A stretch of DNA of 49,615 bases from an uncultured Gammaproteobacteria bacterium. GTDB lineage: Bacteria; Pseudomonadota; Gammaproteobacteria; Xanthomonadales; SZUA-38. The notes beneath the pieces were generated by a model. The model made no database searches. It was given only the letters and a program-made list of their open reading frames with translations, and had not been told where the DNA came from. The DNA is taken from assembly GCA_964630895.1 (NCBI GenBank), contig CAZVYE010000004.1, positions 1 through 49,615 on the forward strand. Direction: 5' to 3'. The position numbers and the translations under genes are program-made. Shown here in pieces: positions 1-49,615 of the stretch (position 1 is the first letter of the stretch; each line of letters begins with the position of its first letter).

Positions 1-1
1 T

Positions 2-1126
2 GATTTCAACGACCCTTTGACCTGGTCGCACAACCGAATTGAAGGCAATCAGTCTTTTACCACGCTGCTTTATCTTCCCGAGACTGCGCCGTTCGACATG
101 ATGATGGGACGTGATGATCGAGAAAGACACGGATTAAAGCTTTATGTGAAGCGTGTTTTTATTATGGATGCGGCAGAGCAATTGCTACCAAACTATCTGC
201 GGTTTGCACGCGGCGTTGTAGATTCGGATGATTTGCCGCTTAACGTCTCGCGCGAAATTCTGCAGGACAACGCACTGGTTTCTAAGATCCGAGCGTCCGT
301 CACTAAGCGATTGCTAGACATGATCGCAAAAGTAGCAAAAGATGATGAAAAGTACGCGGAATTCTGGAAGCAGTTTGGCGCAACCATCAAAGAAGGTCTT
401 GCCGAGGACGCGTCTAATCAAGAGAAATTGTTAGAGCTGGTCCGGTACGCATCCACCCAAAGCGAGGGCGAAGCGCACTCTGTTTCTTTGGCAGATTACG
501 TAGCTCGCATGAAAGGCGAGCAGGACAAGATCTATTACATAACCGCCGACTCCTACAGTGCGGCGAAAAACAGCGCGCACCTTGAGTTGTTTCGGAAGAA
601 GGGTATTGAAGTTCTGCTCATGTCTGACCGAGTCGACGAATGGGTGATGGGCCACTTGCGCGAATTTGAAGGCAAGCCATTTCAATCGGTAGCCAAGGGC
701 GATATCGACCTCTCCAATCTTGAGGACGACGCAGAAAAAGCGGCAAAAACCGAGCAGGAAGAGGCGGCTAAACCGTTGGTAGAGCGTTTGGAGAAAGCTC
801 TAGGTGATCGTGTTGAAGATGTGCGAGTCAGCCATCGCTTGACCGATTCTCCATCGTGTCTGGTGTTGAATCAGCACGATATGGCGGTACATATGCAGAC
901 ACTTCTCAAGCAGGCGGGTCAAGACCAGATGCTGGGTAGCTCTAAGCCTAAGCTGGAAGTGAATCCCCAGCACGAGCTACTTAAGCGTGCGGCGGCGGAG
1001 GAAGACGACGAAAAATTTGCCCAATGGGCAACGTTGCTATTCGAGCAAGCCTGGGTGGCAGAAGGTGGTTTGCTAGAAGACCCAGCCGGTTTCGTTCGCC
1101 GCAGTAATTCGTTGCTGCTGGGATAA
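2..1126 (+). CDS. htpG: Molecular chaperone HtpG (Hsp90 family), C-terminal ~374 aa; the 5' end lies outside the window
   Basis: The frame is open from nt 2 (DFNDPLTWSHNRIEGNQSFTTLLYLP...). The middle and C-terminal HtpG sequence is typical (LKLYVKRVFIMD, LPLNVSREILQ). The stop at 1124-1126 abuts the hslR ATG. Confidence 0.9.
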   Translation, partial: DFNDPLTWSHNRIEGNQSFTTLLYLPETAPFDMMMGRDDRERHGLKLYVKRVFIMDAAEQLLPNYLRFARGVVDSDDLPLNVSREILQDNALVSKIRASVTKRLLDMIAKVAKDDEKYAEFWKQFGATIKEGLAEDASNQEKLLELVRYASTQSEGEAHSVSLADYVARMKGEQDKIYYITADSYSAAKNSAHLELFRKKGIEVLLMSDRVDEWVMGHLREFEGKPFQSVAKGDIDLSNLEDDAEKAAKTEQEEAAKPLVERLEKALGDRVEDVRVSHRLTDSPSCLVLNQHDMAVHMQTLLKQAGQDQMLGSSKPKLEVNPQHELLKRAAAEEDDEKFAQWATLLFEQAWVAEGGLLEDPAGFVRRSNSLLLG

Positions 1127-1510
1127 ATGAGCGAATCTGTCCGACTGGATAAGTGGCTTTGGGCGTCGCGGTTCTTTAAGACCCGCGGCGTATCCAAAGA
1201 GGCTATTGATGGTGGTAAGGTCCATTTGAATGGGGCGAGGGTTAAAGCGTCCCGTGCGGTCAGTGTCGGAGATATGCTACAAATCACCCGCGGTTTCGAG
1301 CGTTTTGAGGTCGAAGTATTGGGTCTAAGTGAGAAACGACTAGGTGCACCATTGGCCAGGAACCTGTACGCGGAAACAGAAGAAAGCGTCACGCGGCGAG
1401 AGCACGAGGCGTTGCAAAGAAAAGCTGCGCGTTTGGCTCAGCCCAATACTCAGGGGCGACCTGACAAGCACACCCGCAAAGAGCTGCTAAAGATCAAACG
1501 CAAAGATTAG
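1127..1510 (+). CDS. hslR: Ribosome-associated heat-shock protein Hsp15 (S4-like RNA-binding domain)
   Basis: The N-terminus VRLDKWLWASRFFKTRGVSKEAIDGGKVHLNGARVKAS is the Hsp15/S4 motif. The C-terminal tail is basic, and the ATG follows the htpG stop directly. Confidence 0.8.
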   Translation: MSESVRLDKWLWASRFFKTRGVSKEAIDGGKVHLNGARVKASRAVSVGDMLQITRGFERFEVEVLGLSEKRLGAPLARNLYAETEESVTRREHEALQRKAARLAQPNTQGRPDKHTRKELLKIKRKD

Positions 1511-1605
1511 CCGAAAATCTACGTTAATGGACAAGCGTCGGGCGACCCGATTCAAGTGGATTCGATCGTCAACGATTCTCGACCGCAAGCAGGAATCGGC
1601 AGATG

Positions 1606-1642
1606 GAAAAACGGACCGGCCCGTTAGTGAACCGGCCCGTTG
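1606..1642 (-). terminator. Possible intrinsic terminator between the convergent hslR and sat/cysC genes, containing an 11-nt direct repeat
   Basis: The minus strand reads AACGGGCCGGTCCGTT followed by TTTTCC, just downstream of the sat/cysC stop (1651). ACCGGCCCGTT occurs twice (1615-1625 and 1631-1641). The stem is short. Confidence 0.3.
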
Positions 1643-1650
1643 GTAAGAGA

Positions 1651-3372
1651 TTACTTGCCGTTTCGGGTGATACCAATCAGACCCAATTGCTCCAGCTTCA
1701 AGATGATACGCTGAACGGACTGATCGGGAGATAGCGAACTGGTATCCAGTTCAATCTCTGCTCGCTCAGGCACTTCGTAGGGGTCGCTAATGCCGGTAAA
1801 CTCTTTAATCTTGCCTTCTCTGGCTAATGCGTACAGACCTTTTCGGTCCCGTTGCTCACATACTTCCAGCGGAGTGGCAACGTGAACCTCAATGAATCCA
1901 CCTACCGGCTCGATCATTTCACGAACTTCTCGACGTGTTTGCTGATATGGCGCGATAGGTGCACAAATAGCTACGCCACCGTTTTTGGTGATTTCGCTTG
2001 CTACAAAACCAATGCGCAACACGTTGATATTGCGGTGTTCTTTAGAAAACCCTAGTTCGCTAGATAGGTTTTTGCGCACAATGTCGCCGTCTAGCAAGGT
2101 GACCGGTCGACCGCCCATTTCCATCAGTCGAACCATCAAAGCGTTAGCAACAGTAGACTTCCCAGCACCAGAGAGTCCGGTAAAGAATACGGTGAACCCT
2201 TGCTTGTCCCGAGGCGGATAACTGCGCCGCAGTTCCTGTACAACTTCTGGGTAGGAAAACCACTCTGGAATATCCAGTCCTTCCCGTAGGCGTCTACGTA
2301 GTTCAGTGCCAGAAATATTCAACGTCGTTTCGTTCTCCCCAACATCGCCAACTGGTACGTATTGAGCGCGGTCTTGAACATAAACCATCATTTGAAACGG
2401 TACCATTTCAACACCAATCTCGTCCTGGTATTCGGAAACGAGCTCCTGGGCGTCGTAAGGTCCGTAAAACGGCTCGCCGTTGCGGTCGTTGCCAGGGCCA
2501 GCATGATCACGCCCCACGATGAAATGGCTGCAACCGTAATTTTTGCGAATAATGGCGTGCCATAGAGCTTCTCTAGGCCCACCCATGCGCATTGCCAGAT
2601 TCAAAAGGCTGAGTTCAGTGGTTGCTTCAGGAAAACGCTCCAGCAGCTTTTCGTAGCAACGGACACGTGTCATGTGGTCTACGTCGCCCGGCTTGGTCAA
2701 TCCCACTACCGGATGAATGAGTAAGTTGGCCTGCGCCATTTGTGCGGCTCTGAAGCTCAGTTCCTGGTGTGCGCGGTGCATGGGATTGCGAGTTTGGAAG
2801 GCAACAATCCGACTCCAACCCATGCGCTCGAATCGCTCCCGCAACCGGGCAGGCGTAACCCGCAAATGTCTGAAATCGTAGTGGGTAGGCATCTGGATGC
2901 CGCGAATCTTACCGCCCACGTAGACAGGGTTGCTCTGGTTGAGCAGGTAATTCACGGCAGGATGCAAATCATCCGTTGTGCCAAATACCTGCTCAGCTTC
3001 GTTGGATTTGTCTGGCTGCCAGATGTCTTCAATGCTCAAAACACCAACGGCAACGCCCTCTGGATCGCGTAGCGTCAGGTTACCGCCAACTTCGAGCTGT
3101 TCGGCAAACTCTTCACTCACGTCAAGGGTTATTGGCATAGGCCAGACTGTGCCGTCGGAAAGACGCATGTCAGAAACGACACTGTCATAATCGGCCTGGT
3201 TGAGAAACCCTTCCAGCGGCGAGAACGAACCGTCTAGGAGCATTTCCATGTCGCATAACTGGCGTGCATTAAGATCCCAGGATGGGTGCTCGTTCGACTC
3301 TGTTTTGAGTGATCCAGCGTCATCGACTATAAGTTGTTTTAGGGCGCCGCCGTGCGGTTGAACCAATGCCAT
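1651..3372 (-). CDS. Bifunctional sulfate adenylyltransferase (ATP sulfurylase) / adenylylsulfate (APS) kinase
   Basis: 573 aa. The N-terminal two thirds are Sat-type ATP sulfurylase (FQTRNPMHRAHQEL, GRDHAGPG). The C-terminal third is APS kinase with P-loop FFTGLSGAGKSTVA. Confidence 0.9.
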   Translation of the reverse strand: MALVQPHGGALKQLIVDDAGSLKTESNEHPSWDLNARQLCDMEMLLDGSFSPLEGFLNQADYDSVVSDMRLSDGTVWPMPITLDVSEEFAEQLEVGGNLTLRDPEGVAVGVLSIEDIWQPDKSNEAEQVFGTTDDLHPAVNYLLNQSNPVYVGGKIRGIQMPTHYDFRHLRVTPARLRERFERMGWSRIVAFQTRNPMHRAHQELSFRAAQMAQANLLIHPVVGLTKPGDVDHMTRVRCYEKLLERFPEATTELSLLNLAMRMGGPREALWHAIIRKNYGCSHFIVGRDHAGPGNDRNGEPFYGPYDAQELVSEYQDEIGVEMVPFQMMVYVQDRAQYVPVGDVGENETTLNISGTELRRRLREGLDIPEWFSYPEVVQELRRSYPPRDKQGFTVFFTGLSGAGKSTVANALMVRLMEMGGRPVTLLDGDIVRKNLSSELGFSKEHRNINVLRIGFVASEITKNGGVAICAPIAPYQQTRREVREMIEPVGGFIEVHVATPLEVCEQRDRKGLYALAREGKIKEFTGISDPYEVPERAEIELDTSSLSPDQSVQRIILKLEQLGLIGITRNGK

Positions 3373-3684
3373 GAAACTTCCTTGATTTATAGGTTGAACG
3401 TTTGAGAATTAAAATGGTCTTGATGAGAGGCGTTTAAACGGTTTATGAATGCGTATTTGAATTCTCGTTAGACAAACCGCATAGTTAGAAAAGCATCACA
3501 TCGTCACAAGGCGCGCAATTCTACCTGTCTCATCCCCAGCTTGAAAGCAGTAGCTTGTTTTTTTGGCCATTGAACTGGCTTCTAGGTCACTGCAGAATAT
3601 GCGCCGGAATGAGACCGAGCAAGGAATTTGCAGCTTGGTGCTTAAACGATTTTTATCTAAGAAACAGACTTGGAGAGCGATTAC

Positions 3685-4377
3685 GTGAAGAAAACGATTT
3701 TGGCAACGCTGGTTGCGGCAGGTTTTGCCGGCCAGGTGGTTGCAGACAATCACGACGAACTCAGCTATATGCTGGGCTACGACATTGGTCAGCGCATTGG
3801 CAGCTTAGGTTTGGACGAAGTCAATAGCGAAGAGTTTATTGCAGGTCTCGAAGCTGCGATGGCTGGAAATGAGTCGCGCTTGACAGACGAGCAGGTGCAG
3901 GCAGCTACTGCGATGATCACCGAACTCCAGCAGGCCGCAATGGAAGCGCAGCGCGCTGAGCTGGCCGCGGCAGCCCAAGCCAATCAGACCGAAGGCGAAG
4001 AGTTCCTGGCGGAAAACGCTAATAAGGACGGTGTGATGGTCACGGATAGTGGCTTACAGTACGAAGTTATCGAAATGGGTGATGGTCCCAAGCCGGCCGC
4101 CACTGATGAAGTAACTGTGCACTATCGCGGTACGACCCTTGACGGTGAAGAATTCGATAGCAGCTTCAAGCGCAACGCGCCGGCTACTTTTGCACTCAAT
4201 CGCGTTATTAAGGGTTGGACTGAGGGTCTGCAATTGATGCCGGCTGGCAGTAAGTTCAAGTTTTATATCCCTGCTGATCTGGCTTACGGTGGCCGTGGAT
4301 CACCACCAAATATTGGACCGAACTCTACCTTGATCTTCGACGTCGAGCTGCTCGAAGTGAAAGGGGCTGAGGGATAA
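3685..4377 (+). CDS. fkpA: Periplasmic FKBP-type peptidyl-prolyl cis-trans isomerase (FkpA/FklB-like)
   Basis: A signal-like N-terminus (VKKTILATLVAAGFAGQVVA) precedes a helical FKBP_N region and an FKBP_C domain (VTVHYRGTTLDGEEFDSS...IKGWTEGLQLMPAGSKFKFYIPADLAYG). I prefer the GTG at 3685, with GGAG 8-10 nt upstream, over the track's TTG at 3670. Confidence 0.85.
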   Translation: MKKTILATLVAAGFAGQVVADNHDELSYMLGYDIGQRIGSLGLDEVNSEEFIAGLEAAMAGNESRLTDEQVQAATAMITELQQAAMEAQRAELAAAAQANQTEGEEFLAENANKDGVMVTDSGLQYEVIEMGDGPKPAATDEVTVHYRGTTLDGEEFDSSFKRNAPATFALNRVIKGWTEGLQLMPAGSKFKFYIPADLAYGGRGSPPNIGPNSTLIFDVELLEVKGAEG

Positions 4378-4384
4378 TAAGACT

Positions 4385-4651
4385 CTAGCTAACTTCTTGG
4401 ATCAGGCGGTGGCGCAAAAGCGTCGCCGCCAGATCTTTACCATCGGTTATCGCCACTTCTTGCGCCACTTCATACTCACGACTCATCCGAGACCCGTAAT
4501 CGTCCCAGTTTGATTCCTCCAATAGCGCGGTTAAAGCGGAAAATCCTACCTCATCTAACTCGAAGTATTTGCCGGTTGCTGTTTGCATCAGTACCGTGCC
4601 ATCTTCTGCGTGATCAATTGCGGTAGCTGGATGTGCTTTAAACATTTTCAA
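4385..4651 (-). CDS. PqqD-family RiPP recognition element (lasso B1 protein)
   Basis: 88 aa. The size and pattern (GTVLMQTATGKYFELDEVGFSALTALLEE...) fit the PqqD/RRE fold. It overlaps the B2 gene by 14 nt and is the last gene of the lasso operon. Confidence 0.75.
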   Translation of the reverse strand: MKMFKAHPATAIDHAEDGTVLMQTATGKYFELDEVGFSALTALLEESNWDDYGSRMSREYEVAQEVAITDGKDLAATLLRHRLIQEVS

Positions 4652-5054
4652 GCACTGCTAAGCCTTGATTCGGCTTGTTTCCAATCTGCATTATTCGCCA
4701 CGCTTTAACATCATTCGATTCAGGCCCAGGTGTAATCCAGGCGTGGCTAGCCAGTTGATTCCCTTGCTTTTGTTGACCGATAACTACTTGTGCGCGGTAT
4801 TGGTTTTTGGAAGCGTACGCACATATTGCAATGCTACGGCTAAGACAGTTCGACCAAGGCAACCGCATTGTTAGTGCAGCATGTTGAAAAACAGAACTGG
4901 GTAGAGGTGGCCTGTTCGCATGATTCGCTTCAAGACAGACGCGCTCTGATTGTATGCCAAACACTCGTATCTTTGTAGCAGCAATTGTCACGCGCCATGT
5001 CCAAACTAGACGTTCACTTAGTCGTCCGTAATACAAGCGCATCACGCCGCCCAT
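4638..5054 (-). CDS. Lasso peptide leader protease B2 (transglutaminase-like Cys protease)
   Basis: 138 aa with the characteristic Cys...His arrangement: NCLSRSIAICAYASKNQYRAQVVIG....ASHAWITPG. It overlaps the kinase gene by 13 nt. Confidence 0.75.
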   Translation of the reverse strand: MGGVMRLYYGRLSERLVWTWRVTIAATKIRVFGIQSERVCLEANHANRPPLPSSVFQHAALTMRLPWSNCLSRSIAICAYASKNQYRAQVVIGQQKQGNQLASHAWITPGPESNDVKAWRIMQIGNKPNQGLAVLENV

Positions 5055-5935
5055 GAATCTCTTTTGCCCAGATTCGCTAGCATGTCAATCTGGTTGTCTA
5101 GATGCTCTAATCCGACTGGATATTGCAGGGCGTAAATTGGAGTTTTCCGCGCTAATCGCGCCATCTTAGAAAAATGATCCTTGGCAATGGGCACGCTAAA
5201 ACCCTTGGCCGCGACCGTATGTTGGATCAGCGTTTGGTGAGCCTCAGTCCATTGCAGTCTGCTTATCGTGGGGGCTCCTCGCGCGGCGTCAGGTTCCAGA
5301 CGTACCACGCAATCGATTTTTTCAGGCTGTGACTCCAGAGGATTTGGCAGCTTGAGCTGCGGGTAAGGTCCAACGATGCCGGGTGAGCCGTCCTCCTGTA
5401 CTTCAACTAAAACGCCGTCGTCCGCAAAGCGCCGACCATCGGTGTGCTCGGAAACTGCGCGGGCCATTGTGGATTTTCCCGATCCGGAGCATCCAGTCAG
5501 TGCGATAGTTACGCCATTAATTCTCACTAGACTGCTGTGCAGAATGTAGTGTTTCTTGGCCGCATGGCAAAGCGCCATTCCCGGCCCCAGCACCAGCCAA
5601 TCCAAAATGGGAGTTGGCTGCTCCGTAAGCTCCCAAATGATGCTGTTCTGATCATCGACAAACAGTTTTACATCACCGGAGCCTATTCGATAGCCAGATT
5701 CAGCCCGTACAATGGCCAACGGAATTTGACCCAGATCGGTTGGAACAATGCCCGAAAATTTCACATCGTTGGCTTCCTGAAAAAAGCAAGTAGGCATTGT
5801 GTCTGGAAGCTCAAATGAGCGGGCGGCGGGTATTGTCTGCAGTGCGGTAATTTGACGATAGCTGGCAAAACCGCTGGACCCCATAGGATAAAGCCAGCGG
5901 GTGCTATTAGATGACTTTGTGCTCAGGTAGATCAT
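5042..5935 (-). CDS. HPr-kinase-like (HprK-related) serine kinase, predicted RiPP tailoring enzyme
   Basis: 297 aa with P-loop LTGCSGSGKSTMARAV in an HprK C-terminal-domain-like context. It lies directly downstream of the precursor gene, as in paeninodin-type lasso clusters. Confidence 0.65.
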   Translation of the reverse strand: MIYLSTKSSNSTRWLYPMGSSGFASYRQITALQTIPAARSFELPDTMPTCFFQEANDVKFSGIVPTDLGQIPLAIVRAESGYRIGSGDVKLFVDDQNSIIWELTEQPTPILDWLVLGPGMALCHAAKKHYILHSSLVRINGVTIALTGCSGSGKSTMARAVSEHTDGRRFADDGVLVEVQEDGSPGIVGPYPQLKLPNPLESQPEKIDCVVRLEPDAARGAPTISRLQWTEAHQTLIQHTVAAKGFSVPIAKDHFSKMARLARKTPIYALQYPVGLEHLDNQIDMLANLGKRDSWAA

Positions 5936-5937
5936 GT

Positions 5938-5952
5938 GGACACACAGTGTCC
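5938..5952 (-). promoter_or_regulatory. Intercistronic hairpin between the precursor stop and the kinase start (possible attenuator or mRNA-stability element)
   Basis: The minus strand reads TAA-TCT-GGACAC-TGT-GTGTCC-AC-ATG. This gives a perfect 6-bp GC-rich stem with a 3-nt loop that fills the 20-nt gap. There is no Shine-Dalgarno for the kinase. Confidence 0.35.
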
Positions 5953-5955
5953 AGA

Positions 5956-6132
5956 TTAAGGGCGCCTGATGGATGGCGCGCCGCTTTCCCCGGTTCCAGG
6001 GCTAGGGCCGAATGTGATATCACGCACATCGCCATGCTCTATCAGTTTGGGCTTTTGATAGGACCTTTTCTCCCCAGCGTTTGTGGAGATTTCAGGCGAT
6101 TGCAAAGCATTTTTGTTGATCTGGTCTTTCAT
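5956..6132 (-). CDS. Lasso peptide precursor (A), 58 aa, absent from the ORF track because it is under 60 aa
   Basis: My own translation of the minus strand gives MKDQINKNALQSPEISTNAGEKRSYQKPKLIEHGDVRDITFGPSPGTGESGAPSIRRP*. AGGAAA lies 5 nt upstream of the ATG, 21 nt after the cyclase stop. The leader carries the lasso motif Y-x-x-P-x-L-x3-G-x5-T-x with Thr at -2. The predicted core GPSPGTGESGAPSIRRP has Gly1 and Glu8 available for the macrolactam. Confidence 0.7.
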   Translation of the reverse strand: MKDQINKNALQSPEISTNAGEKRSYQKPKLIEHGDVRDITFGPSPGTGESGAPSIRRP

Positions 6133-6153
6133 AGTTTCCTGGAGCCGGATTGC

Positions 6154-7923
6154 TCAAGCGAAATCCGGTAAATTTTTTCGCCAAATTTCTAAAGCTAAAC
6201 AATACCAGAGAATCAGCAGCTCTGGGTCCTCTAGATGTGAATTTTTGAACCAAGTTTGCACATTGTTGCGTTTTACGAACTGAGGCCATATTGCGTCTTC
6301 CGACTCTAGTAAATTCGCTACTTGTTGTTGGCCGAGATTAAACAGTCCCAGCCGCAAGTGATCCGTAAAGGCAGTTTTATCAGGTCGCATTATGATGGAT
6401 TCGGGCAGATGCTCGCGTAGGGCTAAGCGCATCAAGTATTTGCTTGGTGGCAGTACGTCTTGTGTGTCACCATTTAATAGGTAAGCTGGTACATTTGCCA
6501 TGAACTGAACCATTTCCAAATCTCGTAATGGAAATCGATTTGCCAGTTGCCAAGGTGCAGATTCCTGTTCTGCCGTAACTGCGCAATGTGCCAACCATGC
6601 ATTGATCATGCTCTCAGCGCGATAGCGGCCGGCGTCGACTCCGACCATCTCGTGTTGCATACCGATCGCGGGCAAAGGCTCCAAGTATTCGCGCATCCAC
6701 TCTGGGTAGGGTTGCACCGCAGTTCGGCGCAGGCCGAGGCCGGGGAGTAATTTTCTCAGGCTCGGGTCCGCTAGCCAGGCGCGCGGTGAACACCACCTTA
6801 CCCCTGTGATGCCCTGGAAAAGTGCGCGCCACTTTCGATCTCGCATGAGATCGCTTAAATCATAGGAGTGATGGCAATACAACAAATCCCCAAAATCTCC
6901 CGTCAATAGAACCTGTGTGTCACGGGATTTCAATTGATCGTATATTGCGTGACGATAGCTGCGGTAGGCATCAAGAGCTGCCTCACCTTTGGCCAGATGG
7001 TTAAGCCAGTTTGAGTTTTGAAACGGTGCAAGCTGGTCACAGTCGACGAAATCAATAGGCAGGCCCAGTTCGTTTGCCAGTTCCTGGGCATAACTACTTT
7101 CATCCAGTTTTGGCCAATTTTTAAATCGGTAGCTGACCAGGGAAAGTGCCAGATCCTTACGTTCCAAACATAACTGTCGCGCAGCCCATGCAACAGCAGG
7201 CGAGTCCATGCCGCCACTCACGGCCACACTGACCCGCTTAGCGTTACCGATACAGCGTTTTGTGCTTCGCAGCAATTGACGTCTTAATTGGTCTGCCCAT
7301 TGAGATTCGGGCAGGGTCTCTTGTTTTGCATACCGCCAGGGCATGTTCCAGTAGCGGTGATGTGAAACACCCTCATGACTGAAAGTCGTAACACTTCCCG
7401 GCCTCACCTGCTTAATCTGAGAGAAGTATGTCTGATCTGGTTTTGGGTCGCGCAATGCAAACAGACGCTTTAATCGGTCCTGGTCGAGGGCTGACGAGAT
7501 GTCCTTGATTGCTAATAACCCGTCCTCGCGGGGTGCAAACCAAACAATCTCAGTTTCACCATCTTGCCGGATGCTCCAACACACCGTGCGATTGCCAATC
7601 GGGTCTCTGCGTATTCTGATTCGATTCTCTTGCGGTAGAAACTCAAACTCAATGCAGGCGCTCCAGTCACAAGGTTTCTCGAGAGCCTCATGCTGGGTCC
7701 ACGTAAGCGTAAAGCCTGAGTTTGTCGATTGAACCTCCGGCGACGGATATTCTGTTCGGTCGGTGCCGGCCAAGCAAAAAAGTCGGTGGTCGACTTGGTG
7801 TTCGTCTACTTTCGCCAGGCCGCCTGGCAGGAGAGCTGCGAGTGCGCGCCGTGCTTGGCTGCGGGTGTCTTGAGGAAGTTTGTCGCCGGCACGGAGCCAG
7901 GCGATCACAAATGCATTATTCAA
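6154..7923 (-). CDS. Lasso peptide cyclase C (asparagine synthetase B homolog lacking the N-terminal Cys nucleophile)
   Basis: 589 aa. It has PP-loop VSVAVSGGMDSPAVAW, and its N-terminus (TTG-encoded Met, then NNAFVIAW) has no Cys2. The TTG start overlaps the upstream stop (TTGA). Confidence 0.75.
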   Translation of the reverse strand: MNNAFVIAWLRAGDKLPQDTRSQARRALAALLPGGLAKVDEHQVDHRLFCLAGTDRTEYPSPEVQSTNSGFTLTWTQHEALEKPCDWSACIEFEFLPQENRIRIRRDPIGNRTVCWSIRQDGETEIVWFAPREDGLLAIKDISSALDQDRLKRLFALRDPKPDQTYFSQIKQVRPGSVTTFSHEGVSHHRYWNMPWRYAKQETLPESQWADQLRRQLLRSTKRCIGNAKRVSVAVSGGMDSPAVAWAARQLCLERKDLALSLVSYRFKNWPKLDESSYAQELANELGLPIDFVDCDQLAPFQNSNWLNHLAKGEAALDAYRSYRHAIYDQLKSRDTQVLLTGDFGDLLYCHHSYDLSDLMRDRKWRALFQGITGVRWCSPRAWLADPSLRKLLPGLGLRRTAVQPYPEWMREYLEPLPAIGMQHEMVGVDAGRYRAESMINAWLAHCAVTAEQESAPWQLANRFPLRDLEMVQFMANVPAYLLNGDTQDVLPPSKYLMRLALREHLPESIIMRPDKTAFTDHLRLGLFNLGQQQVANLLESEDAIWPQFVKRNNVQTWFKNSHLEDPELLILWYCLALEIWRKNLPDFA

Positions 7924-8975
7924 TGCGAATCCCGTAGATGTTTGCGGATGTTAGAGACTATTCGGCGCAGATACACTCCGGGTAATCGAGCGCTATGTGT
8001 TACCTGGTAGCGTTGGCGCATGTAAGCCGGGGAGGGTACGGCGTGGCGTATGTAAGTGGACAATGACTTCCATAGAGACGGCCTGGGCAAATCTGGCAGA
8101 GATTCGGAATGCTTTAATATTTTTTCCTTTAAGCGATCAATGAACTGACAAGAGTATTCAGTTTGTGTCATGGCAAGTGCACCAGAAATTGCAAGCGCAT
8201 GCTCCTTATATTGGAGGCGTTCCAAGAGCACATTTTCATCGGATTGGGCTATGCGATTGGTTAACAGGGCTAGATCGTTAAGCCAAACCAATCGTGGCGT
8301 CTCCTTATGGTGGTTGTATAGGTGCACAGCCGCGTGCAGGGTGGCATCAATCAGATCCAGTCTTCTGAGCCCGTTATCACCGAAGCATATGCTTCTTTCC
8401 CATGCCCCATGGTAGTTGATTACGTCACGGTCATGTCCATGGGTCAGAGTGCAATGCACATCAAGCCGCGTTGTAGCACCACCTGGTTCGTTCTTGTAGA
8501 AAAGCTGGGACCCAAAAGAAGTTAAATCTGCGACTTGAAGATTGGCGGAAAACCCCTGTGCAACAAGCATTTGTTCCCATTGATGCGCCTGGCCAGCGGT
8601 AACCCAGAGATCGATATCGGAAATCATTCGGTCCGTTGGCTTTGGATACAGCCAGGCACCCAGAGCCATGCCCTTCAACACAATTGCGGATAATTCGTTG
8701 TGTTCGGCAGCTGTTGCCAAGTTCGACAGGGCGCTACGTTGGCCCAAATAATAGGCGCGATATTTCCGCTGTGCTGCAGCCAGGGCTGATTGCCAGTTGG
8801 CAGGCACGTGCTCGACCTTAACCAAGGTCAAAACGCCTTCAGTCTGTAGGGCACATATCCAATCTTCCACGGATTCGTTGGTAAGTGCCAAAGCCTCAGC
8901 GCGTTGACGCACTTTTCGGGCGAGACGTCGCTCAAAATCATTCGCTTGGCTGGCTATATGAAGGTCGTCCTGCAA
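7920..8975 (-). CDS. Uncharacterised nucleotidyltransferase (NTP_transf_5-like), first gene of the lasso operon
   Basis: 351 aa. The motif VLKGMALGAWLYPKPTDRMISDIDLWV...GF matches the family pattern KG...Y...R..DiDlLv. The only in-frame start near the 5' end is TTG at 8975. Confidence 0.6.
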   Translation of the reverse strand: MQDDLHIASQANDFERRLARKVRQRAEALALTNESVEDWICALQTEGVLTLVKVEHVPANWQSALAAAQRKYRAYYLGQRSALSNLATAAEHNELSAIVLKGMALGAWLYPKPTDRMISDIDLWVTAGQAHQWEQMLVAQGFSANLQVADLTSFGSQLFYKNEPGGATTRLDVHCTLTHGHDRDVINYHGAWERSICFGDNGLRRLDLIDATLHAAVHLYNHHKETPRLVWLNDLALLTNRIAQSDENVLLERLQYKEHALAISGALAMTQTEYSCQFIDRLKEKILKHSESLPDLPRPSLWKSLSTYIRHAVPSPAYMRQRYQVTHSARLPGVYLRRIVSNIRKHLRDSH

Positions 8976-9106
8976 GTTTCGATCAAAATGTTGCTAAAGA
9001 TTTGCGCAGATTAACACTTCGTTACATGGTTTGGCCTATGCGTCGTACTCTTTTGCGATATTATAGGTCGTATCGTGGCCACAGTGGCTACCTAAGGAAC
9101 TAAGGC

Positions 9107-10810
9107 ATGTTATTGAGAGTTTTGGCAGGAGCATTTTGGCTCATCGCAGCAACGTCGGTTGTATCCCAGGCTGGCACAGCTGATAGCGTGGCAGCTAACT
9201 ACGAAAGCCAGCGTGTCACGGCTGGTCAAGCTGCTCGTGCAATGGTAGCTGACGGGTTCTCTGCGGCCATAGCGGTCCCTGCGGTGGTTCGAGCCTATCA
9301 GGACTGTGGTGCGACGGTAGATGCGATTCGGTCGACAGCAAAGTCTCATCCGGATCAAATGACTGCGGTGGTACAGGCAGTTTCCCGAATGGATAATTGT
9401 TTCTGTGGTGCGTCGGCAATGCGAACGGCTATCTGGACGAATCAGCCGCCCACCGGTCTGGCATCACAAAGGATCGAATTGCCGATGAACTGTGCATGCG
9501 CTGCAATCGCTGTCGAGGCGAGCAGTACGGCCGTGCCAATTGCGGTGAACGCAGTGGATTCGGCGATTGCCATGCTGCAACCGGCAGGACAATCGGTCGA
9601 TGCAGTGGTGTTGGGCCAGGACGGCAGCTTGTCAGCGGGACGCGAAGCACAGCGTTGCGAAGCTTCTTCCGCCGAAGCGTGGTCCGTGGGCACTCCAGCG
9701 ACACCCGGGTCTCATTCCGCTCAATGTAACGGATCCGAACTCCTGTTTTCAGAAGCAAGATTAGACGCCAAAGGCGAGGGCTATTTGGAAGTTTACAATC
9801 CATCGAGCGCGGACAAGAAGGATTTGCTGCGTGACCGATACGTGCTGGAAGTGACCATGCCCAATGCTGAGAGCCCAGCACGTCGCGTGGAACTGACAGG
9901 CGTCATTGAACCGGGTACGGCTGCCTTGATTAAAGTTGGCAACAACATGTCCAGTGCAGTTGAGCCGGTAGTAACTTCTGGTGCGCTACCGCCCATCGCA
10001 GGTGGCCAGGTGCGATTGCTTCGCGATGTTGGGCCGGATGAATGCGCCTGTTCAGAGTCGCTGGCTGGTGCAGTGTTACGGGGACTGTTGGAAGAGCAAA
10101 TAGAGAATGAAGTAGACGCAGACGCAGGAGAACTGGTCGAAGCATGGAATGCTCAGAGTTCTCGAACCATTGTTACCGGAATAGACGCGGCAAAAATTAA
10201 TCGTCGCTCGGAAACTGGTCAAACGCTATCAACGCGGGTCTTGCAGCGCGCGCAGGATGATTGTGGCAACCAACCACTTGCGATGTTTATGCGATTTGAC
10301 GATGACCGACTCAACCTGAAGGATCACGAAACCAATTGCCCGGACGAAGGTCAGGGGCGAGTTTTCATTTCGGAGGTTGCCTGGCGAGAAGATGGCCGCA
10401 TGGCTGTGGAGTTATTCAATCCGGGCGCTGAGGCAATTGATTTGGCCGCAGCGGGCATCATGATGGCCACTAGCGACGTGGAGATGAATGACAATGAAGA
10501 TGTCTCTGATCCCATTGCATTATTTGGCACAGTTGGTCCACGTGAGACTTTTGTTGTAGCCGATCAGGCTTTTGGAGCCAACCCAGCTAGCGTGGATGCT
10601 ACGCTGGATAATTTAAGTGTCGGTGGCCAGCCATCGGTCGCTTTGCGCCTTTATTCCGAGCAAAGTCCGCAGCGCTGTACATCGCCGGTGGCTGCTTTGT
10701 TTGCGACAGACCCCAGTAACTCCGTTTCTTTTGTTCCACTGCCAGAACCCCCAGGGCAAGATGATGATCCTGGCGGCACTCCTGTAGATGATGCCGTTAG
10801 TCCCAATTAA
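9107..10810 (+). CDS. Secreted Cys-rich protein with two lamin-tail-domain (LTD)-like modules
   Basis: It has a signal peptide (MLLRVLAGAFWLIAATSVVSQA). Two LTD-like cores are present: LLFSEARLDAKGEGYLEVYNPSS...DL and VFISEVAWREDGRMAVELFNPGAEAIDL. The tail is acidic and Pro-rich. AAGGAA lies upstream of the ATG. Confidence 0.5.
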   Translation: MLLRVLAGAFWLIAATSVVSQAGTADSVAANYESQRVTAGQAARAMVADGFSAAIAVPAVVRAYQDCGATVDAIRSTAKSHPDQMTAVVQAVSRMDNCFCGASAMRTAIWTNQPPTGLASQRIELPMNCACAAIAVEASSTAVPIAVNAVDSAIAMLQPAGQSVDAVVLGQDGSLSAGREAQRCEASSAEAWSVGTPATPGSHSAQCNGSELLFSEARLDAKGEGYLEVYNPSSADKKDLLRDRYVLEVTMPNAESPARRVELTGVIEPGTAALIKVGNNMSSAVEPVVTSGALPPIAGGQVRLLRDVGPDECACSESLAGAVLRGLLEEQIENEVDADAGELVEAWNAQSSRTIVTGIDAAKINRRSETGQTLSTRVLQRAQDDCGNQPLAMFMRFDDDRLNLKDHETNCPDEGQGRVFISEVAWREDGRMAVELFNPGAEAIDLAAAGIMMATSDVEMNDNEDVSDPIALFGTVGPRETFVVADQAFGANPASVDATLDNLSVGGQPSVALRLYSEQSPQRCTSPVAALFATDPSNSVSFVPLPEPPGQDDDPGGTPVDDAVSPN

Positions 10811-10819
10811 ACCTGTATA

Positions 10820-10858
10820 TTGCGCACGCAGTACTGCGGTGCGCAATTTGGCTTTTCT
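10820..10858 (+). terminator. Rho-independent terminator after the LTD-protein gene
   Basis: TTGCGCACGCAGTACTGCGGTGCGCAA forms a long, nearly perfect hairpin and is followed by TTTGGCTTTTCT. It starts 10 nt after the stop. Confidence 0.65.
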
Positions 10859-11008
10859 GTGGTAGCGACAAATATATAAAGCTCAACCTTCGGTTTAACG
10901 CTTAACATTCTGATTAATATTGTAAAACAATGTGCATATTTATCGTTCAGGATTTGAACGTTTGACTCGAAATACGGATAATCTGCTCATCAACATTTTC
11001 TGATAAAT

Positions 11009-11530
11009 ATGTCTGACACGAACACAGAAAATCGCTGGTACACCGTATTTTGCAAGCCAAGACAGGAGCGCCTTGCCAATACCCATTTGCAACGCCAAGG
11101 ATTCGCGACATTCCTGCCTGAAGCGTTTAACGCCAGCAGAAGATTAAGAAAAGAGGGGCAGCGAGTAGAACCGCTGTTTCCGCGGTACTTGTTTTTACAG
11201 GCTTGTCCCCATGCTACCAATCTGGCACCTGTTGCATACACTCGCGGCGTAAGCGGGATGGTTAGATTTGGTGGCAGGTTAAGTACGGTCCCGCGCGTGG
11301 TCATTGATCAGATTAAAGCTTTGACAGATAAAGAGACAGGTCTGGTTCGGCTGGATATAGCCAAGTTGCAGGCTGGTGACAAAGTAGAAGTTTGTGAAGG
11401 CCCATTTTCAGGCATAGAAGGCTTGGTCGCACAATTGTGCGGTGAAAGCAGGGCAATAATCTTGATGCAGTGGCTCGGGAGAGAGCACACCGTTTCAGTC
11501 GAGCGAAGTGCGCTTAGGCTAGCCATTTAG
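11009..11530 (+). CDS. rfaH: RfaH-type (NusG paralog) operon-specific transcription antiterminator
   Basis: 173 aa. RWYTVFCKPRQERLANTHLQRQGF...EPLFPRYLFL...TRGVSGMVRFGG matches the NGN domain, and the KOW-like C-terminus reads GDKVEVCEGPFSGIEGLV. The layout is co-linear with E. coli RfaH. Confidence 0.8.
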   Translation: MSDTNTENRWYTVFCKPRQERLANTHLQRQGFATFLPEAFNASRRLRKEGQRVEPLFPRYLFLQACPHATNLAPVAYTRGVSGMVRFGGRLSTVPRVVIDQIKALTDKETGLVRLDIAKLQAGDKVEVCEGPFSGIEGLVAQLCGESRAIILMQWLGREHTVSVERSALRLAI

Positions 11531-11585
11531 CAAAGTTGTACGACTCCGTTCGATCTTGTTTGCGAAATCCATTTGGTGATCGTAG

Positions 11586-11597
11586 GGCGGTAGCGTG
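11586..11597 (+). promoter_or_regulatory. ops (operon polarity suppressor) element, the RfaH recruitment site
   Basis: It reads GGCGGTAGCGTG on the coding-sense strand, identical to the 12-nt E. coli ops. It lies 56 nt after the rfaH stop and 35 nt before the likely start of the first EPS gene. Confidence 0.75.
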
Positions 11598-11631
11598 CTT
11601 TTTTGTTAGAAACTCTTCAATTCTCGCTATA

Positions 11632-11967
11632 TTGAACGAAACGCATTATCAGTTGTTAAAAGCGCTGGAGGGGTCACCCGATCTTTCCCAGCGTGATTTG
11701 GCTGAGCGCTTGGGAATCAGCGTGGGCAAAGTAAACTACTGTCTGAAAGCCCTGATGAATCGCGGGCTGGTCAAAATGAAAAATTTCAGCAAGAGCAAGC
11801 ATAAGTTTGGTTATGCCTACGTGTTAACCCCATCCGGGCTAAAAACCAAGGCGGAATTGGCACTGGACTTTCTAAGCAGAAAACGCGCTGAATACGAGCA
11901 TTTACAAAAAGAGATTTCTGAATTGGAAAAAGAAGTTAAGAGAAATGGCCCCTGTGCGCATTCCTAG
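11632..11967 (+). CDS. MarR-family EPS-associated transcriptional regulator (winged helix)
   Basis: NETHYQLLKALEGSPDLSQRDLAERLGISVGKVNYCLKALMNRGLVKMKNF...YAYVLTPSGL...EYEHLQKEI matches the roughly 110-aa EPS-locus MarR family. The track ORF starts at TTG 11536 but would then contain the ops. I prefer the in-frame TTG at 11632; this start is uncertain. Confidence 0.7.
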   Translation: MNETHYQLLKALEGSPDLSQRDLAERLGISVGKVNYCLKALMNRGLVKMKNFSKSKHKFGYAYVLTPSGLKTKAELALDFLSRKRAEYEHLQKEISELEKEVKRNGPCAHS

Positions 11968-13225
11968 CTTGGATTCGCTCTCCATCGTAGTAGTTGGCTT
12001 AGGTTATGTCGGATTGCCGCTGGCCGCAGCGTTCTCCCAAAGGCATCAAGTAATCGGCTATGACATTAATCAGTCACGTGTTGCCGAATTGAACGAAGGG
12101 ATCGATAAAACCCAAGAGGTTTCCTCCGAACAATTAGAGACGCTCGAGTTTTCTACCGACGCTTCCGTGATGGCAAGTGCGGATGTCATAATTGTTACGG
12201 TCCCAACGCCGGTAGATCGACACAATTATCCCGACCTGGCGCCCCTGGAAGCTGCGACTCAGACCGTTGCACGATATATGCGCAGTGACTCGGTGGTTAT
12301 CTTCGAATCGACCGTATACCCGGGCGCCACCGAAGAATTTTGCATCCCTATTTTGGAAAGTCTTTCGGGCCTGCGGTTAAACGAAGATTTTGCCTGCGGC
12401 TATAGCCCAGAGCGCATCAACCCTGGCGATAAAAAGCGCGGCTTGAAAGATATTGTCAAAGTCACTTCAGGATCTAGTGAAGCTGCTTCGGAGTTTATAG
12501 ATAGCCTATATAAACAGATAATTGAAGCCGGAACCTTTAAGGCAACCAGTATTCGGGTTGCAGAGGCTGCAAAGGCCATCGAAAACACCCAACGGGACGT
12601 CAATATCGCCCTGGTTAACGAGTTTGCGATGATGTTCAAACGCATGGGCATCGAATCGCGCGACGTGCTCGCAGCGGCGCAGTCCAAGTGGAACTTTCTG
12701 CCATTCAAGCCGGGCCTGGTTGGCGGCCACTGTATTGGAGTAGACCCGTACTACCTGATCCATAAAGCTCAAGAACATGGCTACCACCCAGAACTCATTC
12801 TCGCAGCGCGTCGCATAAACAGTGGTATGGCACGCTATGTAACTGATCAGATTCTGCGGCTTATGGCCCTTAAAGAAATCAACGTGGTGGGATCGCGCAT
12901 TCTGGTGCTGGGATTAGCCTTTAAAGAAAACTGCCCAGACCTGCGTAACACGCAGGTGGTACCAATTATCAAAGAACTCGAATCGTTTCACGCTAAAGTC
13001 GACGTCTTCGACCCCTGGGTCGACCCTGCGGAGGCCCATCAAGAATACGGTATTGAACTCATCGGAGAGCCGAAAGGACCATACGATGCAATTGTCTTGG
13101 CCGTGGCGCATGATGAGTTCGAGAATTTGTCAAATGGGACACTGCAAACTCTGCGCGGCGATCGCAGCATATTCTTCGATGTAAAGGGCAATATTGCCAC
13201 GGACTCTAGTGATGGTCGGCTCTAA
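11945..13225 (+). CDS. UDP-N-acetyl-hexosamine 6-dehydrogenase (TviB/WbpO/WecC-type nucleotide-sugar dehydrogenase)
   Basis: It has the Rossmann motif IVVVGLGYVGLPLAAAF, a catalytic region GGHCIGVDPYYL and a UDPG_MGDP_dh C-terminal domain. An alternative TTG start lies at 11969. Confidence 0.85.
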   Translation: MAPVRIPSLDSLSIVVVGLGYVGLPLAAAFSQRHQVIGYDINQSRVAELNEGIDKTQEVSSEQLETLEFSTDASVMASADVIIVTVPTPVDRHNYPDLAPLEAATQTVARYMRSDSVVIFESTVYPGATEEFCIPILESLSGLRLNEDFACGYSPERINPGDKKRGLKDIVKVTSGSSEAASEFIDSLYKQIIEAGTFKATSIRVAEAAKAIENTQRDVNIALVNEFAMMFKRMGIESRDVLAAAQSKWNFLPFKPGLVGGHCIGVDPYYLIHKAQEHGYHPELILAARRINSGMARYVTDQILRLMALKEINVVGSRILVLGLAFKENCPDLRNTQVVPIIKELESFHAKVDVFDPWVDPAEAHQEYGIELIGEPKGPYDAIVLAVAHDEFENLSNGTLQTLRGDRSIFFDVKGNIATDSSDGRL

Positions 13226-13246
13226 GGTGGCTGTTTTTCTACGCTA

Positions 13247-14989
13247 ATGTGTGGCATCGGTGGAGAATACGGATACCATTTTGCTGCGTCCAAGCCTGAT
13301 CAAGAGACACTTTGCCGACTGAGAGATGCAATGCAAGCCAGGGGACCAGATGCAGCCGGCTATTGGGAAGAGCCCAAATCCAAAATCTCTCTGGTCCACA
13401 GACGGCTAACAATTATAGATGTTGACGACCGTAGTAATCAGCCCATGGTTTCAACCTGTGGGCGGTATTCAATTTCATACAACGGCGAAATCTATAATTA
13501 TCGCGCATTGCGCAAAGCGCTTGAGCGAGATGGTGTACGTTTCCGCACTGAATCGGACACTGAAGTTGTATTGGCAATGTTTGCGCAGCATGGCACCAAG
13601 ATGTTCCAGCTATTGCGTGGTATGTATTCCCTTGCGATTTGGGACACGCAGACAAAACAGTTGCTACTTGCACGCGACCCATACGGCATCAAACCGCTGT
13701 ATTATTTCGACAGCGGATGGAGCATAACTTTTGCATCTTCCGCTAAAGCACTTGCGACACATTTGGGAATCTCAAACATTGAACCAGCGGGAGCGTGTGG
13801 GTTCTACATGCTGGGCAGCGTGCCGGAACCGTGGACGATCTACTCTGGAATTTTTTCCGTTCCTGCAGGCAGTTACATTCGTATAGATGCAACCGGTCTA
13901 CAGTCTCGGCAGTATTTTTTCCCCAGCACACTGTATTCAAGAGACCAATCATTCTCACTGAAGGATTTTAGATCGCACTTACACGAGTCGGTCGCAGCGC
14001 ATATGACGGCTGATGTCGAAGTAGGCGTATTTCTCTCTGCAGGTTTGGATTCAAGCATCATTGCCTTACTTGCTTCCCAAGTAACAGACAAACGCTTAAG
14101 CACTATTACGCTTGGATTTGAAGAATACTCAGCCACGTATGACGATGAGTTTCCAAATGCGAGCCGAACCGCGGAATTGTTAGCGTCAAATCACTGCGAG
14201 AGACTGGTTAGCAAGAGAGAGTTTTTGGAAGACCTGCCTCAAATTCAGGCTCATATGGACCAACCGACAATTGATGGTATTAACACATGGTTTGTATCCA
14301 AAGCCTGTGCAGAGCAGGGAATTAAAACTGCATTATCCGGTCTTGGCGGGGATGAATTTGGCGAAGGGTATCCTGCGTTTGACAACGTGAGTCGAGCGAG
14401 ACGACTAGCGAGATGGGTGCCGGGCAAGAGGCCATTGGGCCGACTGGTTCGCGCTCTACTGAAGCGAGTTGGAACGGGACTTCACCCAAAACGGTCTGCT
14501 GCGCTGGAATACGCTGATTCGGTCGCGCGACTGTGGTTTTTGCAGCGTGCGATATTCTTGCCGCACGAACTCAAAGAACTCATGCCGGCGACTACGTTCG
14601 AAGAAGGAATGTTTAAGCTCGAAATGCAATCCCACCTGAGTGTCAGGGGTGGAAGTGACGATATGCGCATTGCGGATCAAGTCGGTTGCTTAGAGTCTTC
14701 AATGTATATGAGTAATCAACTGCTGCGGGATTCGGACTGGGCATCGATGGCTCATTCAGTTGAAGTGCGTGTCCCATTTGTTGACTTACCGTTGCTCGAG
14801 CGTTGGTTGAGTGCAGGCAATCCGGTCGTTAAACAGGAATGGTTAGATGCATTTCCCGAGCTAAAACCAATCCTGGAGAATCGTGCAAAAACCGGGTTCA
14901 CAACACCACTCCAAACATGGAGATCACTGCCTGCGCCTTGGGCAAGAGCCTGGGCCCAGGAGGTACTGCCATTCGATACCTTGCACTGA
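13247..14989 (+). CDS. Asparagine synthetase B-type glutamine amidotransferase (EPS-associated)
   Basis: MCGIGG at the N-terminus supplies the Cys2 Ntn nucleophile. PP-loop VGVFLSAGLDSS is present. 580 aa. Confidence 0.85.
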   Translation: MCGIGGEYGYHFAASKPDQETLCRLRDAMQARGPDAAGYWEEPKSKISLVHRRLTIIDVDDRSNQPMVSTCGRYSISYNGEIYNYRALRKALERDGVRFRTESDTEVVLAMFAQHGTKMFQLLRGMYSLAIWDTQTKQLLLARDPYGIKPLYYFDSGWSITFASSAKALATHLGISNIEPAGACGFYMLGSVPEPWTIYSGIFSVPAGSYIRIDATGLQSRQYFFPSTLYSRDQSFSLKDFRSHLHESVAAHMTADVEVGVFLSAGLDSSIIALLASQVTDKRLSTITLGFEEYSATYDDEFPNASRTAELLASNHCERLVSKREFLEDLPQIQAHMDQPTIDGINTWFVSKACAEQGIKTALSGLGGDEFGEGYPAFDNVSRARRLARWVPGKRPLGRLVRALLKRVGTGLHPKRSAALEYADSVARLWFLQRAIFLPHELKELMPATTFEEGMFKLEMQSHLSVRGGSDDMRIADQVGCLESSMYMSNQLLRDSDWASMAHSVEVRVPFVDLPLLERWLSAGNPVVKQEWLDAFPELKPILENRAKTGFTTPLQTWRSLPAPWARAWAQEVLPFDTLH

Positions 14990-16056
14990 TGACCGAAGCA
15001 TTTGCGGCGCACGGCGGTATCCAGCAGTTTAACCGAGACTTTTTAACCGCGCTCGACAATAGCGGCCATAGTGGTGTGGTAATTGTTCGCAACGCGGCAA
15101 ACCAGACTGTTCAGGTTTTTAGCGACACGAAACAGATCAGAATGCGCAGCAAATTGGCGTATTCAATTCGATCAATCGCTGTGACCTACCAGTATAAGCC
15201 TGACATTCTTTTCTGTGGCCATATCAATTTGATGCCGATTGCGAAGTTGCTGGGTCGCATATTCAATATTCCTATTTGGTTTCATGGACACGGCATTGAA
15301 ATTTGGGAATTGACGAAAATACAAAGGAAGTCATTGGGTTCAGCGAAGCTCCTAACTGCAGTATCTCGCTACTCAATGCAGCAACTCCGATCCCAGATGC
15401 CCAGCGCGTATCGATACCAGTTCGCGGTACTTCCAAACACCGTCAGGGCGGAGTTTCGACCAAGTACAAAGACACAATCGTGCCACCGCGGCCAAACAAG
15501 CATCCGTTTGCTTATCGTTGGTCGACTCAACAGCATGGAGCGCTACAAAGGTCACGACTGGCTGATCAACAACCTGGGATCATTAAGAGATCGGGTGGGA
15601 GATGTTCAATTGACCATCGTAGGCGATGGCGATGACAAGCAACGGTTGCAGTTTTTAACCAAGCAGCTCGGACTTTCGGATTGGGTCAACTTCATGGGTC
15701 AAGTAGATGAACAGCAGCTTCAAGAAGCGCTATTTGCGAGCGACTTGTTCGTAATGCCGAGCACCGGGGAGGGGTTTGGGATTGTTTATCTGGAAGCGAT
15801 GTCTGCAGGATTGCCCGCTATTGGCCTGGTAGACAAAGGAAGCCGTGATCCGCTGGAAGCCGAGCCTATGGGGGCGGCGTACGATCAGTCAGAACTCTTT
15901 GACAAACTGGTCGAAAGAATCCAGGCAATTCGAAATGGAAATGTAACTACCCAGCAGGGTGTTCAAGTATTTACCCGTGCCAACTTTGATGCGTTCGTAG
16001 GGGCTTTGGCCTCGCGTTTCTCCCCAGAACAGCCGGATGAGCAATGCATAAACTGA
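14989..16056 (+). CDS. Glycosyltransferase family 4 (GT-B)
   Basis: FVMPSTGEGFGIVYLEAMSAGLPAIG is the E-x7-E region. I take the start at ATG 14989, which overlaps the upstream TGA (TGATGA). The track's 14839 start would overlap asnB by 150 nt. Confidence 0.75.
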   Translation: MTEAFAAHGGIQQFNRDFLTALDNSGHSGVVIVRNAANQTVQVFSDTKQIRMRSKLAYSIRSIAVTYQYKPDILFCGHINLMPIAKLLGRIFNIPIWFHGHGIEIWELTKIQRKSLGSAKLLTAVSRYSMQQLRSQMPSAYRYQFAVLPNTVRAEFRPSTKTQSCHRGQTSIRLLIVGRLNSMERYKGHDWLINNLGSLRDRVGDVQLTIVGDGDDKQRLQFLTKQLGLSDWVNFMGQVDEQQLQEALFASDLFVMPSTGEGFGIVYLEAMSAGLPAIGLVDKGSRDPLEAEPMGAAYDQSELFDKLVERIQAIRNGNVTTQQGVQVFTRANFDAFVGALASRFSPEQPDEQCIN

Positions 16057-17738
16057 TCCTTGATTTATTGGGGCCAGCCAAAAGGCATCTACCTCTTATC
16101 GCGCTATTGATGTTGTTCTCTGGTGTGTTGGACTTGATAGGCGTGGGCTTGGTTGTGCCACTAATTCTGGCATTTTTCGATTCTACATCGGACAGATTCT
16201 CGTATTTAAGTGCAGTATCCGAGGAGGCGTTGTTGGCAGGCTTAGTGGCCGTCTTTGCTTTAAAAACATGCGCCAGCTTTCTTCTGCAGGGTCGTATAAC
16301 GCATTTCGCCCAAACCAGTCGCTTCGACCTGATGGCAAGGCTTCTTAGGGTCTACCTGCGCCAGCCGTTGTTGTTTCACATTGAAAACCATTCTAGCGAA
16401 CTCATGAATAGAGCGATTTTCTTTACCGACAGATTTGCGGGCCTGGTATTGGTTTGTGGCGCGAGACTGCTAGCTGATGGCATCGTATTTCTGGGTTTAG
16501 TTTGTGTGCTGTTATTTATTGACCCCAAAGTCACGATAGTTCTGGGCGGTATATTGGGGATTGCGTACTTGGTACTGCATATGTTCGTGAAACGCCCACT
16601 CAGAAACCTGACTGATGTCATGGCAAATTCTCAGCAGCACTTGATCAAGGCAACGCAAGATAGTCTGGGCGCAATCGAGGAGTTGAAGGTGCTGGGACAC
16701 GAGGAGGCGTTTGTTCGAACTATCGAGAAACGAGGCAGCGTCATAAGGGACGCAAATAGCCGTTACAGTGCCTTTCAGACTTTACCTCGCAACGCAGTGG
16801 AAACCATTGTGCTTGCATTTTTGGCGGCAATTGCAATCTATTTTACGCGTCAAAACACTGATCCGGCGCAGATTCTCGCCATGCTCAGCGCCTTTGCCAT
16901 GGCCGGCATCCGGCTAATACCTGCGTCAACCTCGATTATGACCAACAGTCAGCAACTTTTCGCCAATCTCGGTGTGATAAGCATATTGCATGAGAATCTT
17001 GCTCTGCCGATACCTGAATCTACGTCGCAAGATACGCGCGACGAAGCTATTGAATCTGTGGAATTGCGTCATATTTCGTTCTCTTATCCGGGTAGCAATG
17101 TGCAGGCGGTAGCTTGCAGCGAGCTGGACCTGGAATCGGGGCATGTCTATGCCATATCTGGAGAGTCAGGGGCGGGAAAAACCACCTTGGCCGGCATTTT
17201 GCTGGGGCTCATTCAGGCGGACAATGGCATGATCTTGATAAACGGAGCGGAGACTCAAAGTAGTTGGCAACAACTGTGTGCGTATATTCCCCAGAAGCCA
17301 TTTCTCTTAGACGGGTCAATTATTGAGAATGTCACCTTGGGCGAAGATGTGTCAGCGATAGACACGGACCGTATATGGCAGGCTCTGGACAAGGTGCAGC
17401 TACTGGATGTGGTTGAACAGCTGCCAGAAAAATTGCATAGCAAGGTTGGGGAAGGTGGCGGACGGCTAAGTGGTGGACAAAGACAAAGGCTAGCGTTAGC
17501 TCGGGCTTTTTACTTTCAACGTCACCTGATCGTGTTAGACGAGTCAACATCGGCTCTGGATGCGAAGACCGAGGCTAAGGTCTTGCAAGCCGTGCGTGCG
17601 CTTGCGGACGGGGCCATCGTACTTGTGATTAGTCATTCAGACATGGTGCGATCAATTGCGGATTACGAAATTCAGGTTAGCGATGGTTTGGTAAGAGCCG
17701 CCAAGAAACTAGAAAATGTCGGGCTTCTTTCTAACTAA
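16044..17738 (+). CDS. MsbA/PglK-like ABC exporter (fused TMD-NBD half transporter)
   Basis: The N-terminal half has about 6 TM segments. It carries Walker A GESGAGKTT, signature LSGGQRQRLALARA and Walker B LIVLDESTSALD. Confidence 0.85.
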   Translation: MHKLILDLLGPAKRHLPLIALLMLFSGVLDLIGVGLVVPLILAFFDSTSDRFSYLSAVSEEALLAGLVAVFALKTCASFLLQGRITHFAQTSRFDLMARLLRVYLRQPLLFHIENHSSELMNRAIFFTDRFAGLVLVCGARLLADGIVFLGLVCVLLFIDPKVTIVLGGILGIAYLVLHMFVKRPLRNLTDVMANSQQHLIKATQDSLGAIEELKVLGHEEAFVRTIEKRGSVIRDANSRYSAFQTLPRNAVETIVLAFLAAIAIYFTRQNTDPAQILAMLSAFAMAGIRLIPASTSIMTNSQQLFANLGVISILHENLALPIPESTSQDTRDEAIESVELRHISFSYPGSNVQAVACSELDLESGHVYAISGESGAGKTTLAGILLGLIQADNGMILINGAETQSSWQQLCAYIPQKPFLLDGSIIENVTLGEDVSAIDTDRIWQALDKVQLLDVVEQLPEKLHSKVGEGGGRLSGGQRQRLALARAFYFQRHLIVLDESTSALDAKTEAKVLQAVRALADGAIVLVISHSDMVRSIADYEIQVSDGLVRAAKKLENVGLLSN

Positions 17739-19485
17739 GAGCCCCATTTGCCAGGATGACTTAGAAATTGTCCAACGCGCGTTGGTGGTGCGCGAGGGTA
17801 ATCGAGCCAAGGTAATACAGCACGGAAACTGGTGTTTGGTGACATCGATCCACTCAGAACACCCTTTTCAGGAACCGCACGTTGAGCAGACCGAAAGCAC
17901 CCTCGGATTTGTCTGGGGTAGCTTGTTTACTGGTTCTCGCCGCTTAGAAAGTGCAGATATTGCGCGGCAGCCAATGTCTGACGATTGCAATTGGGAAGGC
18001 GCTGGTTTTGCCCTGCGGCTTACGGAGCAAGGAGCTGCACAGTTTCGAACTGATGCCATGGGTTTTGTTCCCATATTTAGGAGCGGGGACTCAATCAGCA
18101 GTGATCCCGACTTATTGGGTCTGTTTAATCGAGGAAATGTATCGACCTTGGCAATCGCACAAACAGTGTTCTTTTCGCGAACGCCTATGCCAAAAACATA
18201 TTGGGAGCATGTTCACGTGCTTCCGCCGGCGAACCTGTTTGAGTGGGAGCAGGGCAAGTTGCGATCAAACTGCTACTGGGAGCCAAACGCCAGCGTCACC
18301 AGCAACAAGCACCAGTTGATCGAGCAAACGGTAGAAGGCGTGCGTTCGGCAGTGCGAAGACGAGAGTCGGCAGCCAATGGAAACGTAACGCTTCTCTTGT
18401 CGGCTGGTCTCGATTCGCGCGCGATTCTATACAGCTTGGCTAATCCTGCTGCTGCTCGTTGCCTAACGCTTGCAGACACCGAGAACGAAGAGGTGAGGTT
18501 ATCCAGAGAAATCGCCAATTCTGCTGGCGCAAAGCATGTGGTTATGTTCAGAGACGTAGAACACTATCCTCGCGAATCGGCAGGTCAAGTTCAATCGTTC
18601 TATGGGATGTGGAATTTTGCGGACTTACATACCGCAGGATTAGGTCAGAAAATACTCGAAGATAGCCCTGGCATCGTAATGACCGGCTGTTATGCAGATT
18701 ATCTTTTTAAGGGAATAGAAGTTGATCGTAGATCACGGACTGTAATGGGGAGATTTGTTCCGTGGTACGCAGTTCGGAGTACCAGCGCTCAGGGTTACTG
18801 TCCACATGCCTTTACCGATGCACCCAAGTTCCAAATGGTCTTTGAAAGGTCGTTTCATGATGTGCAGCAGCAATTTGGCAGCGTTGACGAACTGAGCCTC
18901 AAGCAGAATGAGATACGCAGAATATGGCCAATCTTTATGGAGCCCAATTTGGCGTTTCGCACGGGTCTGAGACGGTACTTGCCATGGGAGCCCGTGTTCG
19001 CTGATACCGCGCTGCTTGATGTTTGGGATCATACGCCTCGACGCTGGGCAATAAACGGCGAAATCTGGAGCAAGGCAGTTGCCAAGATGTCCCCGGTTGG
19101 CTGCCGCATTAAGAATAATAACTGGTCTGGCCGGGTAGGTGCTTCTGCGCCGGAGAATGCTGTCAGACATGTGGCAGGCTCGATATTCAGGAAGTTTCAA
19201 AAGTTAAAACAAGAGATGCTTCCCGCGCACGCCACCATCGGCTCCTGGCCAAACTATGCCGTAGTTCTAGAGCAATCGAGTCGCTTCCATCAAGACTGGA
19301 ATGCCATAAGTGCGGCAACGAAAGAGTTAGTTGCCGAAGCAACAGGGCAAGACTATTGGTCGCAGGATCTCAGCCATTGGATTCGCCGCGATGCGCTTGC
19401 CTTGATGCGGGTTTTTACAATCGCGCGTTGGCATGATGGTATCGAACAAAGACGCCGGGAATGGCGTGGGAAAGTGGCAGCCTGA
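17716..19485 (+). CDS. Asparagine-synthetase-like adenylating protein without the glutaminase nucleophile
   Basis: PP-loop VTLLLSAGLDSRAILY is present. The N-terminus MSGFFLTK has Ser rather than Cys at position 2. It overlaps the ABC gene by 23 nt. 589 aa. Confidence 0.65.
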   Translation: MSGFFLTKSPICQDDLEIVQRALVVREGNRAKVIQHGNWCLVTSIHSEHPFQEPHVEQTESTLGFVWGSLFTGSRRLESADIARQPMSDDCNWEGAGFALRLTEQGAAQFRTDAMGFVPIFRSGDSISSDPDLLGLFNRGNVSTLAIAQTVFFSRTPMPKTYWEHVHVLPPANLFEWEQGKLRSNCYWEPNASVTSNKHQLIEQTVEGVRSAVRRRESAANGNVTLLLSAGLDSRAILYSLANPAAARCLTLADTENEEVRLSREIANSAGAKHVVMFRDVEHYPRESAGQVQSFYGMWNFADLHTAGLGQKILEDSPGIVMTGCYADYLFKGIEVDRRSRTVMGRFVPWYAVRSTSAQGYCPHAFTDAPKFQMVFERSFHDVQQQFGSVDELSLKQNEIRRIWPIFMEPNLAFRTGLRRYLPWEPVFADTALLDVWDHTPRRWAINGEIWSKAVAKMSPVGCRIKNNNWSGRVGASAPENAVRHVAGSIFRKFQKLKQEMLPAHATIGSWPNYAVVLEQSSRFHQDWNAISAATKELVAEATGQDYWSQDLSHWIRRDALALMRVFTIARWHDGIEQRRREWRGKVAA

Positions 19486-20810
19486 TGCGAGTACTCGTGG
19501 TTACACCAGAATTTCATCAGGGTGGCGGCATCGGCACATTCTATCGTCAACTGGTGCCGCAGCTTCGATCTATGGGCTGTGAAGTCGACGTACTGATAAA
19601 TGCCCCTTTTGATACTGATGAATCATCCCAGCATGCCGACGTAATTGGTCCGAGCCAAGGGGCGTTAGATGAACAACGCAAAAACTTTCTTGGCAGTGAC
19701 CACTTTCATCCTCTGGGGCAATTCTTAAGAACGAGTTTTGCTGCCTTCGAAACTGTAGACCCAGCCGATTATGACGTAATTGAAGCTGCGGATTGGGGAT
19801 TGGGATTTGTTCCGTTTGTCCTGAATGCGCAAACACCGGTTGTCGTGCGAGCTCATGCGAGTGCGGGGCAGGTTGAAGCACACGAAGACCTTGGTTCAGT
19901 TACAGAGCTGTCTCGACAGCTGATTACCCTGGAAAGCCTGGGAATGCGGGCTGCCAGTGCAGTCACGAGCTATTCCCAGGCAAATTGTCGCTATTGGGAA
20001 AACTTGTTGTGCCGAGAAGTCCCCTTAATTCCGCCTGCATTGGTTCGAGCGAGTGCAGAAAATCCACTGGTCGCAGCAGATACGTCATATGGGCTTGTGG
20101 CAGGTAGGGTGCAGAGATGGAAAGGCGCAGAGGTCCTCTGTGAGGCTTTTGCAGGTGATACGCCAACCGAAGCTAGAATCGAGTGGTACGGAAGCAGTGT
20201 TGGATACGATCTACAGGGTCGTGCGCAAAATTACTGCGATTATCTTGCAGCGAAGTTCCCCCAGGTAGTTGGCAAGAACGTGCTTTTCAAAGGGCCAACA
20301 ACCCAAGACCATTTAGACGAGTTGCGCCAGACGGCGGGCTTTTGCCTGGTGCCCTCAACCTGGGATGTATTTAATTTTACTGCCGCCGAGGCACTCGCAG
20401 CCGGGCGGCCTCTGATTGTCTCCGAGCAAACAGGCATTAGCGGATACTTGGACAACGGGCAACATGCTCTGATTTATGATGGGGCATCTCCGAGCGAGCT
20501 TTCGGCGACCCTCAAAAAATTCCTCGGAATGTCAGCGGACCAGGTGGCATCAATTGCGCGAGCAGGGCAAGAACGAGCCAGAAGTTTATTTTCGCCAGAG
20601 TCAGTTGGTAAAGCTACATTGGCGCTCTATGAGGATGTTAAGCGGACACACAAACCTTTGGGGACAGAACACGATTTTGCGCGCTCCTTGATCAGAGAAT
20701 GGCTGCAATTTGATCCAAGGGCTCAGGACAGGGCATTAAGCAAGACGCCTATCAAGGGAATTTCGCGGCATCTTGCCAAAAGGATTATTGGACGTGTCTT
20801 CCCCCGCTGA
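19485..20810 (+). CDS. Glycosyltransferase family 4
   Basis: MRVLVVTPEFHQGGGIGTFY forms the N-terminus, and the GT-B C-terminal region reads LVPSTWDVFNFTAAEALAAGRPLIVSE. ATG 19485 overlaps the upstream TGA. Confidence 0.75.
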   Translation: MRVLVVTPEFHQGGGIGTFYRQLVPQLRSMGCEVDVLINAPFDTDESSQHADVIGPSQGALDEQRKNFLGSDHFHPLGQFLRTSFAAFETVDPADYDVIEAADWGLGFVPFVLNAQTPVVVRAHASAGQVEAHEDLGSVTELSRQLITLESLGMRAASAVTSYSQANCRYWENLLCREVPLIPPALVRASAENPLVAADTSYGLVAGRVQRWKGAEVLCEAFAGDTPTEARIEWYGSSVGYDLQGRAQNYCDYLAAKFPQVVGKNVLFKGPTTQDHLDELRQTAGFCLVPSTWDVFNFTAAEALAAGRPLIVSEQTGISGYLDNGQHALIYDGASPSELSATLKKFLGMSADQVASIARAGQERARSLFSPESVGKATLALYEDVKRTHKPLGTEHDFARSLIREWLQFDPRAQDRALSKTPIKGISRHLAKRIIGRVFPR

Positions 20811-21738
20811 AGTCGCACTGTTAGTACCTGCTTATAATGCTGAAGCGCATCTGCCGAGGCTCCTGTCTTCGGCCCAAGATCAGTCTGTGCCATTTGCTGA
20901 TATTTGGGTCTATGACGATGCTTCCACGGATCGAACCCGTGCAGTTGCAGAATCCCATGGAGCCAAGGTGCTTGCAGGGGATAGCAATGTAGGGTGCTCA
21001 ATGGGCAAGCACCGTCTGCTGATGCAGACCGAGTGCGAGTATGTGCATTTTCACGACGCTGATGACGATTTGGATACTGATTTTGTCGAAAACTGTCAGT
21101 CATGGCTGGGCCAAGCCAACCCGCCGGAAGTTGTAATCTTTTCATACCGAGAGATATCGAGCGAAAGCGGGCAGGCGCTTGGAGTGCGACACTTTGATGA
21201 TGAGGCGGCTAAAGCGGACACCATTGGATACGCGCTTTCAAATCAAATAAACCCATTTTGTGGTTTATATAAAAGACAAACACTGTTGAATAACAAAGGC
21301 TATCAGCTGGATGACAAGTATCTTTATAACGAAGATGTTTATTTTCATTTGCGATTAGCCTTCAGTGGAGTCCAGTTCCGATGTGATTCGCGGATTTGCG
21401 TAACAAACATTCGTCGCAGCGATTCCATGTCGTCCGCAAATCCAAAAGCTTGCGTGGCGGCGCAAATAGAGGTGATGAAGTGGGCAGCGTCCCAAGTCAT
21501 TTCATCTGAACACCAAAGCATAGTTGCCCGGAAACTCTGCGTTCTTTCAGGGCTGGCTGGTGCCCAATCCATGTGGCAAGAGGCAGTGGACGCAGCCAGG
21601 TTGGCGCGAAATTTGGATCGTACTATTCCGTTTGCATCAACTACAGCGATCAACACGGTTTGGAAAACACTACCGAGTGCGGCCGTATTTCTCCGGGAGC
21701 TGGCGATCCGAATATCTGGTCGGCGCAGAGGAAATTGA
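20773..21738 (+). CDS. Glycosyltransferase family 2
   Basis: VALLVPAYNAEAHLPRLLSSAQDQS...IWVYDDASTDRT and HFHDADD (DxD) are present. The start is uncertain: ATG 20773 or GTG 20791. Confidence 0.75.
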   Translation: MPKGLLDVSSPAEVALLVPAYNAEAHLPRLLSSAQDQSVPFADIWVYDDASTDRTRAVAESHGAKVLAGDSNVGCSMGKHRLLMQTECEYVHFHDADDDLDTDFVENCQSWLGQANPPEVVIFSYREISSESGQALGVRHFDDEAAKADTIGYALSNQINPFCGLYKRQTLLNNKGYQLDDKYLYNEDVYFHLRLAFSGVQFRCDSRICVTNIRRSDSMSSANPKACVAAQIEVMKWAASQVISSEHQSIVARKLCVLSGLAGAQSMWQEAVDAARLARNLDRTIPFASTTAINTVWKTLPSAAVFLRELAIRISGRRRGN

Positions 21739-21742
21739 AGCA

Positions 21743-22987
21743 TTGAGCCGGGCAGCGGGTCTAAAAGTTTTGCTGCTTAGCCAAGCTGACATCGAGCATC
21801 AGCCCAGACTAAGAAAAGCAGCAAAGTTTTGGTACGAGCAGGGAGCTAGTATCGCCATTTTCTGTCCGCGAGTTGGAATGGCCAGTGCTGCAGACATTCA
21901 ATCATTTACCGAGTCAAAAAATTACCAGCTCATCGAGCGCGATATGACCAAGGAGAGCATGCGCTCGAAAGTCTTATGGCTGGTGGCTTCGGTAACGCAG
22001 CAGCTGCAACGATTAATGTTTCGCATCCACCTTTGGAATTTGCCGACTGGCTATATCATCAAAAGCATAATCGGCGTTCGTCCGGCACGTCTGCCAGCGG
22101 TGGACATTGTTATTGTGCACCTGGCCGAGCTAATACCCTTTGCACTTAAAGTCGTTGCAGCAAATGATGCGAAACTTGTTTTCGACAGCCAAGAGTACTT
22201 TACGGGCCAATACGCACATCATGACCCCTCGACTAGACGCTGGATTGAAGAAGCCTATGTGGCTGGCCTCAAGCAGAGTTGTCTCACTACCGCAACCACC
22301 AATGTGATGGCGCGTAAAATAGCTGAACGGTTTATGGTGTCTCCGCCGCTTCGGCTAAGAAACTTTCCCTATACCAGTTCAGATGCTACGCCAACGCATC
22401 GAGAGAACGACAACGCTACAAGATTAATTTGGCAAGGTATGACGCTGTGTCTTGCCGGCAGAGGGGTAAAGACTATCTTAGAGGCAGTCGCGAAGACTGG
22501 GCCAGAATTCTGTCTGGTATTGCAAGGCAATTTGTCACCGACAGATCGCATTGAACTCGAATCAAAAATACAAGAGCTTCAGTTGGAAGATCGAGTGGAA
22601 TTACGTGCTGCTGCGACTCCTGAGTTAATGATTCAATCATTGCAGGAGTCTGATATCGGGTTGCTCGCTGAAACCGCAGATGATCAGAACTATCAGCTTA
22701 CTGATGCCAATAAGCTGGCCGCATATATTCATGCTGGTTTGATGGTCGTGGCACCAGCTTTGGAGGGGTATATGGAGACCGCAGAGGACACGGGTTGCAC
22801 GGTGTTCTACGAGCCAGATTCGAGTGAGTCTCTATATGAGACTCTGACAGCACTGGACACGATAGATATACAGAGATCAAAAGAAGCGGCTGTGGCGGCC
22901 CGGGCGACACTGATCTGGCCAAATGACTATCAGGCCGTGTTCTCGAAAGTGATGCAGGATTGCGTTGGACGCAGCCCCGAAAATTGA
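21743..22987 (+). CDS. Putative GT-B-fold glycosyltransferase
   Basis: It has a KVLLLSQ beta-1 strand and a C-terminal Rossmann-like region (IGLLAETADDQNYQLTDANKLAAYIHAGLMVVAP). The track start at 21524 overlaps the upstream gene by 215 nt. I prefer TTG 21743, preceded by GAGGAA. Confidence 0.5.
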   Translation: MSRAAGLKVLLLSQADIEHQPRLRKAAKFWYEQGASIAIFCPRVGMASAADIQSFTESKNYQLIERDMTKESMRSKVLWLVASVTQQLQRLMFRIHLWNLPTGYIIKSIIGVRPARLPAVDIVIVHLAELIPFALKVVAANDAKLVFDSQEYFTGQYAHHDPSTRRWIEEAYVAGLKQSCLTTATTNVMARKIAERFMVSPPLRLRNFPYTSSDATPTHRENDNATRLIWQGMTLCLAGRGVKTILEAVAKTGPEFCLVLQGNLSPTDRIELESKIQELQLEDRVELRAAATPELMIQSLQESDIGLLAETADDQNYQLTDANKLAAYIHAGLMVVAPALEGYMETAEDTGCTVFYEPDSSESLYETLTALDTIDIQRSKEAAVAARATLIWPNDYQAVFSKVMQDCVGRSPEN

Positions 22988-23927
22988 CGTCATTATTCCT
23001 GCCTGGCAGGCCTCAGAAACCATCGGTGCATGCATCGAATCGGTGCTTGCGCAAGATTACCAGGAATGGAAGGTCATTCTGGTTGATGACGGTTCCAGCG
23101 ATGGCACCTTCGACGTTGCCCAAAGCTATACGGATGAACGCATTCAGTGTCTACAGCAATCCAACCAGGGAGCCGCCGCTGCAAGGAACCGGGGCTTGGA
23201 GCATGCAACCGGAGACTTTATCGTTTTTCTGGACTCCGATGATCTGTTGGAGTCCAACAAATTCAGTGAACAAGTCAGCGTTGCGCAAAAACTGCCACAA
23301 ACTGTTTTGACCTTTGGCGCATATACCAGGTTTTGGGAAGACGGCACTAGGGAAACAAACAATCCGGCACGAGGCTACGAAGATATGGTCGATCCATTGG
23401 CGTTGATACGGCATTTATGGCTTGAGAACGAGATGGTACAACCTGCTTGCTACCTCATACCGCGTCGTATAGCTGAAACGATTGGTCCCTGGAATACAGA
23501 TTTGACCCTCGACGACGACGGTGAGTATTTTACAAGAGTACTGTTGGCCAGTGAGGCTGTTCACTATGTGCCCACGGCGAAAATCTACTATCGTTCGGGG
23601 CGAACAAGTAGTTTGGCGCATGCCCACAACAGTGCTGCGCTACGGTCCCGTTGGTTGTCGTGTCGCGCGCAGGTGCAGGCAGTATTTAGGCATAACAAGA
23701 CGAACGAAACGGAGCGTGCGGCGGCGGCCCGTATTACACGATTCCTCCGAGATTCGTTTCCACTTGTTCCCAAATGCCGCAGGGATGCTCGCGAATGGTT
23801 AGAGCAGTTACCAGCAATTGAATTGCCGGCGGAAAATTCGCCAAGATATGAGTGGATCGCCAGGTGGTTTGGCTGGCGAATTGCGCGCATCGCCCAAAGA
23901 GCGTACCAAGCCATATTTCAAGCGTGA
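22965..23927 (+). CDS. Glycosyltransferase family 2
   Basis: IDVIIPAWQASETIGACIESVLAQDYQEWKVILVDDGSSDGT and FLDSDD (DxD) are present. Confidence 0.8.
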   Translation: MDAAPKIDVIIPAWQASETIGACIESVLAQDYQEWKVILVDDGSSDGTFDVAQSYTDERIQCLQQSNQGAAAARNRGLEHATGDFIVFLDSDDLLESNKFSEQVSVAQKLPQTVLTFGAYTRFWEDGTRETNNPARGYEDMVDPLALIRHLWLENEMVQPACYLIPRRIAETIGPWNTDLTLDDDGEYFTRVLLASEAVHYVPTAKIYYRSGRTSSLAHAHNSAALRSRWLSCRAQVQAVFRHNKTNETERAAAARITRFLRDSFPLVPKCRRDAREWLEQLPAIELPAENSPRYEWIARWFGWRIARIAQRAYQAIFQA

Positions 23928-23951
23928 TTTGAAATTAACAAACCAGACTCG

Positions 23952-25202
23952 ATTAAGCGCGTCCTCATTGTCAGTCCGCAATTTGCCCCGGTCAACGCGC
24001 CGGAAATGCATCGTGTGAGAATGCTTTTGCCCCGTCTGGAAGCTAACGGTTGGGACTACAGATTGCTGACCGTGCGGCCAGACCAATGCGACTTTGAGCT
24101 AGATGATCAGTTGCGAGTGATAAGTCGCTACGACGAATCCAAGAAATCCGAAGCTGGTGCCATACCCAAGAGGCTGAGCGGACTGTTTGGAATAAACAAT
24201 ATAGGCTATCGCAGCTTCTTTTCTTTGCTTATTTCAGGTTTCAAGATACTGCGGAAAGAGCGTTGTACTTTAGTGTTTTTTTCGACGACTTCGTTCTTTA
24301 CATTGTTACTCGGGCCAATCTGGAAAAGATTACTTGGAGTTGCATACGTTATTGATATCCAGGACATGATCTACACGGATTTCTACGACGATAAACCACG
24401 TTCGGAGTGGCCTAAGAAGCACGGGATATCTAAGTATCTTAACCGCTGGCTTGAGCGCGTTACGGTGCAGCGTGCAGCCGGTGTTGTTACAGTTTCCGAA
24501 GACTATTGCAGGCAGCTGAATTCGCGCTATGGAGCACGCGAATCACTGGCATGTCAGGTGCTGCCCTTTGGCACGTCTGTTTCTGACTTCAAAACACTGG
24601 CCATGTCATGTGATAGAAGCGCCAAATCCAGTCAGACATTGATTGTTAGATATTTGGGTAGAGTAACGAGAAGCATGCTTTCGTCAGTAGATTTACTGCT
24701 GACCGCCCTGAGCCGAATTCAGGTCACCGTGAGCTGCGAGTTTATCGGAACAAGTTATTATCTTTCCGCTGACGATACGGGCATAGTGGGGCACCGCGCG
24801 GCGACCGCATTTCGAGACTTAGAAGTCTCAGAAAACCCCAATCGTATTGGGTTTGTGGACAATTTGAAATCCATGCTTTCCGCAGATGTCCTGGTTGTTC
24901 TCGGTTCGGAGGATTCGGCCTATGAACCGTCGAAAGCCTACGCATGCCTAGCTACTGGCAATCCAGTTATTTTGGCCTCGCCCGAAGAGAATCAATTAAC
25001 AGAGAAAATGAGCGGGATTGCAGGTGTGCACGTGTTGACAGGAGAGGTCACCCATGACGATGTCGTTGCAATTGAGCAACTTTTGACTCTGGATACCAGT
25101 GGATTGTTCGCGCAACGGTCTGCTGTAGTTGAGCAGTTCGATGCTACGTCAAATGCCCGGAAATTGTGTGTGTTTTTTGATGAGGTTTCTGGCGGTGCAT
25201 GA
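23952..25202 (+). CDS. Glycosyltransferase (GT4/WcaI-like GT-B) with no canonical start codon at its conserved N-terminus
   Basis: The first ATG is at 24006, but the frame is open from 23928. It encodes a canonical GT-B N-terminus there: (I)KRVLIVSPQFAPVNAPEMHRVRMLLPRLEANGWDY. I therefore place the start at ATT 23952. The C-terminal region includes EPSKAYACLATGNPVILAS. Confidence 0.5.
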   Translation: MKRVLIVSPQFAPVNAPEMHRVRMLLPRLEANGWDYRLLTVRPDQCDFELDDQLRVISRYDESKKSEAGAIPKRLSGLFGINNIGYRSFFSLLISGFKILRKERCTLVFFSTTSFFTLLLGPIWKRLLGVAYVIDIQDMIYTDFYDDKPRSEWPKKHGISKYLNRWLERVTVQRAAGVVTVSEDYCRQLNSRYGARESLACQVLPFGTSVSDFKTLAMSCDRSAKSSQTLIVRYLGRVTRSMLSSVDLLLTALSRIQVTVSCEFIGTSYYLSADDTGIVGHRAATAFRDLEVSENPNRIGFVDNLKSMLSADVLVVLGSEDSAYEPSKAYACLATGNPVILASPEENQLTEKMSGIAGVHVLTGEVTHDDVVAIEQLLTLDTSGLFAQRSAVVEQFDATSNARKLCVFFDEVSGGA

Positions 25203-26343
25203 CAGTTCGCCGAAAGTCGCATTTGTCCTGGACAGTGTGCTCTTGTTTGGCCGGGAATTGGCAATCATAGATTTGGCAGCCACTTTGCAGGGGCGAGGAT
25301 TTGATATCACCTTTTTGGTTCCGAAAACATATTCCGGTGCTCGGGTGGTGCCAAAACTCAGAAAACTTGGACTTAATTTTCGGGAATTGAACTTCCACGA
25401 CCAGCTACGTAGCAGCGATAACTGGCAGACAAGGATCAAGGCAGCCTGGAATATTTTGCGGTCTTCGATGCAATTAGCAATTGTGCAACGCCGAGAGCAA
25501 TTTGATTTGGTACTTATGGGCACAATCCACGAGGTCATAAATTTCATGCCCTTTTTGGCAATCAGTGGATTGCCAGTTGTCTACCGACTAGGTGATGTAG
25601 AAGACTTTGGGAAGCACCACAAGGTAAAGCAGCTTGCGTGGCGTTGGTTAGCTGGGCGCGCAAGCACTGTAGTTTGTATCAGTCGATTTGTGTGTACCCA
25701 GCTGACTGACAGATTTCCCGACGCGAGAACCAAGATCATCATCAATCGGCCAGTTTCAGTAGATCATGATGGTTTCAAAAGAAGCCGCCGTCCCGAGTCC
25801 GAATTGGTTATTGGCTATATCGGTCGCCTAAGTGAGGCAAAAGGTCTCCGCTTACTTGTTGAAGCTTGTGAGCAGCTCCAATCGCGTGACATGCATTTCA
25901 AGCTGAGGTTAGCAGGATCAGCGCTCCCCCAGGATAAGGACTTTGAATCATGGCTTTTGGCAAAGGTAGAAAGCCATGATTGGATTCAGCTGATTGGACA
26001 CCAGGATCAGCCCATGAAATTTTATGCAGGCATAGATCTGCATGTTAGTCCGTCTTATTTGGAAGCTCTGGGAAACACGATCATTGAAGCCAAGTCAGCC
26101 GGTGTGCCGTCGGTAGTAACTCCTGTAGGTGGGCAAACAGAATTAATAAGTTCTGGCCATAACGGAGAGATCGCTACAGGTATGATGCCTAAAGACTTAG
26201 CGGATGCGCTTGCTGGTTACATCGTTTCTCCAGGCTTGTGTATTGAGCACGGCGAAGCAGCAAGAAGTTCACTAGACCAGCTTGGAATTATGGAATTTGC
26301 GGACAAATGGGCCGCTGTGATGGTGCAGGCAGGGCGTGCTTAA
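25180..26343 (+). CDS. Glycosyltransferase family 4
   Basis: KVAFVLDSVLLFGRELAIIDLAATLQGRGFDITFLVP and HVSPSYLEALGNTIIEAKSAGVPSVVTPVGG are present. The start is ATG 25180 or GTG 25195; the track's 25129 overlaps the upstream gene. Confidence 0.75.
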   Translation: MRFLAVHDSSPKVAFVLDSVLLFGRELAIIDLAATLQGRGFDITFLVPKTYSGARVVPKLRKLGLNFRELNFHDQLRSSDNWQTRIKAAWNILRSSMQLAIVQRREQFDLVLMGTIHEVINFMPFLAISGLPVVYRLGDVEDFGKHHKVKQLAWRWLAGRASTVVCISRFVCTQLTDRFPDARTKIIINRPVSVDHDGFKRSRRPESELVIGYIGRLSEAKGLRLLVEACEQLQSRDMHFKLRLAGSALPQDKDFESWLLAKVESHDWIQLIGHQDQPMKFYAGIDLHVSPSYLEALGNTIIEAKSAGVPSVVTPVGGQTELISSGHNGEIATGMMPKDLADALAGYIVSPGLCIEHGEAARSSLDQLGIMEFADKWAAVMVQAGRA

Positions 26344-27793
26344 GAAAACTGCTGCACCATTCGCCATATTGGCAATAGCCGCTCTGCCACTATTGCATGA
26401 TCCTTGGTTATTCCTTTTAGCCCTAGCAACGATCTGGGTAGGGTTCTCGTTGTTGTGGCACCTCGATGCATCGAGAATGTTAGTGTTTCTGTTCTCCTTT
26501 CAGTGGCTACAAGTAGTTGCAAAGCTACTTCAAGCCTCAATTGCCAATACCTCGGTAGATGCAATTTGGATTGAATCTTCCTATGGCTGGCAACGTCCCG
26601 CTGACGGTAGTACCAGTATTGCAATTGCACTTAGTTTGATTGCGCTTTGTGCATTGGCAGTTGGTATTCGCCTTGGCGCCGGGAGCTATAGAATTCGGTA
26701 TTCCGCAACGGAATTTTTGTCCCTGCCGCAAGAGCGGGTCGTAAAGTACGCATTGATCTCCTATCTTGCTTTTGCGATTGCTGCAGTACTCACAGACTTT
26801 GTGCCTGGCGGCTTACGCCAATATGTTGGTAAATTTCTGCAATTTAAGTATTTAGCACTATTTATTTTTGTTGGTTTCGCTTTTGCAAAACGCCGGTTCA
26901 GACTAGTAGTCGTTGGGATATTGGCGGTAGAAATATTACTGGGTTTCACGCGTTACTTTGCCGCTTGGAAAATTAGCTTATACATCGTTATCTTAGCGAT
27001 ACTTTATACCACTCCCCAGTTAACAACCCGCCAAATTTTCCGGCTTGCTGCCGTGGGTGGTGTCGTTATGGCAGCAGCGTTGGTGTGGACCGCAATCAAG
27101 CCTGAACAACGCGCCTTTCTAAACGAAGGGTCAGGGCAGCAAGTTGTTGTTGTGGGAATATCAGATGGACTCAAGAATTCGATTGACCTTGCTACGGCTC
27201 TGGACGGTAGCGCGTACATTAACGCCTGGCACGACTTGTTAAACCGCATTGCATACGTAGACTTCTTTGCCAACGCCATAAACTACGTGCCAGAAGTGGC
27301 GCCGCATCAGAACGGCAAATTGGTCTCTAAAGCAGTTCTGCACATACTGACCCCTCGCATTCTATTCCCCAATAAACCCAGGCTTGAATCGGACTCGGAG
27401 CTGACAATGCGATACACCGGGCTTAGATTGGCCTCTGAAGAGCATGGAACCTCAATCAGTCTTGGCTACGTCGCAGAGTTATACGTTGATTTTGGCCCAT
27501 TCTGGATGCACGGTTTTGTTTTTCTAATTGGTTTGATAATTGGCCTTGCGTTTCGGGCAGTTGCCTCTTTGAAAGTGCCTCTATATATATCGGCCGGAAC
27601 TGTGGTGGTCCTGCTGTTAAACATTCATATTTTTGAGATTTCACTCGTCAAGCTGCTAGGTTCATTGCTCACGGCTCTAATCGTGCAATATTTCACTATT
27701 CGCTTTCTTTTCGACACAAGAACAGGGCTGATGCCGCTGTCAACTCGGTTGCATTCGACGCAACAATCTGGATCGCAAGGAGCAGCTGGTTGA
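26336..27793 (+). CDS. Polytopic membrane protein, putative Wzy-like polysaccharide polymerase
   Basis: 485 aa with 10 or more hydrophobic segments and one large hydrophilic loop (about residues 255-350). I recognise no family motif; the call rests on context only. Confidence 0.4.
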   Translation: MLKKTAAPFAILAIAALPLLHDPWLFLLALATIWVGFSLLWHLDASRMLVFLFSFQWLQVVAKLLQASIANTSVDAIWIESSYGWQRPADGSTSIAIALSLIALCALAVGIRLGAGSYRIRYSATEFLSLPQERVVKYALISYLAFAIAAVLTDFVPGGLRQYVGKFLQFKYLALFIFVGFAFAKRRFRLVVVGILAVEILLGFTRYFAAWKISLYIVILAILYTTPQLTTRQIFRLAAVGGVVMAAALVWTAIKPEQRAFLNEGSGQQVVVVGISDGLKNSIDLATALDGSAYINAWHDLLNRIAYVDFFANAINYVPEVAPHQNGKLVSKAVLHILTPRILFPNKPRLESDSELTMRYTGLRLASEEHGTSISLGYVAELYVDFGPFWMHGFVFLIGLIIGLAFRAVASLKVPLYISAGTVVVLLLNIHIFEISLVKLLGSLLTALIVQYFTIRFLFDTRTGLMPLSTRLHSTQQSGSQGAAG

Positions 27794-28962
27794 GGCTTGC
27801 CATAATTGCCACTCATCCCATCCAATATCATGTGCCCTGGTTTCAGTATTTGGCTAATCAAGACTGGGTTGAAAGCAAGGTGTTCTATCTTCACCAGCCA
27901 GATCAAAGCGGCGAATTCGATCCGGGGTTCAAACGTCAAGTGAAGTGGGATATTCCACTACTGGAAGGTTACCCCCATTGTTTTGTACCCAATCAGTCCA
28001 GCAAGCCGAGTACGACTGAATTTTTGGGCTTGTATAACCCGGAACTGGAGTCCGCCCTGGATACATTTAACCCAGACGCTTGTCTTTTACTGGGATATTT
28101 CTTTCGGACCTACCTGAGTTTTATCTTCCGAGCGAAGTGGCCAATGATCTTTAGAGGGGATTCTCATAGGCTGGGTTCGCAGTCGTTGAAACAGGTTTTC
28201 AAAGATCAAATCATCTCCAGAATATACCGGCGGTTTGATGCTGTGTTGTGTGTGGGGGAGGCCAATCGAACTCATGTATTGGACTTAGGTGTTGCAGAGT
28301 CACGCGTGTTTCATTCTCCTCCTGCTGTGGACGTAGATCGTTTTTGCTTAACCGAGAGCATGCGTGATGAGGGTCTGGCACTGCGTAAGCAGCTTTCTAT
28401 TAGAGAGGACCAAATCGTTTTTCTATTCGTCGGCAAATTAGAATGGAAGAAGGATCCGGGGTCGTTCGTCAATGCTGTGCGAGAACTCGGCAGCGATGAT
28501 TGTGTGGCTGTTCTGGTTGGTGAGGGTGACTTGAGTGACGACCTCCAACGCTCTGCTGGGAAAAATGAACGTTGGGCGGGTTTTATTAACCAACAAGAAC
28601 TGCCGAAATGGTACGCCGCAGCCGATGCGCTGGTACTGCCGTCTCAGGACAAGACAGAAACCTGGGGCATGGTTGTCAATGAGGCTATGGCCATGCAGTT
28701 ACCCTGCATAGTCAGTGATCTGGTTGGCTGTGGACCAGATTTGGTTAAACCGGGCAAGACCGGTTGGATCTTTCCTGCAGGCGACAAAAATGCACTACGA
28801 GATGTCTTGCGCGGGGCCATGAAAATTGGTCGTGCTGGTCTAGCGGATATGGGTGGCAAAGCGCGGGAGCTCGTGCTTTCTGAGTTTACCTATGCGAACA
28901 CTACGCAGGGATTGCATGACGCATTGAATTTCATTGTCAAAACTGATGATGCAGCAGCATGA
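27790..28962 (+). CDS. Glycosyltransferase family 4
   Basis: LVLPSQDKTETWGMVVNEAMAMQLPCIVSDLVGCGPDLV is the E-x7-E region. It has 4-nt overlaps with both neighbours. Confidence 0.75.
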   Translation: MRLAIIATHPIQYHVPWFQYLANQDWVESKVFYLHQPDQSGEFDPGFKRQVKWDIPLLEGYPHCFVPNQSSKPSTTEFLGLYNPELESALDTFNPDACLLLGYFFRTYLSFIFRAKWPMIFRGDSHRLGSQSLKQVFKDQIISRIYRRFDAVLCVGEANRTHVLDLGVAESRVFHSPPAVDVDRFCLTESMRDEGLALRKQLSIREDQIVFLFVGKLEWKKDPGSFVNAVRELGSDDCVAVLVGEGDLSDDLQRSAGKNERWAGFINQQELPKWYAAADALVLPSQDKTETWGMVVNEAMAMQLPCIVSDLVGCGPDLVKPGKTGWIFPAGDKNALRDVLRGAMKIGRAGLADMGGKARELVLSEFTYANTTQGLHDALNFIVKTDDAAA

Positions 28963-30116
28963 AAATTTTGCAGGTTGTCCCTACGTATTGGCCTGCAGAG
29001 CGGTACGGTGGTCCAATTCATTCGGTCCACGGTCTATCTCGAGCGTTGGTAGAGCAGGGGCATGAGGTTACTGTTGCAACTACCAACGTTGACGGAGCGC
29101 AGCGACTCGAACCGGACAACGGTGCGGCAAAATGTGTTGATGGTGTTGCGGTCCGGTATTTTAAAGTGGGGTTTGGCCAGCGCCTTTATTGGTCACTAGA
29201 CATGCTGAAATTCCTTCATAGGCACACAGGAGAGTTTGATGTTGTGCACTGCCATTCAGTATTTCTGCTGCCCACGAGTTTCGCCCGTTATTTCGCTTCT
29301 CGATTTAAGGTTCCCTGCATTATTTCACCTCGCGGCATGTTAGTGGATTCCCTAATTCGAGCACGCAGTTCATTCATTAAACGTAGCTGGATTCGGTTAT
29401 TCGAAAAGCGAAATCTCGCCATGAGCAGCTTTATCCATGTCACGGCCGAAAAAGAAAGAGAAGAGCTTTCGAATCTGGGGCTGGAATTGGCTAAAACGCG
29501 CATGATTCCAAATGGCGTTCGGCAGCCTGAGAATGTGCCCGAATGCCCGTTGCCTGACGCGTGGAGTGGGTTCCGTATACTGGCCCTTGGACGGTTAAGC
29601 TGGAAAAAGCGATTGGACAAACTGCTGCTGGCACTGCAGGAGTTGCCACAAGCAACTCTACTGGTAGTTGGTCCCGATGATCAGGGACTTGGAAACGAAC
29701 TAAAGGCTCAGGCAAGAAACCTTCAAGTCTCCGAACAACTCATCATCATGGCGGCCGTAAAGGAAGAAAAATGGTACCTGTACCAAAATGCAGATGTCCT
29801 GGCGTTACCGTCAGACTCAGAAAATTTCGCGAATGTTGTTCTAGAGGCCATGATGGTTGGCTGCCCTGTCCTGGTAAGCGAACAGGTAGGTGCCGCGGAC
29901 ATAGTTTCCCAGTTCGACGCAGGGATTGTGTTTGACGGCAGCGTAGAAGCGCTGGTTGATGCATTAAAAAAGCTGACGAAAGATCAAGCAATGGCGAATC
30001 GTATGGGGCAGCAAGGAAGAGTTGCGGCTGCAAGGTTTCAATGGCAGCAATTGGTAGTCGAGTACGAGAATCTTTATCGAGACGCGATGGGGCAAACAGC
30101 AAATGCGATTGTCTGA
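28959..30116 (+). CDS. Glycosyltransferase family 4
   Basis: MKILQVVPTYWPAERYGGPIHSVHGLSRALVEQGHEVTV and LALPSDSENFANVVLEAMMVGCPVLVSE are present. Confidence 0.8.
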   Translation: MKILQVVPTYWPAERYGGPIHSVHGLSRALVEQGHEVTVATTNVDGAQRLEPDNGAAKCVDGVAVRYFKVGFGQRLYWSLDMLKFLHRHTGEFDVVHCHSVFLLPTSFARYFASRFKVPCIISPRGMLVDSLIRARSSFIKRSWIRLFEKRNLAMSSFIHVTAEKEREELSNLGLELAKTRMIPNGVRQPENVPECPLPDAWSGFRILALGRLSWKKRLDKLLLALQELPQATLLVVGPDDQGLGNELKAQARNLQVSEQLIIMAAVKEEKWYLYQNADVLALPSDSENFANVVLEAMMVGCPVLVSEQVGAADIVSQFDAGIVFDGSVEALVDALKKLTKDQAMANRMGQQGRVAAARFQWQQLVVEYENLYRDAMGQTANAIV

Positions 30117-30879
30117 GGTAACGCCACTGATCATTACGTACAACGAAGAAGCAAACATTGGCCGGGTACTGGAACGGCTGCAGTGGGCTCAGAGAGTACT
30201 CATTGTAGATAGCTATTCAAGCGACAGTACTGAGCAAATTGCAAAATCGTTCGAAAACGTTCAATTCATCCAAAATCGTTTTGAGAATTTTGCGCAACAG
30301 TGCAATTTCGGTTTGGGACTAGTCAAAACCAAATGGGTGCTCTCGATCGACGCAGACTATGTTTGTTCTGAAGCGTTGGTAAGAGAAATTTCAGCCCTTG
30401 AGCCGGCCGAAATTCAGGGCTTTCGAACGCGATTTGACTTCCTCATCCTAGCCAAAAAAATACCGGGAACCTTATTGCCGCCAAGAACAGTGCTGTTCAG
30501 AACGGAATCTGGGCACTACGTAATGGACGGGCACGCGCACCAGTTAGTGCTAAAAGGATCTACCTCGGATCTTGATTCGCATATTGCTCATGATGATAGG
30601 AAGCCACTGAGCCGTTGGTGTGAAAGCCAGATTGGATATGCCCGCAAAGAAGCAGAAAAGCTCTTGAGTGCACGTTTTGGCGAGCTCAGCAAGGCGGACA
30701 GGATACGTAGATTGCCATTTGTAGCGCCGCCGATGGTATTCGTCTTTTCTCTGATTCGTTGCAAGGTGTGGCGCGCACCAAGACCGGTTGTTTACTACGC
30801 CCTGCAGAGATTGATTGCGGAATGGATGCTGCAGTTATTTCTTCTTGACCGGCGCATTTTGTTGTCAAAGAGATTGTGA
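30103..30879 (+). CDS. Glycosyltransferase family 2
   Basis: PLIITYNEEANIGRVLERLQWAQRVLIVDSYSSDST and SIDADY (DxD-like) are present. Confidence 0.7.
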   Translation: MRLSEVTPLIITYNEEANIGRVLERLQWAQRVLIVDSYSSDSTEQIAKSFENVQFIQNRFENFAQQCNFGLGLVKTKWVLSIDADYVCSEALVREISALEPAEIQGFRTRFDFLILAKKIPGTLLPPRTVLFRTESGHYVMDGHAHQLVLKGSTSDLDSHIAHDDRKPLSRWCESQIGYARKEAEKLLSARFGELSKADRIRRLPFVAPPMVFVFSLIRCKVWRAPRPVVYYALQRLIAEWMLQLFLLDRRILLSKRL

Positions 30880-30910
30880 TTATTCTATTTAAAAAGCCTG
30901 TGGCTCGACT

Positions 30911-31657
30911 ATGGACATAAAGTCCAAGCTAGCTCGTTTGTTCTTCCCATACGGTTCGATACAAAAGGTGTTGCGCGGTACCGCGAAGGGGCTGAAGTTC
31001 GTGGTAGAACCTGGATTGGGTGTTACCTATGCGCTTGGAACAGAAATCGCGGCACCCAAGTTTTTCCAGGAATTTGTTCGGCCGGACATGCTGGTGTTTG
31101 ACATCGGTGCCAATAAGGGTCAAATGGCGCTGCTATTTTCCAGACTTGTCGGACCTGGGGGGAAGGTTGTAAGTCTGGAACCTGCGCAGATTGAATTCTC
31201 AAGTCTGGTTCGAAATATTGAGCTGAATAATCTCAATAACATTCTGGCACTTGAGGCAGCTGCAGCCAATCAGGCTGGCAGGATGGAGTTTCTATACAGC
31301 AGCGAAGCGCCAACCCAGGGCAAGCTGGCGAGTACTGAGCCAGAGTACCAAGTAGAGGATACAGAGAGTTTTTCTGTTAGTTCCGTCACGCTCGATGCGC
31401 TTGCCGAACAGCATGGGATGCCAGATTTCGTCAAACTGGATATCGAAGGTGGTGCGGCGGTGGCTTTGCAGGGTGCGTCGACGATATTGACGCAGGGTAA
31501 TCCCGTGCTCTACATCGAATTGCATGGTCCGGAGGAGCGAGCGGGTGTGGTCGAGGAGATCTTGGGGCGAAACTATATGGTCTACGATACGCTGGGTAAC
31601 GAACTGACAGACGACCCCGAGCTATGGCCACCAGCGCTAGTTGCACAAAGATCTTAG
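30911..31657 (+). CDS. FkbM-family SAM-dependent methyltransferase
   Basis: VFDIGANKGQMALLFSRLVGPGGKVVSLEP...FVKLDIEGGA are typical FkbM motifs. Confidence 0.8.
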   Translation: MDIKSKLARLFFPYGSIQKVLRGTAKGLKFVVEPGLGVTYALGTEIAAPKFFQEFVRPDMLVFDIGANKGQMALLFSRLVGPGGKVVSLEPAQIEFSSLVRNIELNNLNNILALEAAAANQAGRMEFLYSSEAPTQGKLASTEPEYQVEDTESFSVSSVTLDALAEQHGMPDFVKLDIEGGAAVALQGASTILTQGNPVLYIELHGPEERAGVVEEILGRNYMVYDTLGNELTDDPELWPPALVAQRS

Positions 31658-31701
31658 TCACTGGCCATGGAACAGTGCCTAAAAGTGCATAATTGAGTGC
31701 A

Positions 31702-32253
31702 ATGCAGTTAAAGAAATTTTCCAACAAAGACTTCAGCCGAGGCCGCTCGTCCATTAGCGAACTTATGTGGTTAATTACCCAATGGTTGTTTGTTTCGTCC
31801 TGGCAGCCGTTCAATGGGCTACGCGTGGCTGCTCTTCGGCTTTTCGGTGCGGAAATAGGGCAGGGAGTCATACTCAAGCCGCGGCTGCGGGTGAAGTTTC
31901 CCTGGCGGTTGAAGGTTGCTGACTACGTGTGGCTCGGGGAGTCGGTTTGGATTGATAACCTGGCACCGGTGACTATTGGTTCTAACTCATGTATCTCTCA
32001 GGGCGCGTATCTGTGTACGGGATCGCACGATGCTGCAAGAAGTACTTTCGATCTGATTACCCGTCCCATCGTTATCGAAGACCAGGTATGGGTGTGCGCA
32101 AAGTCCGTTGTGCTTCCAGGGGCGGTATTGCATTCTGGATCATTGCTCACTGCCGCTAGCGTAGCGAAAGGCGAGTTAGCAGCCTGGTCGATGTATTCTG
32201 GCAATCCCGCCGTAAAGATTGGCCGGCGCAGTGAGCAAGAGACAGCAACCTGA
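31702..32253 (+). CDS. WcaF-like hexapeptide-repeat O-acetyltransferase
   Basis: The N-terminal membrane-proximal helix (SELMWLITQWLFVSSW) is followed by left-handed beta-helix repeats (VWIDNLAPVTIGSNSCISQGAYLCTGSHD...VWVCAKSVVLPGAVL). I prefer ATG 31702 over TTG 31693. Confidence 0.8.
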   Translation: MQLKKFSNKDFSRGRSSISELMWLITQWLFVSSWQPFNGLRVAALRLFGAEIGQGVILKPRLRVKFPWRLKVADYVWLGESVWIDNLAPVTIGSNSCISQGAYLCTGSHDAARSTFDLITRPIVIEDQVWVCAKSVVLPGAVLHSGSLLTAASVAKGELAAWSMYSGNPAVKIGRRSEQETAT

Positions 32254-33485
32254 AGATCATCTTCGTTAATCGCTATTTTCATCCGGACCATTCGGCCACA
32301 GCGCAGATCCTTTCTGATCTGGCGTTTGCTCTGGTAGAACGGGGCTATGCAGTCACGGTTGTCACCAGTAAGCAGCGTTATGACGAACCCGGTGCAAATC
32401 TGCCTACGCACGAGACCGTTAACGGAGTTGCAGTGCATCGGGTTGGCGGCACCAGTCTGGGGCGAGTGGGATTGATACGTAGAGGGCTTGGAGCGATAGG
32501 TTTTATACGGGCGGCTCGTAGGAAGATCCGCGAAATCTGTCAGCGCGGTGACGTAGTAGTGATGAAAACAGATCCTCCCATGCTTGGCGCTTTTTTAACC
32601 AGGACAGTGTTGCAGAACAATGGCCGACCGGTGCAGTGGCTGCAGGACGTTTTTCCAGAAGTCGCCGAACAGCTTGGGGTTATTAAGGGGGGGTCCTTGC
32701 TGGCGCGCCAGCTTAAAGCTCGAAGAAATCGTAGTGCCCAACGTTCGGATGCATTGGTTGTGCTCGACCAAAGCATGCGCGAACGTGTGCGGCCATTTGT
32801 TGGCATGGCGCGGCTAAAAACTATTCACAACTGGAGCCACGAGTTGCAGCCTCTGGCGCCGCAGGAATCGGACTTTCGCAGCACATTGGAGCAACCCCAA
32901 AAGTTGGTGATCGGTTACTCAGGAAACTTGGGCAGAGCTCACCCAGTAGAACCGATAGTAGAACTCATAGAGTCCGAGAAAGCCCGAACGCACTGTCATT
33001 TTGTGTTCGTGGGCGGGGGCATTCATGCCGAGGCACTGAAAAAGCTTACAGCGTACCGAGCCTGGAAACACGTCGAGTTTCGACCTTATCAGCCGCGCGA
33101 AAGTCTCAGCGACTCAATGGCTGCCATGGACGTCCATTTGGTTACGCTCGACGCAGCATTGGATGGTTTGATTACACCATCGAAATTTTACGGCGTGCTC
33201 GCCGCCGGGAGACCAACGCTCTTTATTGGAAAATCCGATGGAGCGCTTGCTCAGCTCATAACCAGCGAACAAGTCGGTCTGTGTATAGAAGGCAATGCAA
33301 AGACTAACTGGAATCTGGTCATGGATCGGTTGCTAGACGAAGACCTTCGGCGGGCAATGGGCAATAAGGCACTGCAATTGCATCAATATCGCTTTGCTTT
33401 TCGGAACCGGGTTGATGATTGGGAAACCCTCATAGGTGAGCTCACAAATACCTCAGAACGCATGCCATTGGAGAAGTCTGTATGA
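32250..33485 (+). CDS. Glycosyltransferase family 4 (WcaI-like) with a probable CTG start
   Basis: The track starts at GTG 32433, but the frame is open from 32235. It encodes (L)KIIFVNRYFHPDHSATAQILSDLAFALVERGYAVTVVTSK, a canonical GT4 N-terminus. There is no ATG, GTG or TTG in this stretch. CTG 32250 overlaps the upstream TGA (CTGA). Confidence 0.7.
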   Translation: MKIIFVNRYFHPDHSATAQILSDLAFALVERGYAVTVVTSKQRYDEPGANLPTHETVNGVAVHRVGGTSLGRVGLIRRGLGAIGFIRAARRKIREICQRGDVVVMKTDPPMLGAFLTRTVLQNNGRPVQWLQDVFPEVAEQLGVIKGGSLLARQLKARRNRSAQRSDALVVLDQSMRERVRPFVGMARLKTIHNWSHELQPLAPQESDFRSTLEQPQKLVIGYSGNLGRAHPVEPIVELIESEKARTHCHFVFVGGGIHAEALKKLTAYRAWKHVEFRPYQPRESLSDSMAAMDVHLVTLDAALDGLITPSKFYGVLAAGRPTLFIGKSDGALAQLITSEQVGLCIEGNAKTNWNLVMDRLLDEDLRRAMGNKALQLHQYRFAFRNRVDDWETLIGELTNTSERMPLEKSV

Positions 33486-34435
33486 CAACCAGCGTCTTTG
33501 TGGCCGGAGAGAACGGCATGGTGGGGCGTGCGCTTTGTAGAACGATAGCCGCGCAACCGGAATACACACGTATCAGTGGTTCTCGATCAGTCGTTGATTT
33601 AGCGGATGCAGTGGCGGTAAAAGACTTCCTTCGGTCCAACAGACCCGATCAAGTCATTGTCGCAGCTGCCAAGGTTGGTGGCATTGGCGCAAACAGTCAA
33701 CAGCCGGCGGAGTTTCTCCATGAAAACCTAATCATCGCTGACAATCTTATTCATGGGGCATACGGTGCCGATGTGAAGCGACTGCTTTTTCTAGGCAGCT
33801 CTTGTATTTATCCCCGGGACGCAACCCAACCTCTAACTGAGGATTCGCTGCTGTGCGGGCCACTGGAGCCAACTAATGACGCCTACGCAATCGCTAAGAT
33901 AGCGGGAATTAAGCTATGTGAAGCCTATGATCGACAATATGGCTGCGACTTTCGCGCTGTTATGCCCACCAATCTATTCGGTTCGTTCGATAATTTTGAT
34001 TTGGAAAATGCCCATGTGCTGCCGGCCCTATTGCATCGAATGCACTTGGCAAAAATCCAGGGCGCCGAGTCCGTAAGCGTTTGGGGCAGTGGTAAACCGT
34101 TACGCGAGTTTCTATACGTTGACGATCTAGCGGAGGCCTGCTTGCATGTTCTCGATATGAGCCGAGATCAATGGGAAACAATTACTGCCCCCCATCAGCG
34201 TTTCGTCAACATTGGCTATGGGAAAGACATTAGCATTGGCGAGCTGGCCCAACTGATCAAGTCAGTCGTTGGATTTGAAGGAGAGCTGAAATTTGACGCC
34301 AGCAAGCCAGATGGCACCCCACGCAAGCTATTGGATTCGTCCAAAGTATTGAATTCCGGTTGGGAACCGCGCATTGGTCTTCATGATGGTATAGAGCGCA
34401 CCTACGCCTGGTTTTTGGAACACCATGCTAAGTAA
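33482..34435 (+). CDS. fcl: GDP-L-fucose synthase (GDP-4-keto-6-deoxy-D-mannose 3,5-epimerase/4-reductase)
   Basis: VFVAGENGMVGRAL..., LFLGSSCIYPRDATQPLTEDSLL.GPLEPTNDAYAIAKIAGIKLCEAY and VMPTNLFG are typical Fcl (extended SDR) motifs. Confidence 0.9.
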   Translation: MTTSVFVAGENGMVGRALCRTIAAQPEYTRISGSRSVVDLADAVAVKDFLRSNRPDQVIVAAAKVGGIGANSQQPAEFLHENLIIADNLIHGAYGADVKRLLFLGSSCIYPRDATQPLTEDSLLCGPLEPTNDAYAIAKIAGIKLCEAYDRQYGCDFRAVMPTNLFGSFDNFDLENAHVLPALLHRMHLAKIQGAESVSVWGSGKPLREFLYVDDLAEACLHVLDMSRDQWETITAPHQRFVNIGYGKDISIGELAQLIKSVVGFEGELKFDASKPDGTPRKLLDSSKVLNSGWEPRIGLHDGIERTYAWFLEHHAK

Positions 34436-35522
34436 CTTACCAATGCAATTTTTGGGCTTGGCTTTTGGTGCATTTATTGCCACAGCGTTGGCGATACGCG
34501 CCTTCGTTCCAATTGCCCATCGCCTGGGTTTGGTGGACCTGCCCAGCGGTCGCAAAATTCATCAGCAAGCCATCCCGTTGGTCGGTGGTTTGGCCATATT
34601 TGCCGGTGTGAATATGGCGCTGCTCGTATCAGGTCTGCCATTGGCTGAGTACAGGTTGCTGGTGGCAGGTGCGGGGACGCTCCTGGTGATCGGGTTATTG
34701 GATGACTTGCACGAGATTTCTGCCAGCTTACGCTTTGCGATTCAAATCGGAGTTGTCTTGGTTGTCGCCGCCAACGGCAACATGCTGTTGCAGTCATTTG
34801 GAAATCTGTTGGGATTAGGTGCTGTTGATTTGGGAATGTTCGCATGGATTTTGACGCCTTTTTGCGCAACTGGAGTGATCAATGCAGTGAACATGTCGGA
34901 CGGGATCGATGGTCTGGCGCCGGGTATTGTCGCCATCGTGATTTCGAGCATCTTGTTTATTGCTTTATTCGCTGGACTGGAGCAACTTGCGCCGCTAGCG
35001 CTGCTTATTTCTGCTATTGGGTCTCTTACAGCGTTTCTGCTCATCAATGTGAGTCGACGGATTGGCGGGCGGTTTAAGAACTTTTTGGGCGATTCTGGCA
35101 GCACAATGCTGGGATTTTTACTTGCCTGGCTACTAATTACCTACTCTCAGGAAGGCAAGCAATTGTTTGCACCTGTGACTGCGCTATGGTTGCTTGGGCT
35201 CCCCCTTATGGATACGGTTTTCGTCATGCTGCGACGCATGCGCAATGGAAACTCCCCGTTTTCTGCTGGCCAAGACCATTTGCATCACCTTTTTCTCCGG
35301 TCCGGTCGTTCACCCAGAGTAACCTTACTTTGCATGTATGGCCTCGCCCTGATGCTTGCGGTTGCTGGAGTTGTTGCCGAATTGGTATCCGTTAGTGAGT
35401 CGTTGCGGTTTTACGGATTTCTTGCTGCTTGCGGCATCTACGCGGCAGTCATTGGTAATAGCTGGCGCCGCCAGCGTTGGCTGGGTCGGCCGGTTGCGTC
35501 AAAAGTTCAGTTGACCACCTAG
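34425..35522 (+). CDS. Undecaprenyl-phosphate HexNAc-1-phosphate transferase (WecA/WbpL/MraY family), initiating transferase
   Basis: It is polytopic. LGLVDLPSGRKIHQQAIPLVGGLAIF, NAVNMSDGIDGLA and FLGDSGSTMLGF are PNPT-family motifs. Confidence 0.85.
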   Translation: MLSNLPMQFLGLAFGAFIATALAIRAFVPIAHRLGLVDLPSGRKIHQQAIPLVGGLAIFAGVNMALLVSGLPLAEYRLLVAGAGTLLVIGLLDDLHEISASLRFAIQIGVVLVVAANGNMLLQSFGNLLGLGAVDLGMFAWILTPFCATGVINAVNMSDGIDGLAPGIVAIVISSILFIALFAGLEQLAPLALLISAIGSLTAFLLINVSRRIGGRFKNFLGDSGSTMLGFLLAWLLITYSQEGKQLFAPVTALWLLGLPLMDTVFVMLRRMRNGNSPFSAGQDHLHHLFLRSGRSPRVTLLCMYGLALMLAVAGVVAELVSVSESLRFYGFLAACGIYAAVIGNSWRRQRWLGRPVASKVQLTT

Positions 35523-35547
35523 AAGTATTGTCGTTCCAGCATTTGAA

Positions 35548-36930
35548 GTGATGAAATCAGACCAAAAGCAGCACGATCATCTGGGCCGACTGGCCTATTT
35601 TGGGTTGTTGGCGATTCTGTTTCTTGCGCCTATTGCTTTAGGGGCGAATCGTACCTGGATTTGGCTGGCGTTTTTGGCAGCGACCAGTTGTCTCTGGGTG
35701 GTGATTGCCTGTTTTCGGTGGCCCGCAGGGCTTTTTCAAAACAGATGGCAACGCTTTACGGTCTGGGCTCTCATGGCAGTTGTTGGTTGGCATCAGCTCT
35801 ACTGGGTATTGCCTGGAATCAGTCTGGATCGCTATGCAAGCTTTCTGCAGGGACTCCTTAGCATATGGTATCTGCAGATATTCATGGCGGTACTAGTGCT
35901 GGTTACGTCTCGGCGACGCATGATTATGTTACTCGCTACGCTGCTCACGGCGGCTGGAATTCAGGCCATTGTAGGAAGTTTGGTTGCCTTGACACCAAAC
36001 GCAGATTTTCTTGGTCCTATTCGAACGGCTGCACCCGGAATACTTACCGGGACTTACGTGAACCGAAACCACGTTGCGGGTTTATTCGAGTTGGCATTAG
36101 CTGCAGGTATTGGGCTGATGCTTATCGGGGCGCATGACAAATTGGCATCTAGTTGGCGAGAGAGGCTGCGAAACCTGCTTCAGTCTGTGTTGAGCTGGCG
36201 TGTTTTGGTGCGCTTGACCATGGTCCTCATTGTTATTGGTTTGGTCTTGACGCGATCGCGGATGGGCAATGCAGGTTTCTTCATATCGCTGCTAATCTGC
36301 GGTGCCGTTGCGCTCGTGCTGCTTAGACAGGCGCCACGATCCATAAGTGTTTTGCTTATCAGTTTGCTAGTTATAGATCTGGCCCTGATTGGCACATTTT
36401 TTGGGGTAGAGCAGGTTGTTGACCGTATCCGGACAACCGGTCAGACATCGGGGCAAATTGGTGTCGAAGCGGTACCTCTGGTGAACCGGAAAATTGATCG
36501 ACTGGACGTCAGTCGCGAGTCGATGAAGCTGTTTTCATCAAGGCCATTGCTAGGACACGGCCCCGGAACCTTTTATATCGCGTTCACCCAAGTGCGGCCT
36601 CCTGATATCCGTTTATTTTTTGATCACGCACACAACGACTTTGTTGAGTTTCTTGTGGAAATCGGTGCGATTGGGTCTGCCTTAATTGTTGCGTTCTTAG
36701 CTACTGTGGTTTGGAATGCTATTCAATGCATGCGTAGCTCACATCCGGTGAAGCGCGGTGTCGGGTTTGCTGCACTCATGGCAACGACTTCTCTTCTTAT
36801 TCACGGTCTGGTCGATTTTAACCTTCGTATTCCGGCAAATGTTGCCTGGCTAATTGCGTTACTTGCGTTGGCAACGCGGGCGAATTTCAGGGGTTCAACA
36901 CGGCAATTGGGTGGCATTTATGTAAATTAA
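35548..36930 (+). CDS. O-antigen ligase/polymerase family membrane protein (Wzy_C domain)
   Basis: It has 10 or more TM segments. LTRSRMGNAGFFISLL and FDHAHNDFVEFLVEIGAIG are characteristic of Wzy_C/O-antigen ligase-like proteins. Confidence 0.7.
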   Translation: MMKSDQKQHDHLGRLAYFGLLAILFLAPIALGANRTWIWLAFLAATSCLWVVIACFRWPAGLFQNRWQRFTVWALMAVVGWHQLYWVLPGISLDRYASFLQGLLSIWYLQIFMAVLVLVTSRRRMIMLLATLLTAAGIQAIVGSLVALTPNADFLGPIRTAAPGILTGTYVNRNHVAGLFELALAAGIGLMLIGAHDKLASSWRERLRNLLQSVLSWRVLVRLTMVLIVIGLVLTRSRMGNAGFFISLLICGAVALVLLRQAPRSISVLLISLLVIDLALIGTFFGVEQVVDRIRTTGQTSGQIGVEAVPLVNRKIDRLDVSRESMKLFSSRPLLGHGPGTFYIAFTQVRPPDIRLFFDHAHNDFVEFLVEIGAIGSALIVAFLATVVWNAIQCMRSSHPVKRGVGFAALMATTSLLIHGLVDFNLRIPANVAWLIALLALATRANFRGSTRQLGGIYVN

Positions 36931-37052
36931 TGTTTCGAATGCAAGATTATCGCTAAAGTTTGCATTTATTTTAGAAAATGGGATGCAATTCACAGTGTAT
37001 ATTTGCGAGAATGCGCGCGCATGCACCCAGTCAAGAATTTCAGCGGAACATA

Positions 37053-38228
37053 ATGATAAGTAAAATCAAGCAACTTGGACTCGTATACTCCGGGATGGCG
37101 TTATTGTGTCTAAGCGCCATCGCCGAAGCTCAGCCCAGGTTAATAGCGGGATTTCAATGGCAACCAGAAGTGCGCGCCGCGATAGGTTTTGACGACAATT
37201 TGTCTCGTCGACAGGCATCGGACGACGCCGCGTTTTATCTAATTGCCCCCAGCATTAAAGCGCTGCGCAGTTTTGGCAAACACGATTTTGATGTGGGCTA
37301 CGGCCTGGATATCTATCAATTCGATGGCTCTGACGAAGACGATCACGTCAACCAGACGCTGGCAGCAAACTGGAAGTTTAGAGCCAGCTCTCGTCACAAC
37401 TTCGGTCTGTCCGCTGGTTGGGAAGAAAAATCTGATTCTCGTGGCGAAGGCATTCGTGAATCACTACCGGGTGCCTCACCACTGGATCGCGACGAATATC
37501 ACGAAACGCACTGGGAGGCTTTTTGGCATATGGGTTCACCAGGCGCAAAAGGGCGTTTTGAGTTTGCTGCGGGACAAAGTGACAAGGAATATCAGAATAA
37601 TCGTGAGTTTACTCGTGTTGGCGATTTGGACTCCGAAATTCTGAAAGGAGCGTTCTTGTGGCGGTTGAGCGGTAAGACTCGAGCGGTACTGGAAGCTGAA
37701 TGGGCAGAAGAGGATTTTAAGTTTACCAACCGAGACAATGACTTTACCTGGATTGGTGTAGGTTTGAACTGGGCTGCAACTGCGAAAACCGAGGGGCGTT
37801 TTCGCATTCGTCAGATTGAAAAGGATTTTAATGATCCTTTATTGCAGGACCAGGACGGCATCGGCTGGACGGCCGCGGTTCGCTATAGCCCACGCAGTTA
37901 CTCCACGTTTGAATTCGCAACCGGCAGGGAATACGAAAACGCGGTCTGTGGATCTACTACGGTCGAGCGTGAAGAGTACAGCCTTACCTGGAGTCATCGT
38001 TGGCGCGAAAGATTTGGCACAAGTTTCGGTGTGAGCTTTATTAACGATGAGTTTATTCCATCCAACAGAACGGATGACATCACGACTTTTAGCGCTGCGC
38101 TCCGCTATCAGTTTCGCCGGTATCTTTCATTTGATGCAAGTCTAAGGTACTTCGACAGTAGCTCGTCATTCGCGGAATTTGATTACGACCGAACGCTCTT
38201 TCAAATTGGTATGACTTACGCGCCTTGA
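37053..38228 (+). CDS. Putative outer-membrane beta-barrel protein of the EPS export module
   Basis: Signal peptide MISKIKQLGLVYSGMALLCLSAIAEA is followed by alternating amphipathic strands rich in Y, F, W, G and D. I chose ATG 37053 rather than the track's 36978. The family was not identified. Confidence 0.5.
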   Translation: MISKIKQLGLVYSGMALLCLSAIAEAQPRLIAGFQWQPEVRAAIGFDDNLSRRQASDDAAFYLIAPSIKALRSFGKHDFDVGYGLDIYQFDGSDEDDHVNQTLAANWKFRASSRHNFGLSAGWEEKSDSRGEGIRESLPGASPLDRDEYHETHWEAFWHMGSPGAKGRFEFAAGQSDKEYQNNREFTRVGDLDSEILKGAFLWRLSGKTRAVLEAEWAEEDFKFTNRDNDFTWIGVGLNWAATAKTEGRFRIRQIEKDFNDPLLQDQDGIGWTAAVRYSPRSYSTFEFATGREYENAVCGSTTVEREEYSLTWSHRWRERFGTSFGVSFINDEFIPSNRTDDITTFSAALRYQFRRYLSFDASLRYFDSSSSFAEFDYDRTLFQIGMTYAP

Positions 38229-38316
38229 TACACTTTTTTACGAAATGTATCGTGTATTCAGTCATCGTTTAGCCCATATGTGCGAAAATACGCTATAAGT
38301 TTCAGAGGTATAGCGT

Positions 38317-38853
38317 GTGTTTAGAATGCGAAACAGAACAATGGTGCCGGTGTTCTGCCTTTGCCTGTTGGCATTTGGGTCGGCATTGGGTCAATCGGAC
38401 TATGTAATTGGAGCCGGTGACCAGCTGACCATCACTGTATTCGGCGAGCCAGACCTTTCCCCTACGGTAAAAGTTTCGGAAGACGGCACGATACCGTATC
38501 CGTTTTTAGGTGACGTTAGATGCGCAGGCCAAACGGTGGCTGACATTGAGGCAGCTTTGATGAGAGGTTTAAGAGGCGACTACCTGATCGATCCAAAAAT
38601 CACCGTGTCCGTCGCTGAATATCGGCCCATCTTCATCAATGGAGAAGTGAAATCTCCCGGCAGTTTTCCCTTTCAACCTGGATTAACAGTGGGCAAAGCC
38701 GTCGCACTGGCAGGCGGTCTCACTGAGCGGGGTTCCAACCGCAAAATTTTCCTACGTTCCGAAGGCGAGGGTCCAGACCAAAGGCGCCGAGTCGACATGG
38801 AGGCTGCCCTGCGACCTGGAGACATTCTCAACATTGAAGAGAGCTTCTTTTAA
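38317..38853 (+). CDS. wza: Polysaccharide export protein (Wza/Poly_export + SLBB, short form)
   Basis: It has a signal peptide. YVIGAGDQLTITVFGEPDLSPTVKVSEDGTIPYPFLGDVRCAGQTVADIEAAL is the Poly_export motif, and an SLBB region follows (IFINGEVKSPGSFPF.PGLTVGKAVALAGG). Confidence 0.8.
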   Translation: MFRMRNRTMVPVFCLCLLAFGSALGQSDYVIGAGDQLTITVFGEPDLSPTVKVSEDGTIPYPFLGDVRCAGQTVADIEAALMRGLRGDYLIDPKITVSVAEYRPIFINGEVKSPGSFPFQPGLTVGKAVALAGGLTERGSNRKIFLRSEGEGPDQRRRVDMEAALRPGDILNIEESFF

Positions 38854-38886
38854 CAACGCAGCAGTCGATCGCGTTATCATTGTTCC

Positions 38887-41109
38887 ATGCAGGACTTGAC
38901 CACACCAGTTGTAAGAGTAGAAGAAGACCAGAACGACTCGGGGTTTGACCTGCGGCGCATTTGGCGCGTCATTTGGACGCGCAAATGGATTATTGTAGGC
39001 ATCACACTGCTAACCGCAGTGTTGTCATTGATGTTTGTGCTGCGCCAAACGCCGATCTATCGCGCAACGGCGACGTTACAGATAGAGCGCGAGCCCACGC
39101 AACCATCACCTTTCCAAGATCCATATTCGGTATATGCCGATCAGTATCTGTATTACCAAACCCAATACGGTCTAATCAAACGCCGCGCCATCGCAGAAAG
39201 AGTCGCTGAAGAGCTGGATATGCTGCCTGACCCGACCGAGCCTGTGTTGGAGCCAGCAGAGCCAGCGAAACCGGGCCTGTTTACTCTAGAGCGATGGCTA
39301 CCGGAAGGCTGGTTACCCGAGACACCGGAAGTACCAGTACGATCTGCGCGAGACAACGTACTGGCAGGAATTGTTGGCGCCATTCAATTGAGTCCCCGGC
39401 GCGATTCTCAACTTGTTGATATATCTATCGAAAACGCCAACCCGGTGCTTGCTGCTCAAATCGCCAATGCGGTCGCAAGAGCTTATATAGAAGATAATCT
39501 TGCTGGCCGCATCGAAATGAATCAGGCCGGCAGCAGTTTCTTGTCAGAGCGTCTTGCTGAGTTGAAAGAGAACCTTACCGAGTCGGAAGAGGCGCTGCAG
39601 ACATTTAAGGACAGTGAACGTTTGGTGGCAACCAGCGACGTAGACTCCGTTGCCAACCAGGAGCTCAGCGCCGCCACAGAGAAGGTGACCAGCGCAAGAC
39701 GCGGACTTTCAGATTTAGAAGTGCGTCTGGAGCAGCTCCGCGCGGCGCAGTCTGATCCACAAGCGGATCTGGCTTCGTTACCCGGCATTGTTGACAGCGC
39801 TCAAGTTGCACCGGTTTACCGGAATCTTGTGGATGCGCAGGCCGAGGTGGATCGACTCTCCAACCGTTATGGACCAAAGCATCCGAGGATGATTGCCGCC
39901 CAGGGCACTCTGGAGGCGGCGCGTAAATCTCTACGCGAACAGGTCATCGTAGCGACCGAAGTGCTCAGGCAGGATGTTGCAAATGCTCGTGCTGTGCTGC
40001 GAGCAGCAGAATCAGAACTGGAAGCAGTCAAAGGCAGAGTTAGGTCGTTTGAGCGTCAGACCTACGATTTGGCTCGGCTAGAGCGCGAAGTCCAGGCCAA
40101 TCGAGACATCTATCAGCGCTTTTTGGGCCAATATAAAGAGACAGATGCGGTTGGAGAAGTACAGGCAGCAAATGCTCGGCTGGTCGAGTTGGCTCTGCCC
40201 CCGACCTATCCCGTAAAGCCCAACAAAAAGCGATCCCTGATGATGGGCATGCTGCTGGGGTTAATGCTTAGTATCGGTTTATGTTTCTTGCTCGAACATT
40301 TAGACAACACGCTCAAGAGTAGTGAGGATGTTGAACGGCATACGGGATTGCCCGTTTTGGGTGTGTTACCCAGACTGAAAACCAGCGAGAGCGACAATTT
40401 ACAACCCCTGCGCCATTTTAAGGAACGCAAGCGGTCTATATTTTCAGAGTCGATACGAACCGTTCGCACGGGTGTATTACTCTCTGGATTGGACGATGCC
40501 CACAAAGTTGTCGTAGTAACGTCATCTGTACCCGGTGAGGGAAAAACTACATTGTCTATGAATCTGGCACGAGCATTGTCAGAAATGCGCAAGGTGTTAC
40601 TGATTGATGCAGACATGCGCAGGCCTATGATTGCCAGTGCGTTAGGCCAGGCGAAAGATCATCCTGGGCTTTCCCAGTTTATTTCTGGCGAACGCAAGCT
40701 CAGCGAATGTGTAAGCCAAATTCCAGAGAGTTCACTTTTTGTGATGTCGGCTGGCGTCATCCCTCCAAACCCCTTGGAAATGCTGTCGTCGAACCGATTC
40801 TCAGAAGCGCTTGACAGTTTGGCTGAGAAGTTTGATCACATCGTCATCGATGCAGCACCGGTACTGGCGGTCAGCGACGCGCTGGTATTGTCTCGCTTAG
40901 CCAGCTCCGTGATTTACGTAATTCGCGCAGATGCCACGCCGACGCCTGCGGTGAAGGACGGTGTAAAACGGTTACGTCGAGTGGATGCACATCTTATCGG
41001 AGCAGTCATCAACCGAGCCCAAGGCCGCGGCAAAGCTGGGTACGGCAAGTACAGTGGCTATGGTTACGGCTATTACACTGATTATGGCTACGCAAAACCC
41101 GATAAGTGA
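38887..41109 (+). CDS. wzc: Polysaccharide co-polymerase / BY-kinase (Wzc-type tyrosine autokinase)
   Basis: It has a Wzz/GumC-like N-terminus with two TM segments and long coiled coils. Walker A is SSVPGEGKTTLSMNLA, A' is LLIDADMRRP and B is HIVIDAAPVL. The C-terminal Tyr cluster reads GYGKYSGYGYGYYTDYGY. Confidence 0.9.
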   Translation: MQDLTTPVVRVEEDQNDSGFDLRRIWRVIWTRKWIIVGITLLTAVLSLMFVLRQTPIYRATATLQIEREPTQPSPFQDPYSVYADQYLYYQTQYGLIKRRAIAERVAEELDMLPDPTEPVLEPAEPAKPGLFTLERWLPEGWLPETPEVPVRSARDNVLAGIVGAIQLSPRRDSQLVDISIENANPVLAAQIANAVARAYIEDNLAGRIEMNQAGSSFLSERLAELKENLTESEEALQTFKDSERLVATSDVDSVANQELSAATEKVTSARRGLSDLEVRLEQLRAAQSDPQADLASLPGIVDSAQVAPVYRNLVDAQAEVDRLSNRYGPKHPRMIAAQGTLEAARKSLREQVIVATEVLRQDVANARAVLRAAESELEAVKGRVRSFERQTYDLARLEREVQANRDIYQRFLGQYKETDAVGEVQAANARLVELALPPTYPVKPNKKRSLMMGMLLGLMLSIGLCFLLEHLDNTLKSSEDVERHTGLPVLGVLPRLKTSESDNLQPLRHFKERKRSIFSESIRTVRTGVLLSGLDDAHKVVVVTSSVPGEGKTTLSMNLARALSEMRKVLLIDADMRRPMIASALGQAKDHPGLSQFISGERKLSECVSQIPESSLFVMSAGVIPPNPLEMLSSNRFSEALDSLAEKFDHIVIDAAPVLAVSDALVLSRLASSVIYVIRADATPTPAVKDGVKRLRRVDAHLIGAVINRAQGRGKAGYGKYSGYGYGYYTDYGYAKPDK

Positions 41110-41112
41110 GTA

Positions 41113-41790
41113 GTGCCCGCTAGCATGCGTTGGATCGTTGCTTCAGCAAGCCTGCTAATAGCCCTGATTGCCGGCATGCTTGTGTTCAGACATGCACATA
41201 TCAATTTGATGTTTAGCCATCTCGATGTGCAGATCGAGCAGATTGGCAAACCCAAACCAGTAAATACAGAATGGCTGCAAGCCCGTATGCGTGATGCGGG
41301 CAAACCTGAATGGATTCCCGCAGACCCGAGTGTACAAACATTAAAGGTCCGGCTTTCCCTTTGGAATGCGGATAGTGCTGGCTTGGGCTCTCAGGCATCT
41401 GAGGCTATTCTAAATGAAGCCGAATTGCAGCTTGCGCAAGCACTTGCTGCTCGCCCAACTTGGGCCCGAAACCTGGCGGCAAAAAGTGGATTAATTGCTC
41501 GCCAGCGCCCGCTTGATGCATCTGAACTGAATGCCGCAATCGCTGATTTGTTCCAGTTTGCGCCCTTCGAATGGTACGCCTGGCGTGATGTTCTTCCTTG
41601 GGCACTGCTGCGCTGGGAAGCGTTAACTGCGGAAAATCAAGCGCTTGTAGCACAACACATCATTGCTGCAGAACGACACTATCGAGGATGGATTTCCGAA
41701 GCCATCACACGTTACAGCAATCCGATTTCTTTCTGCGCCCACTTCCCGCTAGAATCTGCGCCGGCGATTTGTGAAGAGGATACGCTTTAA
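41113..41790 (+). CDS. Hypothetical membrane-anchored protein
   Basis: It has a single N-terminal TM segment (WIVASASLLIALIAGMLVF) and then a helical, Ala/Leu-rich soluble part. I recognise no family. The start is GTG 41113 or ATG 41125. Confidence 0.4.
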   Translation: MPASMRWIVASASLLIALIAGMLVFRHAHINLMFSHLDVQIEQIGKPKPVNTEWLQARMRDAGKPEWIPADPSVQTLKVRLSLWNADSAGLGSQASEAILNEAELQLAQALAARPTWARNLAAKSGLIARQRPLDASELNAAIADLFQFAPFEWYAWRDVLPWALLRWEALTAENQALVAQHIIAAERHYRGWISEAITRYSNPISFCAHFPLESAPAICEEDTL

Positions 41791-42422
41791 TGGCAAAGTT
41801 GGTATTACGATTGTTCGTTATTTTCATTGCCTTTTGTGCACTATCAGTCGCAGTCCCAATGTTGATGTCATGGGAAGCAACCCACGCTGTTGAAAGGCCC
41901 TTGTTCCTGGAGCGGTCCTGGCTCGAAATGAAACAAAGCGCGCTATTGCTGCTGGCGCAAATCAGTCTGGTGATGCATTTTGTTCTGAGACGCGAAAAGT
42001 CTGGGGTACTGGCAGTTATGATTGCGCTGGTATTACTTTGTTTTCAAATTCGGGAGCTTGATTACTGGTTAGATCGCTATGTGTTTGACGGCGCCTGGCA
42101 AACGCTCGTCACCATTACCGTGCTGGGATTGTTCGCCTTCTGGTGGAAATGGCGCGGAGCATTTGCCGAGCAACTGGATTCGTTTCAGCGACACAGCGCC
42201 TTTGGAATGCTGCTGGCAGGCGTGCTGACAATAGCTTTTTCTCGAATGTTTGGTGTTGGTGACTTCTGGGAACTGGTGATGGGCGACCAGTATATGCGCT
42301 CGGTAAAAAATGCAGCAGAGGAAGGCACTGAGACATTTGCCTATGTTTTAATTCTTTGCGCCACGCTACTTTGGTGGTTGCAGCCACAAAATAGAACGGA
42401 AAAAATTAATGAGCCTGATTGA
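41790..42422 (+). CDS. Hypothetical polytopic membrane protein
   Basis: 210 aa with about 5-6 hydrophobic segments. The ATG overlaps the upstream TAA (TAATG). I recognise no family. Confidence 0.4.
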   Translation: MAKLVLRLFVIFIAFCALSVAVPMLMSWEATHAVERPLFLERSWLEMKQSALLLLAQISLVMHFVLRREKSGVLAVMIALVLLCFQIRELDYWLDRYVFDGAWQTLVTITVLGLFAFWWKWRGAFAEQLDSFQRHSAFGMLLAGVLTIAFSRMFGVGDFWELVMGDQYMRSVKNAAEEGTETFAYVLILCATLLWWLQPQNRTEKINEPD

Positions 42423-42801
42423 AGTTCCCGTCTCTTACGGGGAGCTAATTGACAAGATTACGATCCTTCAGATTAAGTCTGAACGGATGTCCGATCCAGA
42501 AAAGGTCGCTAACGTGCGAAAAGAACTTGAGCTGCTGACGGAACGCTGGGATTCTGTCGTAGCTAGTGCTACAGATGTAAGTGCTGAAGTAGCCCAGTTG
42601 AAGCAGGTTAACGAGGCGCTTTGGGAAATCGAAGATGATATTCGGGATAAAGAAATGGCATCGGAATTCGACAGTAAATTCATAGAGTTAGCGCGATCTG
42701 TTTATGTAACTAATGATGAGCGTGCGGCGACGAAAAAGACCATTAATCAAAAGCTTGGTTCAGAACTTGTAGAAGAAAAATCCTACAAGGACTATAAATA
42801 A
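42409..42801 (+). CDS. Small helical cytoplasmic protein (resembles DUF6165-type proteins seen near LPS/heptosyltransferase genes)
   Basis: 130 aa. The pattern YGELIDKITILQIK...ALWEIEDDIRDKE...FIELARSVYVTNDERAATKKTINQKLGSELVEEKSY matches that family from memory only. Confidence 0.45.
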   Translation: MSLIEVPVSYGELIDKITILQIKSERMSDPEKVANVRKELELLTERWDSVVASATDVSAEVAQLKQVNEALWEIEDDIRDKEMASEFDSKFIELARSVYVTNDERAATKKTINQKLGSELVEEKSYKDYK

Positions 42802-42807
42802 AGACCA

Positions 42808-43857
42808 CTAATTCCGGTGAAAGTAGACCTGCTCCCATAGGTCTACTTTTTCCATCACATCCGCTACCTGTATTAAGTCCATCACACCCTCCTGCTCAAT
42901 CTTCGTTCCCCATTTAAGGTCCTTAGCAGACCTATTTAGAAACTTCTCCGCGGCGTCGTTGTAGCGGTCTACCGCCAGATCCAGGAAGCGATAGGCACCA
43001 CTGCGTTGCGGGTTGCTCGCCGCGTGCAGTCCAATTACAGGCGTGTTCATCGCGCTGGCAATATGCAGTGGCCCAGTGTCAGGGCAAATTGCAAGATCGC
43101 ACTGGGATAATAAAGCGGTCATCTGTTTTAGCGTATCTTGCCCGGTAAGATCCAATGGCGACTTGCTGCACTGATCTAATATCGCGTTGGCAAATTTACG
43201 CTCGAAGTCGGAGGGGCCACCGATCAGTATCGTTTGATAGCCGCGATTGGTTAACTGGTCTATCACCGTCGCATACCCGGCTGGGTTCCAATTCCGCAAT
43301 TGATGACTTGAAACAGGGGAGATCACGACACTGGGACGATCTGCGTCCAGGTGGCTGGTAGCCCATTCAGCGTCATTTGATTGCAGGGGAATTTGCCATG
43401 TTTTCTCTTCTTCGCTGGCATTCAGGTGAGTCGCAAATCGAAAAAACGCGTCGACTTGGTGCTCGCCTTCGTTTGCATTTTCAAAACCGCTTATGCGCTC
43501 ATTGACGAACAAGCCGTGGCCATCCGCACTTCGATTTCGGTCAAATCCAATCCTCCGTCTTGCACGTATGCAGCGACTGGTGATATTCGCTCGAAGTGCC
43601 ACCTGCATATGCAACAAGACATCAAATTTGGTCTGATATAGCCTTTTTCGCAGGTCCTTCAGCGCCTGGAACCCCTGTTTCTTATCGAACTCTACAAACT
43701 CAACGCCCGGCAACCCGGCTAGTAGCTTGTGTTCCAATTTGCCAATTACCCAGGTTATGCGACCTTTGGGGTGCTGTTTTTGCAGTGCGTGGAGCATCGG
43801 CAGTACGTGGGTGACGTCACCCAGTGCAGATAATCTTAATATGGCAATTTCTTGCAT
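42808..43857 (-). CDS. Glycosyltransferase family 9 (LPS heptosyltransferase family)
   Basis: IAILRLSALGDVTHVLPMLHALQKQHP...ITWV and the C-terminal CPDTGPLHIASAMNTPVIGLH are GT9 hallmarks. I take the start at ATG 43857 (MQEIAIL). The track's 44160 start adds 101 non-homologous residues and overlaps kdkA. Confidence 0.8.
   Translation of the reverse strand: MQEIAILRLSALGDVTHVLPMLHALQKQHPKGRITWVIGKLEHKLLAGLPGVEFVEFDKKQGFQALKDLRKRLYQTKFDVLLHMQVALRANITSRCIRARRRIGFDRNRSADGHGLFVNERISGFENANEGEHQVDAFFRFATHLNASEEEKTWQIPLQSNDAEWATSHLDADRPSVVISPVSSHQLRNWNPAGYATVIDQLTNRGYQTILIGGPSDFERKFANAILDQCSKSPLDLTGQDTLKQMTALLSQCDLAICPDTGPLHIASAMNTPVIGLHAASNPQRSGAYRFLDLAVDRYNDAAEKFLNRSAKDLKWGTKIEQEGVMDLIQVADVMEKVDLWEQVYFHRN
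42822..42851 (+). terminator. Rho-independent terminator of the long plus-strand operon, embedded in the 3' codons of the convergent GT9 gene
   Basis: AGTAGACC-tgctcccata-GGTCTACT is followed by TTTT. It begins 21 nt after the stop at 42801. Confidence 0.5.
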
Positions 43858-43932
43858 AAATTTGGGTAGGGAGCGTAGAAAGCGAGCAGGGTATGCAATA
43901 TCCTTGAAGATTGCCACGAACAGACGCTTTTT

Positions 43933-44751
43933 GTGAACAAAGAAATACAAGAAGATGGCGGTTGGGAGACCATCTTGGACTCCGGCGGGAAAGCACTCGT
44001 CAGGTCTGATCTGGCAGCAGACTATTCGGATCGATGGTTTGATCCTGCATATTGGCGGGATCAACAGAAGATAGTCGGCGAGGCATTTGGTCGTGGAACC
44101 GCCTATTTTGTGCAGTCCGACAGCAGACATGCACGCACCGAAAATTGGGTGCTGCGTCATTATCGCCGCGGCGGACTGGTCGGCAAGCTAATCCGTGATT
44201 CTTATCTATTTACCGGGGAAAAAGCGGTCAGGTCTCTGTCAGAGTTCCAGTTGCTCAGCCAGGTGGCCGCCGATGGATTGCCGGTGCCTGCGCCCGTAGC
44301 AGCCCGATATACGCGTCGTGGTCTATGGTACACCGCTGACATTTTGACTCAGTTTCTTGTTCATGACATCACGTTGGCGGGACTGATTAAACGGCCATTA
44401 CCTGACTGGGACGAAGAAGCGATGTTGTGGAAACATGTGGGCAGCGCCATTCGTTCGTTGCACGATGCTCATATATTTCACGCAGATTTAAACGCCCATA
44501 ATCTTCTAATCCGACTGCAGCCATCGCACAGTCAGCCGGTCGCCATTATTGATTTTGATCGCGGACGTCAGATGCCATCTGACGGTGATCAGGCCTGGCG
44601 CGACAATAATCTGCGCCGACTACAGCGGTCCGTGCTCAAATTATCTACGGCTTCTGACCAGGGCAGACTCGCCAAAGCATGGGAATTCCTGGGCGCGGGC
44701 TATGGAGCGCCAGTGCCGCAGTTTCCCACATCGTTAAGCGACCAGTCGTAG
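43933..44751 (+). CDS. kdkA: 3-deoxy-D-manno-octulosonic acid (Kdo) kinase
   Basis: WVLRHYRRGGLVGKLIRDSYLF and IFHADLNAHNLL are present in a protein-kinase-like fold. It is divergent from the GT9 gene. The GTG start is uncertain. Confidence 0.8.
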   Translation: MNKEIQEDGGWETILDSGGKALVRSDLAADYSDRWFDPAYWRDQQKIVGEAFGRGTAYFVQSDSRHARTENWVLRHYRRGGLVGKLIRDSYLFTGEKAVRSLSEFQLLSQVAADGLPVPAPVAARYTRRGLWYTADILTQFLVHDITLAGLIKRPLPDWDEEAMLWKHVGSAIRSLHDAHIFHADLNAHNLLIRLQPSHSQPVAIIDFDRGRQMPSDGDQAWRDNNLRRLQRSVLKLSTASDQGRLAKAWEFLGAGYGAPVPQFPTSLSDQS

Positions 44752-45515
44752 TCAGTGAAAGAGAGGTCAAGCGTATCGAAATCGTCTGCCGTAGCCATGT
44801 CCAAATTTTCGATAATGCTGTCCGCATAAGGCTCCAAGAACTGAACGATACTGCTCTGGGACTGTTCAAAATCCTCGGAAAACCAGTCAAAAATTTTCGA
44901 AACAAACAGCTTGTCACCAGTGACATAGTTGCGATTTTTGTCGCTTAGGAACCGCTCGGTTTGATCCTCTAGCTGGGCATCTAGCTGATTAGCCACGAAC
45001 GGATCTTCCCGCAATCCCGGACAGCCACAGGAAGCGCAGTTTAATGCGAAATGAATGCGGGGCTCAGCAAATACCCCGTCTCGAATCAATTCATGTTCGA
45101 TGTGATCCAGGCTGACTTTGTCGCCAAGTAAGGGAATAAAGTCGTCTTTCCATACCGGGCTGAACCAACTGCCCAAGTCTTTGATACTTTTAATATCTGG
45201 ATAGCCTTCAAGCACCTTCTGTAAGGTGAATGCGTTATAGGCATTGAGCAAAAATGCCAGCTGCTCAGCTTCGCTCCAAGAGTTGTACGCAGCTAATGTC
45301 ACTGCAGACAGCTCGTCCAATACTTGTTCTAACTGCTTAGGATTAGCCTGTAGCTTTCGATAGTCCACCGCGCTGGCAGTCGGTGGGTCGTTCCAGATCA
45401 CGACCGCATCATATACCTGGCCGAGCTTGGAATACTTTGGATCAAATTCTGCTGCACTAAGCGTGCTGGCCCAAACCCAGACTAGCGTCGCCAGGAGTGA
45501 AATTTTTCTAGCCAT
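44700..45515 (-). CDS. DUF547 domain protein, secreted/periplasmic
   Basis: It has signal peptide MARKISLLATLVWVWASTLSA. AFLLNAYNAFTLQKVLEGYP...SIKDL...VSLDHIEHELIR...EPRIHFALNCASCGCPGLR is the DUF547 signature. I prefer ATG 45515 over TTG 45551. Confidence 0.75.
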   Translation of the reverse strand: MARKISLLATLVWVWASTLSAAEFDPKYSKLGQVYDAVVIWNDPPTASAVDYRKLQANPKQLEQVLDELSAVTLAAYNSWSEAEQLAFLLNAYNAFTLQKVLEGYPDIKSIKDLGSWFSPVWKDDFIPLLGDKVSLDHIEHELIRDGVFAEPRIHFALNCASCGCPGLREDPFVANQLDAQLEDQTERFLSDKNRNYVTGDKLFVSKIFDWFSEDFEQSQSSIVQFLEPYADSIIENLDMATADDFDTLDLSFTDYDWSLNDVGNCGTGAP

Positions 45516-47620
45516 TGCAGTACCTTTTCTGGTTTGTTTGCCTTGCGCCAATTGCCTGCGACCATCTTATTGGCTTCGCTAAGCGTCGGATACACGTGGA
45601 TGGTTTCTAGAATGCTCTTGAGGCCCTTGCCACGCTTTTTGGCGCTGATAAACTCTGTGATCAGTTCGCCAGCCGCAGGACCGACAATTGTGGCACCGAG
45701 AATGCTGTCTTTGCCTGGTGGTGTTAAAACTTTCACAAATCCTTCCGTAGCCCCTTCCGCAAGCGCACGATCCGATTGCGCAAAATCATATTTGGTCACT
45801 TCATATTCGGTGCCGGCCTCTTTGGCCTCGGCCTCGTTCAAACCTACACGAGCCACCTCAGGATCGGTAAACGTAGTCCAGGGCAGTACCGAATAGTCAG
45901 CGCGAAAACGTTTTAGCGGCTCGAACAAGCTGTTTACGGCGCAATACCAGGCTTCGTGAGATGCGCTATGGGTAAACTGGTATGGAGCGATCAAATCACC
46001 GCAGGCATAGATGTTTGGCATAGACGTAGCCAGAAATTCATCTACCCAGACGGTGCCATTGTCATTGAGCTTTACGCCGATTTCTTCCAGCCCAAAACCA
46101 CGAGAATTTGCTGTTCGACCAGCGGCAACCAGAATCACATCTGCTCCTATTTCCTTCTGTTCCCCGTTGATGCTGTAGCAGACGATATGCTGCGCATCCT
46201 CGGAGCGCACTGCATCCACGCTTGCATTGGTCAAAACTGCCACACCGTCAGCCTTAAGGGCTTCAGTCACTACGGCAGCTGCATCTGGATCTTCGACTTT
46301 CATGATCCGGTCGCCACGTTCTACCAGGCTCACATCGCTACCCAGGCGAGAAAAAGCCTGAGCCATTTCGCAGCCAATGGGTCCGCCGCCTATGATCACC
46401 AGGCGCTGGGGCAGTTCTTGCAGCTTCCAGATGGTGTCAGATGTGTAAGGGTTCGACTCTTTCAGACCCGGGATTGGGGGTATTGCAGGACGCCCCCCGG
46501 TGGCGAGAACAATGTTGCGTGCGGAAATGGTTTTGTCCTCCACGCGCACTTCCCACGGCGAAATCAAAGTCGCTTCCCCAGCGATGCAATTTACTCCCAG
46601 GGATTCATAGCGCTCTGGCGAGTCATGGGGTTCAATGGTTTCGATAATCTTCTGCACGCGCTGTATTACGGCTTTGAAGTCCACCTTTGGCTCGGATGGT
46701 GCAATCCCATACTTATCGGCATTACGCATATCTGCGGCCAATTTGGCCGAGCGCAGCAAGCTTTTGGATGGAACGCAGCCTGTATACAAACAGTCGCCCC
46801 CCATATTCTCGCGTTCGATCAACGCCACTTTGGCATTTAATGTGGCGCTTATGAGAGACGTCACCAGTCCCGCCGAACCGCCACCTATCACGATTACGTT
46901 GTAGTCGAACTGTTTCGGTTTGGTGAATCCCTTGAAGGCTGCTCGTTTTTGCACTCCGCGCACTATGGCCCTGGCGATAAAGGGGAAAATCCCCAGCAGA
47001 ACAAATGAACCAATCAAGGTTGGACTTAGAATATCGGAGGTAGATTCGATCTGCGCAAGCTGCGTGCCGGCATTTACGTACACAATGGTTCCGGCCAACA
47101 TGCCCACCTGGCTGACCCATGCAAACGTCCAGGCTCGCATCTTGGTGAGCCCCATAACCAGATTAATCACAAAAAACGGAAATGCAGGAAGTAAGCGCAT
47201 GGTAAAAAGATAAAAAGCGCCGTCTTTCTCAACACCTCGATTGATCTTTTCTAGCTGCTTTCCGAATTTAGCCTGAATGGTGTCTCGCAGAACAAAGCGT
47301 GAGGCCAGAAAAGCCAGTGTCGCTCCAATCGTGGATGCAAAGGAAACCAACACCGTTCCAACAAGCAGTCCAAACAGTGCGCCGGCCAGCAGCGTTAGCA
47401 GTGCAGCGCCTGGAATCGATAGCGCGGTACTAACAACGTAAATTGCAAAGAAAATTCCCAAGCAAATAAGTGGGTTTTCCGCATAAAAGGTTGCAAATTT
47501 GCTCTGTGCTTGCTGTAAATACGCCAGCGAGAAATACTCGCCTAAATCGAAAATAAAGTAGGCGGCAAATGCGAAGACCGCTAAGATCAAGATGAAAATT
47601 TTTAGCCAGTTCTTATTCAT
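45482..47620 (-). CDS. Fusion of a TVP38/DedA (SNARE-associated) membrane domain with an FAD-dependent pyridine nucleotide-disulfide oxidoreductase
   Basis: The N-terminal ~225 aa are polytopic (FPFFVINLVMGLTKMR). They are followed by VIVIGGGSAGLV (FAD), the redox-active GGDCLYTGCVPSK, LVIIGGGPIGCEMAQ (NAD(P)H) and a dimerisation domain. Confidence 0.85.
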   Translation of the reverse strand: MNKNWLKIFILILAVFAFAAYFIFDLGEYFSLAYLQQAQSKFATFYAENPLICLGIFFAIYVVSTALSIPGAALLTLLAGALFGLLVGTVLVSFASTIGATLAFLASRFVLRDTIQAKFGKQLEKINRGVEKDGAFYLFTMRLLPAFPFFVINLVMGLTKMRAWTFAWVSQVGMLAGTIVYVNAGTQLAQIESTSDILSPTLIGSFVLLGIFPFIARAIVRGVQKRAAFKGFTKPKQFDYNVIVIGGGSAGLVTSLISATLNAKVALIERENMGGDCLYTGCVPSKSLLRSAKLAADMRNADKYGIAPSEPKVDFKAVIQRVQKIIETIEPHDSPERYESLGVNCIAGEATLISPWEVRVEDKTISARNIVLATGGRPAIPPIPGLKESNPYTSDTIWKLQELPQRLVIIGGGPIGCEMAQAFSRLGSDVSLVERGDRIMKVEDPDAAAVVTEALKADGVAVLTNASVDAVRSEDAQHIVCYSINGEQKEIGADVILVAAGRTANSRGFGLEEIGVKLNDNGTVWVDEFLATSMPNIYACGDLIAPYQFTHSASHEAWYCAVNSLFEPLKRFRADYSVLPWTTFTDPEVARVGLNEAEAKEAGTEYEVTKYDFAQSDRALAEGATEGFVKVLTPPGKDSILGATIVGPAAGELITEFISAKKRGKGLKSILETIHVYPTLSEANKMVAGNWRKANKPEKVLQWLEKFHSWRR

Positions 47621-47705
47621 GCAATGCTAACCTGTCATAAATTGTGGTCCGAGCGTTCCGGGCAATCACAAGTCGAATTCACTGTGTTACCCAGCCATTG
47701 ACCCG

Positions 47706-48401
47706 ATGACTGCAAACAAACTTTCGATAATTATCCCCACTCTGAATGAAGCGACCACGCTCCCGCTGATCTTAGGCGATCTCATCGGGGCTGGTTTGAC
47801 GCCAGAGCAAATTATCGTGTGTGATGGCGGTAGCGAAGATAACACTTTAGCAATCGCTCGTGGTTTTAACGTTCACATCATGACTGTTCCATCGGGCCGA
47901 GCTCGTCAGCTTCAGGAGGCTGCTAACAACAATAGCGCCGAGGTTCTCTGGTTTGTGCATTCCGACACCCGCATTTGTGGGGATGCGGTAGCGGAAGTCT
48001 TTAAGTTTGTGGATGGTGCCTATCCCAACCAGTGGGGACGATTTGACATCTCCCTTTCCGGTCCACAAAAGTGGTGTCGCTTGATTGAGACCTTCATTAA
48101 TTGGCGGTCCCGCCTGACCGGAATTGCAACCGGAGATCAAGGAATATTCTTGCGCGCTGCAGCGTTGGAAAAGATAGGTGGCATCCCGCAACAACCCCTG
48201 ATGGAAGATGTGGAACTGACGTATCGCTTAAAACGATTATCGAAGCCCTACTGCTCCAAGGTGCGCGTTGTGACCTCAAGTCGCCGATGGGAACGGGGTG
48301 GGGTAATCAAGACCATTTTGCTGATGTGGGGATTTCGATTCCTCTATTTTGTTGGTGTAAACCCGAAGACCTTGCGTAACTGGTATGCCAATGTCCGATA
48401 A
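47706..48401 (+). CDS. Family-2 glycosyltransferase of the TIGR04283-like type
   Basis: LSIIIPTLNEATTLPLILGDL...IIVCDGGSEDNT...WFVHSDT...GDQGIFLR...MEDVEL is present. It is adjacent to a DUF2064 gene, the usual partner. Confidence 0.7.
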   Translation: MTANKLSIIIPTLNEATTLPLILGDLIGAGLTPEQIIVCDGGSEDNTLAIARGFNVHIMTVPSGRARQLQEAANNNSAEVLWFVHSDTRICGDAVAEVFKFVDGAYPNQWGRFDISLSGPQKWCRLIETFINWRSRLTGIATGDQGIFLRAAALEKIGGIPQQPLMEDVELTYRLKRLSKPYCSKVRVVTSSRRWERGGVIKTILLMWGFRFLYFVGVNPKTLRNWYANVR

Positions 48402-48415
48402 ACGGGGAAATTGCG

Positions 48416-49105
48416 ATGAGCAATAGTTTCGACTGCACCGACGTTTGCGTCCTCGTAATGGCACGTGCGCCGTTACGAGGACAGGTTAAGAGTCGGCTCG
48501 CAGCGGGGATAGGCGAGCACAGCGCACTTCGCGTACACAAGTTGCTGCTGGAACACACGTTGGAAACTGTCCGCGCGTTTACCGAAGACTACGAGTTGCA
48601 TATTGCGGGTCCGGTCAACCGAGCACTTATGGGCTCTTTCGCTACACAGATCAGAAGCCAACGAATCGGTAACCTGGGTGATCGCATGGCGGCGGCGTTT
48701 CTAAGCGCCTTACGAGATCGTGTTTCACTAAAAGGCATGCAGGGTAAACAAAGTGATCCACCCTCGATCAGCAACGGGAAAGTGGGCGCTTTGATGGTAG
48801 GTAGTGATTGTGCTGCGCTTAGTCTGGATGAACTAGGGCAGGCTGCAACGGCGATTCGAGAAGGGGCAGACGTGGTGTTGGGTCCAAGCCATGACGGTGG
48901 ATACTATCTCATTGGCCTCAAACGACCCGACAGGAGGATATTTGATGGCATAGATTGGGGTACGAGCTCCGTGCTGCGAAAGACGGTCGCCAACGCGAAA
49001 AAATTAGGGTGTCGAACTCATCTCCTGCCGTTGCTATCCGATGTAGATTATCGCAAAGACTTGAGTGAGCTTGGCGATACTTGGAATACCTGGTGGCAGG
49101 TTTAA
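48416..49105 (+). CDS. DUF2064 / TIGR04282-like glycosyltransferase-fold protein
   Basis: VLVMARAPLRGQVKSRLA..., GDRMAAAF, GSDCAAL and VVLGPSHDGGYYLIGLKRP...FDGIDWGTSSVL are DUF2064 hallmarks. Confidence 0.7.
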   Translation: MSNSFDCTDVCVLVMARAPLRGQVKSRLAAGIGEHSALRVHKLLLEHTLETVRAFTEDYELHIAGPVNRALMGSFATQIRSQRIGNLGDRMAAAFLSALRDRVSLKGMQGKQSDPPSISNGKVGALMVGSDCAALSLDELGQAATAIREGADVVLGPSHDGGYYLIGLKRPDRRIFDGIDWGTSSVLRKTVANAKKLGCRTHLLPLLSDVDYRKDLSELGDTWNTWWQV

Positions 49106-49130
49106 GGACACAGAAGAGACAAAAGAAGAT

Positions 49131-49245
49131 GGTGGCGGCCCCCGCCAGCCGAATCCCGGCGCCCGAATCCGCCGCTGCCGCTGCTCCCTTCCGGGCCTGA
49201 CGGGGTTCACGGCATATCGTCGCGAGAAAACCGACGAGGACCACC
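49131..49245 (-). ncRNA. ffs: Signal recognition particle RNA (4.5S RNA)
   Basis: The minus strand reads GGUGGUCCUCGUCGG...GUGAACCCCGUCAGGCCCGGAAGGGAGCAGCGGCAGCGG...GGCUGGCGGGGGCCGCCACC. The domain IV motif GUCAGGCCCGGAAGGGAGCAGC closely matches E. coli GUCAGGUCCGGAAGGAAGCAGC. The two ends are complementary, the length is about 115 nt, and a T-rich tract follows the 3' end. Confidence 0.8.
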
Positions 49246-49615
49246 ATTGACTTTTTCGTACCGAATCTTTTGTTCGGTAACATCGACCAGCAAGCCGTCG
49301 GTTAAGCATTGCCTGTGTCGAGAGCGCGGCATTCTAAGCGATATGTGTCTTGGTAACAACAGGCGCGGGGAGGTAAAAGTGGGTTTGATGCGCATTGAAG
49401 TTTGGGCGCAGGTTTTTGTTGGGGGATCGAAGGGTTGTGCTTTATTCGGCGGCGAGAGAGGGATAACTCCACTCGCCTTTGGACCAATGCCGTCCCTCAA
49501 GGGGGCCGCTCGCGCTAAAGCGCTGCGCCTTCTTTCGTTTGCCCGGTTCGGGTGCTATCTGACTCTACGCACTCCCGCTGGCCTGAACCGATCACTGCTA
49601 TCTAGATAAGCACCC

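Follow-up and report, generated by a model that had tools for sequence, protein, structure and literature searches.

Gene content and setting of the operon

The window, the whole stretch of 49,615 nucleotides that was analysed, carries six co-directional genes on its minus strand, arranged in transcription order as N-C-A-K-B2-B1. Reading of its open reading frames placed 6/6 of them at precisely the coordinates given in a first-pass annotation:

7920..8975, minus strand: N, NTP_transf_5 nucleotidyltransferase-fold tailoring enzyme, 351 aa, start uncertain (PF14907)
N/C junction: 4-nt TTGA overlap
6154..7923, minus strand: C, lasso macrolactam synthetase (cyclase), 589 aa (PF00733, PP-loop)
C-A junction: 21-nt gap with AGGAAA inside
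5956..6132, minus strand: A, lasso precursor peptide, 58 aa (NF033521 lasso_leader_L3)
6010-6132, minus strand: leader of A, 41 aa
5959-6009, minus strand: predicted core of A, GPSPGTGESGAPSIRRP, 17 aa, with a predicted G1-E8 ring
A-K junction: 20-nt gap
5042..5935, minus strand: K, HprK/PEPCK-fold P-loop peptide kinase, 297 aa (AF2 + Foldseek)
K/B2 junction: 13-nt overlap, or a TGATG junction if Met5 is the B2 start
4638..5054, minus strand: B2, transglutaminase-like cysteine protease (leader peptidase), 138 aa (PF13471, NF033537)
B2/B1 junction: 14-nt overlap, or 8 nt if an ATG is the B1 start
4385..4651, minus strand: B1, PqqD-type RiPP recognition element (leader-binding protein), 88 aa (PF05402)

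The six-gene operon is intact. Its genes are tied by overlaps of 4-14 nt or gaps of 20-21 nt, a compact spacing that agrees with the first-pass annotation, and the junctions are translationally coupled. Where N, B2 and B1 start is uncertain, by anything from a few to about 50 codons. Matches above curated cut-offs to PF14907, PF00733, PF13471, NF033537, PF05402 and NF033521 argue that the gene set is not due to chance; in the HMM scans such assignment covers N, C, A, B2 and B1, with only K matching below cut-off. A split-B lasso operon with added kinase and nucleotidyltransferase genes, as had been proposed, is supported by these assignments and, for K, by its fold.

An exopolysaccharide (EPS) locus adjoins the operon, again in line with the earlier reading. 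The region at 11-42 kb encodes RfaH, UDP-glucose dehydrogenase, AsnB, many glycosyltransferases, a Wzy-like protein, Wza and Wzc. Within or beside the operon there is neither an S9 isopeptidase nor a dedicated exporter, of the ABC type or otherwise, as also noted previously. In a gammaproteobacterial clade the operon occupies a fixed chromosomal site between the EPS locus and fkpA/sat.

C matches PF00733 (1.3e-22, 81.4 bits vs a cut-off of 21), and its best NCBIfam match is the lasso cyclase model NF033535 (2.4e-39, 135 vs a cut-off of 525). The PP-loop SGGMDS lies at residues 236-241, while the N-terminus, MNNAFV, lacks Cys2 and so the glutaminase nucleophile, the combination that marks a lasso cyclase; the HMM scan returned no GATase match on C. 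In contrast, the AsnB encoded elsewhere in the window (13247-14989), which served as a control, starts MCGI and matches GATase_6/7 at about 1e-40, bearing out the earlier view that the 589-aa protein is not a bona fide AsnB. The 138-aa and 88-aa proteins were assigned above cut-off to the lasso B2 and PqqD families in the HMM check proposed earlier. B2 scores 39 bits on PF13471 (cut-off 26) and 34.5 bits on NF033537 lasso_biosyn_B2 (cut-off 33). Like SGGMDS in C, the quoted B2 motifs NCLSRS (residues 69-74) and SHAWIT (103-108) are present, and Cys70 and His104, as expected of a B2 protease, are invariant in an alignment of nine homologues and BsfB2 of the bsf cluster discussed below. B1 scores 30 bits on PF05402 (cut-off 23.4), as a RiPP recognition element should, and matches the lasso PqqD chaperone model NF033530 at 9.4e-11, under its cut-off. 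It also follows B2 in six related loci (L006, L008, L009, L011, L015, L017).

The precursor and its core-peptide family

A matches NF033521 in the HMM scan with 24.3 bits against a cut-off of 19. Its register, Y25-Q-K-P28-K-L30...T40-F41 followed by G42, with E49 as core E8, gives a canonical leader, Y(-17)xxP(-14)xL(-12)...T(-2). YxxPxL, Thr(-2), core Gly1 and an acidic residue at position 8 (7-9 being allowed) are the hallmarks of a lasso precursor. A search with a profile of 15 relatives returned at least 548 protein clusters, and the register is common to 116 of the 120 top profile matches. The family, found in Gammaproteobacteria, one deltaproteobacterial MAG and Acidobacteriota, has a near-invariant core, G[P/V][S/T]PGxGESGxP. 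Position 3 is Ser in 78 and Thr in 38 of the 116 relatives examined, hence always Ser/Thr; Ser9 and the leader Thr(-2), both present in the window, are kept in 116/116, and Thr6 and Ser13 are not conserved. The window core ends ...IRRP, with a C-terminal Pro, and the C-terminal residue of the family varies (P 45, A 16, I 15, V 12, R 10 and S only 4, of 116). No product is on record for the window operon or any member of the A family. The operon type is already known; the A family is large, strikingly conserved and has no characterised member.

The order N-C-A-K-B2-B1 with a near-identical core recurs in five related loci (L006, L008, L009, L010, L015) and in partial form in L001, L005/L011, L014 and L017. 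Gammaproteobacterial MAGs keep both the gene order and a convergent fkpA neighbour, even with enzyme identities of only 25-38%. Conservation of operon and core at the same locus despite such enzyme divergence implies long-term purifying selection on the product. Gene identities, catalytic motifs, the leader/core register, the modelled kinase fold and this conservation of operon and core elsewhere are results of the analysis itself.

In another layout, C-A-C25 peptidase-K (L018, L022, L024), K likewise stays with the A family, an argument for phosphorylation as an integral part of the product. On the other hand, loci with no kinase within 7-8 kb on each side (L019, L020, L023), and L003, where none lies downstream of A, keep Ser/Thr3 and Ser9 as well. 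The two positions may therefore be conserved for folding or for binding of a target, and not for phosphorylation. As B1 and B2 are absent from the C-A-K clusters with a C25 peptidase and from M35-C-A clusters, the C25 and M35-cluster peptidases may have taken over leader removal.

Kinase and nucleotidyltransferase compared with known systems

K matches PF07475 at E=9e-5, under the curated cut-off, and its precomputed Pfam assignment is PF27840 'ScmC'. Its AF2 model (pLDDT 90.6) has PEPCK as best Foldseek match in the PDB (E=3e-6) and resembles the HprK/P catalytic domain (1kkl, 2qmh, 1jb1; E about 4e-5, target TM about 0.5), so that at the level of the predicted model the HprK/PEPCK fold is confirmed. 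H133, G151, G153, K154, S155, D172 and D173 are invariant in 40 homologues, and the same H...GxSGxGKS...DD motif is needed in BsfK, as established by mutagenesis (PMC10368454). K and BsfK are 26% identical over 175 aa (pairwise E=8e-5). The catalytic segment of K is 31-46% identical over 47-99 residues to kinases acting on Ser3 and on a C-terminal Ser, and over this segment K is equally distant from the Bsf group and from PadeK/ThcoK/PsmK/SyanK.

The first-pass annotation had likened the gene set to the HPr-rel-A cassette, in which a distant HprK-like kinase is likewise paired with a PqqD-family protein. Membership was rejected: K scores 33.4 bits on TIGR04352 (E=2.5e-8), where the trusted cut-off is 200, and B1, which matches lasso PqqD models rather than the HPr-rel-A partner, gave no match to TIGR04353 at E<=1 in the NCBIfam scan.

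N matches PF14907 over residues 55-270 (E=1.7e-29, 103.6 bits vs a cut-off of 31.2). Its motifs are G102, D120-x-D122 (within SDIDLWV), D172-x-H174 and H214...H222H223, of which the last three are kept in the N homologues of L006, L008, L009, L010 and L015. The structure prediction for N reached a pLDDT of 40, and our search found no solved structure related to it.

Placement with the paeninodin-type peptides, as first proposed, did not survive. In paeninodin, ThcoA, SyanA and PsmA the phosphate is placed on a conserved Ser at the C-terminus (PMC9266682, PMC8498205). The pade, ThcoK and SyanK systems, as far as Zhu et al. 2016 is reported in those two papers, share with the window an HprK-like kinase, which in their case acts on the linear precursor, and a split B protein, but their C-terminal Ser is strictly conserved. 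The window does encode an HprK-like kinase within its cluster; however, since its core ends in Pro and the family C-terminus is variable, the phosphoacceptor Ser is missing and the operon is not paeninodin-type.

Among characterised systems, the bsf cluster of Bradymonas sediminis FA350 comes closest; the pcy, mmv, llb, lss and lvt clusters of Bradymonadales are related to it (Duan et al. 2023, PMC10368454). The bsf kinase, BsfK, places its phosphate on Ser3 of a G1...D8 core and accepts S3T; it depends on the leader, and B1 stimulates it (PMC10368454). Like the window, bsf combines a split B protein, an HprK-like kinase and a predicted nucleotidyltransferase with a precursor that has no C-terminal Ser; the two share a YxxPxL leader, the kinase motif, and a core with G1, a hydroxyl at position 3, an acidic residue at 8 and Pro12, and in neither is the mature product known. 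By sequence, the window has the Bsf-type arrangement of Ser3 in a G1...E8 core. The cores are otherwise unrelated (GPSPGTGESGAPSIRRP in the window, GTSGNEVDGSTPADRGNNPGD in bsf), and the window leader has the canonical Thr(-2) rather than the Ile or Val of Bsf-type leaders (Ile(-2) in bsf). The bsf cluster also has an ABC exporter, which the window operon lacks, as does mmv, which is without a D exporter (PMC10368454). Unlike bsf, the window operon sits at a conserved chromosomal site in a gammaproteobacterium-like host.

The statement that kinase-type lasso systems had been characterised in Firmicutes needs correcting, as both SyanK, a proteobacterial lasso HprK-like kinase (Zhu et al. 2016, as reported in PMC9266682 and PMC8498205), and BsfK have been assayed. 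Its companion, that proteobacterial clusters with both K and N have no known mature product, stands, since attempts in several hosts never yielded a detectable bsf product (PMC10368454).

The only system with a demonstrated joint product of a K and N pair is the pseudomycoidin cluster psm of Bacillus pseudomycoides DSM 12442 (Zyubko et al. 2019, PMC6993621). There, PsmK (poly)phosphorylates the peptide, and PsmN is needed for one or two hexoses on the phosphate, being required for the +162 Da species of phosphorylated pseudomycoidin; mutation of its DxD motif, the D134/D136 pair, abolishes activity (PMC6993621). PsmN itself might be a glycosyltransferase or might act indirectly through a host enzyme. 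In the window, an NTP_transf-fold N with a DxD motif likewise accompanies K, and D120/D122, judged from the motif, correspond to the PsmN pair. The psm cluster differs in its Firmicute host, its C-terminal Ser phosphosite, its exporter and its order, C-A-K-B1-B2-N-D, where N follows B2; in the window N comes first.

Proposed pathway and alternatives

Taken together, the locus is probably a class-II-type split-B lasso operon in which K phosphorylates the core, likely at Ser3, and N decorates the phosphate. By analogy with the systems above we infer the order of steps, the phosphosite, what N does chemically, the biological role and a threaded topology. The YxxPxL motif of the 58-aa precursor would first be bound by B1. 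With the leader still attached, K would phosphorylate a core hydroxyl; Ser3 is the most likely site, as this position is always Ser/Thr across the family and is the site used by BsfK, with the invariant Ser9 as the alternative. B2 would then cleave after Phe(-1) (Phe41), and C would adenylate Glu8 and close the Gly1-Glu8 isopeptide ring around the tail, giving a 17-residue lasso, GPSPGTGESGAPSIRRP. The calculated monoisotopic mass of this lasso is 1603.81 Da, or 1683.77 Da when phosphorylated. Finally, N may decorate the phosphate with one or two hexoses, by analogy with PsmN, or with a nucleotidyl group.

Phosphorylation by K of Ser9, Thr6 or Ser13 instead, or polyphosphorylation of one site, with N acting on that phosphate, is unlikely but deserves the most weight among the alternatives. 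Ser9 follows the isopeptide Glu8 and is strictly Ser in all relatives, kinase similarity gives the Bsf group no edge over the C-terminal-Ser group, and polyphosphorylation is on record for ThcoK, SyanK and PsmK. However, the exchange of Ser for Thr at position 3 is as expected if only the hydroxyl matters, and it fits both the regioselectivity of BsfK and its tolerance of S3T, while the lack of conservation of Thr6 and Ser13 speaks against either.

It is highly improbable that K and N leave the peptide unmodified and serve self-protection or regulation, for instance through inactivation of the peptide or modification of a cellular target, or that the phosphate is a transient leaving group on the way from Ser to dehydroalanine, as in class III/IV lanthipeptides. 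The lack of an exporter or immunity gene makes self-protection plausible, and a 2026 review mentions a lasso peptide of a 'hybrid' system that is reported to contain dehydroalanine. Against these readings, the HprK-like kinases so far characterised from lasso clusters all act on their precursors, and the K gene shows translational coupling in its place between those for A and B2; the operon encodes no lyase domain, and the motifs of N are those of a nucleotidyltransferase, not of a lyase. Decay into a silent remnant that no longer yields a product is barely credible: a simple scan found no promoter-like site upstream of N, N has a TTG start with no visible ribosome-binding site (its Pfam match begins only at residue 55), an exporter is missing and the related bsf cluster stays silent under laboratory conditions, but every frame is intact, the catalytic residues are conserved, and many gammaproteobacterial MAGs retain operon and core at this locus despite the divergence of the enzymes.

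Returning to the preferred reading, a phosphorylated and further decorated lasso peptide, it is possible, although doubtful, that the GP[S/T]PGxGESGxP peptide is no typical strain-specific antibiotic but an ancient 'core-genome' lasso, inherited vertically, whose physiological role or target is conserved. If so, a Ser/Thr within its ring would bear a phospho-(glyco or nucleotidyl) group, a chemotype so far unseen in mature lasso peptides. This possibility is left open by a core sequence that is near-constant across lineages while the enzymes have diverged to 25-30% identity and even been swapped, and by the window's clade, in which the operon lies at a fixed locus between the EPS cluster and fkpA and has no exporter.

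The operon and its enzymes

The six-gene operon is a split-B lasso cluster with a kinase (K) and a nucleotidyltransferase (N), an already known kind represented by the bsf, mmv and psm clusters, and standard annotation would recognise it. The more interesting result is that its precursor belongs to a large lasso-peptide family without a characterised member, whose core is near-invariant across phyla. The ORF listing places the six minus-strand genes at exactly the coordinates reported in the first-pass annotation, and families were assigned through Pfam and NCBIfam HMM scans.

Genes of the lasso-peptide operon, in order of transcription
7920-8975 (-): N, nucleotidyltransferase, 351 aa; PF14907 NTP_transf_5, E=1.7e-29, 103.6 bits against a cut-off of 31.2
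6154-7923 (-): C, cyclase, 589 aa; PF00733 Asn_synthase, 1.3e-22
5956-6132 (-): A, precursor, 58 aa; NF033521 'lasso RiPP family leader', 24.3 bits against 19
5042-5935 (-): K, kinase, 297 aa; PF07475 Hpr_kinase_C 9e-5 and TIGR04352 2.5e-8, both below cut-off
4638-5054 (-): B2, protease, 138 aa; PF13471, 39 against 26; NF033537 lasso B2, 34.5 against 33
4385-4651 (-): B1, PqqD-type leader-binding protein, 88 aa; PF05402 PqqD, 30 against 23.4

N and C overlap by 4 nt (TTGA, read on the minus strand), K and B2 by 13 nt, and B2 and B1 by 14 nt; gaps of 21 nt, with AGGAAA preceding the ATG of the precursor, and 20 nt separate A from C and K, respectively. The operon is bordered by a convergent gene (3670-4377), whose stop codon lies 7 nt from that of B1, and a divergent gene starting at 9107. 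Compact at 4.6 kb and without an exporter, it is well suited to refactoring. A promoter and terminator scan returned fewer sites than in shuffled sequences and none upstream of N, and an Rfam search gave no regulatory RNA in its vicinity. A GGACAC-TGT-GTGTCC hairpin of 6-7 bp in the A-K gap (5939-5953, minus strand) was dropped as a feature because shuffled sequence folds equally well (z = -0.26) and relatives have A-K gaps of only 0-5 nt.

The view that C is a lasso cyclase and not a bona fide AsnB held, as the protein begins MNNAFV and has no GATase match. Its top NCBIfam match is the lasso cyclase model NF033535 (2.4e-39, under that model's high cut-off), and it carries the PP-loop SGGMDS at residues 236-241. 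As a positive control, the AsnB encoded in the window (13247-14989) starts with MCGI, matches GATase_6/7 at ~1e-40 and scores 360 bits with TIGR01536. The 138-aa and 88-aa proteins were likewise correctly placed in the lasso B2 and PqqD families, both over the cut-offs, and Cys70 and His104 of B2 are invariant in the alignment. In N, the motifs G102, D120-x-D122, D172-x-H174 and a His-rich stretch (214-223) are all kept among homologues; no PDB entry was matched by sequence or profile searches with N, and a single-sequence structure model (pLDDT 40) was unusable.

The precomputed database assignment of K is PF27840 'ScmC', and membership of the operon in the HPr-rel-A system was not upheld, the model cut-offs not being reached. 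Since the kinase HMM scores are weak, the structure of K was modelled from a 40-sequence alignment (pLDDT 90.6, pTM 0.89). Foldseek against the PDB matched this model to PEP carboxykinases (E ~3e-6) and to HPr kinase/phosphorylase over its catalytic domain (1kkl, 2qmh, 1jb1; E ~4e-5, target TM ~0.5); as modelled, K thus has the PEPCK/HprK P-loop fold. Residues H133, G151, G153, K154, S155, T156, D172 and D173 are invariant in the alignment and correspond to the H-G-G-G-K-S-D-D set found important by mutagenesis in BsfK, the kinase of the Bradymonas sediminis bsf cluster, to which K is 26% identical over 175 aa. No exact match to K is on record in public assemblies.

The precursor family and its core

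Precursor A consists of the leader MKDQINKNALQSPEISTNAGEKRSYQKPKLIEHGDVRDITF and the predicted core GPSPGTGESGAPSIRRP, with the predicted cleavage between them. Relative to Gly42, the leader has Tyr25 at -17, Pro28 at -14, Leu30 at -12 and Thr40 at -2, which by sequence is the canonical B1/B2 recognition register. This register predicts a core of 17 residues with Gly1 and Glu8, and therefore an 8-residue Gly1-Glu8 ring followed by a tail of 9 residues. The core ends in Pro, not Ser. It contains four prolines (P2, P4, P12, P17), and a prolyl isomerase gene, fkpA, is adjacent to the operon; a functional link between the two might merit testing.

With a profile of 15 precursors and a threshold of E<=0.01, at least 548 protein clusters were retrieved. 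Among the best 120 of these 548 clusters, 116 have the canonical register; their cores are most often 17 residues long, with a variable final residue. The counts below come from a sample influenced by the profile, not by the back-translated DNA pattern also used to find relatives.

Residues at core positions in the 116 precursors with the canonical register
Position 1: G 116
Position 2: P 102, V 10
Position 3: S 78, T 38
Position 4: P 106
Position 5: G 116
Position 6: variable
Position 7: G 115
Position 8: E 114, D 2
Position 9: S 116
Position 10: G 116
Position 11: N 75, A 13, C 12
Position 12: P 95, E 14
Position 15: F 83, L 19, R 11
Position 16: R 72, K 40

Conservation of this degree across phyla usually points to a specific conserved molecular target. 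At the codon level, Ser9 in the window and 16 related loci is encoded by AGC or AGT only (17/17), never by TCN, with a search pattern that allowed both; position 3 in the same set uses TCN, AGC or ACN. Counts of synonymous and non-synonymous changes in the core were left unused as evidence of selection, being biased and circular with 8 of 12 residues fixed by the pattern.

A few family members are already named 'lasso RiPP family leader peptide-containing protein' by NCBI, including one from the cultured Arenicella xantha. In the searchable library, no relevant paper was found for the core motif or for a link between PF14907 and lasso peptides. One sub-family (P0240, P0248, P0181, P0207, P0251, P0261 and others) has a GPTxGxGESG ring, Cys11/Glu12 and a long tail with 2-4 cysteines, as in the A. 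xantha example GPTFGGGESGCEGIFKVGPGGCPGP. These may be disulfide-bridged lasso variants, and A. xantha, as a cultured species, could serve for experiments on the Cys-rich form.

Related loci and their gene content

In an index of 5.8 billion proteins the best matches to K and C are ~30% identical, word-indexed searches returned almost no relatives, and an exhaustive search yielded 1784 K-family representatives, none above 39% identity. Relatives were reached through this exhaustive search and through a back-translated precursor pattern, D[IV]TxGPxPGxGESG, scanned over a representative-genome collection. Of the 15 loci found with the pattern, one, in Streptomyces, is a chance match. The 14 real loci are all from MAGs, assigned to Lysobacterales, Oceanospirillales, unclassified Gammaproteobacteria/Pseudomonadota, one 'Deltaproteobacteria' and Thermoanaerobaculia (Acidobacteriota).

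The layout of the window is shared by a Lysobacterales MAG contig (L001), where an N fragment, C, A, K, B2 and B1 are followed by a convergent fkpA and then sat, and where the core, GPTPGVGESGNPSIRRP, nearly equals that of the window. The order N-C-A-K-B2-B1 is repeated in L006, L008, L009, L010 and L015, and shorter contigs show part of it. Immediately after the operon comes a convergent fkpA in nine gammaproteobacterial loci (L001 and its duplicate L013 counted once), with 55-60% identity to the fkpA of the window, and sat is 75% identical where visible. Upstream of N, the L010 contig (Oceanospirillales MAG) has an LTD-domain counterpart, 23% identical, of the divergent 567-aa protein of the window at the same place, and L009 has a UDP-glucose dehydrogenase.

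Genes of the window flanking the operon
1651-3372 (-): bifunctional sat/APS-kinase gene, beyond fkpA
3670-4377 (+): fkpA, FKBP_N and FKBP_C domains
9107-10810 (+): 567-aa protein directly upstream of N, hydrophobic at its N-terminus; the Lamin Tail Domain match is weak and under the cut-off

The fkpA/sat neighbourhood is probably one of conserved synteny. The lasso enzymes of the fkpA-linked loci are 25-38% identical to those of the window (21-46% over all compared loci). From these comparisons, the most economical reading would be that the operon has been inherited vertically at a fixed place in the chromosome, its enzymes evolving fast and its peptide staying under strong constraint.

Other loci encode the same precursor family in different surroundings. 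L018, L022 and L024 have the order C-A-C25-K-FG-GAP, in which C25 is a ~1400-aa P_proprotein/GEVED/Peptidase_C25 protein, and are without B1, B2 and N. L021 is C-A-C25 with no K-like ORF detected, and in L004 C-A-K is accompanied by a convergent C25 gene. Such C25-type clusters occur in Thermoanaerobaculia and on other non-gammaproteobacterial contigs. In L020 and L023 one or more M35 aspzincin peptidase genes flank C-A, one of them ahead of C, with no B genes or HprK-like kinase in view; in L020 a Hanks-type Ser/Thr kinase is encoded 3 kb downstream. L003 has C-A and the same downstream genes as L023, its contig ending upstream of C, and L012 and L019 have C-A alone.

Peptidase-associated loci
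C25 proteins: L018 3260-7438; L021 8188-12375; L022 7199-11428; L024 7201-11397; L004 3-3260
M35 peptidases: L020 4987-6051 and 8277-9329; L023 3904-4947

The proximity of C25 or M35 peptidases to the B-less clusters hints that other peptidases remove the leader there, a role the C25 peptidase may fill; the literature search turned up no paper that connects C25 peptidases with lasso clusters. Judged by gene content, no other accessory gene accompanies this core as consistently as K, a pattern in favour of phosphorylation being part of the product. The retention of Ser/Thr3 and Ser9 where no kinase is visible nearby weakens the inference of the site.

Proposed pathway and genomic setting

The HprK-like kinases that phosphorylate paeninodin, ThcoA, SyanA and PsmA act on the linear precursor, at a C-terminal Ser that is strictly conserved (PMC9266682, PMC8498205). 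The first-pass annotation placed the operon with the paeninodin type, a claim that fails at the level of the substrate: a core ending in Pro instead of Ser is not paeninodin-type. The bsf cluster (A, B1, B2, C, the ABC exporter gene D, K and N) has a precursor ending in Asp. Phosphorylation by BsfK takes place at core Ser3, with S3T also accepted, depends on the leader and is enhanced by B1; the related mmv cluster is without D (PMC10368454). As the window core also has Ser3, bsf is the closest characterised analogue, matched in Ser3 and gene content and differing at Ile(-2). Similarity to kinases of known specificity did not discriminate between sites, no nearest group being evident when the catalytic segment of K was compared with twelve published lasso kinases (segments, Suppl. 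Fig. S10, PMC10368454), so the site assignment rests on the substrate, not the enzyme. The phosphate of pseudomycoidin receives one or two +162 Da (hexose) additions that depend on PsmN, a protein of the NTP-transferase fold whose DxD double mutant is inactive (PMC6993621).

The analysis establishes the identity of the genes, their motifs, the leader register, the fold of the kinase and the conservation among relatives; the order of steps, the site, the chemistry of N, and the threading and function of the product are proposed by analogy. B1 would bind the leader, and K would then phosphorylate the leader-bearing precursor, with Ser3 favoured and Ser9 as the alternative. B2 would cleave after Phe(-1), and C would form the Gly1-Glu8 isopeptide. 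Finally, N would decorate the phosphate: the analogy with PsmN points to a hexose, the fold of N to a nucleotidyl group. The calculated monoisotopic masses are 1603.807 for the dehydrated lasso core ([M+2H]2+ 802.911), 1683.773 with a phosphate added, 1845.826 and 2007.879 with phosphate and one or two hexoses, 2012.826 with phosphate and AMP, and 1989.798 with phosphate and UMP.

Lasso peptides tailored by both K and N are known from few systems, and no mature product of the proteobacterial K and N type has been seen; mature bsf peptide was never detected in any host (PMC10368454). Characterising a single member would establish what hundreds of clusters make. It would also reveal whether mature lasso peptides can contain in-ring phospho-Ser/Thr, either bare or carrying a hexose or nucleotide, and clarify the role of PF14907 enzymes.

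No exporter dedicated to the peptide was found in or beside the operon; the only ABC exporter of the window (16044-17738) is MsbA/PglK-like and lies within a polysaccharide locus.

Polysaccharide locus of the window
11009-42422 (+): large polysaccharide locus, including UDP-glucose dehydrogenase, ~ten glycosyltransferases, FkbM methyltransferase, Wzy-like protein and BBP2 porin
11009-11530 (+): RfaH-type antiterminator heading the locus
13247-14989 (+): AsnB
16044-17738 (+): ABC exporter, overlapping the next ORF by 23 nt
17716-19485 (+): second Asn_synthase-like ORF, 589 aa, weak PF00733 match, without a GATase domain
38317-38853 (+): Wza
38887-41109 (+): Wzc

The exporter and the overlapping ORF were considered as a second cyclase/exporter pair and rejected, given the absence of a lasso-cyclase match, the MsbA/PglK-like ABC protein and their position inside the polysaccharide locus; the ORF probably encodes a sugar amidotransferase-like enzyme. 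Elsewhere in the window, the minus strand carries a Bacterial small SRP RNA at 49140-49236 (RF00169, 65.5 bits).

Follow-up and report, generated by a model that had tools for sequence, protein, structure and literature searches.

Microcin J25, a class II lasso peptide without disulfides, closes an eight-membered macrolactam between Gly1 and Glu8 and derives from a precursor with Thr at leader position -2; its cluster encodes a fused B protein, exports the product through McjD and contains neither kinase nor N tailoring genes. The locus described here lies in a 49.6-kb stretch of DNA that was analysed as a whole (hereafter the window) and resembles the microcin J25 system in its class, its predicted Gly1-Glu8 ring, its freedom from disulfides and its Thr-2, but differs from it in having split B genes, a kinase gene and an N gene and no McjD-type exporter gene, and the two cores share no sequence similarity. 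The general steps of lasso biosynthesis are binding of the leader by B1, which reads the residues Y-17, P-14 and L-12 (PMC10368454), cleavage by B2 behind residue -1 with Thr-2 as recognition element, and ring closure by the cyclase C, which activates an Asp or Glu side chain and links it to the N-terminus exposed by cleavage (PMC10368454, PMC8498205, PMC9266682).

Phosphorylated lasso peptides provide the nearest precedents. Paeninodin, from the pade cluster of Paenibacillus dendritiformis, and the polyphosphorylated lasso peptides of ThcoK and SyanK (Zhu et al. [quoted passage not shown] For pseudomycoidin, encoded by the psm cluster of Bacillus pseudomycoides, PsmN goes on to add one or two hexoses to the phosphate (PMC6993621). 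The bsf cluster of Bradymonas sediminis FA350 consists of BsfA, BsfK, BsfN, BsfB1, BsfB2, BsfC and BsfD; its kinase BsfK acts on the linear precursor, where it phosphorylates Ser3 of the core or a Thr in that position, and needs, or is accelerated by, B1; none of five hosts yielded a mature lasso peptide from the cluster (PMC10368454).

The bsf cluster is the closest characterised system to the locus in the window and a better precedent for it than paeninodin. Both are proteobacterial lasso clusters with an HprK-like kinase, a nucleotidyltransferase and split B1 and B2 proteins, both precursors carry YxxPxL at leader positions -17 to -12 and end in a residue other than Ser, and the kinases have a catalytic motif in common. 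Translation of bsfA and bsfK from PMC10368454 further shows that the cores are alike in Gly1, Ser3, an acidic residue 8, small residues 9-10 and Pro12 (BsfA GTSGNEVDGSTP... versus GPSPGTGESGAP... in the window). They differ in the ring-closing residue (Glu8 in the window, Asp8 in BsfA) and in length, 17 aa against the 21 aa of the full BsfA core (GTSGNEVDGSTPADRGNNPGD, which ends in Asp), without further sequence similarity; the window precursor also has Thr at leader -2 where the bsf type has Ile or Val (Ile in BsfA), and its operon is without the D transporter of bsf. [quoted passage not shown]

Table 1. Features of the putative lasso peptide operon and its neighbours, listed in the direction of operon transcription
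Feature	Coordinates	Strand	Basis or remarks
N, nucleotidyltransferase family, 351 aa	7920..8975	(-)	First operon gene; PF14907 NTP_transf_5 at 1.7e-29
C, lasso cyclase, 589 aa	6154..7923	(-)	Asparagine-synthase homologue without glutaminase domain; PF00733 at 1.3e-22
Shine-Dalgarno-like AGGAAA	6135..6140	(-)	Ends 2 nt 5' of the ATG; read from the sequence
Precursor gene (A)	5956..6132	(-)	58 codons plus TAA stop; NF033521 match; same-frame ORF conserved in related loci
Leader peptide, residues 1-41	6010..6132	(-)	Motif Y25(-17), P28(-14), L30(-12), G34(-8), T40(-2), F41(-1)
Core peptide GPSPGTGESGAPSIRRP, 17 aa	5959..6009	(-)	Predicted Gly1-Glu8 isopeptide ring
Hairpin, 7-bp stem and 3-nt loop	5937..5953	(-)	Between precursor stop and kinase start
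K, HprK-like peptide kinase, P-loop, 297 aa	5042..5935	(-)	Weak Hpr_kinase_C and HprK_rel_A matches; precomputed PF27840/ScmC domain
B2, leader peptidase (transglutaminase-like), 138 aa	4638..5054	(-)	PF13471 at 8.7e-10; NF033537 lasso_biosyn_B2, 34.5 bits (cutoff 33)
B1, PqqD-type RiPP recognition element, 88 aa	4385..4651	(-)	PF05402 at 6.6e-7; NF033530 lasso PqqD chaperone at 9.4e-11, below cutoff
FKBP-type prolyl isomerase	3670-4377	(+)	Convergent, beyond B1
Bifunctional ATP sulfurylase/APS kinase (Sat)	1651-3372	(-)	

The precursor ORF begins with ATG, reads MKDQINKNALQSPEISTNAGEKRSYQKPKLIEHGDVRDITFGPSPGTGESGAPSIRRP* and occupies the 218-nt interval that separates the stop of the cyclase gene (6154) from the start of the kinase gene (5935), leaving 21 nt upstream of its ATG and 20 nt downstream of its stop. 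A first-pass annotation made from the sequence had proposed it as a lasso precursor, and we reproduce exactly both its 58-aa translation and the motif Y25-x-x-P28-x-L30-x3-G34-x5-T40-F41 followed by G42. The same annotation called the ORF unannotated, which holds for the track that its reader was given, but the exact 58-aa product is a called gene of the contig in the protein collection; it also placed AGGAAA 5 nt before the ATG, a distance that is right for the AGG of this element and not for the hexamer as a whole. In the six-frame translation of the window the strict motif Y..P.L...G.....T.G occurs once, as against none of 200 shuffles, and the precursor scores 24.3 bits (cutoff 19) with the NCBIfam model NF033521 (lasso RiPP family leader peptide-containing protein). 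Since the NCBI annotation pipeline names proteins with these NCBIfam models, it could be expected to name the ORF. The family-specific models lasso_cyano and rhodolasso matched the leader only, below their cutoffs, and when the 58-aa peptide was used in a word-indexed protein search it matched only itself, the relatives that exist being missed. The hairpin that follows the precursor stop has a folding energy of -9.1 kcal/mol (z = -2.5 relative to 200 shuffled sequences, of which 3 did equally well) and may act in transcript stabilisation or in attenuation of read-through. The relatives, at 66-71% G+C, fold strongly here regardless of a hairpin.

The predicted precursor is a lasso precursor in all the sequence-level features examined. 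Y25, P28 and L30 stand exactly 17, 14 and 12 residues ahead of Gly42, a penultimate leader Thr precedes a small first core residue (T40-F41-G42), an acidic residue for ring closure lies within core positions 7 to 9 (Glu8), the curated lasso-leader profile NF033521 is matched above threshold, and the neighbouring genes encode a lasso cyclase (PF00733), a PqqD-type RRE (PF05402) and a transglutaminase-like peptidase (PF13471). Comparison with related loci supports what had been proposed for maturation, namely that cleavage follows Phe41, with Thr as residue -2, and releases a core of 17 residues in which Gly1 and Glu8 form the ring. Glu8 is the sole acidic residue of the core, and a ring could only be Gly1-Glu8. 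Four Gly and four Pro make up 8 of the 17 core residues (nt 6009-5959), Ser3 and Ser9 are candidate modification sites, and Arg15 and Arg16 are candidate plugs. The latter two had been named together with Ile14; the bulky residues conserved in the family are those of positions 15 and 16, which retains the arginines and not Ile14, and Arg15/Arg16 are likely the plug, in which case the loop would comprise about six residues and the tail would be very short. Taken as the residue sum, the dehydrated core has a mass of 1603.8066 Da, or 1683.7730 Da with one phosphate, so that the masses calculated earlier by hand were correct. A ring with Pro2 and Pro4 joined to a tail of only nine residues is unusual, and the peptide may be a branched cycle without threading.

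The operon runs N-C-A-K-B2-B1 on the minus strand with all biosynthetic genes intact and overlapping or abutting, and its G+C content (0.48-0.53) is the same as that of its flanks. The best NCBIfam match of the cyclase is NF033535 (lasso isopeptide-forming cyclase, 2.4e-39), below the family-specific cutoff. We conclude that the 58-aa ORF is very probably a genuine lasso precursor, the A gene of a class II peptide made by this six-gene operon. No ABC exporter is encoded in the operon, so export, if there is any, would speculatively depend on a transporter encoded elsewhere. A role as D exporter is not supported for the ABC transporter at 16044-17738, which belongs to a glycosyltransferase operon on the opposite strand at a distance of 8 kb; near the related clusters there is no equivalent full-length ABC gene. 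A second asparagine-synthase-like gene (17716-19485, also 589 aa), considered as a further lasso cyclase, was rejected as part of this system, being 23% identical over 270 residues and situated inside the polysaccharide operon. Upstream of N lies a divergent gene for a 567-aa protein with a weak, sub-cutoff match to a lamin-tail domain, and past it some 30 kb of polysaccharide genes, which include many for glycosyltransferases as well as Wzy, Wza, Wzc and LPS-core genes.

Evidence that owes nothing to assumptions about the peptide comes from relatives found through cyclase homology. The nearest cyclases among 5.8 billion proteins are only 30%, 30% and 25% identical to that of the window, and we examined the contigs of all three (L003, L004 and L005). 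Where the neighbouring ORF is visible, as it is in two of them, an ORF of 55-56 aa directly follows the cyclase with a near-identical leader end and core. In L003, a Lysobacterales MAG, an N fragment, C, a 55-aa ORF, K, B2 and B1 are followed by an opposite-strand FKBP gene and Sat in the order of the window, and the small ORF ends ...GDVRDITM/GPTPGVGESGNPSIRRP (longer form ...KKPYRKPELIHRGDVRDITM/GPTPGVGESGNPSIRRP), matching the window core at 14 of 17 positions. The 56-aa ORF behind C in L005 ends ...GDLRDVTL/GPSPGVGESGNPGMFKP (longer form ...KKTYRRPRLTLWGDLRDVTL/GPSPGVGESGNPGMFKP), with 11 of 17 core positions identical. Both share the arrangement of Thr-2 and Gly1, and both were found without any sequence pattern. 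No candidate precursor ORF is visible in L004, whose sequence stops about 400 nt past C. Between the window and L003 the identities are 75% for Sat, 59% for FKBP, 30% for the cyclase, 32% for the kinase, 38% each for B2 and B1, and 65% for the precursor.

We then extended the family with a pattern back-translated from the leader-core junction (D-x-T-x-G-P-[S/T-like]-P-G-x-G-E-[S-like]-G), scanned over one genome per species, and with a relaxed form in which positions 3 and 9 were free, scanned over metagenome contigs. All 16 loci matched in the genomes encode precursors of this family, as do five of the six metagenome matches, the remaining one being an obvious chance match. The genomes, every one of them a MAG, come from Lysobacterales (6), other Gammaproteobacteria or Pseudomonadota (6), Thermoanaerobaculia (2), Ardenticatenaceae, a deltaproteobacterium and 'Ca. 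Multivoradales', and the two scans together add 21 loci from Gammaproteobacteria, Deltaproteobacteria, Acidobacteriota, Chloroflexota and others. The first-pass annotation had made its claim depend on conservation of the small ORF in syntenic clusters, and a same-frame ORF does stand between cyclase and kinase in related loci. Among leader columns that the pattern left free, Y-17, P-14 and G-8 are present in 21/21 non-redundant precursors, L-12 and R-5 in 20/21 each and D-7 in 19/21; T-2, a column covered by the search pattern, is invariant among the 21. The core is exactly 17 residues long in 16 of the 21 precursors, with Glu8 as the sole acidic residue in all sixteen, and its C-terminal residue is Pro in 15, Val in 2, Leu in 2, Ile in 1 and Thr in 1.

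The pattern fixed, fully or partly, nine of the 17 core columns (1, 2, 3, 4, 5, 7, 8, 9 and 10) as well as columns -4 and -2, so that the search itself accounts in part for the lack of ring variation among the 21 sequences. Support free of this bias is provided by L003, L005 and the window and, for positions 3 and 9, also by the five metagenome matches. Over the eight free core columns the median pairwise identity is 37.5%, compared with 30% for the cyclases, and we accordingly do not uphold a general claim that the core is better conserved than the enzymes: the ring and the two loci found independently show this contrast, and the tail does not.

Constraint on the reading frame itself is evident at the codon level. 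Over 34 codons (Y-17 to P17) the window and L003 differ by 21 synonymous and 8 non-synonymous codons at 62% nucleotide identity, and five loci that share an identical core (GPTPGVGESGNPGTLRP) differ pairwise at 5-14 of its 51 nt, always synonymously. Such mostly synonymous change indicates a frame that is translated and constrained; the 58-aa ORF is a real gene whose amino-acid sequence is under selection. With 52-63% nucleotide identity to the window, the related loci are not copies of one sequence created by assembly. The gammaproteobacterial loci of sufficient length all have the order N-C-A-K-B2-B1 followed by the convergent FKBP gene, and two also have Sat, as in the window; N is found upstream of C in nine related loci, several of them cut by the contig end (L003/L016, L004, L007, L008, L010, L011, L012 and L018). 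The cluster appears to have been inherited vertically within one gammaproteobacterial lineage, with the same FKBP gene as its constant neighbour. Beyond this lineage the family extends to at least four further groups of phylum rank, each of them uncultured. The enzymes of the window are at most 34% identical to those of any other family member, which makes the window a deep branch. A gingipain-like C25 peptidase might replace the B proteins in some phyla. Literature searches turned up no paper containing the core strings and nothing relevant on lasso peptides linked with C25 peptidases or Lysobacterales, and the family appears to be uncharacterised and so far confined to uncultured organisms.

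The kinase of the window is very divergent, and its putative substrate and site are read from sequence comparison. An exhaustive HMMER search of 1.84 billion representative proteins yielded 1784 homologues, none more than 39% identical, where a word-indexed protein search gave just two weak matches. H133, G151, G153, K154, S155, D172 and D173 are invariant among 39 homologues, and pairwise alignment with BsfK (25% identity over 175 residues, E 2e-5) superposes the catalytic His, the Asp-Asp pair and the GxxGxGKS loop of the two enzymes. The first-pass annotation had likened the leader to that of paeninodin, but for tailoring this analogy is poor: the window core ends in Pro and 0/21 family members end in Ser, so that the kinase cannot act as in paeninodin. 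Position 3, on the other hand, is Ser or Thr in 21/21 precursors, including 8 sequences in which the search left the column unconstrained, and this alternation is what would be expected of a hydroxyl acceptor; we therefore rank Ser3 first. By analogy with BsfK, we regard the chances that Ser3 is phosphorylated as evenly balanced. Phosphorylation at Ser9 seems doubtful, and so does phosphorylation elsewhere or none at all.

From established lasso biochemistry we envisage the following sequence of events. B1 would bind the leader via Y-17, P-14 and L-12, and the kinase, if it behaves like BsfK, would phosphorylate the linear precursor before leader removal on a ring hydroxyl, likeliest that of Ser3, adding 79.966 Da. 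B2 would cut after Phe41 with Thr-2 as recognition element, and the cyclase would adenylate the side chain of Glu8 and join it to the amine of Gly1, closing the eight-membered ring. The nine-residue tail would be threaded through this ring and held there by Arg15 and Arg16, for an expected product of 1603.807 Da when unphosphorylated. More speculatively, N may resemble PsmN in function and attach a hexose or a nucleotide to the phosphate.

How well does this picture stand against other readings of the same locus? The ORF could be a chance open frame in an intergenic spacer, with another small ORF, or none, as the substrate of the enzymes; short ORFs do cross the gap in other frames (5907-6035 on the minus strand, 5911-6171 on the plus strand and 6092-6289 on the minus strand), and the self-match from the word-indexed search would fit such a frame. 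Against it stand the single occurrence of the leader motif with none in the shuffles, the above-cutoff score with the lasso-leader model and above all the retention of the same frame in related loci with mostly synonymous change, and we consider a chance frame refuted by family conservation and synonymous change, its probability being close to nil. It is also conceivable that a true, cyclised precursor gives a branched-cyclic, unthreaded product, at least without the modifications by K and N, given the short nine-residue tail, a ring rich in Pro and Gly, and Ile14, Arg15 and Arg16 as the only bulky residues. The family speaks against this, as position 15 (F, L, Y or R) and position 16 (R or K in 20/21) form a conserved bulky pair of the kind expected of plugs; moreover, lasso peptides of 15 residues with eight-membered rings are known. 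We hold an unthreaded product to be improbable.

The reading that competes most directly with ours accepts the precursor and its ring as predicted and disputes what the kinase and N protein do: they might modify Ser9 or nothing in the peptide, and the HprK-like protein could serve as a scaffold or have a different substrate. Ser9, which adjoins the isopeptide bond, is present in 21/21 precursors, again including 8 sequences in which its column was free; the kinase shares just 25% identity with BsfK; and family members without a kinase in view (L005, L013 and L015) retain both Ser/Thr3 and Ser9, so that conservation of these residues need not reflect phosphorylation. Weighing on the other side, the catalytic residues of the kinase are all intact, its gene directly follows the precursor in 9/9 gammaproteobacterial loci in which both are in view and is present in most loci from other phyla, and BsfK, which is alone among characterised lasso kinases in having a substrate without a C-terminal Ser, acts at position 3, whether Ser or Thr (PMC10368454). 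We place action of the kinase and N protein away from Ser3 on the unlikely side.

Taken together, the locus offers a precise prediction of a product, with its sequence, cleavage site, ring and masses, for a family without a characterised member. BsfK is the only studied kinase that phosphorylates a residue of a lasso ring, and no mature form of its peptide was ever obtained. A second family, widely distributed and likewise equipped with K and N tailoring genes, would provide another route to ring phosphorylation and could reveal the function of N. The features that set the family apart, a fixed ring across phyla, putative ring-side tailoring and a missing exporter, derive from data that are partly ascertained, and we see the family as a sound target for genome mining and not as biology of a new kind. 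A ring kept so constant from one phylum to the next hints at a target that is itself conserved, something unusual among lasso peptides. We tentatively, and with more doubt than conviction, propose an old lasso family whose ring GP(S/T)PGxGESG has stayed nearly fixed while its enzymes drifted to 25-30% identity, with a conserved role and a phospho-modification at Ser3. If this is true, the peptide would have a conserved part to play in the cell or in its ecology, for instance in signalling, in the regulation of enzymes or in physiology linked to the envelope or EPS, as opposed to that of a fast-evolving antibiotic, and its ring would bear a phospho-glycosyl or phospho-nucleotidyl modification at Ser3.

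At L001, a 1.4-kb contig, the leader is perfect (AYESPKLTVYGKVSELTQ, followed by G), and the Arg/Gly-rich core GGPGRRARRHRARGNGRRRGRGRGHGGSRS ends in Ser and has no Asp or Glu with which to close a ring; this reflects either a sequencing or frame problem or a kinase substrate other than a lasso peptide. At L002, a related locus where the order cyclase–precursor–kinase–B2 matches that of the window operon, the ORF has the C-terminal Pro of the window precursor, together with a leader that lacks Thr at −2 and a different core (...SPSPKDSGEPRKVPGNDGP). The gammaproteobacterial L015 precursor keeps the family ring and extends it with a 21-residue tail carrying four Cys (CECVFRAGGAGATCPVDCNTL), and may represent a disulfide-bridged variant; its cyclase–precursor pair lies isolated among unrelated genes (PFK, TetR, amidohydrolase).

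Features of the window and of related loci (L handles)
Feature	Location	Strand	Remark
ATP sulfurylase/APS kinase, bifunctional (PAPS synthesis)	window 1651-3372	-	adjoins lasso cluster
FKBP-type peptidyl-prolyl isomerase	window 3670-4377	+	FKBP_N domain; tail-to-tail with lasso operon
Hairpin	window 5937-5953	-	7-bp stem, 3-nt loop; -9.1 kcal/mol, z = -2.5
567-aa protein	window 9107-10810	+	upstream of N, divergently transcribed; weak lamin-tail-domain match
Glutamine-dependent AsnB homologue (true)	window 13247-14989
ABC exporter, then second Asn-synthase-like protein	window 16044-19485	+	inside polysaccharide operon
60-aa ORF	L001 350-532	+	directly 5' of another HprK-like kinase
58-aa ORF	L002 2946-3122	+	between cyclase and kinase
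Precursor-family member	L015 2780-3013	-	ring GPTPGLGESG
Peptidase_C25 protein	L006 6502-7998	-	domain match
Peptidase_C25 protein	L009 4097-7999	-	domain match
Peptidase_C25 protein	L021 3260-7438	+	domain match
Peptidase_C25 protein	L027 2-5692	+	domain match

In the window itself, the hairpin comes directly after the stop codon of the precursor gene and stops 1 nt short of the ATG of the kinase gene. Because no Shine-Dalgarno sequence is evident for this start, the codon assigned as the kinase start may be wrong, or the gene may be translated by coupling or under attenuation. Upstream of the NTP-transferase gene (N), the 567-aa protein is matched by a homologue at the corresponding place in L012, from an Oceanospirillales MAG. 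Further along, the polysaccharide operon encodes a 564-aa exporter with fused permease and ATPase, and its Asn-synthase-like protein (589 aa, without a glutaminase domain) shares only 23% identity with the window lasso cyclase over 270 residues.

The tail-to-tail FKBP gene recurs in eight related gammaproteobacterial loci, with proteins 55-60% identical; this neighbourhood could simply be gene order inherited within the lineage, or it could have a functional basis, and Pro makes up 4 of the 17 residues of the window core. The ATP sulfurylase/APS kinase gene is syntenic in L003 and L017 (75% identical). According to reviews, some lasso clusters of Firmicutes include sulfotransferase genes (PMC8498205); none was seen within the window lasso operon.

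Outside the Gammaproteobacteria, the cyclase–precursor–kinase unit of four family loci (L006, L009, L021 and L027) is directly adjoined by a very large protein with a gingipain-like Peptidase_C25 domain (E 1e-61 to 1e-69). Neither B1 nor B2 genes were detected at these four loci, three of whose precursors have cores longer than 17 positions. A cyanobacterial cyclase–precursor–kinase cluster without B genes is already on record (PMC6993621). We hypothesize that the Peptidase_C25 protein might substitute for B2, might remove the part of the tail beyond the conserved R/K16, or might itself be a target of the peptide.
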